Shown here piece by piece: positions 1 through 56,269 of a stretch of DNA of 56,269 bases (the stretch's first letter is position 1; each line of letters opens with the position of its first letter). The DNA is from Bacteroidota bacterium (GTDB taxonomy: Bacteria; Bacteroidota; Bacteroidia; Chitinophagales; LD1), in NCBI GenBank assembly GCA_040387015.1, contig JAZKEP010000183.1, forward strand, positions 1 to 56,269, given 5' to 3'. The position numbers and the translations under genes are program-made. The notes beneath the pieces were generated by a model. The model saw only the letters and a list, made by a program, of their open reading frames with translations. It was not told the DNA's origin and did no database searches.

Positions 1-1344
1 AAAAGATTCAATACTTCGGTTGTTATAGTATCCGTTGTATACTTTCGGGTAAGAGTACAAATCAAGTTTTTGTGTGTACCGCCTCCCAAATTCTTCTCCT
101 GTCAACTCTCCGCTTGCACTCACGTTAGCAATTGTATAGACGTGTTCAGTTAAACGTTCTTGAGTTATATTTTGCCTTGCAAGCAATGTCCAGCACAGGG
201 CTCCGTTAACGGGTTGTGATATATTTAAAGCTTCGGCATTCTCCAGCCGTTCACTCATCAACGGATGCGATGCCCACTGGTCTTCTATTTTTACCCTAGG
301 TCTATAACGGTCCTTGTTTTCGCCTTCGGTTTTTATCTCAATAGTACCCTCTGTGAACTTTACATCATTCAATACCGCCAATTCTTTTATAACATACTGC
401 TGACAATTAAAAAGGTTTTTGCTTTTCAGGTTTTCGTCAGAAACAGAAGTTAGGGCATCCAGAGTTTCATTCATGGCTACATCCGTCCACTCAACTTTCA
501 GCATAGCTTTTTTAAAGGCCTCACTGCCGAATATCCCTACCGCAATAGAATCGGCATGAAACTCCATTTGTCGGCTGAGGGACATATACCGGACATTTAT
601 AAACTCATAAACCTTCTGCATTACCCCTTTTACAAATTGTGCATAATAGAGAGATAAGGAGGAGAAAATTTTGAAGGCCCAGTATTGATTGCCAATATTG
701 TTAACATTAGTTTCCCACGCCTCATTCTGGTAAAGCATATTATAAATAACTCGGTTAGCGTGATAAATATAAGGCCCAAACTTCATTGATCTTTGACTAA
801 AATGCCCGAACTCATGGGCAATAATTGAGCTTAGCTCAGACACATTCAACGTATTAAACAATCCTAATCCTATTTCAAGATTCTTTTTAACCGGAAAAAG
901 CAAAGTCCAAAAAGAAAAGGAGTTGTAAAAAACTGAAGCATTCACCCGGTGCGATAAATAGACCTTTCCTGGAGATTCAGTGTCTACCTGACGCGCAATG
1001 TCTTCTATCAGGTTAAAAAGTTCGGGTTCTTCATCTCGTGAAATTTCAATCCTATATAGATCGGTAACATCATTTTTTACAAATAAGAATTTAATCATGA
1101 AGTAAACGATAAACAACCCAAAAAGTGCCAAACTAATACCCACTGCAATAGTGATAAGGTGAGGGTAACCCATTGCTAATACGATGCCTGCCAAGGCTGC
1201 AAAAATTGCCACAGCGATAGTGAACAAGAACAAAAGGAGATATAGAAAAATAAACCCGCTTATTGACAATGCAACTTTCCGTATCTCTCTTTTATATAAA
1301 TCCTCATCGAAAAAAATTCTGCTTTCCATAGGCGATTTACTCAT
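1..1344 (-). CDS. M48 family (HtpX/Ste24-like) zinc metallopeptidase, partial (C-terminus beyond left edge)
   Basis: Missing from the ORF track because it runs off the window. Hand translation of the minus strand from the ATG at 1342-1344 stays open to base 1 (448 codons). It reads MSKSPMESRIFF..., then two hydrophobic helices, a HEFGH zinc motif (802-816) and a downstream WASHPLMSERL motif typical of M48 peptidases. Confidence 0.85.
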   Translation of the reverse strand, partial: MSKSPMESRIFFDEDLYKREIRKVALSISGFIFLYLLLFLFTIAVAIFAALAGIVLAMGYPHLITIAVGISLALFGLFIVYFMIKFLFVKNDVTDLYRIEISRDEEPELFNLIEDIARQVDTESPGKVYLSHRVNASVFYNSFSFWTLLFPVKKNLEIGLGLFNTLNVSELSSIIAHEFGHFSQRSMKFGPYIYHANRVIYNMLYQNEAWETNVNNIGNQYWAFKIFSSLSLYYAQFVKGVMQKVYEFINVRYMSLSRQMEFHADSIAVGIFGSEAFKKAMLKVEWTDVAMNETLDALTSVSDENLKSKNLFNCQQYVIKELAVLNDVKFTEGTIEIKTEGENKDRYRPRVKIEDQWASHPLMSERLENAEALNISQPVNGALCWTLLARQNITQERLTEHVYTIANVSASGELTGEEFGRRYTQKLDLYSYPKVYNGYYNNRSIESF

Positions 1345-1348
1345 ACCT

Positions 1349-1356
1349 CAAATATA
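1349..1356 (-). promoter_or_regulatory. Bacteroidota -7 box candidate (TATATTTG on minus strand) for the M48 gene
   Basis: Plus strand CAAATATA is the reverse complement of TAnnTTTG. It ends 4 nt before the ATG at 1344, which implies a leaderless or near-leaderless transcript. Confidence 0.35.
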
Positions 1357-1705
1357 TTATTTTGAATAATAATTAATTCTCATAATCAATTCCAAATTGT
1401 CGTTCGAACAAGCCCTAACCGTTCACTAAATTATCTCCTTGTTTTTCCATTTCTTATTCCACTTTCCAACCCTACATTTAATCTATACAAAACATTTCTT
1501 CAAAAGATGGGCTGCATAAGTGTCCTGCCAGGTTAAAGCCCAAAACCTTCCGTATATTTTCTTATCAATTCGAATATTTAAGAATTGGATCAAAATCGGG
1601 CAATGAAAATTTACCGGAAAGAACCTTAATATGTTTTCAAAGTCCATCGATTTTTCACAATATCAAATAAGTTTTCCTTTCTTCATCATTAAAATAAAAT
1701 AGCAC

Positions 1706-3151
1706 ATGAGAAGATTTTGTCCTGCCCTGTTATTTGCTCTGTTTCTCCATTATACTTCCTCTGCCCAATTAGTTTCATACCATCTTCAGCAAAGTTTTAC
1801 AGTGTTTTCCTTAGATAGCTTTCTTAGTCTGTCCGGCTTTTCGCTTCCCATTGCACCTCAATATGACATTGATGTTTACCAGGTAATTTACAAAACACCC
1901 TATAAGCACATTGATTCCTTAGTGAATGCTTCGGGTATTGTGGTGGTGCCTAAAAATGTGGCATGTCCGGTGGCTTTAGGTTGTTATGCACACGGCTCTT
2001 TCGCCAAACGTTTGGAGGTGCCATCGTACGAGGGCCCCGAAAGACCTATCGGACTTTTCTTCGCAGGTATCGGTGGCGTACTGGCTGCAATGCCCGATGA
2101 ACTGGGCCTGGGCGACAGCGATAGCAGCATTCTTTTTCATCCTTACATCAATGCTTTTCACTCCGGCTATGCCTCGGTTAATATGATGCGCGCTGCCCGT
2201 CAGTTGGCCGATACCCTGGCCCTGCAATTAAGCGGTGAGGTGTTGCTTACCGGCTATTCGCAGGGGGGCTATACCACTATGGCTACCAACAAGCTGATTC
2301 AGGAAAATTTTTCTGCTGAGTTTAATATTGTAGCCAGCGCGCCTATGTCGGGTCCTTATGATTTAAAGAAAACCATGGTGGATGTCATGCTTTCCACCAA
2401 CCGCTTTTCCGTGCCAAGCTATTTGCCTTTTCTTTTACTCGGCTACCACTCCGTGTATCCTTCTTTGCAGCAGGTATATCCCACCCCTTCGTCCATTTTC
2501 AAAAGCCCGTACGACAGTATTCTTCCTCCTTTGTTTTCCAGCAAGCTTTATTCTCTCAGCTACATTAACCAGTTCTGCGACAGCGTTCCGCGAAACATGA
2601 TTAAAGATTCCGTTATTAACGATTTTGCCAACGACACGCTTCATATCTTTCGCCAGGTATTGGCAGAGAATGATTTGCTCGGCTGGGCACCACAAAACCC
2701 GGTAAAGATTCACTATTGCACCAACGATGAAGAGGTGAACTATCTGAATGCCGTTCGTGCCGATACTGCCTGGAGAGCCAACGGTGCACCCGATATACAG
2801 ACAGTAAATTCCGGTTTCTATACCCACGCGCAGTGTGTGGAACCCTCCATTACTTCGGCTGCTTTATATCTTCTTGGTAAAATAACGGCCTGCCCCAATG
2901 GCATACAGGAGCAGGAGTTTATTGCTTTCCGTCTATTTCCTAACCCCGCTTCTAGCCAGCTGAAAATTGTAAAACAGGAAGGCGAATTTGACTTATCGGT
3001 TCTGGATATGAACGGCCGCGTGGTTTACCGCAAAGCCCTGCTGTATGATACCGAAACCCTCGACCTCAGCAATTTTAATGCGGGCTTTTATACCGTTCAG
3101 TTAAGCGACAAGGCAGGGCATACCGCTCATAAAAAACTGGTCGTTAAGTAA
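1706..3151 (+). CDS. secreted alpha/beta-hydrolase (lipase/esterase-like) with T9SS C-terminal sorting domain
   Basis: 481-aa ORF with a signal peptide (MRRFCPALLFALFLHYTSSAQ) and a GYSQGG nucleophile elbow (GxSxG). The C-terminal ~75 aa (FPNPASSQLKIV...KKLVVK) resemble the type-A T9SS CTD. Confidence 0.8.
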   Translation: MRRFCPALLFALFLHYTSSAQLVSYHLQQSFTVFSLDSFLSLSGFSLPIAPQYDIDVYQVIYKTPYKHIDSLVNASGIVVVPKNVACPVALGCYAHGSFAKRLEVPSYEGPERPIGLFFAGIGGVLAAMPDELGLGDSDSSILFHPYINAFHSGYASVNMMRAARQLADTLALQLSGEVLLTGYSQGGYTTMATNKLIQENFSAEFNIVASAPMSGPYDLKKTMVDVMLSTNRFSVPSYLPFLLLGYHSVYPSLQQVYPTPSSIFKSPYDSILPPLFSSKLYSLSYINQFCDSVPRNMIKDSVINDFANDTLHIFRQVLAENDLLGWAPQNPVKIHYCTNDEEVNYLNAVRADTAWRANGAPDIQTVNSGFYTHAQCVEPSITSAALYLLGKITACPNGIQEQEFIAFRLFPNPASSQLKIVKQEGEFDLSVLDMNGRVVYRKALLYDTETLDLSNFNAGFYTVQLSDKAGHTAHKKLVVK

Positions 3152-3186
3152 AAATTATTCTTCACTAAATTTAAATAAACAACAAC

Positions 3187-3483
3187 ATGGCATTTGCATC
3201 TATTCTTGAAGGCTTAACCGCCAGCGCTGCTAAAGCAGGCGCACTTGGAAAAACTTTGAAATTTGATTTTGGCGACAACAAAATTTTTGTGGACGGCACC
3301 GGTGCCGGCAACGTAGTTACTACCGAAGATAAAGAAGCTGACTGCACCGTGACCGTTTCGGAAGAAGACTTTATTGCCCTATCCAATGGCACCTTGAACG
3401 GCATGACCGCCTTTATGAGCGGTAAAGTAAAAGTGAAAGGCGAAATGGGCGTAGCCATGAAAATGCAATCACTGTTCAAGTAA
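3187..3483 (+). CDS. SCP2 (sterol carrier protein 2-like) lipid-binding domain protein
   Basis: 98-aa ORF ending in LNGMTAFMSGKVKVKGEMGVAMKMQSLFK, the SCP2 signature. In my hand alignment, 57 of 80 positions are identical to the C-terminal domain of the ACAD at 11504-13036. Confidence 0.85.
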   Translation: MAFASILEGLTASAAKAGALGKTLKFDFGDNKIFVDGTGAGNVVTTEDKEADCTVTVSEEDFIALSNGTLNGMTAFMSGKVKVKGEMGVAMKMQSLFK

Positions 3484-3556
3484 GCTCCCTCGTAGAAATT
3501 ACGCATGCGCTGTTTGAGCTAGGAGGTCAATACAGACAAAACATGTAAAAACAAAA

Positions 3557-3573
3557 GTTCACAAAATGTGAAC
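3557..3573. promoter_or_regulatory. perfect 7-3-7 palindrome GTTCACA-AAA-TGTGAAC, candidate HigA operator
   Basis: Read directly from the sequence. It lies 28 nt upstream of the higB ATG. Type II antitoxins usually autoregulate through palindromes in their own promoter. Confidence 0.4.
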
Positions 3574-3600
3574 TAATCTAAAGTCAATCCGTATATTCGT

Positions 3601-3933
3601 ATGCGCGTTCACCTTATAAAAAGGCAAACCATTGAAGATTTTGTGAAGGAGAATGCTGCAGCCCGCTTGCCGTTTGGCCAGTGGCTCAGCAAAGTGAAGT
3701 TTGCTGATTGGGAAACCGCAGCCGATATAAAGAAAACCTTTGGCTCGGCTGATTTGTTGGGGAAAGGAAGTGAGCGTGTGGTGTTTGATATAGGCGGCAA
3801 CAATTACCGCATGATAGGCAAATATGTGTTTGGCGAAAAGCAGGTGCATTTGTTCGTGTGCTGGATTGGAACACATGCCGCTTATGACAAACTTTGTAAA
3901 GACAACAAGCAGCACAACGTAAATATTTATTGA
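3601..3933 (+). CDS. higB: type II toxin HigB (RelE-superfamily mRNA interferase)
   Basis: 110-aa ORF. MRVHLIKRQTIEDF...ADWETAADIKKTFGSADLLGKGSERVVFDIGGNNYRMI...WIGTHAAYDKL matches the HigB_toxin family pattern. The toxin-first order with a 1-nt gap to an HTH protein is typical of higBA. Confidence 0.8.
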   Translation: MRVHLIKRQTIEDFVKENAAARLPFGQWLSKVKFADWETAADIKKTFGSADLLGKGSERVVFDIGGNNYRMIGKYVFGEKQVHLFVCWIGTHAAYDKLCKDNKQHNVNIY

Positions 3934-3934
3934 T

Positions 3935-4360
3935 ATGGAAACCTTGAAATATAAAGTGATAAAAAGCAAAAGCCAATACAAGGCTTACTGCAACGAACTG
4001 GAAACGCTGTTGCATAGCAGAGCCAAAAGCAAAGCAGCGAAAGACGAAGTTGATTTGCTGACCCTGCTGATTGAAACATGGGATGAAGCGCATAACGGTT
4101 TTGCTACGCACGATCCGGTTTCGCTTTTAAAAACCTTGATGGAAGAGCGAGGAATAAAAGCAGTGGCCTTAGCCGATAAACTGAAAGTGAGCAAGGGACT
4201 TGTTTCCGATATACTTAATTATAAGAAAGGAATGAGCAAGGAAATAATTCGCGGATTATCCAACTTGTTTGCTGTTGCGCATGAAGCATTTAACCGCCAT
4301 TATGAATTAGATTTACCTAAGCCTAAACCTATAAGAAAAAGAAATTTTGTTTATGCATAG
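3935..4360 (+). CDS. higA: type II antitoxin HigA (XRE-type HTH)
   Basis: 141-aa ORF starting 1 nt after the higB stop. The C-terminal half carries an HTH-like segment (GIKAVALADKLKVSKGLVSDILNYKKGMS). Confidence 0.8.
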   Translation: METLKYKVIKSKSQYKAYCNELETLLHSRAKSKAAKDEVDLLTLLIETWDEAHNGFATHDPVSLLKTLMEERGIKAVALADKLKVSKGLVSDILNYKKGMSKEIIRGLSNLFAVAHEAFNRHYELDLPKPKPIRKRNFVYA

Positions 4361-4387
4361 TAAGTGGCAAGATTATAAAAATGACTT

Positions 4388-4915
4388 ATGAAGCATAGGC
4401 TCTACTCGGTTAGTGAAAGAACACCAAACAGATTAGTGCTTAATCGGAAGAGTAGCAGGTTCCTCTTAGGATTTATTGTCGGAACTGCTATTCTGCTTAT
4501 TTGGCTGAGCAGCTTACTCCAAATTACTGACTTCCCACCTTCCAATGACATTCCCAAGCGCATTAATGAGTTGATAGATCAACCGTTCCAATGGATTTTT
4601 GTTCTGGCCATTTTCTGGATAATATATGCAGTTTTATCCAACCTTTATTATTGGTTAACGGGCGACCAAATACTTGTAGACAAAGCAGAAGGTCTTATCC
4701 TGAAAAAACATGGCAACACGGTCCGCATTTCCGAATTAAAAAACTTACAAATACGGAAATATACAGATAGCGATAATGCGGTGGATTATCGCTTAGCTTT
4801 GATTAAAGATAATGGCGAAAAGATTTTTGTAGACCGCGCTTCTGATAGAGGCGGTGTTATTGAATTAGCAGAGGAAATAGGTGATTTTATTAATAAACCT
4901 ATTGTATTTAAATGA
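4388..4915 (+). CDS. hypothetical membrane protein (2 predicted TM helices plus soluble C-terminal domain)
   Basis: 175-aa ORF with hydrophobic stretches FLLGFIVGTAILLIWLSSLL and WIFVLAIFWIIYAVLSNLYYW. I recognised no family motif. Confidence 0.55.
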   Translation: MKHRLYSVSERTPNRLVLNRKSSRFLLGFIVGTAILLIWLSSLLQITDFPPSNDIPKRINELIDQPFQWIFVLAIFWIIYAVLSNLYYWLTGDQILVDKAEGLILKKHGNTVRISELKNLQIRKYTDSDNAVDYRLALIKDNGEKIFVDRASDRGGVIELAEEIGDFINKPIVFK

Positions 4916-5038
4916 TTTTCACCCTGCCATTTGCGAAATGAAATAAAAAAACAAGCCGCTCAGGTATTGCGCGCAATTACAAACAATCGCTCCTGCCACT
5001 AAGTTTCTGTCTTCATAAACAAAACCAACTTTCTACAT

Positions 5039-5088
5039 CCCTCCCTCCCAAATCCCAACCCACTCAAAACCTCCCCTCCCACTCACCC
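5039..5088 (-). other. G-tract-rich (G-quadruplex-capable) segment straddling the stop codon and 3-prime UTR of the 5083-6000 gene
   Basis: The minus strand reads CGAGGGTGAGTGGGAGGGGAGGTTTTGAGTGGGTTGGGATTTGGGAGGGAGGG. GGGTTGGGATTTGGGAGGGAGGG (5039-5061) alone satisfies the G3N1-7 x4 rule. Confidence 0.4.
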
Positions 5089-6000
5089 TCGCTTCATCCT
5101 CACCATCCTCCGCACCACCTTCCCTGCAGCTATGTGCACCCCCGTTTCAATTTTTGTAACATAGCCATTGGCCTCCCACTTAAAATCAAAAGTCCCTACT
5201 GCCATCGGGTTAATAGTAAGCCTGCCGCCTCCTTCACTAACTGCTGTTCGCACTATCTTCTGCGTTTCAGTTTCCAGCACCGTCAACCGCACTGCATCAA
5301 TCGGCACCTTATTTTCATCAACAGCAGTGGCCTTCAACTTCGTATGCACCACACCCAAATCAATTATCTCCCGCGCCATTAAATAACCGTTATAAAAAGG
5401 AGGGTTCGTATACATAACTATCGCTGCCATCCGGTCAAGCTGTTTAGCCAGCAACTGGTCCAGTATAAAGCGAACCGTCTCTGCAATTTTGCGCTTTGCC
5501 TTTCCGCGCTGTATAATAGCAAGCCTTGGGTTCTGCGCCTTTGCGCGGTAAGTATCAATCGCTGTTTGCAAAGCGGTAAGGTCGGTGAGCGTAATACCGT
5601 AGCCTGCCAGCGCCCCCACATTAGCCGATGCAGCATCTTTAATAGCCTGGCAATGTCCTGTCGCTTTTTCCTTGCCCATCTTAGCCAACTTATTAGCCGT
5701 AAAATTTACCCGCGCGGCCAGGTCATGGTTGCCAATCGTGTTAGCATGGGCAAAGGTGGCCGAGGCAAGGCTCACCGCCTGCTCCGTCATGCTTTTCCGC
5801 AGCCATCTAACATCCCGGGTTATGCCGGTGCTCGGTGCCGAGGCAATTTCGTGCTCCGCCTCCACCTCCTTCTTCTTCAACTTCACCTGGTTCAAAACCC
5901 CCGCAAAGGCACTTATCCCCGCCCATGCGCTGCTGTTATCTTCGCAGAAATTCACGGTGCTCCCAATCATGTAAAGTCTGTTCGTGTTTCGCTTCTTCAT
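5083..6000 (-). CDS. hypothetical protein (helical N-terminal part, beta-rich C-terminal ~80 aa)
   Basis: The ORF runs 5083-6042. I prefer the internal start MKKRNTNRLYMIG at 6000. No catalytic motif recognised. The C-terminal segment KLKATAVDENKVPIDAVRLTVLETETQKIV...GTFDFKWEANGYV resembles a carboxypeptidase-regulatory-like beta sandwich (weak). Confidence 0.55.
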   Translation of the reverse strand: MKKRNTNRLYMIGSTVNFCEDNSSAWAGISAFAGVLNQVKLKKKEVEAEHEIASAPSTGITRDVRWLRKSMTEQAVSLASATFAHANTIGNHDLAARVNFTANKLAKMGKEKATGHCQAIKDAASANVGALAGYGITLTDLTALQTAIDTYRAKAQNPRLAIIQRGKAKRKIAETVRFILDQLLAKQLDRMAAIVMYTNPPFYNGYLMAREIIDLGVVHTKLKATAVDENKVPIDAVRLTVLETETQKIVRTAVSEGGGRLTINPMAVGTFDFKWEANGYVTKIETGVHIAAGKVVRRMVRMKRG

Positions 6001-6143
6001 GGTATAAATTTTAAGAATGCTGATTGGTGGAAGAACCCTCACATCCTGTTAGGCTGAACGGATTCAAAGCCTTTTGTGCCTATATCCACCAAAAACCACC
6101 ACAAAACAGGCTAAAAGCAGGAAGAATATCAAATAATTAGAAC

Positions 6144-6400
6144 TAATTTCTCCGAACACGACCGTGACGACAACGAATTTTAGTATTACAGCAACGATTA
6201 TATACTTTACGCAACCGAATAACCATATTACATCACCGATTAAATACTAAGCATCATAGAGTAGAATACTTACATCATCGATTAGAGTTATTACATCTTC
6301 GATTATTACTATTACGTTGTAGAACAGAATCATTACATCACCGAACAGTTCTATTACGTGCCCGAATGCAATACTTACGTTAAAGAGTAGAAACATTACA
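6144..6400. repeat. tandem array, exact 21-bp period, about 12 degenerate units with a 63-bp super-period
   Basis: TTAC occurs at 6186, 6207, 6228, 6270, 6291, 6312, 6333, 6354, 6375 and 6396, with TGAC at 6165. CGA or AGA lies 9 nt after each. Every third unit (about 6249, 6312, 6375) is a variant. Confidence 0.85.
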
Positions 6401-6456
6401 GCCTCCTGCAAAGAAGGACTTTCATTCAGGGCAGCATCGAATTAAGAAAGGAGTTC

Positions 6457-7815
6457 TTACACAAAGGCACTATGGCCTGTTATCGCCCTGCCCACAATCA
6501 GCGAGTTAATTTCCTTAGTGCCTTCGTAGCTATAAATAGCTTCGGCATCGGCAACAAAACGGGCCACATCATATTGTAGCAGGATGCCGTTGCCACCCAT
6601 CACTTCGCGGGCGCGGCTTACAATATCGCGGGTGCGCAGGCTGCAAAATACTTTCGCCAGCGAAGCATGTTCATCCGTCAGCTCCTTGGCATCCTGCAAC
6701 TGCGATAGTCGGTAAACCATCGTCTGCATGGCGGTAAGGTTGCTCAGCATTTCCACCAAATGATTTTGAATAAGCTGGTAAGAAGCAATGGCTTTGCCGA
6801 ACTGTTTTCGCTTAAGCGTGTATTTAATGGCATGTTCGTAAGCGCCCCGCGCACAGCCCACCGCCTGCCAGGCCACACCCGCCCGCGTCATGCGCAGCAC
6901 TTTGGCCGTATCTTTAAAACCGTTGGCCAGTTGCAGCCGGTCGCTTTCGTTTACCATACAGTTGTTCATCATTATCAAACCGTTCTGCACAATGCGCAGC
7001 GCCATTTTATCTTCCATCTTTTCTACATACAAACCGGGAGTGCCCTTGCGCACCAAAAACCCTTTCACCTGGTTATCATCCTCATCGCGCGCCCAAATAA
7101 CAATCACATCGGCAAAGGTGGCGTTGCCAATCCACTTCTTCTGCCCGGTAATACTCCACTGGTCGCCTGTTCTTTTGCAGGTAGTGGTCAATCCGCCCGC
7201 CACACCCGAGCCAACCTCCGGTTCGGTAAGGCCGAAGGCGCCCATCAGTTTCATTTGCTGCATGCCCGGTAACCATTCGTTTTTCTGTTCCTCGCTGCCG
7301 CATAAATAAATACTGCCCATCGCCAGCCCGCTCTGCACTCCAAAAAAGGTCGACATAGAAACATCCACCCGCGCCATTTCCATGGCCAATATTCCTTCCA
7401 TCACATTGCTCATACCCATGCAGCCATAGCCATTGTACGTAAGCCCGCAAATGTTCAGTGCCGCAAATTTCTCCACCAACTGAAAAGGGAACTCCGCCCG
7501 CAGCCAATAATCATTCACAATAGGCTGCACCTCGGTTTCCATAAAATCGCGCACCTTCAATTGCAGCGCCCGCTCTTCGGTATTCAGGGTATGGCTCAGG
7601 TCATAAAAATCACCGTCCACGGGTGGCGACTCTACAGGCTTGTTGCTGTGTTTCAGCATCTTCATCAGGCCCGTCAACTGCCGGTCGTCCATATTGCCTA
7701 CGGCTGTCATCACTTCCCCCAAATCTACTTTCGAGGCCAGTTTTGCAAACGCGTCCATATCTACCTGCTGAAAAAGATGATACGCATCGCGTATCTTTTT
7801 GAATATTGTAGCCAT
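6457..7815 (-). CDS. acyl-CoA dehydrogenase, glutaryl-CoA dehydrogenase-like
   Basis: 452-aa ORF with typical ACAD segments: FGLTEPEVGSGVAGGLTT, KKWIGNATFADVIVIWAR, FGKAIASYQLIQNHLVEM and a C-terminal YSYEGTKEINSLIVGRAITG. There is an N-terminal extension of about 60 aa. Confidence 0.85.
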   Translation of the reverse strand: MATIFKKIRDAYHLFQQVDMDAFAKLASKVDLGEVMTAVGNMDDRQLTGLMKMLKHSNKPVESPPVDGDFYDLSHTLNTEERALQLKVRDFMETEVQPIVNDYWLRAEFPFQLVEKFAALNICGLTYNGYGCMGMSNVMEGILAMEMARVDVSMSTFFGVQSGLAMGSIYLCGSEEQKNEWLPGMQQMKLMGAFGLTEPEVGSGVAGGLTTTCKRTGDQWSITGQKKWIGNATFADVIVIWARDEDDNQVKGFLVRKGTPGLYVEKMEDKMALRIVQNGLIMMNNCMVNESDRLQLANGFKDTAKVLRMTRAGVAWQAVGCARGAYEHAIKYTLKRKQFGKAIASYQLIQNHLVEMLSNLTAMQTMVYRLSQLQDAKELTDEHASLAKVFCSLRTRDIVSRAREVMGGNGILLQYDVARFVADAEAIYSYEGTKEINSLIVGRAITGHSAFV

Positions 7816-7894
7816 GCGGTTTTTTTTAAATTTCTGCTTAAATCAAGCCAAATTGTAGAGAAAAGCCACATAAGTGCCCTGGTAGATGCGTTTT

Positions 7895-7938
7895 GTCATC
7901 CTGAACGAAGGCTTTGCGAAGTGAAGGATCTTGTACTG
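7895..7938. repeat. solo copy of a ~44-nt REP-like element (GTCATCCTGAACGAAGGCTTTGCGAAGTGAAGGATCTTGTACTG)
   Basis: Hand alignment gives 36 of 44 positions identical to 30296-30339. It gives 30 of 43 identical to the reverse complement of 30351-30393. Confidence 0.55.
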
Positions 7939-8041
7939 TCTTTCGAAGGCTATGGGGAATCCACCCCATATTCTTTCAAAAAACAAAGAAATGAGCAAAT
8001 TGGCAGGATTCATGTTTTGTTTAACTTTATAGCATCGTATC

Positions 8042-9115
8042 ATGGCAACCACAGAAACAACAAGCGTTAAATACAAAACCACGGGGGAAAAATTGCTGTT
8101 CTGGGTGGACTTGGCAATGATGGTGCTCATCATTTTCAATTTGATCTTCATCATCTTCGACTGGAGTTTTACGCACCAGGTCTTTCGCAATTTTCTCAGC
8201 CAGGTATTCCCGCCTTTTTATGAGTATTACGCTACCCAAATACATCCCAACTTCCTTCGCTACGACATTTATTTCGTGGCCATCTTTGTTGCCGAATTAC
8301 TCATTCGCTGGGCAGTGGCCCTAAAAAATAAAACTTACGGAGCCTGGTTTCTGTATCCCGTGGTGCATTGGTACGATGTGCTTGGCTGCATTCCGCTGGG
8401 TGTCTTCCGCTGGCTCCGGTTGCTGCGTATTTTTTCTATCAGCATGCGCCTCCACCGCTTGGGCATCATCAATCTTCGCGAAACTTATCTCTGGCGAAAG
8501 GTTGATCAGGTCTATCAGATTTTTCTGGAGGAAATTACCGACCGCGTGTTGGTCAGTTTCCTCGATGGTATTAAACGGGAGATTATCAAAGAAAGCACCT
8601 CCGACAGCAATATCATTGCCGATGTAGTCAAGCCGCACCGCGATTCGCTTTCCAAATGGATAGCGCAGCGCATTCAAACGGTTACCGAAACCAATTACGA
8701 AGCTTTCCGCGATGACCTCAAGGACCAAATCGAAACCACCGTGCGCGATGGATTTGCTTCCAGCAAAGGCATGAAGCGGGTGGAGAGTATCCCCTTAGTG
8801 GGCAAACAGATTTTTAATTCACTGGAAGATACCATCAGCGATATCACTTTTGAATTGATTGAAAGCAGTGCAAAAAATGTATCCTCCGAAAAGAATACCC
8901 GCCTGATGGAAGAAGGCATTAAATCCATTTTCGACAGCATTCTATCCGAAAAGAAAAACGATGAGGTAAACGAAATTGTAAAAGATATTTGTGTGCAAAC
9001 CATCGACCGCGTAAAAGCCGATATTCAAACCAAAAGCTGGCTGCTTGCGAAAAAAGAGGAAGAAGAACTTGGCGATTTAAACGATTTACTGCGCCATCCG
9101 CCCCAAAAGCCCTAA
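8042..9115 (+). CDS. voltage-sensor-domain (S1-S4) membrane protein without pore domain, long helical cytoplasmic tail
   Basis: 357-aa ORF with four N-terminal hydrophobic helices. The fourth is FRWLRLLRIFSISMRLHRL (Arg every third residue). Acidic countercharges sit in helix 2 (FVAELLIRW) and helix 3 (HWYDVLG). No hydrophobic segment follows. Confidence 0.65.
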   Translation: MATTETTSVKYKTTGEKLLFWVDLAMMVLIIFNLIFIIFDWSFTHQVFRNFLSQVFPPFYEYYATQIHPNFLRYDIYFVAIFVAELLIRWAVALKNKTYGAWFLYPVVHWYDVLGCIPLGVFRWLRLLRIFSISMRLHRLGIINLRETYLWRKVDQVYQIFLEEITDRVLVSFLDGIKREIIKESTSDSNIIADVVKPHRDSLSKWIAQRIQTVTETNYEAFRDDLKDQIETTVRDGFASSKGMKRVESIPLVGKQIFNSLEDTISDITFELIESSAKNVSSEKNTRLMEEGIKSIFDSILSEKKNDEVNEIVKDICVQTIDRVKADIQTKSWLLAKKEEEELGDLNDLLRHPPQKP

Positions 9116-9318
9116 GCCCCGATTCTTTAAAAATGCTAATTTAACAGGACCGGGCACCGTCCAGCAAAATATTCAAACACTCCTTCGCGTTAAGATTCCA
9201 AACAGTTTTCCAACGGATCATCCATTATCTTTAGTCCGAACAAAACCCGCTGCTGCAATGCAGCTCTATCATAAATCTGAAGTAAGCAGTCAATTATTCA
9301 TGGTTAAACAAGATAATA

Positions 9319-9852
9319 ATGAAAGCAATCAGCATTATGGTAACCCTCGTGTTATTCTTCAACGGTTTACAGGCAAAAACCTACACCATCGGTTCCGGCA
9401 AATGGACCGACCCACGCCTATGGGAAAACGAATATATCGGCTCTACCATAAAGGCGGGTGATGTGGTTATTATTAAAGGGCATGTTACACTTACCACCCC
9501 TTTAATAGTGGAAGGCACATTGCAGGTTGAAAAAGGAGCCTCTATAATGGGTATGAAAGATTTAAATGTTGCCCAAAGCGGTCATTTTGCAAACAGTGGC
9601 ATAACAGTAGTGCGTAACATTGTAAATGAAGGCAGCATCCGCAACAACTGTGTGATGGAAGCCATGACCAATATCCAAAACAACAGCGTAATAGAAAACA
9701 ACCACAACATGTTGGCGGGCAACAATTTTAAAAGTGCAGGCGGCAATGCTTATGGCAGGGGCGGTCGTATCTATGCTAATAACAGCGCCTCTGTTTCCGC
9801 CTCCACCGACCTCGGCTTAGGAGTAAATGTTTATTCTATCAAAAGAGAATAA
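9319..9852 (+). CDS. hypothetical secreted protein
   Basis: 177-aa ORF with a signal peptide (MKAISIMVTLVLFFNGLQA). The Asn/Gly-rich repetitive body suggests beta-helix-like repeats. No family motif recognised. Confidence 0.5.
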   Translation: MKAISIMVTLVLFFNGLQAKTYTIGSGKWTDPRLWENEYIGSTIKAGDVVIIKGHVTLTTPLIVEGTLQVEKGASIMGMKDLNVAQSGHFANSGITVVRNIVNEGSIRNNCVMEAMTNIQNNSVIENNHNMLAGNNFKSAGGNAYGRGGRIYANNSASVSASTDLGLGVNVYSIKRE

Positions 9853-9878
9853 ACCTCTTTCATAACTCATTCCTTATG

Positions 9879-9897
9879 TCCCTCTCACGGAGAGGGA
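9879..9897. terminator. hairpin TCCCTCTC-ACG-GAGAGGGA between convergent genes
   Basis: Perfect 8-bp stem and 3-nt loop between the stops at 9852 (+) and 9946 (-). A further AAGGGAGAGG follows. There is no clear U-tract. Confidence 0.35.
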
Positions 9898-9945
9898 TTA
9901 AGGGAGAGGATATCTAAAAGCGAATTATGAATTGGTCTATTTTCC

Positions 9946-11391
9946 TTAAGCGTAATCCTTGCTTGGTGTTTGTTCTTTTTCATAAATAAAACCCCACGGT
10001 TTAGCTTCTTCCACCTGATAAGCAAGTTCAAGCAACCTTTGGTCTAAACCAAATGGCGCGGAAAATTGAACAGCTATAGGCATCCCATTTTCAGTTTTGC
10101 CCAGAGGCAGCGAAATAGCGGGTGCCCCCGTAATGTTTTGAAGACCGCAGTAAGTGGCAAAGTCAACCGCCCGTTTTGATACCACCTCATAAGAAAGATC
10201 CGGTGAAAAATGTCCGATTTGGGGGGTGGTATGCGCCAATACAGGAGTCATTATTATATCGTAAGATTCAAAAAGCCTTTCCGTATCGGCACCCACCTTG
10301 CGCAACAAGCGAATACTGCGTGGCAGTTTCAATTTATTATCCTTAAAATTTTGGCTAAGGCCAAGGGTAAATGGCTCTAGTACTTCATGGTTCACTTTGG
10401 CACCCAGCACAAGTCGCCCATGATGGCTTACCATATATGCCAGAAAGCCATAATACAGAATGTAGTGTTCGGTCATGGTATCTACATCAATAGGTAAAGG
10501 CAACTGCTCTACGGTGTGCCCTAGCGACTGCAGTAAAGCCACTGTTTCTAACTGCACGCGGTAAGTGTCGGCATCCTGGTGGCCTCCCTTACCCACAGGT
10601 GGATTTTCAAAAAAAGCAATGCGCAATTTTTTCTCCGAAGGCTCAGTTACGTGCCCCAGGTTCGGCAGCTTGGGGTTTTTGTAAAACTTTTCTGCCGCGG
10701 CAAAAAATGCAGCTGTGTCACGCACTGTTCGTGTAAGCACACCTTCATAAACAATTTGCAGCGGCATCAGTTCCGAGCCGTCCATGGGAACCAGACGATG
10801 GCGGGTGGGTTTTAATCCCACCAATCCACAGCACGCAGCGGGTATGCGGATAGAACCGGCTCCATCATTGGCAGTGGCAATAGGCACTACACCGGCAGCA
10901 ACTAAAGCGGCCGAACCCGAAGAAGAACCTCCGGTCGTATAATCCGTATTCCATGGATTGCGCGTAATACCCCAGCGCTTGTTTTCGGTGCTGCATATCA
11001 AACCGAATTCAGGCAAAGTGCTTTTACCTAAGTTATTTGCTCCGGTAGAAAGAAACTGGTTTACATAGCGGCTGTTTTTCTTCGCAATTTTAGAACTAAA
11101 CGAACCGGTGCCTAACTGTGTAGGATAACCTTTAATGTTTTCGTTGTCTTTTATAAACGAAGGCACTCCGTAAAACGCACCTCCCTTTATCAGCGTGTTG
11201 TAGTTGCGGGCATCGTCATAGGTTTTCACCACAATGGCGTTCAGCTCGCTGTTTGTTTTTTCGGCACGTGCAATGGCGGCTTCTGTAGCTTCCGCCACGG
11301 TTATTTCCTTTTTAGCAATAGCTTCTGCTACTCCTACTGAATCCAATGTTCCTAAAGCATCGTTGGTAAATGCACTGATACGTTTGCCCAT
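9946..11391 (-). CDS. amidase (amidase-signature family)
   Basis: 481-aa ORF with GGSSSGSAALVAAGVVPIATANDGAGSIRIPAACCGLVGLKPT, the amidase signature including the Ser-cisSer-Lys context. Confidence 0.85.
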   Translation of the reverse strand: MGKRISAFTNDALGTLDSVGVAEAIAKKEITVAEATEAAIARAEKTNSELNAIVVKTYDDARNYNTLIKGGAFYGVPSFIKDNENIKGYPTQLGTGSFSSKIAKKNSRYVNQFLSTGANNLGKSTLPEFGLICSTENKRWGITRNPWNTDYTTGGSSSGSAALVAAGVVPIATANDGAGSIRIPAACCGLVGLKPTRHRLVPMDGSELMPLQIVYEGVLTRTVRDTAAFFAAAEKFYKNPKLPNLGHVTEPSEKKLRIAFFENPPVGKGGHQDADTYRVQLETVALLQSLGHTVEQLPLPIDVDTMTEHYILYYGFLAYMVSHHGRLVLGAKVNHEVLEPFTLGLSQNFKDNKLKLPRSIRLLRKVGADTERLFESYDIIMTPVLAHTTPQIGHFSPDLSYEVVSKRAVDFATYCGLQNITGAPAISLPLGKTENGMPIAVQFSAPFGLDQRLLELAYQVEEAKPWGFIYEKEQTPSKDYA

Positions 11392-11471
11392 AAAGTGTTT
11401 TTTGATAATGAGGACGTGAAAGTAATCAGTACTATTTTAAAATAAGGAAAGAAAATGCTCAAACATGAATT

Positions 11472-11479
11472 TATATTTG
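11472..11479 (+). promoter_or_regulatory. TAnnTTTG -7 box candidate (TATATTTG) for the ACAD-SCP2 gene
   Basis: A perfect match 24 nt upstream of the ATG at 11504. It lies inside the longer ORF-track start (11465), which argues for the 11504 start. Confidence 0.4.
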
Positions 11480-11503
11480 TCAGCCAAAATTAATAGGGCC
11501 TAC

Positions 11504-13036
11504 ATGAAGAACTACTATTTCACCGAAGAACATGAAATTTTCCGTCAGGGATTAAAAGAATTTTTACAACGTGAGGTTACGCCTAACATTGATAAATGGG
11601 AAGAAGAACAGCGTATACCAAAAGAGATTTGGAAGAAGTTTGGTGACTTGGGTTATCTTGGCTTAAACTACGGTGCAGAGTATGGTGGCGAGGCTGCCGA
11701 TTTTTGGTACTCCGTTGTTTTTTGCGAAGAAGTGGCTAAAGTGTGGAGCGGTGGTTTTGCTGTTACTCCTTTGGTGATTCAGTACATGAGCACGCCCTAC
11801 CTTTATAAGCATGGGTCTGAGTTGATTAAGAAAAAATATCTCGTTCCTACTATCAAAGGCGAACTGGTTTCCTGCATAGGCATTACTGAGCCGGGAGCGG
11901 GCAGCGATGTGCAGAATATTAAAACTCGTGCCGTGCGCGAAGGCGACTACTATATCGTAAACGGTTCAAAAACATTTATCACCAACGCGGTGTATGGCGA
12001 CTACATTGTAACCGTAGTGAAAACAGATTCTTCAAAAGGATTTGAAGGAGTTAGCTTGCTTATAATTGACCGCAACGCTCCGGGTGTTTCTGCCAAGAAG
12101 CTGAAAAAGCTAGGATGGCATGCCTCTGACACTGCCGAATTGTTTTTTGATAACGTGAAAGTACCTGCCGAAAATTTAATTGGCGAAGAAGGGCAAGGTT
12201 TTATTTATCTAATGGGGGGATTGCAACTCGAAAGATTAAGCGGTGCAATCTCAGCTATAGCCGGTTGCGAGAACGCGATGGATTACACCCTGCAGTATAT
12301 GAGCGAGCGTCAGGCATTTGGTCGTTCTATAAATAAATTTCAGGTGCTGCGCCATCGCATGGCACAGTTGGCTTCTGAAATTGAATGCACTAAGTACTTC
12401 GTTTATCACTGTTGCCGTTTACACAACGATGGAGAATATGTGGTGAAAGAAAGCAGCATGGCAAAATTGCTGTCAACCGAGTTGAGCGATAAAGTAGCTT
12501 ATCAGTGCTTGCAAAGTTTTGGCGGCTACGGTTATATGGAAGAATATAAAATGGCGCGCATGTTCCGCGATAGCCGGATACTTACCATCGGTGGAGGCTC
12601 CTCGGAAATTATGCGCGAGATAATTGCCAAAATGGTGATTGACGATAAGCAATATGAGAATAAGGGGTTAACCATTCAATACGCAAAAACAGAAAGCCAG
12701 CCGGCTCAAGCCGCACCTGAACCTAAAAAAACTGCTGATAGCCCGTTGGATGTAATTGTTGCAGGTCTAACAGCTCGTGCAGCCACAGCTCCTGCTTTAG
12801 GTAAAACTCTCAAGTTTGATTTTGGCGCCCAGAAAATTTTCGTGGACGGAAGTGGTCAAACAAATTTGATTTCTACCGATGATAAAGAAGCGGACTGTAC
12901 TATCGGTATATCCTTCGAAGATTTTACAGCGCTTACAACCGGCTCACTTAACCCCATGAATGCATTTATGTCTGGTAAAATAAAAGTTACAGGCGATATG
13001 GGTGTAGCCATGAAACTCCAATCGCTTTTTAAGTGA
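11504..13036 (+). CDS. acyl-CoA dehydrogenase fused to a C-terminal SCP2 domain
   Basis: MKNYYFTEEHEIFRQG... is a typical ACAD N-terminus. Other ACAD segments are GITEPGAGSDVQNIKTRA and FGGYGYMEEYKMARMFRDSRILTIGGGSSEIMREIIAK. A Pro/Ala linker follows, then an SCP2 domain (ALGKTLKFDFG...MNAFMSGKIKVTGDMGVAMKLQSLFK). Confidence 0.85.
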   Translation: MKNYYFTEEHEIFRQGLKEFLQREVTPNIDKWEEEQRIPKEIWKKFGDLGYLGLNYGAEYGGEAADFWYSVVFCEEVAKVWSGGFAVTPLVIQYMSTPYLYKHGSELIKKKYLVPTIKGELVSCIGITEPGAGSDVQNIKTRAVREGDYYIVNGSKTFITNAVYGDYIVTVVKTDSSKGFEGVSLLIIDRNAPGVSAKKLKKLGWHASDTAELFFDNVKVPAENLIGEEGQGFIYLMGGLQLERLSGAISAIAGCENAMDYTLQYMSERQAFGRSINKFQVLRHRMAQLASEIECTKYFVYHCCRLHNDGEYVVKESSMAKLLSTELSDKVAYQCLQSFGGYGYMEEYKMARMFRDSRILTIGGGSSEIMREIIAKMVIDDKQYENKGLTIQYAKTESQPAQAAPEPKKTADSPLDVIVAGLTARAATAPALGKTLKFDFGAQKIFVDGSGQTNLISTDDKEADCTIGISFEDFTALTTGSLNPMNAFMSGKIKVTGDMGVAMKLQSLFK

Positions 13037-13147
13037 TAGTTTTCAGATGGTCATTGTTCACAGGCCATCAAATCATACTATCCACTGAGTTTAATCAGTT
13101 ATCCGTGAAATCGTTTCCTTGACTTTTGCGATGCAAAAATTAAAGCA

Positions 13148-13663
13148 ATGAACGGAATAGTCATTTACAAAAGTCGCTATGGTGCAGCCAAGCAATACGC
13201 TGAATGGATAGCGGAAACATTAAACATTCCTGCAAAAACTACCGATGAAGTAACTAATGCCCATCTTATTGCATGCGACTATGTAATTGCCGGCAGTTCC
13301 ATCTATATCGGCAAAATTCTGATGAAGGATTGGCTGATGCAAAACAGCGAAGCTTTGACAGGCAAAAAGCATTTCCTTTTTATTGTGGGTGCCGCGCCAC
13401 CGAGCGAAAAAGCAAAAACGGAAAAATATTTTACTGATAATATTTCAAATGAAATCTTGAAGTCGAGTCAATGTTATTACCTGCAGGGAAAATCCATTTT
13501 TAAGGAATTAAGCTGGTGGGATAAATTCTTGTTGAAGGCCGGAGCTAAGTTTGCCCCTACTCCCGAACTCAAAAAAGAAATGCTCACGGAATTCAATGCC
13601 ATCCGGAAAGAAAATCTTAATGAACTGCTCAATACGGTAGAAGTTTTCCGAAAACCGAAGTAA
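13148..13663 (+). CDS. flavodoxin-like domain protein (HemG/flavodoxin_5-like)
   Basis: 171-aa ORF. MNGIVIYKSRYGAAKQYAEWIAETL is the characteristic N-terminus of short flavodoxin-domain proteins. Confidence 0.65.
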   Translation: MNGIVIYKSRYGAAKQYAEWIAETLNIPAKTTDEVTNAHLIACDYVIAGSSIYIGKILMKDWLMQNSEALTGKKHFLFIVGAAPPSEKAKTEKYFTDNISNEILKSSQCYYLQGKSIFKELSWWDKFLLKAGAKFAPTPELKKEMLTEFNAIRKENLNELLNTVEVFRKPK

Positions 13664-13809
13664 GTACTGAACGAAAGTTCTCCTTGACTCACAATTAAAG
13701 TTCCTATAGGCTTCACCATGTATCAATCACAGTTTGTTTATTCAAAAATATCAATCTCGGAGGTTGACATTTTTTGTAAACGCATTACATTGATAGAAAA
13801 GAAAAATAT

Positions 13810-14268
13810 ATGGACGTGCGTAAAACAATCGTATATATCGGTAACTGCGAAGATGAAGGAGCTCTTTTTGAAAGAGCAATCGAAGTAACGGTTAAGCGAA
13901 GCAACTTTCTTCCTCTCGATTACAGTAACTGGTCGCTTAATCTTTTAAAGAAGAGTCAGCCTTTTTGGTATGAAGCTATTGTAGTTGATTTAGCAAACCT
14001 CTCTTCCGAAGGAATTCATCTTTTGAAAGAAATAAGAAGTATAGAACACCTGATGCATGTTCCGGTTGTAGTATATACTGATGCTACTACCCTCGGTGAT
14101 TTGCTCACTATTAAAGCATGCGGTGCTTCTCATTACCTTCCCAAGCCGGTAAAAATGGAGGAACTTATACGAATGTTCAATGCCTTGGGGAAGAAAGAAT
14201 TGATTCCTTTTATCCCTAATTACAAAAAGCAGGAGCCTGTGCCTCAAAGGCTCAGTTATGCTTCTTAA
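13810..14268 (+). CDS. stand-alone response-regulator receiver-like domain protein
   Basis: 152-aa ORF with a candidate phospho-acceptor in AIVVDLANL, then VPVVVYTD and HYLPKPV (the conserved Thr and Lys positions). The N-terminal acidic pocket is atypical (NCEDEG). Confidence 0.55.
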   Translation: MDVRKTIVYIGNCEDEGALFERAIEVTVKRSNFLPLDYSNWSLNLLKKSQPFWYEAIVVDLANLSSEGIHLLKEIRSIEHLMHVPVVVYTDATTLGDLLTIKACGASHYLPKPVKMEELIRMFNALGKKELIPFIPNYKKQEPVPQRLSYAS

Positions 14269-14276
14269 GTCGAAAA

Positions 14277-15764
14277 TTAATTTAGGTCTTCTTCGCTTAA
14301 CCCTAAATCTTTGGTTGAAAACACAGAGCCAAACAAATCTTTAAATTGAACACCCCGTTCCAAATGCGCTTTACCTATCTGAGAATGCTCTGCGAGTGCG
14401 TGAAGAATAAATTCCTTCATTAAATACTTTTCATTGGCAGGAAGCTTAATATTTAGCTGCGCCACCAATTCATTTAATGCAGGAATGGAATCGAGTGTCT
14501 GTTTGTATTCCTTATCGGTGTAACCAAGCAGGATATCTACTTCATTATTTTCCGCAAACCACTCAAGCACTTTTTGATAAGGCGATGCTTGTTTTTTCTT
14601 TTTCAACTTACCGGGGTCGGGGAAGAGGGAAATAAAATGATTACGGATAGCCTTACCGATTAACCCATGCGCCACCATAGCAGCACCCTCCTGTTCGCCT
14701 TCATACACTAATTCAATCTTACCGTTAATGGCTGCCACTACTCCTGTTAAGTCCGCAATGCGGGCAAATGTTTTTTCGTCCCCGTTCAGCAACATTCTTC
14801 TTTCGGCAGCGCTAACTAAATTTTCATAAGCAGAAATTGTAAGACGCGCACTCACTCCGCTTTTTGAATCTACAAATTCACTTTGCCGCGCTTCAAAAGC
14901 TATCTGCTCTATCAGCGTTTTCAACAAATCACTTACTTCTACTTTCTCTTTTTGAGTTTTATTGATTCTTGCTTCCTGTTGTGTAATCTCCTTGCCCAAC
15001 TCTATACTTTTTGGGTAATGTGTCAAAATCTGCGAGCCTATTCTATCCTTAAGCGGAGTAACGATACTGCCTCGATTCGTATAATCCTCAGGATTGGCAG
15101 TAAACACAAATTCAATATCCAGCGGTATGCGAAGTTTGAATCCGCGAATCTGTATATCACCTTCCTGTAAAATATTGAACAGTGCTACTTGTAGTCGCGC
15201 TTGCAAATCCGGTAATTCATTTATCACAAAAATACAACGGTTACTTCTTGGTATAATACCAAAGTGAATCACCCGCTCGTCTGCATAACTCAGTTTTAAG
15301 TTTGCCGCTTTTATCGGATCTACATCACCAATCAAGTCGGCAACGCTCACATCAGGGGTTGCTAATTTCTCAGCATAACGCTCACTACGATGCATCCATT
15401 CAATAGGTGTATCATCTCCCTTTTCCGCAATCAAATCTTTTGCATAGCGTGAAACAGGATTCCGCGGGTCGTCATTCAGTTCGCTTCCGGCCACCACGGG
15501 AATGTATTCATCCAACAGCTCGGTCATTTGCCTTGCTATCCTGGTTTTGGCCTGTCCGCGCAAACCCAGCAGGTTCATGTTGTGGCGCGAAAGAATGGCG
15601 CGTTCAATATCGGGTATCACCGTATCCTCATATCCGAGAATACCTTCAAATATTTTTTCTTTCTTCTTCAGTTTCAGGATGAGGTTATCCCTCAATTCGT
15701 CTTTAATGGTTTTGCTTTGATAACCGCTTTTCTTCAGCGCGCCTAATGTTTTTATTTCTTTCAT
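14277..15764 (-). CDS. ChlI/BchI-like (Mg-chelatase family) AAA+ ATPase
   Basis: 495-aa ORF. The Walker-A-like motif is GLRGQAKT and the Walker-B-like motif is CIFVINELPDL. The stop overlaps the upstream vWA gene by 4 nt (translational coupling). Confidence 0.7.
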   Translation of the reverse strand: MKEIKTLGALKKSGYQSKTIKDELRDNLILKLKKKEKIFEGILGYEDTVIPDIERAILSRHNMNLLGLRGQAKTRIARQMTELLDEYIPVVAGSELNDDPRNPVSRYAKDLIAEKGDDTPIEWMHRSERYAEKLATPDVSVADLIGDVDPIKAANLKLSYADERVIHFGIIPRSNRCIFVINELPDLQARLQVALFNILQEGDIQIRGFKLRIPLDIEFVFTANPEDYTNRGSIVTPLKDRIGSQILTHYPKSIELGKEITQQEARINKTQKEKVEVSDLLKTLIEQIAFEARQSEFVDSKSGVSARLTISAYENLVSAAERRMLLNGDEKTFARIADLTGVVAAINGKIELVYEGEQEGAAMVAHGLIGKAIRNHFISLFPDPGKLKKKKQASPYQKVLEWFAENNEVDILLGYTDKEYKQTLDSIPALNELVAQLNIKLPANEKYLMKEFILHALAEHSQIGKAHLERGVQFKDLFGSVFSTKDLGLSEEDLN

Positions 15765-16855
15765 CGAACTCTTCTTTTTTTGTTGCGTTCAAAATCTTCA
15801 AACAAATATTCTCCCAATCCTTTCAGCGATGTATAAAAAGCCTTACCGCTGTTTGCCTCGGTAAACTCTTCCACAAAACTTTGCAGGTAAGGGTCGGTGG
15901 CAATCATAAAAGTGGTAATGGGTATTTTCAATCTGCGCGCAGCACCTGCAAGTCGAAGGCACTTGTTCACTATCTTTCTATCCAGGCCAAAGCTGTTTTT
16001 ATAGTACTGCCCGTTCTCACGAATGCAACTCGGCTTGCCATCGGTAATCATAAATATCTGCTTGTTGGCATTCTTCTTTCTCCGCAGCAAATCCATGGCT
16101 AACTCCAAACCGGCAACTGTATTGGTATGATAAGGCCCTACCTGCAAATAGGGCAAATCTTTAACTTCAATCTGCCAGGCATCATCACCAAATACAATAA
16201 TATCAAGTGTATCCTTCGGATATTTTCTTTTAATCAATTCGGCTAATGCCATTGCCACATTCTTGGCAGGAGTAATTCTATCCTCTCCGTACAAAATCAT
16301 GCTGTGCGAAATGTCTATCATCAGCACGGTGCTGGTTTGTGTTTTGTGTTCTTTCTCCCGCACCAGCAAATCGTCTTCATTCATCATAAACTCGCCAATG
16401 CCATGATTGATTTGGGCATTGCGGAAACTTTCCAGCATGGCAATCTGCTCCAGTGAATCACCAAACTGATAGCCGCGCATGTCGCTGCTCATTTCATCCC
16501 CTGCTCCGGTATGCCTTGTTTTATGATTACCTGCTTTACCCCTTTTCAGCTTACCGAATATTTTTTCTAAAGCACTTTGACGGATGCTTTGTTCGGTTTT
16601 GGCGGTAATCGAAAAACCTCCTTCACCTTCCGGTTGATCCTTAAGATATCCCCGTTCTTTCAATTCATTGATAAAATCGCCAATTCCGTAATTCGCATCC
16701 GTTAGTTTATATTCTTTATCCAATTCAGTCAGCCAACTTAATGCTTCCGCTACATCGCCCGAAGTATAGGTGAGCAATTGTTTGAAAATATCAAACAGCC
16801 TATCGAAATTGGATTGCGGTTTTGGATTGTATTTTGAAAAACGGTAGCCTAACAT
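15761..16855 (-). CDS. von Willebrand factor A (vWA) domain protein
   Basis: 364-aa ORF with a MIDAS motif DISHS in VLMIDISHSMILYG and TDG in FMITDGKPS. It is the usual partner of ChlI/MoxR-like ATPases. Confidence 0.8.
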   Translation of the reverse strand: MLGYRFSKYNPKPQSNFDRLFDIFKQLLTYTSGDVAEALSWLTELDKEYKLTDANYGIGDFINELKERGYLKDQPEGEGGFSITAKTEQSIRQSALEKIFGKLKRGKAGNHKTRHTGAGDEMSSDMRGYQFGDSLEQIAMLESFRNAQINHGIGEFMMNEDDLLVREKEHKTQTSTVLMIDISHSMILYGEDRITPAKNVAMALAELIKRKYPKDTLDIIVFGDDAWQIEVKDLPYLQVGPYHTNTVAGLELAMDLLRRKKNANKQIFMITDGKPSCIRENGQYYKNSFGLDRKIVNKCLRLAGAARRLKIPITTFMIATDPYLQSFVEEFTEANSGKAFYTSLKGLGEYLFEDFERNKKRRVR

Positions 16856-16955
16856 GATCAGACAAACAAAGAAAACAGGTTTTGGTTGAAGAAGGGAGGA
16901 ATTAACGGTTGTTGAGAATAGTGCCAGTTCTTTTGCATCTATTCCTTCCCATAGC

Positions 16956-16963
16956 TATATTTG
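16956..16963 (+). promoter_or_regulatory. TAnnTTTG -7 box candidate (TATATTTG)
   Basis: A perfect match 69 nt upstream of the ATG at 17032 and inside the TTG-initiated ORF-track start (16909). Confidence 0.35.
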
Positions 16964-17031
16964 ATAGAAACAGAAAATTTCCCCTTCAACATATTGCAGT
17001 CTATTTTGTTTTAATGATTCAAACAGCGATT

Positions 17032-19395
17032 ATGAAAAAGCAATTACTTCCCGTTTTTATTTTTTTGATATCTATCAGTCATGTTTCAGCGCAGTGCAAT
17101 GTTGGTGAAGTGGAAGTGGGTTTCACTATCCATACCGATGCATACGGCAATGAATTGTACTGGCAGTTAGTTCCTGCCGGTAATGCCTGCAATAACGGGC
17201 AAATTGCCAGCGGAGGAAATACTTTAGTGGGCTGCAACGGAGGCAATGCACAAAATAGTCCTGCCGGAGGCTATGCCAGCAACTCTGTTATCAATGCCGG
17301 CCCTTGGTGTTTAAACCAGGGCACCAGCTATGACCTGTTGATGGTAGATGACTGGGACGATGGCGCCAACCGCTTTGAAATCAGCATCAATGGCTACCCG
17401 ATGTATGATTACACTACACATGGAGGCACAGGCGGTGATGAAAAGTTTACGTTTATAGCGGCTCCTCCTTTAGCTTACAATATGGGTGTTACTCATATCA
17501 CCACTCCGCGTTATGTTTTCTTTGGCTTAACGGAAGTGAAGGGCACCATAAAAAACTTTTCATCCAACACCATTAACTCATTCACACTTAACTACAGCGT
17601 TAATAACGGAGCAGCCGTTTCATCGAATCTTACTGGCTTAAATATTCCCCCTTTTACAACGTACGATTTCGTTCACCCTACTTTATGGTCAACGCCTGAT
17701 ACAGGTGAACACAGCCTGCGGGTTTGGGCTGCCAATTTGAACGGAAATGCAGATATGAATTTATCGAATGATGCGCTTACCGAAAGCATTGTAGTGCTTC
17801 AGCCTATTCCCGATTTAATTGAGCAGTATCTCACCACCACTCCCGTGCTTACAAACATTGCTACTTCCGCCAATAGCGTAAGCATTCCCCGCGATTTAGA
17901 TTTTCATCCCGATTTAAGAAGGTATGAACTGTGGACTATATTGAAAGAAACCGAAAACACGGGTGGCAAAACAGTAACAGTTTACAACGCAGGTAAGCAG
18001 AACCAAACTTCGGTATTAAAGCAGGATGGTAACGCCTGGCACTTTATGAGTTTGCCAACCGCTATTGCATTTAGCGATAACGGAAACTTTGGTACTTCGC
18101 CCGGAGTGTATGATGCCAACCACGATGGCGGGATGCCTTTTACCGGCCCTGCACTTTGGTCAAGCGACCCTGCCATTTATGCGCAGCCAACGGGGCTTAA
18201 CGGCAGCCACTACGATATGCTGCATGAAAGTCCTTACAGCATGGGTATTTGCCACGAAAAGGACAATGCGTTTTGGGTGATGGATGCCAATTCGAGCGAT
18301 GTAGTGCGCTATGATTTTAGAGGCGAGCACGTGCCCGGGGGCAGCGATCACAGCGATGGAATTATCTGGCGATATCCCGCTATTGATTTTCAGCACGACC
18401 CGAACTATCATGTGCCCAGCCATTGTGTGTTAGATAAAAGCACCAACTGGCTTTACATGGTTGACTATGGCGGCAAGCGGGTTATTAAAATGGATATTAC
18501 CAGCGGCACACCCGGCAGCGCTTTAACTCCGCATGAAGCCACAGCCGAGTACCGCAACTATAATAACCCGAATTTTTCTGTGGCTATTGACAACGGATTA
18601 GACCAGCCCTGCGGCATTGAAGTTTTCAAAAACCGATTGCTCGTAAGCGATTATGCCAATGGCGATATCCGCATTTACGATATAACGGGTGGCAATACTG
18701 CTTACCTTGGCAAAGTGCAAACAGGTGCTGCGGGAATCATGGGTATTAAAGTGGGGCCCGATGGAAAAATATGGTATGTAAACGCTACGCAGAATCGCGT
18801 GGTGCGTGTGGACGGGCCTGCGCAAATTACCAATCAGCTTAACTGCGATTCGTTTTGTGTGGCAAGCGTAACCTACGATGCTGGCTACCTTGATGTTACC
18901 ATTCTGAATAAGGATACCAACCACATCAACTATCCGATTGTGCAGGTGATTGCTGCCAATGGCGACACCGTGGCGAACGCACAGCGCTCTTTCAATTATT
19001 ACGCACAACTGCCCAATTCTTCGCAGGTGTATCACATTCCCACGCAGCTAACTTCCTTCCCGGCTAACTTCAGCGGCCATATTCGTTTAGAAGACGGGCT
19101 CTTTCACAACTCCTGCATCATCGGCTTTTGCAACGGAATTATTTCTTCCATTGAAGAAACAAATGATTTTGCTGTTCAGCTATTTCCTAATCCTGCTTCG
19201 AACCGGGTTTATATCACTTCTTCTTCATCGCTTGCTAATGCATTCATCACCCTGCACGATTTGCAGGGAAGAAAAATGGCGGAGTGGAAAAATACGGGCG
19301 AGTTGATTTTACCTTCAGGCATTTCGAAAGGAATGTACCTGCTGCGCCTAAAATCTTCCGGCTTCGAAAAATCTTTCAAGCTGCAGGTGGAATAA
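17032..19395 (+). CDS. large secreted protein with beta-propeller (NHL-like) region and T9SS C-terminal sorting domain
   Basis: Start chosen at MKKQLLPVFIFLISISHVSAQ (signal peptide). The central region has propeller-like repeats (GDIRIYDITGG, KIWYVNATQNRVVRVDG). The C-terminal LFPNPASNRVYITS...SFKLQVE is a T9SS CTD pattern. Confidence 0.75.
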   Translation: MKKQLLPVFIFLISISHVSAQCNVGEVEVGFTIHTDAYGNELYWQLVPAGNACNNGQIASGGNTLVGCNGGNAQNSPAGGYASNSVINAGPWCLNQGTSYDLLMVDDWDDGANRFEISINGYPMYDYTTHGGTGGDEKFTFIAAPPLAYNMGVTHITTPRYVFFGLTEVKGTIKNFSSNTINSFTLNYSVNNGAAVSSNLTGLNIPPFTTYDFVHPTLWSTPDTGEHSLRVWAANLNGNADMNLSNDALTESIVVLQPIPDLIEQYLTTTPVLTNIATSANSVSIPRDLDFHPDLRRYELWTILKETENTGGKTVTVYNAGKQNQTSVLKQDGNAWHFMSLPTAIAFSDNGNFGTSPGVYDANHDGGMPFTGPALWSSDPAIYAQPTGLNGSHYDMLHESPYSMGICHEKDNAFWVMDANSSDVVRYDFRGEHVPGGSDHSDGIIWRYPAIDFQHDPNYHVPSHCVLDKSTNWLYMVDYGGKRVIKMDITSGTPGSALTPHEATAEYRNYNNPNFSVAIDNGLDQPCGIEVFKNRLLVSDYANGDIRIYDITGGNTAYLGKVQTGAAGIMGIKVGPDGKIWYVNATQNRVVRVDGPAQITNQLNCDSFCVASVTYDAGYLDVTILNKDTNHINYPIVQVIAANGDTVANAQRSFNYYAQLPNSSQVYHIPTQLTSFPANFSGHIRLEDGLFHNSCIIGFCNGIISSIEETNDFAVQLFPNPASNRVYITSSSSLANAFITLHDLQGRKMAEWKNTGELILPSGISKGMYLLRLKSSGFEKSFKLQVE

Positions 19396-19406
19396 CTTCC
19401 ACTTCA

Positions 19407-19658
19407 TCAGGAAATTCGTGTAACCGTCCAGCCGCCCGGTGCGCTCAATACTTTTTCGCAAACAAATTTCCGGTTGGTGGCCCGCTCGATGGTGCGGCAT
19501 AGTTGTGAAGGAACGGCACTTTTCCAGGTCCAGTCTTTAGGTTCTATTAATAGAATCTCTTTTACTTCCAACTGCGTGATTAAAGTGCGAACGTTTCCTT
19601 GCCTTGACAGGGTGCGGGTGTTTAAAGCTGCTTTTTCGGCTTCAGTTATCTTTTTCAT
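19407..19658 (-). CDS. hypothetical small protein (83 aa)
   Basis: An ORF only, with no recognised motif. It is convergent with the T9SS gene and divergent from the 21-bp array. Confidence 0.4.
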   Translation of the reverse strand: MKKITEAEKAALNTRTLSRQGNVRTLITQLEVKEILLIEPKDWTWKSAVPSQLCRTIERATNRKFVCEKVLSAPGGWTVTRIS

Positions 19659-19750
19659 AAGCTCAGTGGTATGAACGGATGATTAAAAACAGTAGAATTT
19701 ATGTTCAAATATGCAAAATCTTATGTCAAAAGAGCAAAACCTTTCTTCCG

Positions 19751-19981
19751 TTGTGTAAAACCTGCACAGTTATGCACAGCAGACCTACAGTTATGCATAA
19801 CAGACCTACAGTTACAAACAACAGACCTATGGTTAAACATAACAGACCCACAGTTATGAATAGCAGACCTACAAATATCAATGACAGACCCATAGCAAGG
19901 CACAGCAGACCTATAGTTACAAATAACAGACCCACGGTTAAGCACAACAGACCTACGGTTAGGCACAACAGACCTAAAAAC
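19751..19981. repeat. tandem array, exact 21-bp period, 10 units plus a degenerate leading unit (consensus about CAYAACAGACCTACRGTTAYR)
   Basis: CAGACC occurs at 19780, 19801, 19822, 19843, 19864, 19885, 19906, 19927, 19948 and 19969. Confidence 0.9.
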
Positions 19982-20124
19982 CGGGTATTTTATGGCGGAA
20001 GTCATATATATGACAGCGGGGCGGGCTGGTATTAAAAACCGCGGATTGGGCAACCCCCTTTTTAGGGTATTTTGTTAAGAAGGCGGGTAGAACAATTGCA
20101 GGGCCTCGGATTAAAAGGAAAACA

Positions 20125-20132
20125 TAATTTTG
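20125..20132 (+). promoter_or_regulatory. TAnnTTTG -7 box candidate (TAATTTTG) for the AidB-like gene
   Basis: A perfect match 22 nt upstream of the ATG at 20154. Confidence 0.4.
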
Positions 20133-20153
20133 TAGAACAGAACTTTCAATACT

Positions 20154-21842
20154 ATGTCAGCACCAACGCCCTATTCGGATTTTCTTCAGCCGCTTCCTAA
20201 GCTGAACAATGAATTTACCGATGACTCTTTTTTGCAGGATTATCTGAAAACCTATTTCCCTGCCGCTGCGCTGAAAGAAATTACACCCGACCTGGAGCAG
20301 TTTGGCAAGCGCGTGGCCAATGAATTTATTGAATGGGCGCGCGATGCCGAAGTAAACAAACCGCAGTTGACACAGTTTGATGCATGGGGCAAGCGGATAG
20401 ATGAAATAAAAGTATCGCAGGGTTGGCTGAAGCTGGAACGGGTGGCTGCCGAAGATGGTTTGGTGGCCATTGGTTACGAGCGCAAATACGCGGAGCACTC
20501 CCGCTTATATCAATTTGTAAAGTTATATCTGTACACCGCATCGTCTGCCATTTATACCTGTCCGCTGGCCATGACCGATGGGGCCGCGCGACTGATAGAA
20601 GTGTATGGCGATGATTTTTTAAAAGAGCATGCTTATAAAGGATTGACCTCGCGAAATCCTGCCACATTTAAAACCAGCGGGCAATGGATGACCGAGCGCA
20701 CGGGCGGCTCCGATGTGTCCCGCTCCATGACTTTTGCATCACCGGCAAAAGACGGCTACATTCTGAAAGGGCATAAATGGTTTACTTCTGCTATTACTGC
20801 AAACATGGCTTTCACGCTGGCCTCTACCGAGCAACCCGCAGCGGGGAAACGCGCACCGCTTTCGCTTTTTTATTTGCCTATAAGAAATGAAGACGGCACT
20901 CTGAATGGAATTGAAGTGGAAGCACTGAAAGATAAGCTGGGCACCCGTGCTTTGCCTACCGCACAACTGATGCTTACAGGTGCAAAGGCGCATTTGGTTG
21001 GTGAACCCGGAAAAGGAGTAAAAACTATTTCTACGCTATTTAATATCACGCGCATTTATAATACCGTCAGCGCGGTTTCGTATCTGCGAAGAAGTTATTC
21101 GCTGTCGAAGGCTTACAGTTCGCAGCGCGAAGCTTTTGGACAAAAAATAGAAAATCACCCATTGCATAAAAAGAGTTTGCGCGAAATGGAAATAGCCCAT
21201 CAAAGCAATACCATGCTGGCGCTTTTCTTAACGCAGCTTCTCGGAAAGGAGGAATGCAATACGGCTTCGGAGTCGGAAAAATCGCTGCTGCGGGTACTCA
21301 CTCCGGTGGCAAAACTTTATACGGCTAAACAGGCTATCAAATATGCATCGGAACTGATTGAAATGTTTGGCGGCATTGGCTACCTGGAGGATAGCGGCAT
21401 ACCCGCCATACTGCGCGATGTGCAGGTGCTCAGTATCTGGGAAGGAACAACCAATGTATTGTCGCTGGATATGTTGCGCGCCATTGAGAAAGAAAATGGA
21501 TTGGAAGCATTCAGAGAGTTTGCCGAAAAAATTTTGGCAGAAATAAATACACCTGAGTTAGCGGAACAAAAAAACATGGTTCGCCAGAAAGTAAATACTC
21601 TTTTAAGCTTTGCAGAAAACGTAAATGGCACCGAAGCAATGATTGCCTCTGCCCGCGATTTTGCTTTCTACTTAGCCGAAGCAGCTATTGCTTTGCTGTG
21701 GCTTGACTTTTTGAGAACAAATAGCAATGCCTCAAACTATCTCAATACGCTTAACTATTGGCTGCAATACAGAATGAATGAAAAAGATCTTCACGCTGCC
21801 GAGGAACTGGAATTTGTAAAGCAGCCTGCCGAAACACATTAA
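20154..21842 (+). CDS. acyl-CoA dehydrogenase family protein, AidB-like
   Basis: 562-aa ORF with MTERTGGSDVS, WFTSA and FGGIGYLEDSGIPAILRDVQVLSIWEGTTNVLSLD. The long N- and C-terminal extensions are typical of the AidB subgroup. Confidence 0.85.
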   Translation: MSAPTPYSDFLQPLPKLNNEFTDDSFLQDYLKTYFPAAALKEITPDLEQFGKRVANEFIEWARDAEVNKPQLTQFDAWGKRIDEIKVSQGWLKLERVAAEDGLVAIGYERKYAEHSRLYQFVKLYLYTASSAIYTCPLAMTDGAARLIEVYGDDFLKEHAYKGLTSRNPATFKTSGQWMTERTGGSDVSRSMTFASPAKDGYILKGHKWFTSAITANMAFTLASTEQPAAGKRAPLSLFYLPIRNEDGTLNGIEVEALKDKLGTRALPTAQLMLTGAKAHLVGEPGKGVKTISTLFNITRIYNTVSAVSYLRRSYSLSKAYSSQREAFGQKIENHPLHKKSLREMEIAHQSNTMLALFLTQLLGKEECNTASESEKSLLRVLTPVAKLYTAKQAIKYASELIEMFGGIGYLEDSGIPAILRDVQVLSIWEGTTNVLSLDMLRAIEKENGLEAFREFAEKILAEINTPELAEQKNMVRQKVNTLLSFAENVNGTEAMIASARDFAFYLAEAAIALLWLDFLRTNSNASNYLNTLNYWLQYRMNEKDLHAAEELEFVKQPAETH

Positions 21843-21846
21843 AAAA

Positions 21847-21875
21847 AACGTTCCACCCTTTTGGAGTGGAACGTT
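21847..21875. terminator. bidirectional rho-independent terminator hairpin
   Basis: AACGTTCCAC (21847-21856) pairs with GTGGAACGTT (21866-21875) around a 9-nt loop. An A8 run precedes it on the plus strand, giving a U-tract for the minus-strand transcript. It lies between the convergent stops at 21842 and 21913. Confidence 0.7.
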
Positions 21876-21912
21876 TCATGGTAATTCCAATTAAGGAATT
21901 TTTTGAGGTGGT

Positions 21913-24900
21913 TTATTGCACCACAAATCTCTTGGTAATCTTATCTGTTTTCTTGTTCAGGTCGGTGATGGTAGCAAAGTAAATACCCTTGCTGAAGTCT
22001 TCTACATTGAAGATAACGTTATCGTCAAACTTAGCTGTAGTAATTGTTCTTCCTGATATATCCGTAATCACCACTTCATGCTCACCCGGCTTGCTTACCA
22101 AAATCTGAATTTTATCAGTGGTTGGGTTCGGGAAGATAGTTGCTTCTAATTTCGGATCAATAGTTATTGGTTCAACAGAAGAATAGATAAAGTCTTTATT
22201 ATAAGTAGGAAAGTTGATGCTGGTAGGATGATCAGGCGAGAAGTGAACACGCTGAACGGCTATACGTGGAAACATTTGCTGACCCTGGAAAGTGTAGAAT
22301 TGTCCATCGCCTGGTTTTCTGCGGAAAAACTCTCCGTCTTCTAAAGGCAAATTCGGATTTGCCTGATAACGGGTATAATTTGTAGAGTTAATCAACACAC
22401 GAATTTTATGGCCTGCCGCCCAGTTATAAGCAATAGGCATCATCTTAAACACGTACTCATAAACCTCTCCGATATTAATATTAGAATAAGGAAGGTCTCT
22501 GTCGCCCGGGTCTTCAACACCGTTTACATAAGTTGGTGCTCCTTCTGTTCCCATTTGGTCAACTAAAGCACGTGCCCAGTCTCTTCCACGTGCATTTACA
22601 ATACCTTCCTGAACAAAATAAACTCGTCCATCAGGCCATTCATCACAAATACGAACATCCCAATCGGTATCGGTTGGTCCGCTTGTTACACCACCGGGAT
22701 TTGATTTTGCATAAAGGGTACAAACTGGCATTCCCATAATAGTTATGGAATCGGGAATAACATCACTGTTAAACTGAATAACACCTTCGCGATCCATTGT
22801 AAACGGTGCATTGGTCGGATCGGTCATTTCCATCTGGCTTTGTGAATTTCTGGTGCCATCCGGTGAGCGAACAATCATATTACTTCCACCCACAGTAAGA
22901 ATAGGATCATCCGGATCGCTTACATAGATTTTATATCCTTCATCCTGAATTGGCGGATTGTAGTTGAAAGAACCATCCTGGTGCATATACATTTTCTTCC
23001 ACTGGATGTGCTCATCAGGAGGAAATTTTTCAGAACCTACCCAGTAGTTTCCACTCAAGTGGCTATTCGGATAACCCGCAATAGCATCAGCGGCCGAATC
23101 AGGACCGGCAACATAGAAGCGGTAATTCGGAACATCGTTCAGGAAGTCGCGGAAAGGAATGCTGTCCAAAGCTGCACCGCCTCCGAAAGAAGGTAGAACG
23201 GCTCCGGATCCGGGAACTTTCTGAGCAGGTAGTGGAATAACCTGGCCCAGCGTTCTGAGTTCAATATTCAATCCATCTAAATCTCCATGACCGCCAAGGA
23301 AGTTAACCATATCTACAAAAGGAACTACGAATTGGCTGGAAGGAACGCGTATTTCTACAGGTGCACCAAGTAGTTCACCCAAAGGCTGCCAACGCTGACT
23401 TTCTTCAATAACAAATGAAGGCTCGCCTATTACGTTGCCCGGTTGAAAATTAAGATTATATCGGAACCATGTTACTAGATCCGATTTCACAATGTCATTG
23501 ATTGGCACCTCGTTAATATCAAAATCGGAAAGATCCACTCGCGTTACTTCTGTAACGTTCTTAGGATAAATTCTATCGCCTGACTTACGGCCGGCTATTG
23601 TTTGGTGAGCCCAAGGTCCGATAATAAGTTTTTGCATGTTCTGAACCGCTCCTTTTCCTGCAAGAGCCTTTCTAGCATATTCTAAGTTATTTACTGAACC
23701 TTCAGTAAAAATATCCCACCAGCCCTGAATTTGCAGAACAGGAATATCCTGATTTTCGTAACGGCTGTGTGTAAGGTCCGGAAGTGGCAACTGTGTTGCC
23801 GGGTCAACGGCTTCTCCGTCAGCATTTACAAAAGCGATGCTTCCATCCATATCAGGACGGCCAACAGAATTAGGATAGAAACCAGCGTTAGCTAAGGTCC
23901 CATCTCTTCTATTGTATCTCATGGCCGTAAAGTGGTCAATGGAAAGATTAGCGGCTTCAAACTTATTGTTCTGGAATTGTTTACCGATTCCATTTATAGG
24001 TATAGTCTTCGGAAGGTCGTAGTCGTTTGAAGTATGGATAGAGTTTTGTCTGCAGGTTGCGCAGTTATCAAATGGCATCAAATCATCGTCTGTTCCACTA
24101 AAAATCTGACCTTTCAGCCAGCCCGTAACAATACGATCGCGGAAAACACCGTTGTTGTATCCGGTCGAAATCATGTGTTCGGTAGTTGCAACTACCGGCA
24201 TTAAACATTTCAAACTTGGAAGTGAATCAGAACATCTGTGTGCCAGGGCTAATTGTAATTGTGTATTACCAAGTGCCGAAGCACCAAACATACCGATGGT
24301 GCCGTTATTAATTTTAGTATTTGTGTGTGTGAAATTCTTGAAGAATGAACCGGCAATAGAATCCCATCTTCTAAAAAGTAAAGAGTCGCGTACAATTAAA
24401 ACGCCAGCGCTGTCATCTCTTCCCAGGTTCGATATGTAAGTAGAGTCGAGGTCTTGTATTGCTTTAATAGAATTGTAACCATCTTCATGTCTATTAGAAA
24501 ATTTAGGATCGGTGGCAGGAAGATAATCTAAGATGTGCCCCTCAGGATGATAGGCATTCTTATTCCAGCTATCTGACATCATTGGAAAGTAAACACCTTC
24601 TGATGAATATCTTCCGCGCATATCCTGAAGCATATAGTTATAGCCGAGGATTGGCATAATTCCTCCTAGCTCATCAAAGTCTCCTTTGTCATAAGGAGTT
24701 CTTGTAAACACCGTAGGAAGTTGGTAAGGATTCGGGTTGGGTGCACCGTTAAGTGTAGGATAAAAAATAACCTGTGCGCCTAATGGAATTAAAGTGAAAG
24801 GCTGGGTTACCAAGGTAGATCCCAAAACATTCAGGTTACCCATTGACACAACTAATGAGTCACGTACGCGGGGCATGTAAACATCTGTAAACAATTTAAC

Positions 24901-25038
24901 CCCATCGGGCATTACAAACGGGATAGTATATTTTGTGCTGAACTCTTTAATGTCGTCCAGTTGCCCATTGGGAACTTGTGCGTTGGACGAAAGCACCATC
25001 ATCATAACTGTGATCAGTAGTAGATAAAATTTTTTCAT
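21913..25038 (-). CDS. CocE/NonD (S15 X-Pro dipeptidyl-peptidase-like) family hydrolase with T9SS C-terminal sorting domain
   Basis: 1041-aa ORF with a signal peptide (MKKFYLLLITVMMMVLSSNAQ), a GASALG nucleophile motif (the CocE-type GxSxxG context) and a C-terminal IFPNPTTDKIQILV...KRFVVQ CTD. Confidence 0.75.
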   Translation of the reverse strand: MKKFYLLLITVMMMVLSSNAQVPNGQLDDIKEFSTKYTIPFVMPDGVKLFTDVYMPRVRDSLVVSMGNLNVLGSTLVTQPFTLIPLGAQVIFYPTLNGAPNPNPYQLPTVFTRTPYDKGDFDELGGIMPILGYNYMLQDMRGRYSSEGVYFPMMSDSWNKNAYHPEGHILDYLPATDPKFSNRHEDGYNSIKAIQDLDSTYISNLGRDDSAGVLIVRDSLLFRRWDSIAGSFFKNFTHTNTKINNGTIGMFGASALGNTQLQLALAHRCSDSLPSLKCLMPVVATTEHMISTGYNNGVFRDRIVTGWLKGQIFSGTDDDLMPFDNCATCRQNSIHTSNDYDLPKTIPINGIGKQFQNNKFEAANLSIDHFTAMRYNRRDGTLANAGFYPNSVGRPDMDGSIAFVNADGEAVDPATQLPLPDLTHSRYENQDIPVLQIQGWWDIFTEGSVNNLEYARKALAGKGAVQNMQKLIIGPWAHQTIAGRKSGDRIYPKNVTEVTRVDLSDFDINEVPINDIVKSDLVTWFRYNLNFQPGNVIGEPSFVIEESQRWQPLGELLGAPVEIRVPSSQFVVPFVDMVNFLGGHGDLDGLNIELRTLGQVIPLPAQKVPGSGAVLPSFGGGAALDSIPFRDFLNDVPNYRFYVAGPDSAADAIAGYPNSHLSGNYWVGSEKFPPDEHIQWKKMYMHQDGSFNYNPPIQDEGYKIYVSDPDDPILTVGGSNMIVRSPDGTRNSQSQMEMTDPTNAPFTMDREGVIQFNSDVIPDSITIMGMPVCTLYAKSNPGGVTSGPTDTDWDVRICDEWPDGRVYFVQEGIVNARGRDWARALVDQMGTEGAPTYVNGVEDPGDRDLPYSNINIGEVYEYVFKMMPIAYNWAAGHKIRVLINSTNYTRYQANPNLPLEDGEFFRRKPGDGQFYTFQGQQMFPRIAVQRVHFSPDHPTSINFPTYNKDFIYSSVEPITIDPKLEATIFPNPTTDKIQILVSKPGEHEVVITDISGRTITTAKFDDNVIFNVEDFSKGIYFATITDLNKKTDKITKRFVVQ

Positions 25039-25190
25039 TTGAAACGTTTTGTTGATTTTGAAAAGAGAGCGATTAATTTTTGTTGATTGCTTTGCTAACA
25101 GCCGATAATGATAGTGAGATGTTTTTATAAAAAGAAATTATTTAACCTTAAAGTAAGTCGGGGGCAATAACCAGAACCTTACACTGCCCT

Positions 25191-25838
25191 TTAATTTTCT
25201 GCGGTATTAATAATGCGGTGCACAATTACCGCCAGAAAAGCTCCGGCAACCGGGCCCAAAATGTAAAGCCAAAGTGACTGTAAATTCCCTGTCAACAAAG
25301 CGGGTGCAAGTGAGCGTGTAGGATTCAAACTGGTACCGCTTACAGGCCCCCCGAACAGAACTAAAAACCAAACAGTACCGCCAATGGCAATGCCGGCAGT
25401 AATACCTTTTTCTTTGGCGCCAGTGCTTACCCGTAGTATTACCATCATTAATATAAAAGTCATAAGCACTTCAAGCACGAGCGATTGCATTTGGGTTCCT
25501 GATGGCTGGGTGATGCCGAGTGTGCTGTTTTCGGGGAAAAGAAAATGCAGCGTTGCGCTTGCCGCCAAGGCTCCGAAAAATTGAGACACCAAATAGGCGG
25601 GCACTTCTTTCCACTCAAACCGCTTATCGAAGGCGAAGGCAACCGTTACGGCAGGGTTAATGTGCGTTCCCGAAATATCGCCAAACGAATAGATGAGCGC
25701 AATAATTACAAACCCCCAAACTGCCGCTATACCCGGAAGGCCCAGCGCTCCGTTGGTTTGTTGGTTTACTATTACCGCACCGGTGCCTGCAAAAATTAAG
25801 ATGAAGGTTCCGATAAATTCGGTCAGATATTTTTTCAT
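25191..25838 (-). CDS. MIP/aquaporin family channel
   Basis: 215-aa ORF with six hydrophobic helices. The first NPA box is HINPAVT. The second box reads SLNPTRS (NPT instead of NPA). Confidence 0.85.
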   Translation of the reverse strand: MKKYLTEFIGTFILIFAGTGAVIVNQQTNGALGLPGIAAVWGFVIIALIYSFGDISGTHINPAVTVAFAFDKRFEWKEVPAYLVSQFFGALAASATLHFLFPENSTLGITQPSGTQMQSLVLEVLMTFILMMVILRVSTGAKEKGITAGIAIGGTVWFLVLFGGPVSGTSLNPTRSLAPALLTGNLQSLWLYILGPVAGAFLAVIVHRIINTAEN

Positions 25839-25971
25839 ACACTTGACTTTTGATCAAAGTAAATGTATATAGAAAGTTAAAAGAACAAAGCCAATAGTTA
25901 AAAGCGGGCAGGTCTTTATATAAAGAGCTTCCATTACTATCAACTATTCTCCATTCACTATTAACTTTTTG

Positions 25972-25979
25972 TACATTTG
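25972..25979 (+). promoter_or_regulatory. TAnnTTTG -7 box candidate (TACATTTG) for kup
   Basis: A perfect match about 100 nt upstream of the kup ATG at 26080. Confidence 0.35.
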
Positions 25980-26079
25980 CACCCGCTTAATAAAAATATG
26001 AAGTCATCCTGCGCGGGCGATTGTAAAATTTCCTTCTTTCTTTCTTCTCTTCAGTATCATTCTTTAAACAAAACCTGTA

Positions 26080-28032
26080 ATGGCTGAAAGCTATCGCGAC
26101 CACGGGCATAAGTTGTCCGCAGCTGGCACTCTCATTAGCTTGGGGATTATTTTTGGCGACATTGGTACCTCCCCGCTTTATGTGATGAACGCCATTTTGA
26201 GCGGCCACGATATTTCGAAGGAGCTGGTGATGGGCGGTTTATCGTGCGTTATCTGGACACTGATAATTATTACCACTGTCAAGTATGTTTTTCTGGCGCT
26301 GAATGCCGATAACAAAGGTGAAGGAGGAATTTTTGCATTATACGCTTTGGTGCGCAGGTATAAAGTTACCTGGACTATCTTTCCTGCTATTATAGGTTGC
26401 GCTGCGCTTATTGCCGATGGCTTTATTACCCCACCCATTTCAATTTCATCGGCTGTGGAAGGTTTAAAAATTCTGAACCCCGACATTCCTACGGTACCGA
26501 TTGTGCTTATTATTCTTACCGGGTTGTTTCTTTTTCAGCAGTTCGGAACCAAAGTAATTGGCGGCATTTTCGGTCCCGTTATGTTCATTTGGTTTTCGAT
26601 GATCGGTTTTTTCGGGGTGCGAGAAATCATTAACTATCCCGAGGTACTGCAGGCGTTCAATCCAGTGTATGCTTTTAACCTGCTGGTTTTATATCCCGGG
26701 GGTTTCTGGTTGCTGGGTGCGGTGTTTCTTTGCACTACAGGGGGCGAGGCTCTTTATTCTGACTTGGGCCATTGCGGCAAATCGAACATTCGCGTAAGCT
26801 GGGGTTTTGTACTGATTATGTTGCTGCTGAATTACTTTGGCCAGTCGGCACATTTGCTTCATCATTTCAACGGACAGCATTGGCCCGAAAATCAATCTAC
26901 TTTTTACAGCCTGATGCCGGATTGGTTTCTGCCCATAGGTATTGCCATTGCCACCTGCGCCACTATCATTGCTTCGCAGGCCTTAATTACCGGTTGTTTC
27001 ACCTTGGTAAACGAAGCCATGAAACTTCGCCTGTGGCCTAACCTGAAAGTAATTTATCCTTCAACGCTGCAAGGGCAGATTTATATTCCGGGCATCAACT
27101 GGTTTTTGTTTGTGGGTTGTATTGCCGTTGTGCTTTTGTTCCGCCAGGCAAGTAATATGGAAGCGGCTTACGGCTTGGCTATTACCATTGACATGATGAT
27201 GACCACCCTGCTGCTTACTTACTTAATGTATGTGCAGCGCAAACCAAGCTGGATAGTTTGGGGTTTGCCTATGGTGTTTCTTACCATTGAACTCTCGTTC
27301 TTCATTTCGAACATGTTGAAGTTTACGCACGGTGGTTGGTTTACCACTTTGATTGCATCGGCACTTTTCTTTGGCATGTGGATTATTTACCAGGCGCGCA
27401 TTATGCGTAAAAAGCACATTGAGTTTGTAGAGATTAAAGATTACATCGCCCCGCTCAAGGAGCTGATGCATGACGAAACTATTCCGAAGGAAACGAACAA
27501 CCTGGTTTACCTGGCTATGGCGAACGATAAAAGCCATATCGATTCAAACATTATCTATTCTATTTTCCGTAAGCGGCCTAAGCGCGCTGATATTTACTGG
27601 TTTGTGCATGTTGATATTACCAACGAGCCTTTTGGTGCCAGTTATGCGGTGGAGGCTGTGGTGCCACGGAGGATTTTCTTTGTGCGCGTTAACTTCGGGT
27701 TTAAGGTAGACCATAAAGTAAACCTGATGTTCAACAAAATTGTGGAGGAGATGGTAAAGAGCGGTGAGGTAGATGAGCTGTCGCACTATCCTTCGCTGCG
27801 CAAATACAATATGCCTGCCGACTTTAAGTTTATTCTGCTCAACAGCCGCGTGGCCATTGACGATGCCCTTACCCCGCTGGAGCAGTTTATTGTAAAAGGC
27901 TACCGCTTTATAAAAAGTATCTCCCTTTCTACAGCCGAAGACTTTGGCCTTGAGCTAACCAACGTGGAAGAAGAAACGGTTCCTATCCGTATTAAGGCTT
28001 CCAGCAAGATTGATTTGAAGCGGGTGCGGTAA
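26080..28032 (+). CDS. kup: KUP/HAK/KT potassium uptake transporter
   Basis: 650-aa ORF with the N-terminal signature LSLGIIFGDIGTSPLYV, GGEALYSDLGHCG, a 12-TM core and a cytoplasmic C-terminal domain. Confidence 0.9.
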   Translation: MAESYRDHGHKLSAAGTLISLGIIFGDIGTSPLYVMNAILSGHDISKELVMGGLSCVIWTLIIITTVKYVFLALNADNKGEGGIFALYALVRRYKVTWTIFPAIIGCAALIADGFITPPISISSAVEGLKILNPDIPTVPIVLIILTGLFLFQQFGTKVIGGIFGPVMFIWFSMIGFFGVREIINYPEVLQAFNPVYAFNLLVLYPGGFWLLGAVFLCTTGGEALYSDLGHCGKSNIRVSWGFVLIMLLLNYFGQSAHLLHHFNGQHWPENQSTFYSLMPDWFLPIGIAIATCATIIASQALITGCFTLVNEAMKLRLWPNLKVIYPSTLQGQIYIPGINWFLFVGCIAVVLLFRQASNMEAAYGLAITIDMMMTTLLLTYLMYVQRKPSWIVWGLPMVFLTIELSFFISNMLKFTHGGWFTTLIASALFFGMWIIYQARIMRKKHIEFVEIKDYIAPLKELMHDETIPKETNNLVYLAMANDKSHIDSNIIYSIFRKRPKRADIYWFVHVDITNEPFGASYAVEAVVPRRIFFVRVNFGFKVDHKVNLMFNKIVEEMVKSGEVDELSHYPSLRKYNMPADFKFILLNSRVAIDDALTPLEQFIVKGYRFIKSISLSTAEDFGLELTNVEEETVPIRIKASSKIDLKRVR

Positions 28033-28082
28033 AGTAATTTGGGAATTTGAAGGAAGGGCGGTTCCTTTATAAAGGCTTCTCT

Positions 28083-28469
28083 TTAAAGTATTTCGTGGTC
28101 GCCCAGCTCCTTGGTGAGCTTGGTAAAACCAATCACTTCACCGTCATCGTTATGCAGGGCGGTAATTAGAATACTTCCCCAGAATAGCTTACCACCTTTG
28201 CGCACTCTTTGACCAATGTGGCGGGCACGTCCTTCTTTAATAGCCAGCGCAATCAGCTGCTCGGGCAGGTTCTCCTGCCGGTCGCGCGGCAAATAAAAAA
28301 TACGGAAGTTCTGACCTATTATCTCTTCTGCCTTATAACCCTTAATTGCTTCTGCGCCTTTGTTCCAGGTAAGAATGGTGCCGTCAGCGTCCATCAGGAT
28401 AATGGCATAATCCTGCACTTCTTCAATCATTTTTTTGTGCAGCATTTCGAGTTTTTCGGCTAATTCCAT
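28083..28469 (-). CDS. stand-alone PAS domain protein
   Basis: 128-aa ORF. AIILMDADGTILTWNKGAEAIKGYKAEEIIGQNF...GEVIGFTKLTKEL is a typical PAS S-box pattern. Confidence 0.75.
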   Translation of the reverse strand: MELAEKLEMLHKKMIEEVQDYAIILMDADGTILTWNKGAEAIKGYKAEEIIGQNFRIFYLPRDRQENLPEQLIALAIKEGRARHIGQRVRKGGKLFWGSILITALHNDDGEVIGFTKLTKELGDHEIL

Positions 28470-28479
28470 GTTATACTCG

Positions 28480-28487
28480 CAAATTTA
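28480..28487 (-). promoter_or_regulatory. TAnnTTTG -7 box candidate (TAAATTTG on minus strand) for the PAS gene
   Basis: Plus strand CAAATTTA, with 10 nt between the box and the ATG at 28469. Confidence 0.35.
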
Positions 28488-28988
28488 ATGCGAAGATGTA
28501 TTTTTCTGCTTATGTTTATATCTTTTTGGGTAGAAGATGATAGAAGCATTGTCCAATGTCGCGGTGTTTTCATTCATAGCCTTCGGCCGAAACCTGCGCT
28601 AATGACATTATGCTAGTAAGGCTTTATCCATAGCTATAAAACTCCTGTTTTAATACTGAAATACTCAAAAAGCAATCAAAAGGGATGTTTTTTGAGCTAT
28701 GAACAAGCACTTACATCCTTCAGAGATTTATAAATACTAACCGATTAGTAACTAAAATACGAATATATCTGTATTTAATTCAAAAATATCTGACTTATTT
28801 CTGAATTACATATACTAAATTGTGAAAATAAGACTATCATATTTGTTTACTGATTTAGTATTTTTAAAAACAAAGCTACTATGTTTAAAATAGATATTAG
28901 TAAATTCATAAATTCTTAGTGAATATACATAAAAAATAGTAGAATATTTGAATAAAGAATCTATATTAGCCACTTAAACTCAAGCCCA

Positions 28989-29411
28989 ATGGCAAAGCGC
29001 ACCATCCGCATTCCCTTATTCCCGAACAAGATTGATAAGTTTATCGAGCTGATGAAAAGTGTGGTAGCCGAGCACGAAAACCAGGGAGCCTCCAGCCCTT
29101 TAAGCGATCCCTCCTTTATGGATATGGCAGACTTTAAAGCAAAGGTGCTTCAGGCAGAGACATTGCGCAGAGAAAGCATTGAAGCCCGGGCCACAGCCGA
29201 AGCTAAGATGCATGAGGCAAAGCAACTGCTGGGTATTGGTGTAGGACAAACCATTGACTCCGATACGCATCTTTATCATCATCTGAACCGAATAAAAGGA
29301 TTGCTGCTGGCAAAGTTTGCCTATGTGCCGAAAGAATTATGCTTGTTTGGCTTTGAAGTAATAATAGGTACTGCCAAAGGAGTAGGCAGGCCGGGGAAGA
29401 AGAAGGAATGA
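28989..29411 (+). CDS. hypothetical protein
   Basis: 140-aa ORF following a ~520-bp very AT-rich gap. No recognised motif. Confidence 0.45.
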   Translation: MAKRTIRIPLFPNKIDKFIELMKSVVAEHENQGASSPLSDPSFMDMADFKAKVLQAETLRRESIEARATAEAKMHEAKQLLGIGVGQTIDSDTHLYHHLNRIKGLLLAKFAYVPKELCLFGFEVIIGTAKGVGRPGKKKE

Positions 29412-29441
29412 GATAATTTGAGAATTCGAGAATGGGAGTAT

Positions 29442-30227
29442 TTACAACCCGTTGAAAGAAATACCCACCGCAAACTCGTTGGCTTTAGGGCCAAAGTCTT
29501 TTTTGAAAACTCCGAGAACACCGTAGTAAGCAGTAATATTAAAGCTGCTGTAGCCAAAGCGGAAAGTAGGGCCCATTCTCCAAAGGCTGAAATCAGGATA
29601 TCTGCGCTCCACGTTCACTTTCACCTCGTTGTTTATTTTGGTTTTGGTTTTAGTATGCGCATCCAAGCGAATACCGCCCTTGAAACCTATAGCAAACTTA
29701 AAGCAGTTATTAAACTTATCGGGGTTGGTTCTTATTCTAAGCTCCAGCGGAATATCGAAATATTGCAAGGTCACTTTGTTCACCTTATAATCGCTCGGGT
29801 TAGCCAGCGGCTCAAAGTGACTGCCGGCAGAATCCTCCACCAAACCGTGGCGGCTGTAAATATTCGAGCAGCTATAACCAATGCCGGGCGCAAAGCTGAC
29901 GCGGGATTTCTTAAACCTGAAATCCCAGTAGAAATAAATATTAATGCCGCGCGAATACCATTTTGTTTTCAGGCCGTTCATGCCCGGGTCAGTGCTTTTG
30001 TAAATCCAGTTGGTGCCCATAAAATCAACAGCAAAGCGGTCTTTCGAAAACTTCTGATACTTCTTTTCTATTTCGGCTCTTCTTTTCTGACGGGCAGCTT
30101 TCTCAGCAATCTCCTCAGCTGTCATTTCCCTTTTCTTCTTCTCTGTCTTTACCGAATCAACCTCCGAAGCAAAGGCTACACCGGTGCTCAACAACAAAAA
30201 GGCAATGAGTAATTTCTTCATATTCAA
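29442..30227 (-). CDS. outer-membrane beta-barrel protein (PorT-like/OMP_b-brl family)
   Basis: Signal peptide MKKLLIAFLLLSTGVAFA, a charged linker, then alternating aromatic and hydrophobic beta-strand patterns. Preferred over the equally long antisense ORF at 29418-30212. Confidence 0.7.
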   Translation of the reverse strand: MNMKKLLIAFLLLSTGVAFASEVDSVKTEKKKREMTAEEIAEKAARQKRRAEIEKKYQKFSKDRFAVDFMGTNWIYKSTDPGMNGLKTKWYSRGINIYFYWDFRFKKSRVSFAPGIGYSCSNIYSRHGLVEDSAGSHFEPLANPSDYKVNKVTLQYFDIPLELRIRTNPDKFNNCFKFAIGFKGGIRLDAHTKTKTKINNEVKVNVERRYPDFSLWRMGPTFRFGYSSFNITAYYGVLGVFKKDFGPKANEFAVGISFNGL

Positions 30228-30250
30228 AAAATTGGCTTTAAAACGAGCGG

Positions 30251-30258
30251 CAAATGTA
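30251..30258 (-). promoter_or_regulatory. TAnnTTTG -7 box candidate (TACATTTG on minus strand) for the OMP gene
   Basis: Plus strand CAAATGTA, 23 nt upstream of the ATG at 30227. Confidence 0.35.
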
Positions 30259-30295
30259 ATTATTGTTGGGAATGAGAAGCTATCTCAAAAGGGGT

Positions 30296-30393
30296 GTCAT
30301 GCTGAATGGAGGTTTTGCGGAATGAAGCATCTTGTATTGGAATAATACGAAATACAAGATTCCTCGTTTTGCAAAGCCAAAACTCGGAATGAC
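30296..30393. repeat. inverted pair of the ~44-nt REP-like element forming a long hairpin 5 nt downstream of the nadE stop (probable terminator)
   Basis: The left arm is 30296-30339 and the right arm is 30351-30393. The inner stem ATCTTGTATT/AATACAAGAT is perfect. The outer arms are imperfectly complementary and belong to the same family as 7895-7938. Confidence 0.6.
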
Positions 30394-30398
30394 AAATC

Positions 30399-32036
30399 TT
30401 AGCCTAAGTATTTCCCTTCAATATTCATCCGTCTTCCCATACCAAAGGCCTTTGGCGACACGCGGAGAATAGGTGGAGTTTGAGCGCGTTTCCATTCGCT
30501 GCCGTTTACCAGTTTGAGCACGCGGTCAACTAAAGGCTTTTCAAAACCCATTGCCATAAGCTCCTTAGGCCCTTGTCGTTTTTCGATATACTGAAAAAGA
30601 ATCTTGTCGAGAATATCATACTCTGGAAGCGAATCAGAATCCTTTTGATTATGCCGCAACTCAGCCGAAGGTGGTTTGGCAATTATGTTTCCAGGAATTA
30701 TTTCTTCGTTCCTGTTAATGTAATTGGCCAACTCGTATACCTGTGTTTTGTAAACATCGCCCAGCACCGCCAGCCCGCCACACATATCGCCATACAAAGT
30801 TCCGTAGCCGACAGCGGCTTCGCTTTTATTGGTGGTGTTCAAAAGAATGTAACCAAACTTATTACTGAAAGCCATTAGCAATACTCCGCGCACTCGCGCC
30901 TGCAAATTCTCTTCCGCCACATTAAAAGGCAGGTCTTTGAAGAAAGGCTTAAGCGTTTCGATAAATGCCTGGTAATTATTTTCAATAGGAATGGTTTCAA
31001 ACTTCGTTGCCAGGTTTTGGCAAAGCTGTTTGGCATCATCCAAAGAATGGCTGGTAGAAAAACCCGAAGGAAGAAGAAGGGACATTACATTTTCCTTTCC
31101 CAAAGCCTGGCTGGCCAGGTATAAAACAAGGGCCGAGTCAATGCCTCCGCTTAAACCGAGAATAGCTTTCTTAAAACCAAGTTTAGCAAAGTAATCGCGA
31201 ATGCCAAGGATGAGCGCGTCATGTATGAAACAGATGGCGGATGACGGATGACAGATGACGGATGATGCAGAACCTGCAACCTGCAACTTGTAACTTGCAA
31301 CCGTTTCTGTAAAGAAAGGAAGCTGCTCCACCACTTCTCCCTTCTCATTCATCACCACACTTCCTCCATCAAATATCAATTCGGTTTGCGCGCCCACCTG
31401 GTTTACGTACACCATCGGAATTTTATAGCGTTCTACATTCGCGCGAATCACTTTAAGCCGCTCCTCATGCTGCACATAACTAAATGGCGAAGCAGAAAGG
31501 TTAATCATCAAATCGGGCGAGTGCTTTATCAACTCATCCATCGGGCAAATGGTGTAAAGCGGATTATCGTTACCTACGTTCCAGATGTCCTCGCAAATAG
31601 TAACCGCTAACTTTTTACCCTTGAAGTGGATGATTTCAAATTTCTTATTGGGTTCAAAGTACCGGTACTCATCAAAGATGTCGTAGGTAGGCAAAAGGGT
31701 TTTGTCAATTATCTGCTTCACCTCGCCTTCGTGAATAAAGAAAGCCGAGTTGAATAAATCTTTTCCCTCTTTCACCGCATTCTTTCGCGGACAGCCCACC
31801 AGCACTGCTACTTGAGTAGTGTGCGTTGCAATTTCGGTAATGGCATTATTGCATTGTGTAAGAAAATCTTCAAACTCCAGAAAGTCGCGGGCCGGATACC
31901 CGCAAATACTCTGCTCGCTGAAAACAATCAGGTCAGCGCTTTGTTTCTCCGCCTCTTGAATAGCAGAAATAATCTTTTGAGTATTGGAAGAAAAATTCCC
32001 AACGTGGTAGTTAAGTTGGGCCAGAACGATTTTCAT
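30399..32036 (-). CDS. nadE: glutamine-dependent NAD+ synthetase
   Basis: 545-aa ORF. The N-terminal CN-hydrolase domain shows MKIVLAQLN..., FSEQSICGYP and AVTICED. The C-terminal NAD synthetase domain carries the SGGIDS P-loop (GLSGGIDSAL). Confidence 0.9.
   Translation of the reverse strand: MKIVLAQLNYHVGNFSSNTQKIISAIQEAEKQSADLIVFSEQSICGYPARDFLEFEDFLTQCNNAITEIATHTTQVAVLVGCPRKNAVKEGKDLFNSAFFIHEGEVKQIIDKTLLPTYDIFDEYRYFEPNKKFEIIHFKGKKLAVTICEDIWNVGNDNPLYTICPMDELIKHSPDLMINLSASPFSYVQHEERLKVIRANVERYKIPMVYVNQVGAQTELIFDGGSVVMNEKGEVVEQLPFFTETVASYKLQVAGSASSVICHPSSAICFIHDALILGIRDYFAKLGFKKAILGLSGGIDSALVLYLASQALGKENVMSLLLPSGFSTSHSLDDAKQLCQNLATKFETIPIENNYQAFIETLKPFFKDLPFNVAEENLQARVRGVLLMAFSNKFGYILLNTTNKSEAAVGYGTLYGDMCGGLAVLGDVYKTQVYELANYINRNEEIIPGNIIAKPPSAELRHNQKDSDSLPEYDILDKILFQYIEKRQGPKELMAMGFEKPLVDRVLKLVNGSEWKRAQTPPILRVSPKAFGMGRRMNIEGKYLG
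31233..31304. repeat. two adjacent blocks of five tandem heptanucleotides inside nadE
   Basis: Block one is GATGGCG GATGACG GATGACA GATGACG GATGATG (31233-31267). Block two is AACCTGC AACCTGC AACTTGT AACTTGC AACCGTT (31270-31304). Confidence 0.85.
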
Positions 32037-32049
32037 GCGGCAAATATCA

Positions 32050-32778
32050 CTAAAACAAAATACCCATTCTTAAACTCATCATGCGCATAACGTTGGGTTC
32101 TTTCTTGGCATCGTGGTCAAACAGATTATTGATAAACCCGTTATGGTAAAATAATCCCGCCACTAAGGATGTCCGTTTGTCAAAGCGATATTCAAACCCT
32201 GCACCGGCTCCAATTCGAATATCAAAGAAGTTTGCCCAAAAATCGGGAATGGCATTGTTCACTTCATTCTTCCTTTTCAGAATGTTCTCTTTTTCAATCA
32301 GAACTTTGGTTCCATAAAAGGTGGGAATAGAATCGCTAAAGTTAGCGCGGGCACTAACGGTTAGGTTAATGGTGAACCCCACTTGCCCCCAAACAGAAAA
32401 TTTTCCTTCCTTAATGTCGTTGGTTTTTAATTTTAAGTAAGCCGGAACCTCAACATAATGGAAAAGGTACTTCTCATTTATTGACCTCACTTTAATACCA
32501 TTTACATTTTCAAATAGTTCTCTTCCTTTAATATTAAATCCATCAAATGCCCCGTTAATGCCGGAAGCTAAACCGTAGTTTTTAGCGAACCAATACTCCA
32601 CTATAAAACCGTAGCTGGCACCAAAGCGTGGCTTACCTTTCTCCAAATCTTTTCCAAACGGTTTTGACCATGCAACACCGGGTGAAAACTGCAGGCCTAA
32701 ACGAACTCTGTCGTTTAGGGCAAAACCTTTACTGCCAATTGCAAGGAGAAATAACAGGGGAAGAAGTCGTTTAATCAT
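32050..32778 (-). CDS. outer-membrane beta-barrel protein (PorT-like/porin family)
   Basis: 242-aa ORF with a signal peptide (MIKRLLPLLFLLAIGSKGFA), alternating beta-strand pattern and a C-terminal aromatic residue (..RMGILF). Confidence 0.7.
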   Translation of the reverse strand: MIKRLLPLLFLLAIGSKGFALNDRVRLGLQFSPGVAWSKPFGKDLEKGKPRFGASYGFIVEYWFAKNYGLASGINGAFDGFNIKGRELFENVNGIKVRSINEKYLFHYVEVPAYLKLKTNDIKEGKFSVWGQVGFTINLTVSARANFSDSIPTFYGTKVLIEKENILKRKNEVNNAIPDFWANFFDIRIGAGAGFEYRFDKRTSLVAGLFYHNGFINNLFDHDAKKEPNVMRMMSLRMGILF

Positions 32779-32822
32779 GGTGTTGGATTATTTTGAATTC
32801 AATTTTCGCATTTTCGCACAAT

Positions 32823-33881
32823 ATGAAAAACATCAGTTGTATTGCTATTTCACTTATTCTGATTTCGCTGACAAGTTGTAACGGATGCAATAAAAACAAA
32901 AGTAGAGAAAAACCCGATGTCTCGAATATAAAAGCAGATGTTCATTTATTACGCTTTGATCAGGACCTGTTTTTGTTGAAGGAGAATAACTTTAAGGAGC
33001 ATCAGGAGTTAATGAAGAAGAAATATGGTGCATTCTATAATTTTTATGTAGATCAGTTTATAGTCGGCCCCAGACAGGCAGGTGACACAGCCAATATTGA
33101 AGAAGAGGCTGTAAAAAGATTTGTTACCGATGGATATATACAACGTTTGCAGGATTCTATTAACCTTCACTTTGCTGACACAAAAGGGTTGGAAGAAGAA
33201 CTTACACAGTCATTCAAGTATTTTAAATACCATTTTCCCGAAGCTACTATCCCGCAGGTGATTACTGTAAACTCAGGGTTTTCGCTGGGTGCATTTACCT
33301 ATGATAAAGATATTTTAGGAATCGGCCTCGACTTGTATCTGGGTGGCAATAACCCCGATTATGATAGTGCGGGAGTTTATGAATATGTACAACACAAAAT
33401 GAGTAGCGACTACATTGCCAGAAACTCTATGGAAGTGCTCTACAACTCCTACTTCAGTAATGAAGAGCTTTCACGGCAAAAGAATTTGATAGAGGCCATT
33501 GTGGATCAGGGTAAAAAATTGTACTTCCTCTCGTACGTTTTACCGGATGCTCCCGATAGCCTGATTTTAGGCTTTACTCAAAAACAAACAGATTGGTGTG
33601 AAAAGAGCGAATATGAAATCTGGAAGTTCATGAATGACAAGGATCTTCTTTATAAAAGCAACTTCATGGATCAAAAACGATATTTAGATGAGGGCCCTAC
33701 AACTTCAGGAATGCCCGCGGAATCTCCGGGCACTATTGGAAACTGGATAGGATTACAGGTAGTAAGAAAGTTCATGAAGGAGTCAGGCAATAAAATTTCT
33801 TTGCATGATTTGGTCGTGAGGTATGACGGTAAAACAATTTTTGAAAAGGCAAAGTATCGTCCCTCAAAATCTGTTTTCTGA
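32823..33881 (+). CDS. gldB: gliding motility lipoprotein GldB
   Basis: Start chosen at MKNISCIAISLILISLTSCNGC (lipoprotein signal with lipobox Cys). ESPGTIGNWIGLQVVRKFM and the C-terminal IFEKAKYRPSK match my recollection of Flavobacterium GldB. Adjacency to nadE is also seen there. Confidence 0.7.
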   Translation: MKNISCIAISLILISLTSCNGCNKNKSREKPDVSNIKADVHLLRFDQDLFLLKENNFKEHQELMKKKYGAFYNFYVDQFIVGPRQAGDTANIEEEAVKRFVTDGYIQRLQDSINLHFADTKGLEEELTQSFKYFKYHFPEATIPQVITVNSGFSLGAFTYDKDILGIGLDLYLGGNNPDYDSAGVYEYVQHKMSSDYIARNSMEVLYNSYFSNEELSRQKNLIEAIVDQGKKLYFLSYVLPDAPDSLILGFTQKQTDWCEKSEYEIWKFMNDKDLLYKSNFMDQKRYLDEGPTTSGMPAESPGTIGNWIGLQVVRKFMKESGNKISLHDLVVRYDGKTIFEKAKYRPSKSVF

Positions 33882-33950
33882 GACTCAGACCCTCATGTCT
33901 TATACTTGCAAATTCTATATTTGAAAGGCCCGCAATTAAAAGTATAGATC

Positions 33951-34814
33951 ATGAGAGGACATAGCAGCAGCGAAAAGTGGCATAGTCGGTTATCCAGAAT
34001 TATTAACTCCACGGTTTGTTTTTCCTTGGCTTACATAGTTATCACGTATCTGTATTGGATTATCATGGGTATGGCGGGCAAAGTATTCGGATTCGACTCA
34101 TTCGTCTACTACTATGGCATTAAGTACATTCTTAATGATCGGGATTGGACAAGGTTGAGCGTCACTTTTCTTTACTCTTCAGGGTCCTTTTTCAGCTTAG
34201 TCTTTGGGCTAATGTCTTTCATTTCTTTTCATAAACTTAAAGGTGTAAAAACGCTGCTCAATGTTTTTTTTCTATGGGGATTTATAATTGGCACCTCCAT
34301 TTTTGCCTCTCAAAGTTTAATCGCTTCGCTTGGTGCCGGTGAATATCAATCACCTTTTTACCAAAACTTTGCCGTGATATATGCATGGTGGTATATCCCA
34401 GTTCCAGTCATATACTTATTGAATATCCCTTTCTTGTTCTTGTTTGCTCTTTTTGCAGTAAACTATGCAAAACCTTTCCAGCTATTGGCTTTTTCTTATT
34501 CAAAAGTGAATACCGAACGCAGAAAGAAAAGGTATTATGTGGAAACCGTAATTGTACCTTTTATTTTGGGAACGGGTATAACTACAACACTCACATTCCC
34601 TATGAATATTTTTGCTCATGTCATATATATCATGACCATTGCGGCAGGTTTGATGGTAGGATGGATTTCTTTGAGCTATATAGAAATTTCTAAGGACGAT
34701 ATTATTAGATATCCCAAACTTCAATCAATAAGTCCGCTTTTTCTCTTTTTATTATTGGTTCTTATCTTCTCTGTTTATACGGGCTGGAAGGGTATTAACT
34801 TATCCGTGAGATAA
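33951..34814 (+). CDS. hypothetical polytopic membrane protein
   Basis: 287-aa ORF with about 8 hydrophobic helices and no recognised motif. Confidence 0.55.
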   Translation: MRGHSSSEKWHSRLSRIINSTVCFSLAYIVITYLYWIIMGMAGKVFGFDSFVYYYGIKYILNDRDWTRLSVTFLYSSGSFFSLVFGLMSFISFHKLKGVKTLLNVFFLWGFIIGTSIFASQSLIASLGAGEYQSPFYQNFAVIYAWWYIPVPVIYLLNIPFLFLFALFAVNYAKPFQLLAFSYSKVNTERRKKRYYVETVIVPFILGTGITTTLTFPMNIFAHVIYIMTIAAGLMVGWISLSYIEISKDDIIRYPKLQSISPLFLFLLLVLIFSVYTGWKGINLSVR

Positions 34815-34836
34815 GTGATTGATTACTGATCAAAAT

Positions 34837-35331
34837 TCAGTTTGCGACTGCCTTAAGTTGATCTAACATATCCGAGCTTGTCCAATCGGCTACTCCAACT
34901 TTTGTAAAAACAATTTCTCTTTCAGCGTTTAGCACATAGCTGGTGGGGATGGTAAATATTCCATACTCGCTTAGTTTTTTTCCGGAGCGTAAAATCACCA
35001 TTGGTATTCCGCTTTGTTCATGAAAAGTCTGTAGCCGCGAGATTGGCTCATCCGAGATAAAAAGAAACTGAAAATTTTCCTTTTCAAGATTTGCCTCTAA
35101 ATTTATCAGCGAGGGAAACTCCTGTAAACAAGGGCCGCACCAGGTAGCAAAAAAATTGACAAACAGTTTCTTGCCTTTGAAGGCATCTATACTTACCGCC
35201 TTACCGCTTAAATCAGTAAGGGGAATAGACTCGAATTTTAACTTGGGTGCTACGCGGTATTTGTTGTAAAAAAATGCACCTGTAAGAACCGTTGCTATGA
35301 TCGCGATAATTGCAATCAGTTTATTTTTCAT
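34837..35331 (-). CDS. TlpA-like thiol:disulfide oxidoreductase (thioredoxin fold)
   Basis: 164-aa ORF with an N-terminal membrane anchor and a WCGPC active site in FFATWCGPCLQEFP. Confidence 0.8.
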   Translation of the reverse strand: MKNKLIAIIAIIATVLTGAFFYNKYRVAPKLKFESIPLTDLSGKAVSIDAFKGKKLFVNFFATWCGPCLQEFPSLINLEANLEKENFQFLFISDEPISRLQTFHEQSGIPMVILRSGKKLSEYGIFTIPTSYVLNAEREIVFTKVGVADWTSSDMLDQLKAVAN

Positions 35332-35951
35332 GAAGTATGAAAACGATTTTCATAGTCAACGGCACTTCTTCGAATTACTTCTAAAGCCTCTTCGCGTCCG
35401 TAAGCGGAGGCAATTTCTATTTTTCTCTTATCGGTAGAGCCCGGCAAATCTTTATAGGTAAGAAAATAGTGCTTCAGACGGTTAACGATAGATTCATTCA
35501 GTTCGCTCAAATCAGTGTACTTGCCATATACCGCATCGTCCTTCATCACAGCAATAATTTTATCATCAGCCTCATTTCTATCAATCATCCTAAAGCCGCC
35601 AATAGGAATTGCCTGAACGAGAATTCCTCCGTTGCGAATATTTTTTTCTTCCAGCACAAGAATGTCCATCGGGTCCTGATCGCCCTGAATATTTTGCTTT
35701 CCTGTTTTCTCCATACAAAATTTCCCAACTTCTGTATCACACAAAGTTTGGGGAATAAAACCATAAAGAGCTGGAACTACGTTAGAGTAAAGTTGAGCTC
35801 GATCTACTTTCAACCAACCGCTTTGTTTGTCAATTTCGTACTTTACAGTATCGGCAGGAACAATCTCAATAAATGCCGTTAACACCTTAGGGAAATTTTC
35901 TCCCGGATCTATACCATGCCAGGGATGTGATTTGTAAATAAGCGAATTCAT
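35328..35951 (-). CDS. ppa: inorganic pyrophosphatase (family I)
   Basis: 207-aa ORF with HPWHGI, YEIDK, YGFIPQT and the DQDPMDILVL metal-binding motifs. It overlaps the downstream tlpA-like start by 4 nt. Confidence 0.85.
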   Translation of the reverse strand: MNSLIYKSHPWHGIDPGENFPKVLTAFIEIVPADTVKYEIDKQSGWLKVDRAQLYSNVVPALYGFIPQTLCDTEVGKFCMEKTGKQNIQGDQDPMDILVLEEKNIRNGGILVQAIPIGGFRMIDRNEADDKIIAVMKDDAVYGKYTDLSELNESIVNRLKHYFLTYKDLPGSTDKRKIEIASAYGREEALEVIRRSAVDYENRFHTS

Positions 35952-35994
35952 TTGCTTTTGGGATTTCGAAATTTGAATTAGGAATGTATTTTAT

Positions 35995-36783
35995 CTACCA
36001 ACTGCCGCTTGAGCCGCCACCGCTAAAACCACCACCACCAAACCCTCCAAATCCTCCACCACCACTGCCACCGCCAAAGCCGCCACCGCCACCACCCCAA
36101 ATTACAGGACCGCCACCCCAACTATTTAAACCCCTTCTGCTGTAAGTGGTACCACCTCTGTTTCTGAAAAACATTGGTAGAATAAAAAATATTATAAAGA
36201 TGATGAGCAGAATAACCCAAAATGGAATTTTTTTCTTGTCATTTTCCTTATCATTCACATACATTCCCGATAAACGGGCCATTATTTCATCGGTAGCTTC
36301 ATTAAAGCCACTATAGAAATTACCCTGCTTAAAATTCGGAATCAGTTTATTTTTAATAATGCGGTCACTGAGGATTGAACCGAGTTTTTCCTCTACACCA
36401 TAACCGGTTCGTATAGTTACTTTGCGTTCCTGCTTCGCCATTAAAATCATTACCCCGTTATGGTTTTCCTTTGAGCCTACCCCCCATTTTTCTCCTAACT
36501 CAGCGGCATAACTCCCTACTTCAGCACCTTGTAAACTTTCAACAGTTACAATAGCAATCTGTGTAGAAGTAGAATCGTCATACGCTACCAGCTTGTTTTC
36601 GAGGCTTTGTCTTTCTGATGAAGAAAGGATACCGGCAAAATCATTTACTAAACGTGGTGGATTAGCTTGCTCCGGAAAAGTTTGTCCAACGGCTATGATC
36701 CAAGAGCCAAAAACCAGCACGCAGGAAAGAATAAACGTCATCTTATATTTGAGCTCACCCCTCTTATCCCTCACTGATTTCAT
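35995..36783 (-). CDS. TPM domain protein (YgcG-like) with Gly-rich C-terminal tail
   Basis: 262-aa ORF with a signal/anchor, a TPM-phosphatase-like domain (VNDFAGILS...STQIAIVTV), a TM helix and a GGGGFGGG tail. Confidence 0.75.
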   Translation of the reverse strand: MKSVRDKRGELKYKMTFILSCVLVFGSWIIAVGQTFPEQANPPRLVNDFAGILSSSERQSLENKLVAYDDSTSTQIAIVTVESLQGAEVGSYAAELGEKWGVGSKENHNGVMILMAKQERKVTIRTGYGVEEKLGSILSDRIIKNKLIPNFKQGNFYSGFNEATDEIMARLSGMYVNDKENDKKKIPFWVILLIIFIIFFILPMFFRNRGGTTYSRRGLNSWGGGPVIWGGGGGGFGGGSGGGGFGGFGGGGFSGGGSSGSW

Positions 36784-37204
36784 TTGTCAACTCATTTTTG
36801 TCGTTATCCTTCAAAGGGAAATACTGCTTTAGATGAAACCCGGTTTCGCGGATAGCGAAAACAACCCCGTCATAAAATTCACCTCGCATGAAATGTCCAT
36901 GCATCACTTCCTTAATTCCATCCCAGAAATTAGCGGGTACCACTTCATTTATTCCTTTATCACCGATAATTGCAAACTTGTGGTCGTCCTGTGCTATATA
37001 TATCAGCACTCCGTTTAAATCCACTGTTTCATTCATCTTTAACTGAAAAAAAATCTCCGTCGCCCTGTTGAGCACATTTTCTGTTCTGCATTTTCCTTCT
37101 GTATGGAGTCGAATTTCTCCGGATGTCATTGCTTCGGCATCAGCGATTGCCTGCACAATCGCTTTCTTTTCGGTATCGGTAAAAAAAGATTTTTTAGAAA
37201 GCAT
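36764..37204 (-). CDS. TPM domain protein
   Basis: 146-aa ORF with SGEIRLHTEG, LIYIAQDDHKFAIIGDKGI and the classic LemA-TPM-TPM gene order. Confidence 0.75.
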   Translation of the reverse strand: MLSKKSFFTDTEKKAIVQAIADAEAMTSGEIRLHTEGKCRTENVLNRATEIFFQLKMNETVDLNGVLIYIAQDDHKFAIIGDKGINEVVPANFWDGIKEVMHGHFMRGEFYDGVVFAIRETGFHLKQYFPLKDNDKNELTNEISEG

Positions 37205-37259
37205 TAGCTGGTTATTAATGACTATCAGTGAATGGCAATCGCCACTATACTTAACATCA

Positions 37260-37838
37260 TCAGAATTTTACGGTTGGAACTTTCTCTGTTCCTATATCTG
37301 CCTTGAAATAACCTTTCGGAGTAAAACCAAACATTTTAGCAGTAATCAAAGCCGGAAAAGTTGAGATGTTCGCGTTATAAGAATTTACTAGGTCGTTGAA
37401 TTTTTTGCGCTCAAAAGCAATTTTATCCTCAGTGCTCGCCAGTTCAACGCGAAGCTCCGAATATCCCTGCACGGCCTGAAGTTCAGGATATGCTTCAACA
37501 GTAGCGAGTAAACGCGATAAACTTCCGCTCAACTGACTTTGCGCTGCTTGATATCTTGCTATGTCTTCATCTGAAAGGTTACTGGGATCTAACTTAATAC
37601 TGGTAGCTGATGCACGAGCTTCTACCACTTTTTGTAATGTTTCCTGCTCATATTTACCTCCGGCTTTTACTGTTTCAACTAAGTTAGGGATTAAATCTGC
37701 TCTCCGCTGATAGGCTGCTTCAACATTCGCCCATTGTGCAGTTACCGCTTCCCGTTTCTCTACCAATGTATTATAACTGCAGCTTGAAAGGGAAGAGGCA
37801 ATTACTAAGCCGATAAAAAGTCTAAACATATTTTTCAT
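37260..37838 (-). CDS. lemA: LemA family protein
   Basis: 192-aa ORF with a lipoprotein-like N-terminus. WANVEAAYQRRADLIPNLVETVK and YNANISTFPALITAKMFGF are LemA hallmarks. Confidence 0.85.
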   Translation of the reverse strand: MKNMFRLFIGLVIASSLSSCSYNTLVEKREAVTAQWANVEAAYQRRADLIPNLVETVKAGGKYEQETLQKVVEARASATSIKLDPSNLSDEDIARYQAAQSQLSGSLSRLLATVEAYPELQAVQGYSELRVELASTEDKIAFERKKFNDLVNSYNANISTFPALITAKMFGFTPKGYFKADIGTEKVPTVKF

Positions 37839-37926
37839 AGGATAAGATTTTGATTTTGGATAAAGGTAAAAAGTTTTAGTTCGAAGCTACGATTTCAGAG
37901 TTTGACGAATGAAGTCTATCTGTATT

Positions 37927-38391
37927 TTACTTCTTCAGAATGCTTATTTGTGCAGAGTGGTAGATATCGTGATGAACGCAACCATGAATTATCACATACC
38001 AATTAAATTTCTTACCCGGAACCAGTTCATCAAGTTTTTCTTCAGGAAAATTTTCAAAAGCCTTCCCTAACTCAGTTTGATTAGCTTCTAATTCTTCCAA
38101 TGCCCTTTTCCAGCTTACCTCGCTTTGTTCATACTGTACTATCCAATCGGTTTCGGAATTTAACTCAACCGAATAGGAAGTGTTCCCCTTTAAATGCTCG
38201 ATTACAAATTTACGCCAGCAGCACATGTGTTTCACTAACTCATAAACATTATGCGAACTATTGCCGGATTTTTGAAAAGCTTTCTCCCATGTAATACCTT
38301 CAAGAATCTCTTTTAAATCTCCGCCATGCCACATGGGCCCTTCCCAGTTTCGTTTTAATAACTTCTGAATTCGGCCGGTTTCTGTATTCAT
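37927..38391 (-). CDS. DinB family protein
   Basis: 154-aa ORF with a four-helix pattern and conserved His residues (LVKHMCCW, HGCVHHDIYHSAQI). Confidence 0.7.
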   Translation of the reverse strand: MNTETGRIQKLLKRNWEGPMWHGGDLKEILEGITWEKAFQKSGNSSHNVYELVKHMCCWRKFVIEHLKGNTSYSVELNSETDWIVQYEQSEVSWKRALEELEANQTELGKAFENFPEEKLDELVPGKKFNWYVIIHGCVHHDIYHSAQISILKK

Positions 38392-38446
38392 ACAAATGGA
38401 TTATGTAATGTTTTAAAATAAGAAGAGTAAAATAATTTGCTGTTTT

Positions 38447-38454
38447 TATGTTTG
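38447..38454 (+). promoter_or_regulatory. TAnnTTTG -7 box candidate (TATGTTTG) for serC, leaderless geometry
   Basis: A perfect match ending 4 nt before the serC ATG (38459). Confidence 0.35.
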
Positions 38455-38458
38455 CAGT

Positions 38459-39535
38459 ATGAAGAAAATAAATTTCTACAGTGGGCCTGCTATTTTACCA
38501 GAGGAAGTAATGCTTCAGGCGCAGGATGGAATAAGAGATTTTGCAGGTACCGGCTTGAGTATTCTTGAAATCTCGCACCGCAGCAAAGAATTTGTAAAAG
38601 TGATGGACGAAGCTATAGCATTAGTAAAAGAGCTGATGCAGCTGAATAGCGATAGGGAAGTTATGTTTTTACAAGGAGGGGGCTCTTCGCAGTTTTTTAT
38701 GGTGCCAATGAATTTGTTGAACGAAGATGAAACAGCTGCATACATTGATACGGGTCAATGGGCGCACAATGCGATAGAGGAAGCAAAAAATTTCGGGAAG
38801 ATTCATATAGCCGGATCGTCCCGTGAAGGGGGATACACGCATGTTCCTAAAAATCTGGATTTTCCCTTATCTACAAAGTATCTCCATCTGACTACTAACA
38901 ATACTGTTTACGGAACACAGTTGATGACAGATTATCTAACAGCTTTGCCGTCTTCAATTCCATTGGTTGCTGATATGAGCAGTGATATTTTTTCTCGCAA
39001 GCTTGACTTCAATCGTTTCGATTTGATTTATGCGGGAGCACAAAAGAATTTCGGATGTGCGGGAACTACTTTAGTAGTTGTGAACAAAAATATTCTAGGA
39101 ACGACTAAACGGAAAACTCCAAAGATGCTTGACTATCGGGTTCATATAGATAAACAGAGCATGCATAATACTCCTTCGGTCTTTGCCGTATATGTTTCCT
39201 ATCTAACATTAAAATGGATTAAGAAGAATGGGTTGAAAGCATTGGAAGAGAAAAACATTCGCAATGCGAAGACCCTATACGATGCGATTGATGCAAGCAA
39301 TTTATTTGAAGGAATGGTGGCAAAGGAAGATCGTTCACTAATGAACGTATGTTTTAAAATGAAAGAAAAAACTTTGGAAGATAAATTCCTTGCCTTTACA
39401 GCCGAACAAAATGTGGTTGGTATTAAAGGATACCGTACCGTGGGTGGTTTTCGCGCTTCTATCTACAATGCTATGCCTGAGCGTGGGGTGGATGTATTGG
39501 TGGAGGCAATAAAAGGTTTTGAAACTGCAAACTAA
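38459..39535 (+). CDS. serC: phosphoserine aminotransferase
   Basis: 358-aa ORF with INFYSGPAILPEEV, EISHRSKEF and GAQKNFGCAGTT (the PLP lysine context), ending in GGFRASIYNAMP. Confidence 0.9.
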   Translation: MKKINFYSGPAILPEEVMLQAQDGIRDFAGTGLSILEISHRSKEFVKVMDEAIALVKELMQLNSDREVMFLQGGGSSQFFMVPMNLLNEDETAAYIDTGQWAHNAIEEAKNFGKIHIAGSSREGGYTHVPKNLDFPLSTKYLHLTTNNTVYGTQLMTDYLTALPSSIPLVADMSSDIFSRKLDFNRFDLIYAGAQKNFGCAGTTLVVVNKNILGTTKRKTPKMLDYRVHIDKQSMHNTPSVFAVYVSYLTLKWIKKNGLKALEEKNIRNAKTLYDAIDASNLFEGMVAKEDRSLMNVCFKMKEKTLEDKFLAFTAEQNVVGIKGYRTVGGFRASIYNAMPERGVDVLVEAIKGFETAN

Positions 39536-39946
39536 ATTATTAGTCAAGAGCTGCTGATTCTTTACGCTGAAAGTAACTGAACTACTGCTCTGTGTTTTTA
39601 CTAACGTTCCTCATATCTTCGACTTTCCTTAAGGCAAAAACATTAGACTTTTTACTGATAAATCCCGTGCCGCCTCCATATAATCTCTTTTAGGGCTCTG
39701 TTATTGACAGTTGTATCACCACAGCATACTCTCTCCAAGATATTAGATTGTATGTATTGAAATCAAGCGTTGAGAAAATTTCACAGAAATATAGTCACAT
39801 CGAATCTTAAAAAATTATGCCCTAGTGTATTAAGTTCTTTGCTCCTGGAAATTTATAGAATTACGGAGGAATACAAAACATATACCTCATTTTAGTCTAG
39901 TTTTAGATGCCTTGTTGGTACAAAAGCATTCATTATTATTACTGGG

Positions 39947-40885
39947 ATGAAGTCTATACTAAATTGGCTTAGGGTATTATTATTTTTCCCGTTGCTCTAT
40001 TTTTTGTTCCGTGAAGTACGTTTTCAGCAGATACAAGTTGCCTTACAGCATGTGGATTGGTGGTTGTTGCTACTGGCTTTTTTCCTCTACAGTTTGAAAT
40101 ATACCTTGCAAGGTCTAAGATGGTACAACGCTGCACTCGCTCACGGCCTTCATTATCCTGTTTTGTTTTTTGTAAAAACACAGTTTGAAATTGCTTTTCT
40201 TGAAATGTTATTGCCTATTCCCGACTCCGAAGATGCTCTGAGGATTATAAAACTACGCGGACAGTCGGTGAATGTTGCTAACAGTGTAGCGGTTACATTA
40301 TTCGACCGTGTCATGGGTGTATTATTTATACTAATGCTGCTTCCTTTCACCGGTTGGCTGATGGCAGCTATTTTATTCAAACACATCAAAATCAGCTATA
40401 TAGGAATCGTTATCGGTTTTATTCCGCTATTTCTCTTTGCTCTCAACTACCGAAAAATTATCGCTTTTATGTTAGCGCTAATTGAGAGATTTACCGAATT
40501 GAATCATTCCTTTTTCGAAAATCTAAAACTAAGCATGGTTCAAAAAATAGAACTTCGGTACCGTTTATACGGTTTGCTAGGAACAATTACGTTCGGATTA
40601 GCAGGGGCTTTTTGTATATGGTTGCTTGTTCATTCGTTAGGGGCCAAAGTATCTTTTATTTCGTTGCTGCTATGTATTCCCTTCTTCCAAGGGCTCGGAT
40701 TGTATGAATCAACATTGGTTTTCGTGTTGCAGCAAATGGGGATAGGTAACGAGATCGCTGTAGTGGCAGGCACTCTCCATTTCCTGTTTCACGTTATAAT
40801 AATTTTAGCCGGAGGTGGAGTCTTTATGACTAATCCGTTAAAAACAGATATCTCCTTACCAAACTTTATTACAAAAAGACTGTAA
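39947..40885 (+). CDS. flippase-like UPF0104 (lysylphosphatidylglycerol-synthase TM region family) membrane protein
   Basis: 312-aa ORF with about 8 TM helices. LQGLRWYNAALAHGL...FLEMLLPIPDSEDALRI resembles the conserved RW...G...P-x-x-G/S-E/D-x-x-R core of this family. Confidence 0.65.
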   Translation: MKSILNWLRVLLFFPLLYFLFREVRFQQIQVALQHVDWWLLLLAFFLYSLKYTLQGLRWYNAALAHGLHYPVLFFVKTQFEIAFLEMLLPIPDSEDALRIIKLRGQSVNVANSVAVTLFDRVMGVLFILMLLPFTGWLMAAILFKHIKISYIGIVIGFIPLFLFALNYRKIIAFMLALIERFTELNHSFFENLKLSMVQKIELRYRLYGLLGTITFGLAGAFCIWLLVHSLGAKVSFISLLLCIPFFQGLGLYESTLVFVLQQMGIGNEIAVVAGTLHFLFHVIIILAGGGVFMTNPLKTDISLPNFITKRL

Positions 40886-40969
40886 TCCACACATCCTCTT
40901 ACTGATTAATAGTACAGCTCACATTGCAATACTCTTCGAATAATGATTTATTTGCACCAAAACATTCCT

Positions 40970-41344
40970 ATGAAATATATGTTGAGTGCATGCCTATTGG
41001 GTTTACTATTGAGCGGATGTAAAGCACCCGAAAAAGTAATTTGCAATAAGTGGCAAATTGTCAATATAACTTTCGATGGCGATATTCCGGTGAAAGATAA
41101 GGAGGATCTTCGAAAAAATTTTATGGCACAAAAAACCATACTGTTTAACTCAGATCATACAATGCAAATTGGAAATGAAGAGCCAAAAAAATGGAGGCTA
41201 TCTGTAAAAGCGGATACTTTATTTTTTCAGGAAAAAGACATTGAAACTGTAACATTGATTCGGAAATTAAGCACCCGTAAATCTAAACTTGAATGTCCTG
41301 GCAAGAACAGATCCTACTCCGTACATTTAAGTGCGGTTAAATAA
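40970..41344 (+). CDS. hypothetical lipoprotein
   Basis: Start chosen at MKYMLSACLLGLLLSGCKAP (lipobox LSGC). No other motif. Confidence 0.5.
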   Translation: MKYMLSACLLGLLLSGCKAPEKVICNKWQIVNITFDGDIPVKDKEDLRKNFMAQKTILFNSDHTMQIGNEEPKKWRLSVKADTLFFQEKDIETVTLIRKLSTRKSKLECPGKNRSYSVHLSAVK

Positions 41345-41398
41345 TATTGCCATTAGGATTAAAGGAACTTGTTCATATCCCTCTCCTAACTATACTCC

Positions 41399-42304
41399 AT
41401 GAGGTTAAAATTATCTTTTGCATGTATACTACTTATTATTTCGGTGGCTGCCGTATGGGTCAATTATTCTCCCTTACCTCGTTATAAAATAAAATCACCT
41501 ATAGTTTCCGAAGAGTTTACCGCTTTACATAAAGCCGAAGGCAAACGCATAGTCCTTAGCATTTGTATTCATTGTCACTTAAATAGTCAAACCGGAACAC
41601 TTGCCGGAAAACAGCATGGTAATCCAAGACGATTGGGCGATTTCAATTCAGGGAATATTACTCAAGACTCAGCCACAGGGATCGGAAAATGGAATGCTTC
41701 GCAGTTATACTATTTTTTGAAAACCGGCATCAAACCAGACGGTGATTATGTGTTTGACATGCCTAAATATCCTAATCTCAGTGAAGAAGATATAATAAGC
41801 ATAATCGCGTTTTTAAAAAGTGATGATACTTTGGTGCGAAAAACATATCTTCTAAATCCCAAACCCCGGTTTTCGTTTCTTACAAAACTTCTTTTACATA
41901 CTGCTCTTCAGCCACCCATATTAGAAGATAAAACTGTCTCCTCACCTGATACTAATAACCAAATAGCCTTCGGAAAATACTTGGCTACCGCGAAGTTCAG
42001 TTGTTATGAATGTCACAGCCTAAATACCGTTACTAATAACTACAATCAACCCGAAAAAAGTTGGGGATTTTTTAAAGGTGGTAACCCGCATGTAAATGAG
42101 GATCGTGAAAAAATTTATACCCCCAACATCTCTGGAGATACACTTGAAGGAATCGGTAAATGGAGTGAAGAAGAATTTAAGCGTACAATAAAAAATGGAA
42201 TTAAACCGGATGGAACTACTATCCGAGACCCAATGTTCCCATTTTACTTACTCAGTGATAAAGAAGTGAGGTCAATATTTGCGTACTTAAAAAGCGTGGA
42301 ATAA
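41399..42304 (+). CDS. membrane-anchored dihaem c-type cytochrome
   Basis: 301-aa ORF with an N-terminal hydrophobic anchor and two CxxCH motifs (CIHCH and CYECH). Each lies in a ~130-aa repeat ending in IKPDG...M(P/F)...L(S)(E/D)(E/K)(D/E)...I..(F/Y)LKS. Confidence 0.8.
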   Translation: MRLKLSFACILLIISVAAVWVNYSPLPRYKIKSPIVSEEFTALHKAEGKRIVLSICIHCHLNSQTGTLAGKQHGNPRRLGDFNSGNITQDSATGIGKWNASQLYYFLKTGIKPDGDYVFDMPKYPNLSEEDIISIIAFLKSDDTLVRKTYLLNPKPRFSFLTKLLLHTALQPPILEDKTVSSPDTNNQIAFGKYLATAKFSCYECHSLNTVTNNYNQPEKSWGFFKGGNPHVNEDREKIYTPNISGDTLEGIGKWSEEEFKRTIKNGIKPDGTTIRDPMFPFYLLSDKEVRSIFAYLKSVE

Positions 42305-42349
42305 ACCCCCGATAGAAACCATTGTGTAATTCTTATTTTTGATTTCAAA

Positions 42350-42556
42350 ATGCCAAACAAATCAGAAAATGTATTCGGGAAATTGGTGGTAGAATTTGTA
42401 TGGGTGGTGGTGGTATTTGTAGTAGTCATTAACATTGCCTTTTTCAAAAAACCACTCAATCTCTATGCCTACACACTTAGCATTAAACTGTTGCTGAGCA
42501 TCACTGTGATTTTATTGTTTTTAAAAGCCTTATGGAGACAGAACAAATTGCACTAA
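42350..42556 (+). CDS. possible small two-helix membrane protein
   Basis: 68-aa ORF with two hydrophobic stretches. It overlaps the next start by 25 nt and could be spurious. Confidence 0.3.
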   Translation: MPNKSENVFGKLVVEFVWVVVVFVVVINIAFFKKPLNLYAYTLSIKLLLSITVILLFLKALWRQNKLH

Positions 42557-43809
42557 CCGCTCGGGCTCTTTATGGCTTTCACTTAACCGTACATTATCTG
42601 TTTGCGGATGTGCCTATAGGATTATCAACCATAGGTGTTATACTAAGTGTCGTTAATCTGATATATAAAAATAACAGCGAAGAGATCCGTGAGAAATATT
42701 TGCAGTTATTTTTAGTGTCTTGGATATTAGCTGCTACTTCCGCCCTTGTGTATGAATTGGAGTACCGGCATAACTGGTTGGGGGTGGATGAAATACTAAC
42801 AGAATTTTACAAGCGACCTTGGATTACCGACATTCCCATGCTGGGATTTTTTCTTACTGGCATTATTCTGATTGTTTGTTTTAAGCGGAAGCTATGGATC
42901 AATGACAAGGCGTTCTTGAGCCTCAATTTGTTTCTTTTTATTTCAGCAATTACTACCAATTTGTGGGCAATTACCCTTAATACTCTAATGCAACTCCCCG
43001 AAGGCATCAGCTATTCCAATGGTTACCTCCAATTAGATTCAGGGCTCAGCCCACTCGTGTTTTCAAGGTATAATCTTCTAAGGTTACTTCACATAATCGG
43101 TTCTGCCACTATAAAAGCAGGTATCATGATTGGATTAACAGTAGCCATTGACCGCAAAAGGATGTTGCCTGAATATTTATCCTACCACCGGTTTATGCTA
43201 AAAACAGTGTTGCTGTTTATTGTAATTACAGGTATATCAGGCCACTTTAAAGTGTTAGTGATTGCAGAAAAGAGAGTACATACCTTTTTAATGATGGAGG
43301 GAATAAAAGATACTTCAACAAAATCAAATATATGTTTGTTCTGTTTGCCGGATAAGGAGAAGAATATACAAGGTTGGTCCATTAAAAACGGAATGAGATA
43401 TCTTATGCCAGCGAAACTATATGAAGGACTGGACCAAAATATAGGAACCGAACCCTATAATAATTATGGGGAAAGCATATTTACAAGTTACCATGTTATG
43501 CTTTGGGGATGGCTCATGCTATCCGTTTCGGTTGTGTTAGCATTGTTCTTGAAGAATCCATCTATTTATCTACACCTATTTATGTTAGGTACCGCATTAA
43601 TAAGTATTTTATGTGGCTGGTATGTTGCAGAGTTGGGAAGACAACCTTGGGCATTTTGGGGAATAGTAAAAGTAAACGAACTAATTACTCCCGGACTTAC
43701 TTCCGAACATTTGTATCTGAGTAAACTCGTTACTGTAGTTAACACATTCGTTTTATTCATAATGGCCATATTTGCGACAATTTTTGTCATCAAGCCTTTG
43801 AGGAAATAA
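42532..43809 (+). CDS. cytochrome bd oxidase subunit I (CydA)-like protein, divergent, short Q-loop
   Basis: 425-aa ORF aligned by eye to E. coli CydA. LTVHYLF matches the His19 region, LLHIIGS the His186 region and YHVML the Met393 region. GWYVAELGRQPWAF matches the conserved GRQPW motif. Confidence 0.65.
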   Translation: METEQIALTARALYGFHLTVHYLFADVPIGLSTIGVILSVVNLIYKNNSEEIREKYLQLFLVSWILAATSALVYELEYRHNWLGVDEILTEFYKRPWITDIPMLGFFLTGIILIVCFKRKLWINDKAFLSLNLFLFISAITTNLWAITLNTLMQLPEGISYSNGYLQLDSGLSPLVFSRYNLLRLLHIIGSATIKAGIMIGLTVAIDRKRMLPEYLSYHRFMLKTVLLFIVITGISGHFKVLVIAEKRVHTFLMMEGIKDTSTKSNICLFCLPDKEKNIQGWSIKNGMRYLMPAKLYEGLDQNIGTEPYNNYGESIFTSYHVMLWGWLMLSVSVVLALFLKNPSIYLHLFMLGTALISILCGWYVAELGRQPWAFWGIVKVNELITPGLTSEHLYLSKLVTVVNTFVLFIMAIFATIFVIKPLRK

Positions 43810-43884
43810 TGAAATTCCATAGAAAATATTTTGCAGACACGAATCCAAGAGCCTTACTACTGAATTGTCAAACCAACAATCAAA

Positions 43885-45549
43885 GTGACCTTCGCCTTGA
43901 ATGAATTACTACAGCGCTTTAAATCTTTTTTTCTTGGGATTTCAGAAAGTCACCAGAAAACACTTTGCCTACTGCTGCTTCTGGCTTTACATACAGGCTA
44001 TTATTTTAACTCGGGGCTTTATCAATGTCGCTATAGTTTATTCGAAGATCAGGAGATATTGATTACAACCGAAAAAATTAAAAATGCAGGAGTTCTTGAG
44101 GCGTTTACCGAACAAATACAATATGAAACAAGAGGAAGATTCAGGCCATTTTTTGTAGTGTATCGGATAGGGGCTTGCGCTCTTTTCGGTGACAATATTC
44201 AATGGCATCATCATTTTTTCTATACTGTATTTGTAATTAATACACTTTTACTTTTTTGTTGGGCCAGCCTAATTGGTTTTTCTCCTCTTCTTTCGCTAAT
44301 GTCCTCGCTATTAGTATTTATAGGCACTCAATCTAATATAGGTTGGCGATTAGCTAACGGGGAAAATTTTGCGATGCTCTTCTTAAATGTCGGCATCCTT
44401 TGTTTCCTATGTGGCCTAAATCTGAGAAAAATAAATTTCCTCTTAGCTGGTGGTTTGTTGATTCTACTAGCTGCTTTAAATAAAGAATCATTTATATTCT
44501 GTTATGGATTTTTTCCGCTACTGTACTTAAGGAATACTCTGAAGGAAAAGCCAAATTGGGGGAAATTCTGGTCACTTTCTTTATTAGCAGCAGGATGCAT
44601 TGGCCTATATATAATCTGTATCCGCTTATTTATTATGGATCCCGATGCAATGAAATATGCGGGCAGCACAATTTCATTTAAGGATGTTTTAGAACTTCAA
44701 TTTGGAATGTTTACAACACAAAATTACGTTGTAAACTATCCTCGTATTTGGCAGACCTTCATTTTCCAAGGGTCATACTTCCAACCCTACATACTTCTTT
44801 TTGCTTTAACTACTGGAGCCAGTTGCCTTTACCTTCCGTTTCGCAAGTTTCTGTTATATAACATCGCAATAGCATTGGCACTATTAGTTGTACACAAGTT
44901 GCTTTATCTGCGAATAATATTATCTAATATTTATTTGTACCCTGCAATCGTAACCATTGGGTTTGCAGTCATAAATCAAATAGATCTTCTTTTTAAACAT
45001 CAGAAAAAATTGCCAGCTACAATCCTGCTAGTAGCTATAATTTCTGTAATAATAACTCAGGGAAAGCTTAGCTATTCTTATGCTGCGAATTACTCCTCGG
45101 AGAATGACGCAGCTATTGCATTGACTGATAATTTGGCAAAAATTTGCACAAATACACCGCTTTATATTCAAGCTGATCCTTTATTACATGTAGAATTTAT
45201 ATATGGTATAAAAACCAGATTAAAATCATTAGGATGTCCCAGTAAGTTTTTTTGTTCTGTTTTTGAACAAGGTGATACTGCTGAGGCACTACGTATTATG
45301 AAAGTAAGTGACCCAGCTTTAATTCCTTTTATTAGAAATCAATTTCACAAACAGTTCTCAGATAAAATTGTTAAGCAAAAACCGGAAACAAGTTTAGACG
45401 GAAAAAATAATTGGGTGGTTATTCAGCGCCCCGGCAAAAGTCCTAGAAAGTTTGAAGAAGTAGAACGGGGGCAATATACGCAAAGCACATATAATGCTCC
45501 GGGATTTTACACCATCAGCACACTCCTCCCGACAACCACGCGAAATTAA
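43885..45549 (+). CDS. large polytopic membrane protein, GT-C-like glycosyltransferase candidate
   Basis: 554-aa ORF (GTG start in the track) with about 12 hydrophobic helices. The first loop has acidic residues and GRFRPFF. The soluble C-terminal ~150 aa fit the usual GT-C (ArnT/PMT-like) layout. Family not verifiable by eye. Confidence 0.5.
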   Translation: MTFALNELLQRFKSFFLGISESHQKTLCLLLLLALHTGYYFNSGLYQCRYSLFEDQEILITTEKIKNAGVLEAFTEQIQYETRGRFRPFFVVYRIGACALFGDNIQWHHHFFYTVFVINTLLLFCWASLIGFSPLLSLMSSLLVFIGTQSNIGWRLANGENFAMLFLNVGILCFLCGLNLRKINFLLAGGLLILLAALNKESFIFCYGFFPLLYLRNTLKEKPNWGKFWSLSLLAAGCIGLYIICIRLFIMDPDAMKYAGSTISFKDVLELQFGMFTTQNYVVNYPRIWQTFIFQGSYFQPYILLFALTTGASCLYLPFRKFLLYNIAIALALLVVHKLLYLRIILSNIYLYPAIVTIGFAVINQIDLLFKHQKKLPATILLVAIISVIITQGKLSYSYAANYSSENDAAIALTDNLAKICTNTPLYIQADPLLHVEFIYGIKTRLKSLGCPSKFFCSVFEQGDTAEALRIMKVSDPALIPFIRNQFHKQFSDKIVKQKPETSLDGKNNWVVIQRPGKSPRKFEEVERGQYTQSTYNAPGFYTISTLLPTTTRN

Positions 45550-46382
45550 GTAGGGTTTTCAACTAATTTTTTGACTTTCCCGAACAGACTCTTACGCATT
45601 TTCAATTGTCTGTAGAGCAGATTGAAATAATAAAAATTGATAGTGATAATATTAAAAGTATGGGGATGATTAACAACTCCATATTCCTTACTAAATATTT
45701 TGTCCTCATTTACAAAAGTTCCAAAAATTCTGTCCCAAAGAATTAAAATACCTCCATAGTTTTTGCCATAAGCAGCTCTACCACTATGATGATGTACCCG
45801 ATGATGAGACGGAGTAACAAACAAATACTCAATCCAAGCTGGCATTTTTTTGATGTAGTTATTATGCGAGAAGAATTGAAACGCTGCGCTTGTTACATAT
45901 GCAGCCAAGATAATCTCCGGTGAAAAGCCAATAAAAGCTAATGGTATATAAAACACTCCAAAGACATGTTGGGTAACACCCTGCCTTAGACCCACTGAAA
46001 AATTGAATTCTCTAGAGCTATGATGGACGATATGGGAGGCCCAGCCTAAAGAAGTATTATGGCCAATTCTATGTGCCCAGTAATACAGAAAATCCAACAA
46101 TAAAAGACAACAAAAGAAGGAGATAAAATTATCTGCAAGTTTGACAGGACTTATATTGTGAACCTGAATGAGTACTTGAATTGCAATTGCCTTAATGATT
46201 AAACCAGTCATTACCGTGCCAAGCATGCCTGCAGAAATGTTTAACAACACATCTTTAATCCTGTCAGTTTTTCCTTCCTTAATCAGAAAAGTAATCGCCT
46301 CTAGCACAATTACTGCAAGATATAGTAGAATAAAATACTTAAAATCTTCCGCCTTCATACAGTGGTTTAAAACACCTCCCAA
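45546..46382 (-). CDS. fatty acid hydroxylase / sterol desaturase superfamily membrane protein
   Basis: 278-aa ORF with three His boxes: HRIGH, HIVHHSS and HHRVHHH. Confidence 0.8.
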   Translation of the reverse strand: MGGVLNHCMKAEDFKYFILLYLAVIVLEAITFLIKEGKTDRIKDVLLNISAGMLGTVMTGLIIKAIAIQVLIQVHNISPVKLADNFISFFCCLLLLDFLYYWAHRIGHNTSLGWASHIVHHSSREFNFSVGLRQGVTQHVFGVFYIPLAFIGFSPEIILAAYVTSAAFQFFSHNNYIKKMPAWIEYLFVTPSHHRVHHHSGRAAYGKNYGGILILWDRIFGTFVNEDKIFSKEYGVVNHPHTFNIITINFYYFNLLYRQLKMRKSLFGKVKKLVENPT

Positions 46383-47326
46383 TCACCCATACTTGAATAC
46401 CAAGTTAAAGATTTTAGCTGAAAGGGGGTATTGTCTCTTTCTGTGTATACTAAGTAATGCCTTTTGGGAGCAAGTTTTGGCGGTATCTTCAGGAAGCAAG
46501 CCGCCTTCATTTGTGTCTCATCGTTAGTGAGTGCAACAAATAATCCTCGCTTATCTATTTTACTCATAAACAGCCGTATTGCGTTTTGGTAATAATATTC
46601 ATTACTACCAACAGCATCCAGTACCAGATAAATCTTAATCCCCCGATAAGTTACTGTAGTTAATATCACGTACGAAAATCCTTCCAAATTGTCTTCAGAG
46701 ATTTTATATACCCAGTAGACTCTGTTTGGACGGGTGAGGTACCTCCATTGAATGTAGTTTTTGTCTTTTCTTACAGACAGACTTGGTATATAGGGTGCAA
46801 AATCCGGCATTTGCGAAGCATTCTGAATCAATGATAACTCAAGGCATGAATTACTCTTTTTAAGAGGTAAATTTAATCTGTATTTTACCCAAAAACTCAG
46901 CTCCTCTTTGATGTGACCATTAAACTTCAATATTGTTGCTATAGCATTGTCGTTAGGGAAGCCAAAACACGTGTATCCATATTCGTTTCTATACGTCTTA
47001 TCATAAAGTTCGTAAAAGATATTTTTCTTGCGATACACTTGATCCACTGCATTATCAAATACTTGAACACACCAAAATTGGTTTCCAAGATAATCTTCCA
47101 TTAAATAGGGAACAATACCACTAGAACCAATAATTTTATTTTCATTCTCAATTAAATAGATAGACCCTTCTTTCCAAGCACCTTTGTACTTCCAGAGATA
47201 CTCAACATCTCTAATTGAAGCAGAATTGGATCCGCTCTTTTTAATTAAGGGATAAAATATTCGCTTTTGGAATTCTGTGAATTTAGGTAGGTCAAGTTTT
47301 GCTATGCTAATCTTTTTGAAATCCAC
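46367..47326 (-). CDS. hypothetical protein, possibly GNAT-fold acyltransferase
   Basis: 319-aa ORF overlapping the downstream gene by 16 nt. The segment IYLIENENKIIGSSGIVPY...CVQVFDNAVDQVYRKKNIFYELY is loosely GNAT-like. Weak call. Confidence 0.4.
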   Translation of the reverse strand: MDFKKISIAKLDLPKFTEFQKRIFYPLIKKSGSNSASIRDVEYLWKYKGAWKEGSIYLIENENKIIGSSGIVPYLMEDYLGNQFWCVQVFDNAVDQVYRKKNIFYELYDKTYRNEYGYTCFGFPNDNAIATILKFNGHIKEELSFWVKYRLNLPLKKSNSCLELSLIQNASQMPDFAPYIPSLSVRKDKNYIQWRYLTRPNRVYWVYKISEDNLEGFSYVILTTVTYRGIKIYLVLDAVGSNEYYYQNAIRLFMSKIDKRGLFVALTNDETQMKAACFLKIPPKLAPKRHYLVYTERDNTPFQLKSLTWYSSMGDWEVF

Positions 47327-47355
47327 AGTTATGTTTTAATTTGGAACAAATCAAG

Positions 47356-48273
47356 TTATAGTAAATGCGCCTTTACCTTATCATATTGTTTCTTACCGAG
47401 AGAAGAAAAATACTTCTGATGCGTTAAAAGCTCACTCTTCTCCTTACCCCTTTTGCTTGAAGCAAAGTGATTCCTATAAATATATCGGTCGGTCCAAAGA
47501 AATAACTCTTGCACCAAGGGCTTAAATGGATGAAAAACCACCTCGACTTCCAAATTTTTTTCGTTTCTTATATAAATCAAAAAATGTTCGATAAAACTCT
47601 GAGTCAATTCACCGCTCTTAACCGTGCTAAATGTATAGTCCGAGAAGCTAATTTTTTGATCACGTAATTTGTTTTCATACTTACCCGTAAAGCTAAATAT
47701 TCGCAAAATCAGAAGCTTGAGAATACCAGCAGATAAAAAACACTGGGGATATCTACTTAGTATGAATAACCATGACTCCCGCACAATTCTGATACTCTTT
47801 GTAGGATATTTTTTGCTTAGCTTAAGAATAGAATCAAAAACTATTGGAACCAAATGTGTGCATCTTTCTCCATCTAACTTCAAGGGCCTTCTTAATGATT
47901 CAAACAGCGGCAAGACTTTAATGATTTGTTGTTCCATTTCATTATAAATCTCGGATCGTAATTTATTTCTTTCTGAATCACATAACAATAAATTTCTCCA
48001 AAAAATTCCCTCAAATCCTTTATCTAATTGTCCCTTGTTATTTGTCAGTAATTTCGAATCGGCAAGAGCACAGCCCTGATCCAAGTTCAGATGAAGTACT
48101 AAATTGATGTTTTTTTCTTTTCTCTTTAGAAGTTCTTGCACCGAATAGTCGAAAGCGTATCCGTTAGCCATTATACTTATACTGTTTATTACTCCGGCAT
48201 CTATACATTCAAGAATGTCGTCTGTAATTTTCTTTGTAAGACCATAATCATCTGCATGTAGATAAATTTTCAC
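47356..48273 (-). CDS. ChbG/YdjC (HpnK-like) family carbohydrate deacetylase
   Basis: KIYLHADDYGLTKKITDDILECIDAGVINSISIMANG is the YdjC N-terminal signature. I place the start at the GTG at 48273 (MKIYLHADDYG). The ATG at 48357 would overlap the divergent gene by about 60 nt. Confidence 0.7.
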   Translation of the reverse strand: MKIYLHADDYGLTKKITDDILECIDAGVINSISIMANGYAFDYSVQELLKRKEKNINLVLHLNLDQGCALADSKLLTNNKGQLDKGFEGIFWRNLLLCDSERNKLRSEIYNEMEQQIIKVLPLFESLRRPLKLDGERCTHLVPIVFDSILKLSKKYPTKSIRIVRESWLFILSRYPQCFLSAGILKLLILRIFSFTGKYENKLRDQKISFSDYTFSTVKSGELTQSFIEHFLIYIRNEKNLEVEVVFHPFKPLVQELFLWTDRYIYRNHFASSKRGKEKSELLTHQKYFSSLGKKQYDKVKAHLL

Positions 48274-48295
48274 ATTTCTATATTTAACCTTCCGA

Positions 48296-49909
48296 ATGAG
48301 TATGAAAAACAATAATACAAAAATCGCTTTAGCATTAATCTCGGTTTTGGTCACCATTATGCTTACATCTCCGGTGGTGTATGGTTATTTATTTTGTCCC
48401 CTGGATAGTAAGTTTTTGGGGGTTGCGGGTTTGCGGCCAATTGAACAATTTTATTACTTCAGCGAAGGTCCATCACAGGCTATTAGAGGACATCTTTTGT
48501 TTACTGATAAATACGGACGCCTGCCCGCTGCAGACATTCTTATCAACCCAATAGGTAATATTATCGGATTGATTTCGCAAGTAACAGGCACATCCCTATC
48601 TATTGCTTTTAATATTTTCAGAATAGCATCTTCCTTGTTACTTATTTTTTCTTTTTACTTTTTAGCCAAACAAATTATTACCTCTTCTTTTACTTTGTTA
48701 GTAGCCATCATTTTGTATTGCTTCTCGGCAGGCTTTGACTCTATCTTTCATCTGTTCAATTTTTCGCTTATTGATGCTGTGGATGATTCCATGCCCGAAG
48801 CAAATATGTTTATCTCCATGAGCGGTGAATACTACCTTCCTTTAGCAAATGCTTTATTTATTTTAACGTTATCGTTTGCATATAAACTTATTTACAAAAA
48901 GCAGAAACAGATGTTGTTATGTGGACTTTCGTTGTTGACATTAGGTGCAGTGTACGTGTATGGGTTAGTGACAGCCGTTATAATTATTTCCATTGCAGCC
49001 CTTTACACTGGCTACTCGGAAAAGCAAACAAAACGTGCTATCATCATAATATCCAAATTGTTGTTATTCTGCTTGCCTATCGTTGGGTATTATTTATGGT
49101 TAGTTTTTCGATTCCCCTCTATTGACGATGAGGGCTGGTTTTCCTTTCCGAATTTTTGGGCTTTGATATCAACTTTTGGCTTCGCCTTTCTTTTTGTAAC
49201 TCTTGGATTGTTTCTTAAAAGTCGAAGAAAAATTTCTGATGAGACGTTTCTTTTGCTCTGGGTAGCTATAACATTGATCCTTGTTTATTTACCTCAACCC
49301 TTCTTACCGATTCAGATTCAGATACTTATAGGCTTAGGAGCACCTCTTTCCATCATGTTTACTACATCGCTGGAAACAATAAGTAAATTGGCCTTCCAAA
49401 AAATTACGGCCTTGAGCAAAAATGCACGGAACGTCCTGTCAGGCATGTTTATTTTCAGTATAGCCGTACTTAGTGCCAGCACAAATTTTAGCTTCTATAC
49501 CCAACAATTCAGCGATTTGCAGAAACATGTTTTGCCTTGGTACATAGACTCTGAAGTATATAATGCCATGGAGTGGTCAGCTCAAAATATTTCGGAAAAA
49601 AAACTTGTAATTACCTCTAGAAAACTAGGATTTATTTTTTCATCAGTCACAGCTTGCCCCGTCTATACGGGAGTAGCAAGATTTCGTGAAAAAACACTAG
49701 AACAGAAGGATACAGAAAAAGCGTTAAAATTACTTAAAGCAAATAGAGTTGAAGAAGCAAGTCAACTATTTAGTGAAACTGAGGCTGACTATATATTTCT
49801 AGATAAATCATTGTCTGGAGCTGATTTTCAAAAATTCACTACTCTCTTAAAGACAATTTACGTTGAACGCTTTAACAATCCGGAGGTTTCAATTTTTCAA
49901 CTTAAATAA
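48296..49909 (+). CDS. large polytopic membrane protein with soluble C-terminal domain, GT-C-like candidate
   Basis: 537-aa ORF with about 11 hydrophobic helices. An early extracytoplasmic loop has DAVDDSMPE, and about 130 aa at the C-terminus are hydrophilic. No family verifiable by eye. Confidence 0.5.
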   Translation: MSMKNNNTKIALALISVLVTIMLTSPVVYGYLFCPLDSKFLGVAGLRPIEQFYYFSEGPSQAIRGHLLFTDKYGRLPAADILINPIGNIIGLISQVTGTSLSIAFNIFRIASSLLLIFSFYFLAKQIITSSFTLLVAIILYCFSAGFDSIFHLFNFSLIDAVDDSMPEANMFISMSGEYYLPLANALFILTLSFAYKLIYKKQKQMLLCGLSLLTLGAVYVYGLVTAVIIISIAALYTGYSEKQTKRAIIIISKLLLFCLPIVGYYLWLVFRFPSIDDEGWFSFPNFWALISTFGFAFLFVTLGLFLKSRRKISDETFLLLWVAITLILVYLPQPFLPIQIQILIGLGAPLSIMFTTSLETISKLAFQKITALSKNARNVLSGMFIFSIAVLSASTNFSFYTQQFSDLQKHVLPWYIDSEVYNAMEWSAQNISEKKLVITSRKLGFIFSSVTACPVYTGVARFREKTLEQKDTEKALKLLKANRVEEASQLFSETEADYIFLDKSLSGADFQKFTTLLKTIYVERFNNPEVSIFQLK

Positions 49910-51613
49910 TCCCTTTTCATTTATTTTATAGATACCGATTGCCTGGGTATTATAGTCACTATTTTCATCCCTTTCAATTGCCTTAAGCAGAGTGTATGAG
50001 TAATTCTTTCTATAAACAGCATTAATATAGTTCACTATCATCTTCATCCTCTTTTCTGATGAAAACCAACGAGCGTTCGGTTGACGAGCCACATAATCAA
50101 CTTGGTCTATAAACTCCAAGGAACCAGTTACGCGTTTCATATAGCTATTATATTCATCAAAAATATATAATACACCATTATCAAAGCTGATATAGGTATT
50201 ATTCGGATTATAGGTGTCATTGTCAAACAAACGAATTGAAATATTATCCCAACAAGAGATATTTAATACAACTAAGCTGTTTGTAAAATCATTTATAGTA
50301 GCTCTGACTTTGTCCATGTAACCTGCATCATTTTTTTTTATCTGATATAACTGAAAAAAGCCAAGCCCTCTCCAAAGTACGCATACTATTATTGCTGTTG
50401 AGACAACGAAAGAAAGTCGTTTACTTATACGCGTCAACTGGGGATCAATCAGACACACCAATAGCATTACAATTAAAAATAGCAGCAGCGACTCGTTTAC
50501 TTTCGTCTCCACCTTCATAAATAAATTGGCAAACAAAAAAGTGCCCCAAAAAACTCCAGAAAATAACAGTTTTCCTAAAATTGATTTAGGGGAGCGTTTC
50601 CGGGAATAGAAAGGCCATAGTATATTAATAACCACTAGTAATAAGAACAACCCATTTTCATTCCTACAAATATCATTGACAAGCTTAATCGCCCGGTCTT
50701 TAACAATGGGCAATCTGGTGATATACTTAAAGAAATAGCCCGGTGATTTGTCAAGAGGCACTATGCCAATCTTCTGGAAAAAAACCTGATTCAAATGTTT
50801 AGTATCTGTAAAGAAAAAATGTGATGCTGCAAGATATTTTATGGTATCCGTTTTTGTTAACAACCGTACATCGGAAAGTTCTCCTTTAAAATCAACAAGC
50901 GTATTTTCATAAGGAACAATTCCTAAATATCTGTGCCCTTCGGGTGTTCTCGGAACATGCGTATATACATACAGGAAGAACAAAATGAATAAACATGGGA
51001 GAATAATTTTGACCGCTCGATTCATATCTACTCTTCCTTCAAAAAAAAGCAAGAGTAAGAAGGCTGTAAATAAAAATGTGAGTGCTATTGCAGGCTCCGG
51101 CCTTCGTAAACAAGAAACCAAAAAAGCAAGATAACAGGATATAAAAAATAAGGTAGATATTTTTTGATGATGTAATAGTTTAAGGAGAAATACTACGAAT
51201 ACGAGGATGATTATCAAGAAGGAATGCCTGGTAATTTCTGGTAGTAAAGCAACCGACACAAAAATTGCGATAAAGAAAAATAGAACCGTAATTCTTAACA
51301 TAGCATCGTGATATAAAAATTTTTTGAGGGACTGAAAAATATTGAACAGGAAAGCACCAATAAAAAATGTAAAAGATAGAGTAAGAGAATCATACCATTC
51401 GAAAAAGGGAAAATGTGTATATAAAAATGCTATAGCATCACCTATAAAAATTTGAAGAATAAAAGTTTCGGGAAGAGCTAACGGTTTAGGGATTAATAGC
51501 CCTTTGGCATAAACCAGAAAGAAAATGTCTGTTTCATTTTCATAATAACTTCCTAAAAAGTAATATAAAAGAACAGAAACAAATAAGATTATGAAAAAAT
51601 AGAGGAATTTCAT
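49889..51613 (-). CDS. large polytopic membrane protein with soluble C-terminal domain (unknown family)
   Basis: 574-aa ORF with about 10-12 hydrophobic helices interrupted by a ~100-aa loop. It lies 68 nt downstream of, and co-directional with, the ABC ATPase. Confidence 0.55.
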   Translation of the reverse strand: MKFLYFFIILFVSVLLYYFLGSYYENETDIFFLVYAKGLLIPKPLALPETFILQIFIGDAIAFLYTHFPFFEWYDSLTLSFTFFIGAFLFNIFQSLKKFLYHDAMLRITVLFFFIAIFVSVALLPEITRHSFLIIILVFVVFLLKLLHHQKISTLFFISCYLAFLVSCLRRPEPAIALTFLFTAFLLLLFFEGRVDMNRAVKIILPCLFILFFLYVYTHVPRTPEGHRYLGIVPYENTLVDFKGELSDVRLLTKTDTIKYLAASHFFFTDTKHLNQVFFQKIGIVPLDKSPGYFFKYITRLPIVKDRAIKLVNDICRNENGLFLLLVVINILWPFYSRKRSPKSILGKLLFSGVFWGTFLFANLFMKVETKVNESLLLFLIVMLLVCLIDPQLTRISKRLSFVVSTAIIVCVLWRGLGFFQLYQIKKNDAGYMDKVRATINDFTNSLVVLNISCWDNISIRLFDNDTYNPNNTYISFDNGVLYIFDEYNSYMKRVTGSLEFIDQVDYVARQPNARWFSSEKRMKMIVNYINAVYRKNYSYTLLKAIERDENSDYNTQAIGIYKINEKGLFKLKN

Positions 51614-51680
51614 GAAATTCGATAAAGACGTTCTGCTATTAGAAACTTCACACCCTGGATTAATTAAAAAAATCGTTCAG

Positions 51681-52988
51681 TTAAAACTCCATCGTTGTTT
51701 TCCAATCGGCAACAGGAAGAAGTGGACACGAAAAATTTTCCTGATAGTTGACGCCTTTAAACAACTTATCGCTTCTGACAACTCTGAAATAAAGCAGCTT
51801 TTCGAAAGACCGCACCTTTTGTCTGGAAGTATCAGCAACGTAAAAACTGACCGAAAATATTCCATGATTGAGAATGCCTTTGGGCAATTTTACAGTTTGT
51901 GTGTAATTGCCTTCCAAAGTTATATCCACAAAGTCATCTTCGCGTTTAATGCGATATGGAGAAAGACTCATAATATTATTGCCGAACCTGTCTGCAATCA
52001 CCGCCGATAATATCACAGGTATGTTTAGCAGTTTTTCATACGAGAAACTTATTTCCACTTCATCATCCATATATATTTCGGATGTTACTGCTTTACCGGC
52101 TGACCTGACAAGCGCCCCTTTCAAGCGAATTTTAGTATCAACGGGGTTATGCTCATCGCTTCCCTGGACCTGAGTTGGCAATAGAGGTAAGTCTCCTGAC
52201 TTTTGATTTTCTGAGTTAGGCCTTGCGGCAACACCGCTTTTCAAAAAAATATAGTTATTGCTGTTCACATATTTTTCAATGATACTCTGAATAGTGTCAA
52301 ATCCCTTCGAAGTTCCCTGTTCGAGCAACAAACCATGTGTGCATAAACTTTGCACTGTTTTCATTTCGTGACTGGCGAGAATGATAGTTCTTCCGCGCGC
52401 TGCAATTTCTTTTATCCGCGCAGACGATTTCTCTCTAAAGTTCATATCGCCAACACTCAACACTTCATCCATAATCAGAAGATTAGATTTGAGTGTGGTG
52501 TACAAACTGAATGCCAAACGCATGAACATGCCGCTTGAATAATGTTTAACGGGTGTCTCCTTAAATTGCTTCAACTCGCTGAATTCAAAAATATCTTCCA
52601 GCACTTCTTCAATCTCTTTTTTTGTGTAACCCATCAAACGGGCAACCATGTATACATTGTCAATACCAGAAAGATCGGGATGAAAACCTGAACCGATGTC
52701 AAGTATAGAAGAAAGCTTGCCGCGGTAACTGATACTGCCTTTGTCCGGCTTCAGCAAACCCGAGATAATTCTCAAAAGAGTTGATTTACCAGCTCCGTTA
52801 TTTCCTACAATTCCAAGTATCTCCCCTTGTTTTAGTTGAAAACTAATATTGTTCAAGGAAACAACTTCGCGCACCGTAGAGCCTACCCCCTGCAAAGTGC
52901 CATCATCGTAACCTTTAAAAGTTTTTCCGATTCCGTTTACTTCCAGCACAATATTTTCACCCAACATAACTAAATAGCCTTTTGACAT
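51681..52988 (-). CDS. Wzt/TagH-like ABC transporter ATP-binding protein with C-terminal extra domain
   Basis: Walker A is GIVGNNGAGKST. The signature YSSGMFMRLAF is typical of polysaccharide or teichoic-acid exporters. Walker B is LLIMDEVLSVGD and the H-loop is LASHE. About 170 extra C-terminal aa follow. Start chosen at MSKGYLVMLGENIVLEV. Confidence 0.8.
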   Translation of the reverse strand: MSKGYLVMLGENIVLEVNGIGKTFKGYDDGTLQGVGSTVREVVSLNNISFQLKQGEILGIVGNNGAGKSTLLRIISGLLKPDKGSISYRGKLSSILDIGSGFHPDLSGIDNVYMVARLMGYTKKEIEEVLEDIFEFSELKQFKETPVKHYSSGMFMRLAFSLYTTLKSNLLIMDEVLSVGDMNFREKSSARIKEIAARGRTIILASHEMKTVQSLCTHGLLLEQGTSKGFDTIQSIIEKYVNSNNYIFLKSGVAARPNSENQKSGDLPLLPTQVQGSDEHNPVDTKIRLKGALVRSAGKAVTSEIYMDDEVEISFSYEKLLNIPVILSAVIADRFGNNIMSLSPYRIKREDDFVDITLEGNYTQTVKLPKGILNHGIFSVSFYVADTSRQKVRSFEKLLYFRVVRSDKLFKGVNYQENFSCPLLPVADWKTTMEF

Positions 52989-53055
52989 GCTAAAATAACA
53001 GCATGGTTCCCAATTAAACATACTTTTCATAACAAAACAAACTAACGTTTATTTT

Positions 53056-53063
53056 TAAGTTTG
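53056..53063 (+). promoter_or_regulatory. TAnnTTTG -7 box candidate (TAAGTTTG) for the sulfotransferase gene, leaderless geometry
   Basis: A perfect match ending 4 nt before the ATG at 53068. Confidence 0.35.
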
Positions 53064-53067
53064 TCTT

Positions 53068-53955
53068 ATGGCGAAAGTGTTGATACATATTGGATATCCT
53101 AAGGCGGGCTCCACTTATTTACAGGAGTGGTATTCGCGTCATCCTGCCCTTCACTATAAGGGTAAAGGAGTCTTGGGTTTTGATAACAATTGGGATATTG
53201 CCACTTACGCTGAAACAACAGAAAAGTTGCATGAATGTTTTGTTTTAAGCAGTGAAGACCTTAGCGTTTGGAAGGGAGAAATGGATATGTCTACCCTTGA
53301 TAACAAAAAAGACTTTGACATACGCGCTTATCAGGAAAAACTTGCAGATACTTTGTTTGCCGTGTTCCCTAATGCACAAATTCTTATATGCACCCGCGGG
53401 TTTGAGTCTATGCTTTACGCCATGTATAATCAAAATGTTTCCATAGGAGGTATTCTCAGATTCAAAGATTTTATGGCGAAGCTAAATGTGTATCTGGCTG
53501 ATTTTTATGATTATAGTTTTGTTATTCAGCTTTACCGCGAAAGATTTGGCAAGAATGTACTTGTGCTGCCGGTTGAGCTTTTAAAGGATGATAGTAAAAA
53601 ATTTGTCCGGCTCATTGAAGATGCCATAGAACTTGAGCATCGCTATTATTTACCCGCAGTCGTAAATGCTTCTATGAACAATAGTTTTATTCATACTTAC
53701 CTCGTTTTTTCAAAAACACTGTATTCCTTGCTCAAGTTGTTTCCGGCTTCATTCAATCAAAAGGTTTATCAGAAGTATGTTCGAATGCTGGCAAAGGAAA
53801 AGCCCCATCCGTTTATGAAGGCAATGAATCGTTTAATAAACGGAGAAACAGATTTGAAAGTAAAGCCTGAAGATTTGAATCTATTCAGAGACAAGGCTGA
53901 AATTCTTAGGAACGAACCTCTGTATCAACCTTACCTGAAAGATTATTTGCTTTAG
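53068..53955 (+). CDS. sulfotransferase family protein
   Basis: 295-aa ORF. IGYPKAGSTYLQEW matches the PAPS 5-prime-phosphosulfate binding loop (PKxGTTxL). ICTRGFESMLYAMY resembles the 3-prime-phosphate binding R..S motif. Confidence 0.65.
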   Translation: MAKVLIHIGYPKAGSTYLQEWYSRHPALHYKGKGVLGFDNNWDIATYAETTEKLHECFVLSSEDLSVWKGEMDMSTLDNKKDFDIRAYQEKLADTLFAVFPNAQILICTRGFESMLYAMYNQNVSIGGILRFKDFMAKLNVYLADFYDYSFVIQLYRERFGKNVLVLPVELLKDDSKKFVRLIEDAIELEHRYYLPAVVNASMNNSFIHTYLVFSKTLYSLLKLFPASFNQKVYQKYVRMLAKEKPHPFMKAMNRLINGETDLKVKPEDLNLFRDKAEILRNEPLYQPYLKDYLL

Positions 53956-54855
53956 TTAACTCTCCGAAAAAAACTTAGAAAAGAACGATTTGGGCTTTTC
54001 AAGTTGAGGGAACTCACCGGGAAATTCGGATATAAGAAATTTTATCAAGTCTGGTTCGTGAACATTCAAATCCTGGTAAGGATATTTTTTTATGAAGGGC
54101 ACTTGTTCAACTACCGTTGGATGATTTACACTATCATAGGCAATAAAGAAATCATGATCAGGAGCGTACACTTCCACATCCTTAATTTCGGTTTGAGGCT
54201 TGATATAATAGAGAAGGAATTGCGCTTCAGCGGGTCGCATGTTTACTACCGCAGCTAGTCGCATATTATTAGTGAAATTAGTATTTGAACCATGCACTAC
54301 CCGGTGGTCCCAAGCCACAGCATCACCTGGCCCCAGGTAAATATCAGTAAGATACTTGTGTAACCTTTCAGTAGGAATATGCCTGAATGTATCCGGGATA
54401 GAAACACCCCTTGTGTAATCAAACAGGCGATGACTGCCTTTCAAAAGGCAAATTGCTCCATTTTTATCATTGGTCTCATCCAGGGCCACCCACATATTTA
54501 TAGAGCGGTACCTCGTTTCATCCACATGTGCCCAATCTTGATGCAGGTGCATAGCACTATCAGGCTTGGGGTGTTTCACAGACATAGCAGCAAAAACCGG
54601 TACGTAATCATTCAGATATTTCTGTGCAGCCGGAACGAGTACTTTCTGAACCCCCAAATCAATGTTCGCTTTAGTATCACCTCCTTCAATCCAATGGCTT
54701 ACATAAAATGATTTGTTCGCATTATCCATTCTGTTCTGTTCATATACCTGGCGCAAATCTTTTACTTCATCTTTATTGATGAGATTACGAATAATGGTAT
54801 AACCATATTTCGCAAATTTTTCCTCCATATCATCGGCATTAAAAACTCTCTTCAT
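53956..54855 (-). CDS. phytanoyl-CoA dioxygenase (PhyH) family Fe(II)/2-oxoglutarate oxygenase
   Basis: 299-aa ORF with an HxD facial-triad start in HLHQDWAHVDE and the distal His in DHRVVHGS. Confidence 0.75.
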   Translation of the reverse strand: MKRVFNADDMEEKFAKYGYTIIRNLINKDEVKDLRQVYEQNRMDNANKSFYVSHWIEGGDTKANIDLGVQKVLVPAAQKYLNDYVPVFAAMSVKHPKPDSAMHLHQDWAHVDETRYRSINMWVALDETNDKNGAICLLKGSHRLFDYTRGVSIPDTFRHIPTERLHKYLTDIYLGPGDAVAWDHRVVHGSNTNFTNNMRLAAVVNMRPAEAQFLLYYIKPQTEIKDVEVYAPDHDFFIAYDSVNHPTVVEQVPFIKKYPYQDLNVHEPDLIKFLISEFPGEFPQLEKPKSFFSKFFSES

Positions 54856-54991
54856 TATTCAACTATTAAGCTGTGATATATTATTAAAAGACCTCCCTAC
54901 GCAACACAAATTTTCGCATTGATTAACCCCATGCGAACATAAACAAGATATGCCTTTATTTGCTATTTTCATAGTCTGATAAAAATCATGT

Positions 54992-55987
54992 ATGGATACA
55001 TCTGCAAATACAGAAAAGTTATTCCCCGCTCGTCACACTTTTGTGCGCAACGAAGCACTTAGAAATGAATTACATGAAGGCGGCTATAAGGTCGTTGGCG
55101 GCTTAGGTAAGGATGTTATTGAAGAAATAAATGCACTTTATAACAGCAGCCACGATTTGAAAGAAACCGGAATGTTTTATACCCTGTATTCCAAAGACAT
55201 CGCCTATCGTCAGCGCATTTTCGATTCGTTAAATAAAATTTTATCAGCGTATTATGATGAGCATTTAACTGACTATAAGATTGCTTACAACATTTTTGTG
55301 GTGAAAAACCCGGGTAAGGAAAGTGAATTTTTTGTTCACCAGGATCCTAGTATGGTAGATGAGTTTAAATATTCTCCTCTCCATATCTGGTTGCCTTTGT
55401 GTGATATTGATGAAAACAACGGGGCACTTTGTTTAACTCCCGGCACCAATCATCTATACATGCCATACCGGAGTGTGGCATTCCCTAATGCGTTTGAAAA
55501 AGTAAACGATTTGGTGCGCGACTACATGATGCCTGTATATATGAAGGCAGGAGAAGCTATCTTCTTCGACCCGCGTGTAGTGCATTGTTCGCTGCCTAAT
55601 TTCTCTGATAAAACCCGTGTGGCTGTGCTCACTGGAGTGGTGCCTAAAGAAGCCGAAGTGATAATCACACACCAAGAGCCCGATGAGGCAACTAAGATTG
55701 AACTGATTAGACAGAAAGATGATTTCTATATTCAGGCTGATGATTTTTATCTTACCTGCAAGTGTCGTCCTGCTTTGGGAACTTTATCGCAAGTGGTGAG
55801 CTATACACCGCCTGTTTATAGCAAAGAAGATTTTTTGGAGTTCACAAAGAAAAAGGGATTAAGCCCTTTAAATATTTTGCCTCCGTCTTTAAACACCGAG
55901 TGTATAATGTATGGCGAACCTATTCAGGCAAACAATAAGTACCATAGTAAGAATGCGCCCGCTGATGTTATGTTAGGGCACAAATAG
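54992..55987 (+). CDS. phytanoyl-CoA dioxygenase (PhyH) family Fe(II)/2-oxoglutarate oxygenase
   Basis: 331-aa ORF with HxD in FFVHQDPSMVDE and the distal His in DPRVVHCS. Confidence 0.75.
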   Translation: MDTSANTEKLFPARHTFVRNEALRNELHEGGYKVVGGLGKDVIEEINALYNSSHDLKETGMFYTLYSKDIAYRQRIFDSLNKILSAYYDEHLTDYKIAYNIFVVKNPGKESEFFVHQDPSMVDEFKYSPLHIWLPLCDIDENNGALCLTPGTNHLYMPYRSVAFPNAFEKVNDLVRDYMMPVYMKAGEAIFFDPRVVHCSLPNFSDKTRVAVLTGVVPKEAEVIITHQEPDEATKIELIRQKDDFYIQADDFYLTCKCRPALGTLSQVVSYTPPVYSKEDFLEFTKKKGLSPLNILPPSLNTECIMYGEPIQANNKYHSKNAPADVMLGHK

Positions 55988-56107
55988 AAAATCCTCATAT
56001 ACGATCGTCAGTATTTCTCATTTTTTGAACCCTTATTTGTGAGCTACCGGTTAATTATAGAATAGATCGTTCCGAGTCATGGCGCACTATTTCTGAAAAA
56101 TTTAAAA

Positions 56108-56269
56108 CTATTCTATTTCCAATTCTCTTGATGTAATATAATCCTTAAATGCATCGCGAGCTTTTATCAGATAGTGCCCCTTTTTGAAAATTGAAATTGA
56201 ATGATAGGCTAATTGCTGAACAGCTTCAGCAGTTGTTTCCTCGGTAACTAATAGAGCTTCCGCATAAGT
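56108..56269 (-). CDS. C-terminal fragment of an unidentified protein (N-terminus beyond right edge)
   Basis: Hand translation of the minus strand gives 53 open codons (TYAEALLVTEETTAEAVQQLAYHSISIFKKGHYLIKARDAFKDYITSRELEIE) ending at the TAG (56108-56110). No motif recognised. Confidence 0.35.
   Translation of the reverse strand, partial: TYAEALLVTEETTAEAVQQLAYHSISIFKKGHYLIKARDAFKDYITSRELEIE

Follow-up and report, generated by a model that had tools for sequence, protein, structure and literature searches.

A CydA-like protein encoded without CydB beside a dihaem cytochrome c in a predicted envelope-tailoring gene cluster of Bacteroidota

What is a relative of cytochrome bd subunit I doing among genes apparently for glycan and lipid tailoring, with no CydB beside it? 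In the window, by which is meant the whole 56,269-nucleotide stretch of Bacteroidota DNA analysed here, the three open reading frames of the initial annotation, for a cytochrome c, a 68-aa peptide and a CydA-like protein, do exist (Table 1). The only holders of the sequence are DNA runs from a watershed metagenome, and contigs of two further samples that span parts of the region differ from it by SNPs, without indels and without joints.

Table 1. Genes at the locus (positions in the window) and key residues of the CydA-like protein (positions in the protein, with E. coli CydA equivalents)
Feature	Position	Strand	Remarks
LPG_synthase_TM / MprF-flippase-like membrane protein	39947..40885	+	312 aa; PF03706, 67 bits (cutoff 33.4)
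Putative lipoprotein	40943..41344	+	133 aa; N-terminal hydrophobic segment ending LLSGC
Membrane-anchored dihaem class-I cytochrome c (predicted)	41399..42304	+	301 aa; two Pfam Cytochrom_C stretches
Two-helix membrane peptide, probable small subunit	42350..42556	+	68 aa; two hydrophobic helices
CydA-like protein (cytochrome bd subunit I family)	42532..43809	+	425 aa; 9 TM helices, short Q-loop, no proton channel
Polytopic membrane protein, probable GT-C-type glycosyltransferase	43885..45549	+	554 aa; link to P0169/PMT_2
FA_hydroxylase-superfamily membrane di-iron hydroxylase (OlsE-like)	45546..46382	-	PF04116, 95 bits
Protein with weak GNAT-like match	46367..47326	-	319 aa; Acetyltransf_9 E 0.0014, below cutoff
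YdjC-family (HpnK / chitooligosaccharide deacetylase-like) sugar deacetylase	47356..48357	-	PF04794, 91.5 bits
Polytopic membrane protein	48296..49909	+	537 aa; ~10 TM helices; family 8, recurring in 6 loci
Polytopic membrane protein	49889..51613	-	574 aa; family 4, recurring in 8 loci
Wzt/TagH-like ATP-binding subunit, polysaccharide-export ABC transporter	51681..53030	-	ABC_tran match
Sulfotransferase-like gene	53068-53955	+	Pfam match
PhyH-family Fe/2OG dioxygenase	53956-54855	-	Pfam match
PhyH-family Fe/2OG dioxygenase	54992-55987	+	Pfam match
His19 equivalent	H21		Ligand of active-site haem, first four-helix bundle; invariant in 18/18 clade sequences
His186 equivalent	H187		Haem b558 ligand; invariant in 18/18
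Met393 equivalent	M323		Haem b558 ligand; 16/18
Glu445 equivalent	E367		Invariant in 18/18
Arg448 equivalent	R370		Invariant in 18/18
Glu99 position	Ile101 (MSA)		Glu lost in 18/18
Glu107 position	Thr109		Glu lost in 18/18
Ser140 position	Thr142		Ser lost in 18/18
His126 position	Phe128		His lost in clade too

That the 425-aa product is a homologue of cytochrome bd subunit I, as had been proposed, is seen from end to end: PF01654 matches with 134.2 bits (cutoff 26.2), residues 10-420 corresponding to profile positions 2-414 of 418, and the AF2 model (pLDDT 91.1, pTM 0.91) has the CydA fold, the best 10 Foldseek matches all being CydA chains (TMq 0.66-0.81), with CydB chains at ~0.55-0.6. By hhalign the clade to which it belongs matches E. 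coli CydA with a probability of 99.5%. The motifs LTVHYLF, LLHIIGS, YHVML, VAELGRQPW and ITDIPMLGFFLTG are seen in the ORF, its C-terminus comes directly after TM9, and CxxCH is absent both from it and from every clade representative.

The cytochrome c was described as having a CxxCH in each of two halves, and this is so: behind an N-terminal hydrophobic anchor, the two Cytochrom_C stretches have their CxxCH at residues 56 and 202. M121 and M279, in the motifs VFDMPKY and DPMFPF, are by inference candidate sixth haem ligands, M279 being present in 13/13 long orthologues and M121 in the five that were aligned. The class I dihaem pattern of CxxCH plus a distal Met per domain is present, covalent haem attachment being a prediction from it. 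Orthologues, 47-66% identical and with the haem motifs conserved, occur at 10/12 loci with a CydA-like gene and at 14/16 loci overall, so that the adjacency reported for the window is a conserved one; of the two CydA-like loci where it is missing, one has a transposase/integrase insertion and the other a contig edge. The best PDB relatives are triheme cytochrome c subunits of membrane-bound quinone-reducing dehydrogenases, namely alcohol dehydrogenase (subunit II, 8gy2_B, E 4e-14) and fructose dehydrogenase (subunit C, 7W2J_C, E 1e-13), their first two haem domains aligning with the two of the present protein. Unlike those subunits, the present protein has two haem domains and an N-terminal helix anchor and has no dehydrogenase catalytic subunit encoded near it; nor is any dehydrogenase able to reduce cytochrome c evident in the clusters.

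Is the 68-aa peptide, listed at the outset only as possible, real? It overlaps the CydA-like ATG by 25 nt, its equivalent at the related locus L001 is 38% identical (E 5e-15), and all 12 CydA-like loci have a counterpart, a two-helix ORF of 60-88 aa ending 0-34 nt past the CydA-like start, with K46 the one invariant Lys among the peptides of the 12 loci. This is a real conserved ORF, and by its conservation the product is a probable small subunit. It has no similarity to CydB or to PDB chains. CydX and CydS have a single TM and ~30-40 aa and are encoded downstream of cydB (E. coli gene order), whereas the peptide here is longer, has two TM helices and is encoded upstream, overlapping or abutting the CydA-like start.

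No cydB follows, in agreement with the initial annotation; the next gene is that for the 554-aa protein, and there is none at 15 other loci either. PF02322 or CydB-like matches were found at 0/16 loci (the window and 15 non-redundant others) within 8-10 kb or to the ends of short contigs. PF02322 was likewise not found in the annotation of L001-L012, when the large membrane families were scanned directly, or in any recurrent family from a census of 90 genes, and within the window there is no second CydA or CydB match. Searches with phmmer and hhalign gave no match to E. coli CydB, a single-sequence profile that is insensitive, as a control of the clade against it likewise gave 0.1%. Might the 554-aa protein itself be a CydB? 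Its hhalign probability against E. coli CydB of 0.2% and its family link to GT-C/PMT_2 argue against that, and its description as unrelated stands. The family, present in 7 loci, has an invariant E54-D55-x-E57 after TM1; its profile matches P0169 (E 2.5e-26), which exceeds the PMT_2 cutoff, and one member scores 26.7 bits on PF19528 (cutoff 27). The AF2 model (pLDDT 35) gives no usable fold, and from the family relationships the protein is probably a GT-C-type glycosyltransferase.

The most tightly linked partner of the cytochrome c is not the CydA-like gene but the flippase-like gene, orthologues of which are at 15/16 loci, the 16th having one 8 kb away. At L013, L014 and L018 the flippase-like and cytochrome c pair is present but a CydA-like gene is absent from the 10 kb around it; whatever the pair does, the CydA-like protein is dispensable for it. 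As gene order is shuffled across orders, the linkage of the partners is not one inherited arrangement. Invariant in the flippase-like protein are F84, E86, P90, P92, E95, D96, R121, Q248, G249, G251, E254 and H278. The window copy is missing ~10 residues that are present in 14/15 homologues, and Logan contigs break there. The flippase role is a predicted one, and the function of HpnL, which is related to LPG_synthase_TM/UPF0104 proteins, is still unknown.

Around these genes the clusters contain GT2, DegT, YdjC, UbiA-like, GT-C-like, Wzt-like ABC and radical SAM/B12 genes together with PhyH, Asp_Arg_Hydrox and FA_hydroxylase genes, and by this content the surroundings are polyprenyl-linked glycan or envelope-lipid tailoring genes. 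The FA_hydroxylase gene (NF052566 OlsE, E 8e-19, below its cutoff) is syntenic in L001 and occurs also in L006 and L009; the YdjC gene (HpnK TIGR03473, E 7e-14, below its cutoff) is syntenic in L001 and L009, and the 319-aa gene is conserved and syntenic in L001. Among NCBIfam models the Wzt/TagH-like gene matches those for teichoic-acid and galactan export ATPases, with E values of 1e-52 to 2e-49 and scores short of the cutoffs, and PhyH genes recur at the related loci (8/90 neighbouring genes). For the 537-aa membrane protein there is no Pfam or NCBIfam match and for the 574-aa one no Pfam match, the family of the latter being related to family 27 (hhalign 99.2%). The 133-aa putative lipoprotein, with no Pfam/NCBIfam match and no counterpart at the other loci (family 31 is unique), is specific to this window and probably lies outside the conserved module. 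As for the O2-dependent hydroxylases encoded nearby, their site of action is probably the cytoplasmic side of the membrane, where no periplasmic partner would be needed. Arn, Gtr and Bordetella Lgm are polyprenyl-phosphate sugar modification systems that use a GT2, a flippase and a GT-C enzyme, and the present clusters resemble them in combining GT2, DegT aminotransferase, YdjC deacetylase, flippase-like and large GT-C-like proteins; none of the three is known to contain a cytochrome c or a bd-type haem protein.

Are the residues needed for haem binding, proton uptake and quinol oxidation still there? Equivalences were taken from alignment to E. coli CydA (pairwise HMMER and MSA), the clade set being 18 sequences. 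The three axial ligands that had been picked out by eye, His19, His186 and Met393, are borne out by proper alignment, in the window protein and across the clade (18/18, 18/18 and 16/18 respectively), and to them can be added Glu445, a ligand that had not been listed. The equivalents of Asn148 (18/18) and Trp441 (17/18) are kept, and, judged by conservation, the four haem ligands with Arg448, Asn148 and Trp441 are under strong constraint. GRQPW was correctly reported as retained. The lack of Glu in the Glu99/Glu107 region, also reported, agrees with the alignment, with a carboxylate nearby, since Asp100 aligns with Glu99 in pairwise HMMER and stands one residue earlier in the MSA. The spacing of the two Glu positions is of the qOR1 type. 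In E. coli, mutagenesis gives Glu99 and Glu107 a role in the assembly of haem d/b595, and their loss here could mean a non-functional O2 site. The Q-loop is short, as had been stated, the span from His186 to Met393 being 136 aa, where E. coli has 207 and Geobacillus 139. A point absent from the initial annotation is that Lys252 is replaced by Thr251 in the window protein, with Glu257 retained as E256. Across the clade Lys252 is kept in 15/18 sequences and Glu257 in 14/18, the context being a QPxKxAAxEG-like motif; at the Lys252 position the window protein and P0002, a relative with 51% identity, have Thr, and P0023 has Asn. The Thr argues that quinol is not the donor for the window protein and P0002; the retention elsewhere makes quinol oxidation, with the opposite electron direction, plausible for most of the clade.

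The protein is, on the searches made, a member of a rare, previously uncharacterised Bacteroidota clade without CydB at the loci examined. The clade, monophyletic in an NJ tree, numbers about 14 clusters at the 50% identity level in a set of 1.8 billion representatives, and every member comes from a MAG or a metagenome (only 6 matches below 1e-30 among 1.84 billion), and an orthologue search of 185,579 GTDB species genomes with two clade-specific peptide patterns found none. The loci come from Chitinophagales, Flavobacteriales and Bacteroidia MAGs, and between them the CydA-like proteins are 17-26% identical. It had been suggested that this protein might belong with little-studied CydA-like clades lacking CydB; the lack of CydB at the loci stands, and membership of the described OR-C or OR-N families does not.

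How, then, does it compare with the quinol-oxidising subunit I classes qOR1-qOR3 and the other lineages defined by Murali, Gennis & Hemp (bioRxiv 10.1101/2021.01.16.426971)? With the short-Q-loop CydA of Geobacillus thermodenitrificans (5DOQ) it shares Pfam family, fold (TMq ~0.8), nine TM helices and the short Q-loop, and with qOR CydA the residues His19, His186, Met393, Glu445, Arg448, Asn148, Trp441 and GRQPW. It differs from qOR CydA in the absence of CydB at its loci, the replacement of Glu99, Glu107, Ser140 and His126 and, in the window protein, Lys252, and in its cytochrome c and flippase-like partners and non-respiratory genomic context. OR-C (OR-C1a/OR-C1b) comprises homologues of CydA that have haem c motifs and are taken to use cytochrome c and do without CydB (same preprint), and is cited also for Fervidibacter sacchari (PMC11535203). 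The absence of CydB and the association with c-type haem are shared, making cytochrome c use, instead of or besides quinol, plausible here as well. However, OR-C1a has its CxxCH in a C-terminal periplasmic extension, 8 TM and an OR-C1b paralogue partner, and is without the His186, Met393 and Glu445 equivalents while keeping Glu99 and Glu107 (Suppl. Table 6 of the preprint). OR-C membership is rejected because the present protein has 9 TM, keeps the b558/b595 ligands, has lost the channel Glu and has neither CxxCH nor a paralogue; with a separate cytochrome c gene and the opposite residue pattern, the association with cytochrome c looks convergent. OR-N, the ‘bd-like oxidases’ of Nitrospirota, Chloroflexota and others, have 10-14 TM, usually come in pairs of a and b paralogues, and differ at the Asn148 and Trp441 positions (same preprint and table). 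Like the present clade they are without canonical CydB, their operons having alternative electron donors and the proteins no canonical quinol site, and OR-N3b, too, retains the His, Met and Glu ligands but not Glu99 and Glu107. The 9 TM, absence of a paralogue and retention of Asn148 and Trp441 again lead to rejection, OR-N having been compared by the published feature table. Rejected too is the subunit-II-like paralogue qOR4b or CydA', whose partner is a qOR4a CydA and which has no His186, Met393 or Glu445 equivalent (same preprint), as the ligands are retained here and there is no partner CydA at the loci. The residue and TM pattern of the clade differs from every feature vector published for qOR, OR-C and OR-N, and by it the window protein belongs to a separate channel-less offshoot of canonical 9-TM short-Q-loop architecture. 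The preprint mentions a ‘long branch within qOR1 missing the proton channel’, filtered out unanalysed, and the present clade may be that branch.

With the ligands conserved, no cydB adjacent and the cytochrome c adjacent at 10/12 loci, the idea of a distinct electron-transfer module within the tailoring cluster holds, and it suggests that an enzyme of respiration has been put to a different use. Our tentative preference, at a little less than an even chance, is for a functional haem-binding CydB-less CydA-like component of a conserved module serving glycan or lipid tailoring, likely by cytochrome c-coupled O2 reduction; haem occupancy, complex formation, electron direction, O2 as acceptor and the tailoring link we infer. 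The module would consist of the CydA-like protein, the 2-TM peptide, the periplasmic dihaem cytochrome c and the MprF-flippase-like protein. At the periplasmic face the cytochrome c would exchange electrons with haem b558 (His187/Met323), from which they would pass to the high-spin haem pair (His21/Glu367), where O2, the most likely acceptor, would be reduced using periplasmic protons. As the cytoplasmic proton pathway is gone, the reaction would be non-electrogenic. Such a module would be a dedicated electron sink re-oxidising the cytochrome c, and this would support a periplasmic-face oxidative step whose substrate is that of the flippase-like protein.

Could electrons instead run the other way? 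In a miniature quinol:cytochrome c reductase, the CydA-like protein would oxidise menaquinol at the Q-loop and pass electrons via b558 to the cytochrome c for a reductive periplasmic tailoring reaction. Electrons moving from menaquinol by way of a b haem to a His/Met c-type haem run thermodynamically downhill, most of the clade has Lys252 and Glu257, and conservation is highest for the cytochrome c, whose tightest link is with the flippase-like and not the CydA-like gene. Yet Lys252 is replaced in the window protein, P0002 and P0023, the clusters show no evident reductive enzyme of the periplasm, and His19, Glu445 and Arg448, superfluous for a pure quinol:cytochrome c reductase, are invariant (18/18), and we think this electron source unlikely. 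Decidedly unlikely is an ordinary auxiliary respiratory branch, from cytochrome c or quinol to O2, riding on a low-GC envelope-polysaccharide island with no link to tailoring: without its proton channel the protein no longer has the feature by which a respiratory bd oxidase conserves energy, the linkage to flippase-like and tailoring genes persists over divergent orders and shuffled gene order at 16 loci, and the cytochrome c and flippase-like pair persists without the CydA-like gene. Such a branch does have in its favour that bd-type enzymes are normally respiratory, that GC in the cluster region is 0.34-0.40 vs 0.41-0.47 for the rest of the contig, and that a transposase/integrase pair adjoins the CydA-like gene in L004 and L005.

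That the protein binds haem as a catalytically inert scaffold or sensor, paired with another membrane protein in the manner of CydA' and OR-N3b, channel-less ‘b-type’ paralogues with the role of subunit II, would suit its fast evolution relative to the cytochrome c and its likeness, with Glu99/Glu107 lost and some ligands kept, to the OR-N3b vector (Murali et al., Supplementary Table 6). Against this, the CydA-like gene is single at each locus with no ‘a-type’ CydA paralogue adjacent at any, the four ligands with Arg448, Asn148 and Trp441 are strongly constrained, and the fold is nearer subunit I than subunit II, making a scaffold very unlikely. Is there, lastly, a canonical CydAB with its cydB elsewhere in the genome, or is the flippase-like or 554-aa protein a CydB diverged beyond recognition? 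The CydB searches spanned locus neighbourhoods, so that a cydB elsewhere in the genome would have escaped them; CydB sequences diverge fast, the query profile was insensitive, and the AF2 model of the 554-aa protein is of low confidence. Nevertheless, with no CydB-like match at any of the 16 loci in the range searched, the flippase-like protein a confident PF03706 member, the 554-aa family linked to GT-C/PMT_2, and distinctive residue losses plus a dedicated 2-TM peptide in the clade, a hidden CydB is highly improbable.

The tentatively preferred tailoring module can be extended to a bolder proposal, possible rather than likely, in which the CydB-less, channel-less CydA works in a four-component complex, the 2-TM peptide and/or the flippase-like protein taking the place of CydB, in oxidative envelope tailoring. 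If true, no bd-superfamily enzyme before it would have passed from respiration to envelope biosynthesis. Its three-haem centre, connected to the dihaem cytochrome c, would perform or drive oxidation of a flipped polyprenyl-phosphate-linked sugar or lipid at the periplasmic face, and the complex would then be a novel type of membrane redox-tailoring machine instead of a terminal oxidase.

The three ORFs that the initial annotation had picked out, for a membrane-anchored cytochrome c, a 68-aa peptide and a homologue of cytochrome bd subunit I, are present in the window exactly as it described them. The last of these matches the Pfam CydA profile over its full length (134 bits, cutoff 26), and by a hydropathy scan it has nine TM helices, TM6 and TM7 being joined by a ~77-residue loop. 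Its AlphaFold2 model, built from a 32-sequence alignment, is confident (pLDDT 91, pTM 0.91), and all ten of the best PDB matches to that model are CydA chains, with TMq up to 0.81, while CydB chains rank behind them at ~0.55-0.6; as the predicted fold is thus better matched by CydA than by CydB, the protein is, to judge from its model, of the subunit I type and not a disguised subunit II.

Its residues were mapped by pairwise HMMER alignments to solved bd oxidases and by MSAs with E. coli CydA and Geobacillus CydA. The haem ligands assigned by eye at the outset, His19, His186 and Met393 (numbering after E. coli CydA), proved correct in both, so that the ligand list stood, though it had overlooked the retention of Glu445 and the loss of Lys252. 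From His186 to Met393 there are 136 residues (E. coli 207, Geobacillus 139), which puts the Q-loop in the short class. Across the clade to which the window protein belongs, that is, the CydA-like sequences without both channel glutamates (n=18), His19, His186, Glu445, Arg448 and Asn148 are invariant, with Trp441 present in 17 and Met393 in 16. Glu99, Glu107 and Ser140 are replaced in every one of the 18, His126 is lost too, and the quinol-site residues Lys252 and Glu257 are kept in 15 and 14 respectively. A CxxC (C268, C271) in the periplasmic Q-loop, predicted to lie on a beta-strand, is common to the window protein and its 51% identical relative P0002 and does not occur in the other 16 members; it coincides with the loss of Lys252. 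The CLFCLP stretch holding it was considered as a haem c site and rejected, as it has no His (it is not CxxCH) and is in only 2/18 clade sequences.

Coordinates of features in the window, and window equivalents of functional residues of E. coli CydA
Feature	Position	Size	Assignment or remark
Secretory lipase-like protein	1706-3151		Por_Secre_tail
Acyl-CoA dehydrogenases and amidase	6457-7815 (-), 11465-13036 (+), 20154-21842 (+), 9946-11391 (-)		
828-aa protein	16909-19395	828 aa	Por_Secre_tail
S15 peptidase	21913-25038		Por_Secre_tail
GldB	32793-33881		
Flippase-like protein	39947-40885 (+)		LPG_synthase_TM; gap at 40650-40730
Dihaem cytochrome c	41399-42304 (+)	301 aa	two Pfam Cytochrom_C stretches
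2-TM peptide	42350-42556 (+)	68 aa	
CydA-like protein	42532-43809 (+)	425 aa	PF01654 CydA profile
CLFCLP	43333-43350		CydA-like residues 268-273
Polytopic protein	43885-45549 (+)	554 aa	family in 7 of 16 loci
Polytopic protein	48296-49909 (+)		family in 6 of 16 loci
Polytopic protein	49889-51613 (-)		family in 8 of 16 loci
His19	H21		active-site haem ligand, kept
His186	H187		haem b558 ligand, kept
Met393	M323		haem b558 ligand, kept
Glu445	E367		haem b595 ligand, kept
Arg448	R370		GRQPW motif, kept
Asn148	N150		conserved site residue, kept
Trp441	W363		conserved site residue, kept
Glu107	Thr109		proton channel
Glu99	Ile101 in MSA; Asp100 in pairwise alignments		proton channel / haem d site
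Ser140	Thr142		proton channel
His126	Phe128		proton channel
Lys252	Thr251		quinol site
Glu257	Glu256		quinol site, kept

Could a CydB nevertheless be at hand? That none adjoins the CydA-like gene had been claimed for the window, and the claim holds there and in the related loci, the count being 0/16 within the sequence covered around each. PF02322 has no match in the precomputed annotation of L001-L012, nor in direct Pfam/NCBIfam scans of the recurrent large membrane families, and a Pfam census of 90 genes from the other loci does not have it among its recurrent families. With E. coli CydB, phmmer found nothing in the loci and hhalign gave no more than 0.6% for every polytopic family; single-sequence CydB profiles are insensitive, the control of the CydA-like clade against E. 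coli CydB also giving 0.1%, so that a CydB of very distant kinship would escape this set-up. The 554-aa protein in the cydB position has no hhalign match to E. coli CydB, and profiles of its family and of the 2-TM peptide gave no match against PDB sequences plus E. coli CydB. Members of the 554-aa family share an invariant E-D-x-E motif after TM1. Word-indexed searches for homologues, run with the single sequence and with a 7-sequence profile, gave one PMT_2 protein and nothing else but the query. Because the family profile matches P0169, a protein that clears the PMT_2 (GT-C) threshold, and one family member is at the threshold of PF19528 (GT_STM0557_N), the 554-aa protein is probably a GT-C glycosyltransferase; its AlphaFold2 model (2-sequence alignment, pLDDT 35) is unusable.

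The contig that encodes P0002, L001, has the gene order of the window (flippase-like, cytochrome c, 68-aa ORF, CydA-like, large membrane protein) and, as in the window, genes for an FA_hydroxylase, a 323-aa protein and YdjC follow on the other strand. In the loci of other clade members, L003-L012, a small ORF again and again accompanies the start of the CydA-like gene, and LPG_synthase_TM (PF03706) and cytochrome c genes recur as well. The cytochrome c also served as an independent bait, which added 13 loci found in JGI metagenomes and in MAGs of Chitinophagales, Chitinophagaceae, Flavobacteriales, 'Chryseobacterium sp.' and Bacteroidia; a distant outlier from Ignavibacteriota (L019) was rejected, its cytochrome c being unrelated (26% identical) and neither a flippase-like nor a CydA-like gene being there.

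Counted by HMM and family over 16 non-redundant loci, the flippase-like gene is in 15, the remaining locus, L004, having one 8 kb off, and the dihaem cytochrome c is in 14, L004 (transposase/integrase insertion) and L006 (contig end) being without it. A CydA-like gene is in 12; L025 is at a contig edge, and in L013, L014 and L018, all Bacteroidota MAGs, the flippase-like gene is directly followed by an orthologous dihaem cytochrome c, with neither a CydA-like gene nor the 2-TM peptide in the 10-kb flanks. It is these three loci which make the pair of cytochrome c and flippase-like protein the core unit, with the CydA-like protein and peptide an optional add-on. The peptide itself, 60-88 aa with one invariant Lys where helix 2 begins, accompanies the CydA-like gene in 12/12 cases, its stop lying 0-34 nt past the CydA-like start. 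As module gene order differs from locus to locus, the linkage is not one frozen arrangement. A transposase/integrase pair adjoins the CydA-like gene in L004 and L005.

The flippase-like protein of the window lacks ~10 residues right before an invariant QG.G..E motif, including a Pro and a Ser present in 14/15 homologues. Logan contigs of run X1 break at this site (40657/40729); the gap either arose in the assembly or is an in-frame deletion particular to this strain, in which case the protein could be impaired. Haem binding by the flippase-like protein was considered and rejected, as only one His is invariant.

As for the cytochrome c, a hydrophobic helix at its N-terminus and CxxCH at residues 56 and 202, one to each Cytochrom_C stretch, bear out the membrane anchor and the two motif sites first read from the sequence. 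Among solved structures it is closest to triheme cytochrome c subunits of membrane dehydrogenases, matching the first two haem domains of those for alcohol (E 4e-14) and fructose (E 1e-13). The counterparts in related loci (~260-300 aa) have both CxxCH in register and conserve the Met-containing motifs VFDMPKY and DPMFPF, and at 47-66% identity to that of the window they are by sequence true orthologues. Between loci the cytochrome c is far better preserved than the CydA-like (17-26% identity) or the flippase-like protein (23-27%).

Cytochrome bd oxidases are viewed as CydAB quinol oxidases and are pursued as antibiotic targets; to our knowledge the diversity of the superfamily (OR-C, OR-N, CydAA') was mapped only lately, and its biochemistry is almost wholly uncharacterised. 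Relatives of the window protein are few. Among 5.8 billion protein clusters, a word-indexed search gave only two close ones, a 99% identical fragment contig and P0002, while an exhaustive HMMER search of 1.84 billion representatives gave 469 matches, only six of them below 1e-30. When functional columns were tabulated for the 107 full-length matches, 14 representatives lacked both channel glutamates, and in an NJ tree these form one clade, with the window protein and P0002 as a long-branched pair inside it. Two clade-specific peptide patterns found no orthologue in 185,579 GTDB species genomes. None of the subfamily vectors of residues and TM number published by Murali, Gennis & Hemp (bioRxiv 10.1101/2021.01.16.426971, Supplementary Table 6) fits the clade. 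OR-C1a, with 8 TM helices, fused haem c motifs and no b558/Glu445 ligands but Glu99 and Glu107 kept, is its opposite; OR-N differs in its 10-14 TM helices and paralogue pairs, and qOR4b in its missing ligands. Closest is qOR1-3 minus the proton channel, and the same paper mentions a 'long branch within qOR1 missing the proton channel', sequences which were filtered out and which its text and supplements do not describe further. The CydA in the Fervidibacter paper (PMC11535203) that 'likely operates without CydB' is of the haem c-fused OR-C type, unlike the window protein. A literature search found no other work on such a module. The clade is an uncharacterised, CydB-less and channel-less one of CydA, with a novel partner set in a non-respiratory genomic setting.

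What is that setting? The contig is from a watershed metagenome, and its GldB and proteins with Por_Secre_tail, the type IX secretion C-terminal sorting domain, confirm a gliding or T9SS-bearing Bacteroidota as host. Round the module, in the window and its relatives, are sugar and carrier-lipid genes (GT2, DegT aminotransferases, YdjC deacetylase, UbiA-like prenyltransferases, Wzt/TagH-like ABC ATPase), acyl-chain genes (AMP-ligase, KAS III and GNAT sets, GDSL proteins), radical SAM/B12 enzymes, many O2-dependent hydroxylases (PhyH, Asp_Arg_Hydrox, FA_hydroxylase, WelO5) and three families of 500-580-aa polytopic proteins. Set beside the Arn, Gtr and Lgm systems, taken as models, such gene content suggests a pathway that would build a polyprenyl-phosphate-linked sugar, flip it and transfer or tailor it at the periplasmic face; HpnL, a relative of the flippase-like family, is itself still of unknown function. 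The window's three polytopic proteins (537-574 aa), of mutually unrelated and essentially unannotated families, may be uncharacterised GT-C-like transferases or polymerases. Another polytopic family, family 16 (408-453 aa; L021 14312-15673, L017, L018, L025), adjoins a GT2 gene in four loci and has an N-terminus like a UbiA-type prenyltransferase (NCBIfam PRK12875, E 1e-13, below cutoff), and PAP2-like phosphatases are in three loci (L011, L013, L018); this content presumably has a loose resemblance to the mycobacterial decaprenyl-phosphate-sugar pathway. GC, at 0.41-0.47 over 2-32 kb, drops to 0.34-0.40 across the tailoring cluster at 32-56 kb, which is typical of horizontally mobile envelope-polysaccharide islands. 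Upstream of the cluster there are also three acyl-CoA dehydrogenase paralogues, of which one carries a fused SCP2 domain and another is AidB-like, and an amidase among them; these probably belong to unrelated lipid catabolism. A promoter/terminator scan of the window gave no excess over shuffled controls, Bacteroidota promoter types being outside its coverage, and no RNA run contains a match to the window sequence.

Observed, then, are a three-haem ligand set under constraint, the loss of the cytoplasmic proton path, the absence of CydB from the sequence covered around each locus, and dedicated partners, by which the initial reading of a distinct electron-transfer module is supported and extended. 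The CydA-like protein and 2-TM peptide would form a periplasm-facing haem complex with which the membrane-anchored dihaem cytochrome c would swap electrons, a picture that we hold tentatively, at somewhat under an even chance. As the window protein has lost the quinol-site lysine, the simplest consistent path would be from cytochrome c via b558 and the high-spin haem pair to O2, with protons from the periplasm, in effect a non-electrogenic electron sink; taken by itself this direction is somewhat less likely still. Among the weak points of the picture, loss of Glu99/Glu107 might compromise the O2 site, and no enzyme able to reduce the cytochrome c is visible in the clusters.

The chief alternative, flow the other way, from quinol via b558 to cytochrome c, which would make the module an electron source, is plausible, as most clade members keep Lys252 and Glu257, but it leaves the invariant His19, Glu445 and Arg448 unexplained. 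A further weak point of the favoured picture is that three loci manage without the CydA-like gene. Another reading considered, in which a polyprenyl-linked sugar would be oxidised directly where quinol formerly bound, seems to us chemically unlikely without a hydride-accepting cofactor.

The clade, keeping the full set of three-haem ligands and the canonical architecture while having lost CydB and the whole proton pathway, and with a 2-TM peptide of its own, a dihaem cytochrome c on a separate gene and a flippase-like partner as gains, all in non-respiratory clusters, is a natural test of the need for CydB and for the Glu99/Glu107 channel. As a bd-type protein coupled to cytochrome c it would be the second case, one that apparently arose independently. 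For the uncharacterised UPF0104/HpnL-like 'flippase-like' family it provides the first consistent redox partner, and for the Bacteroidota a candidate haem-based redox step in periplasmic glycan/lipid tailoring.
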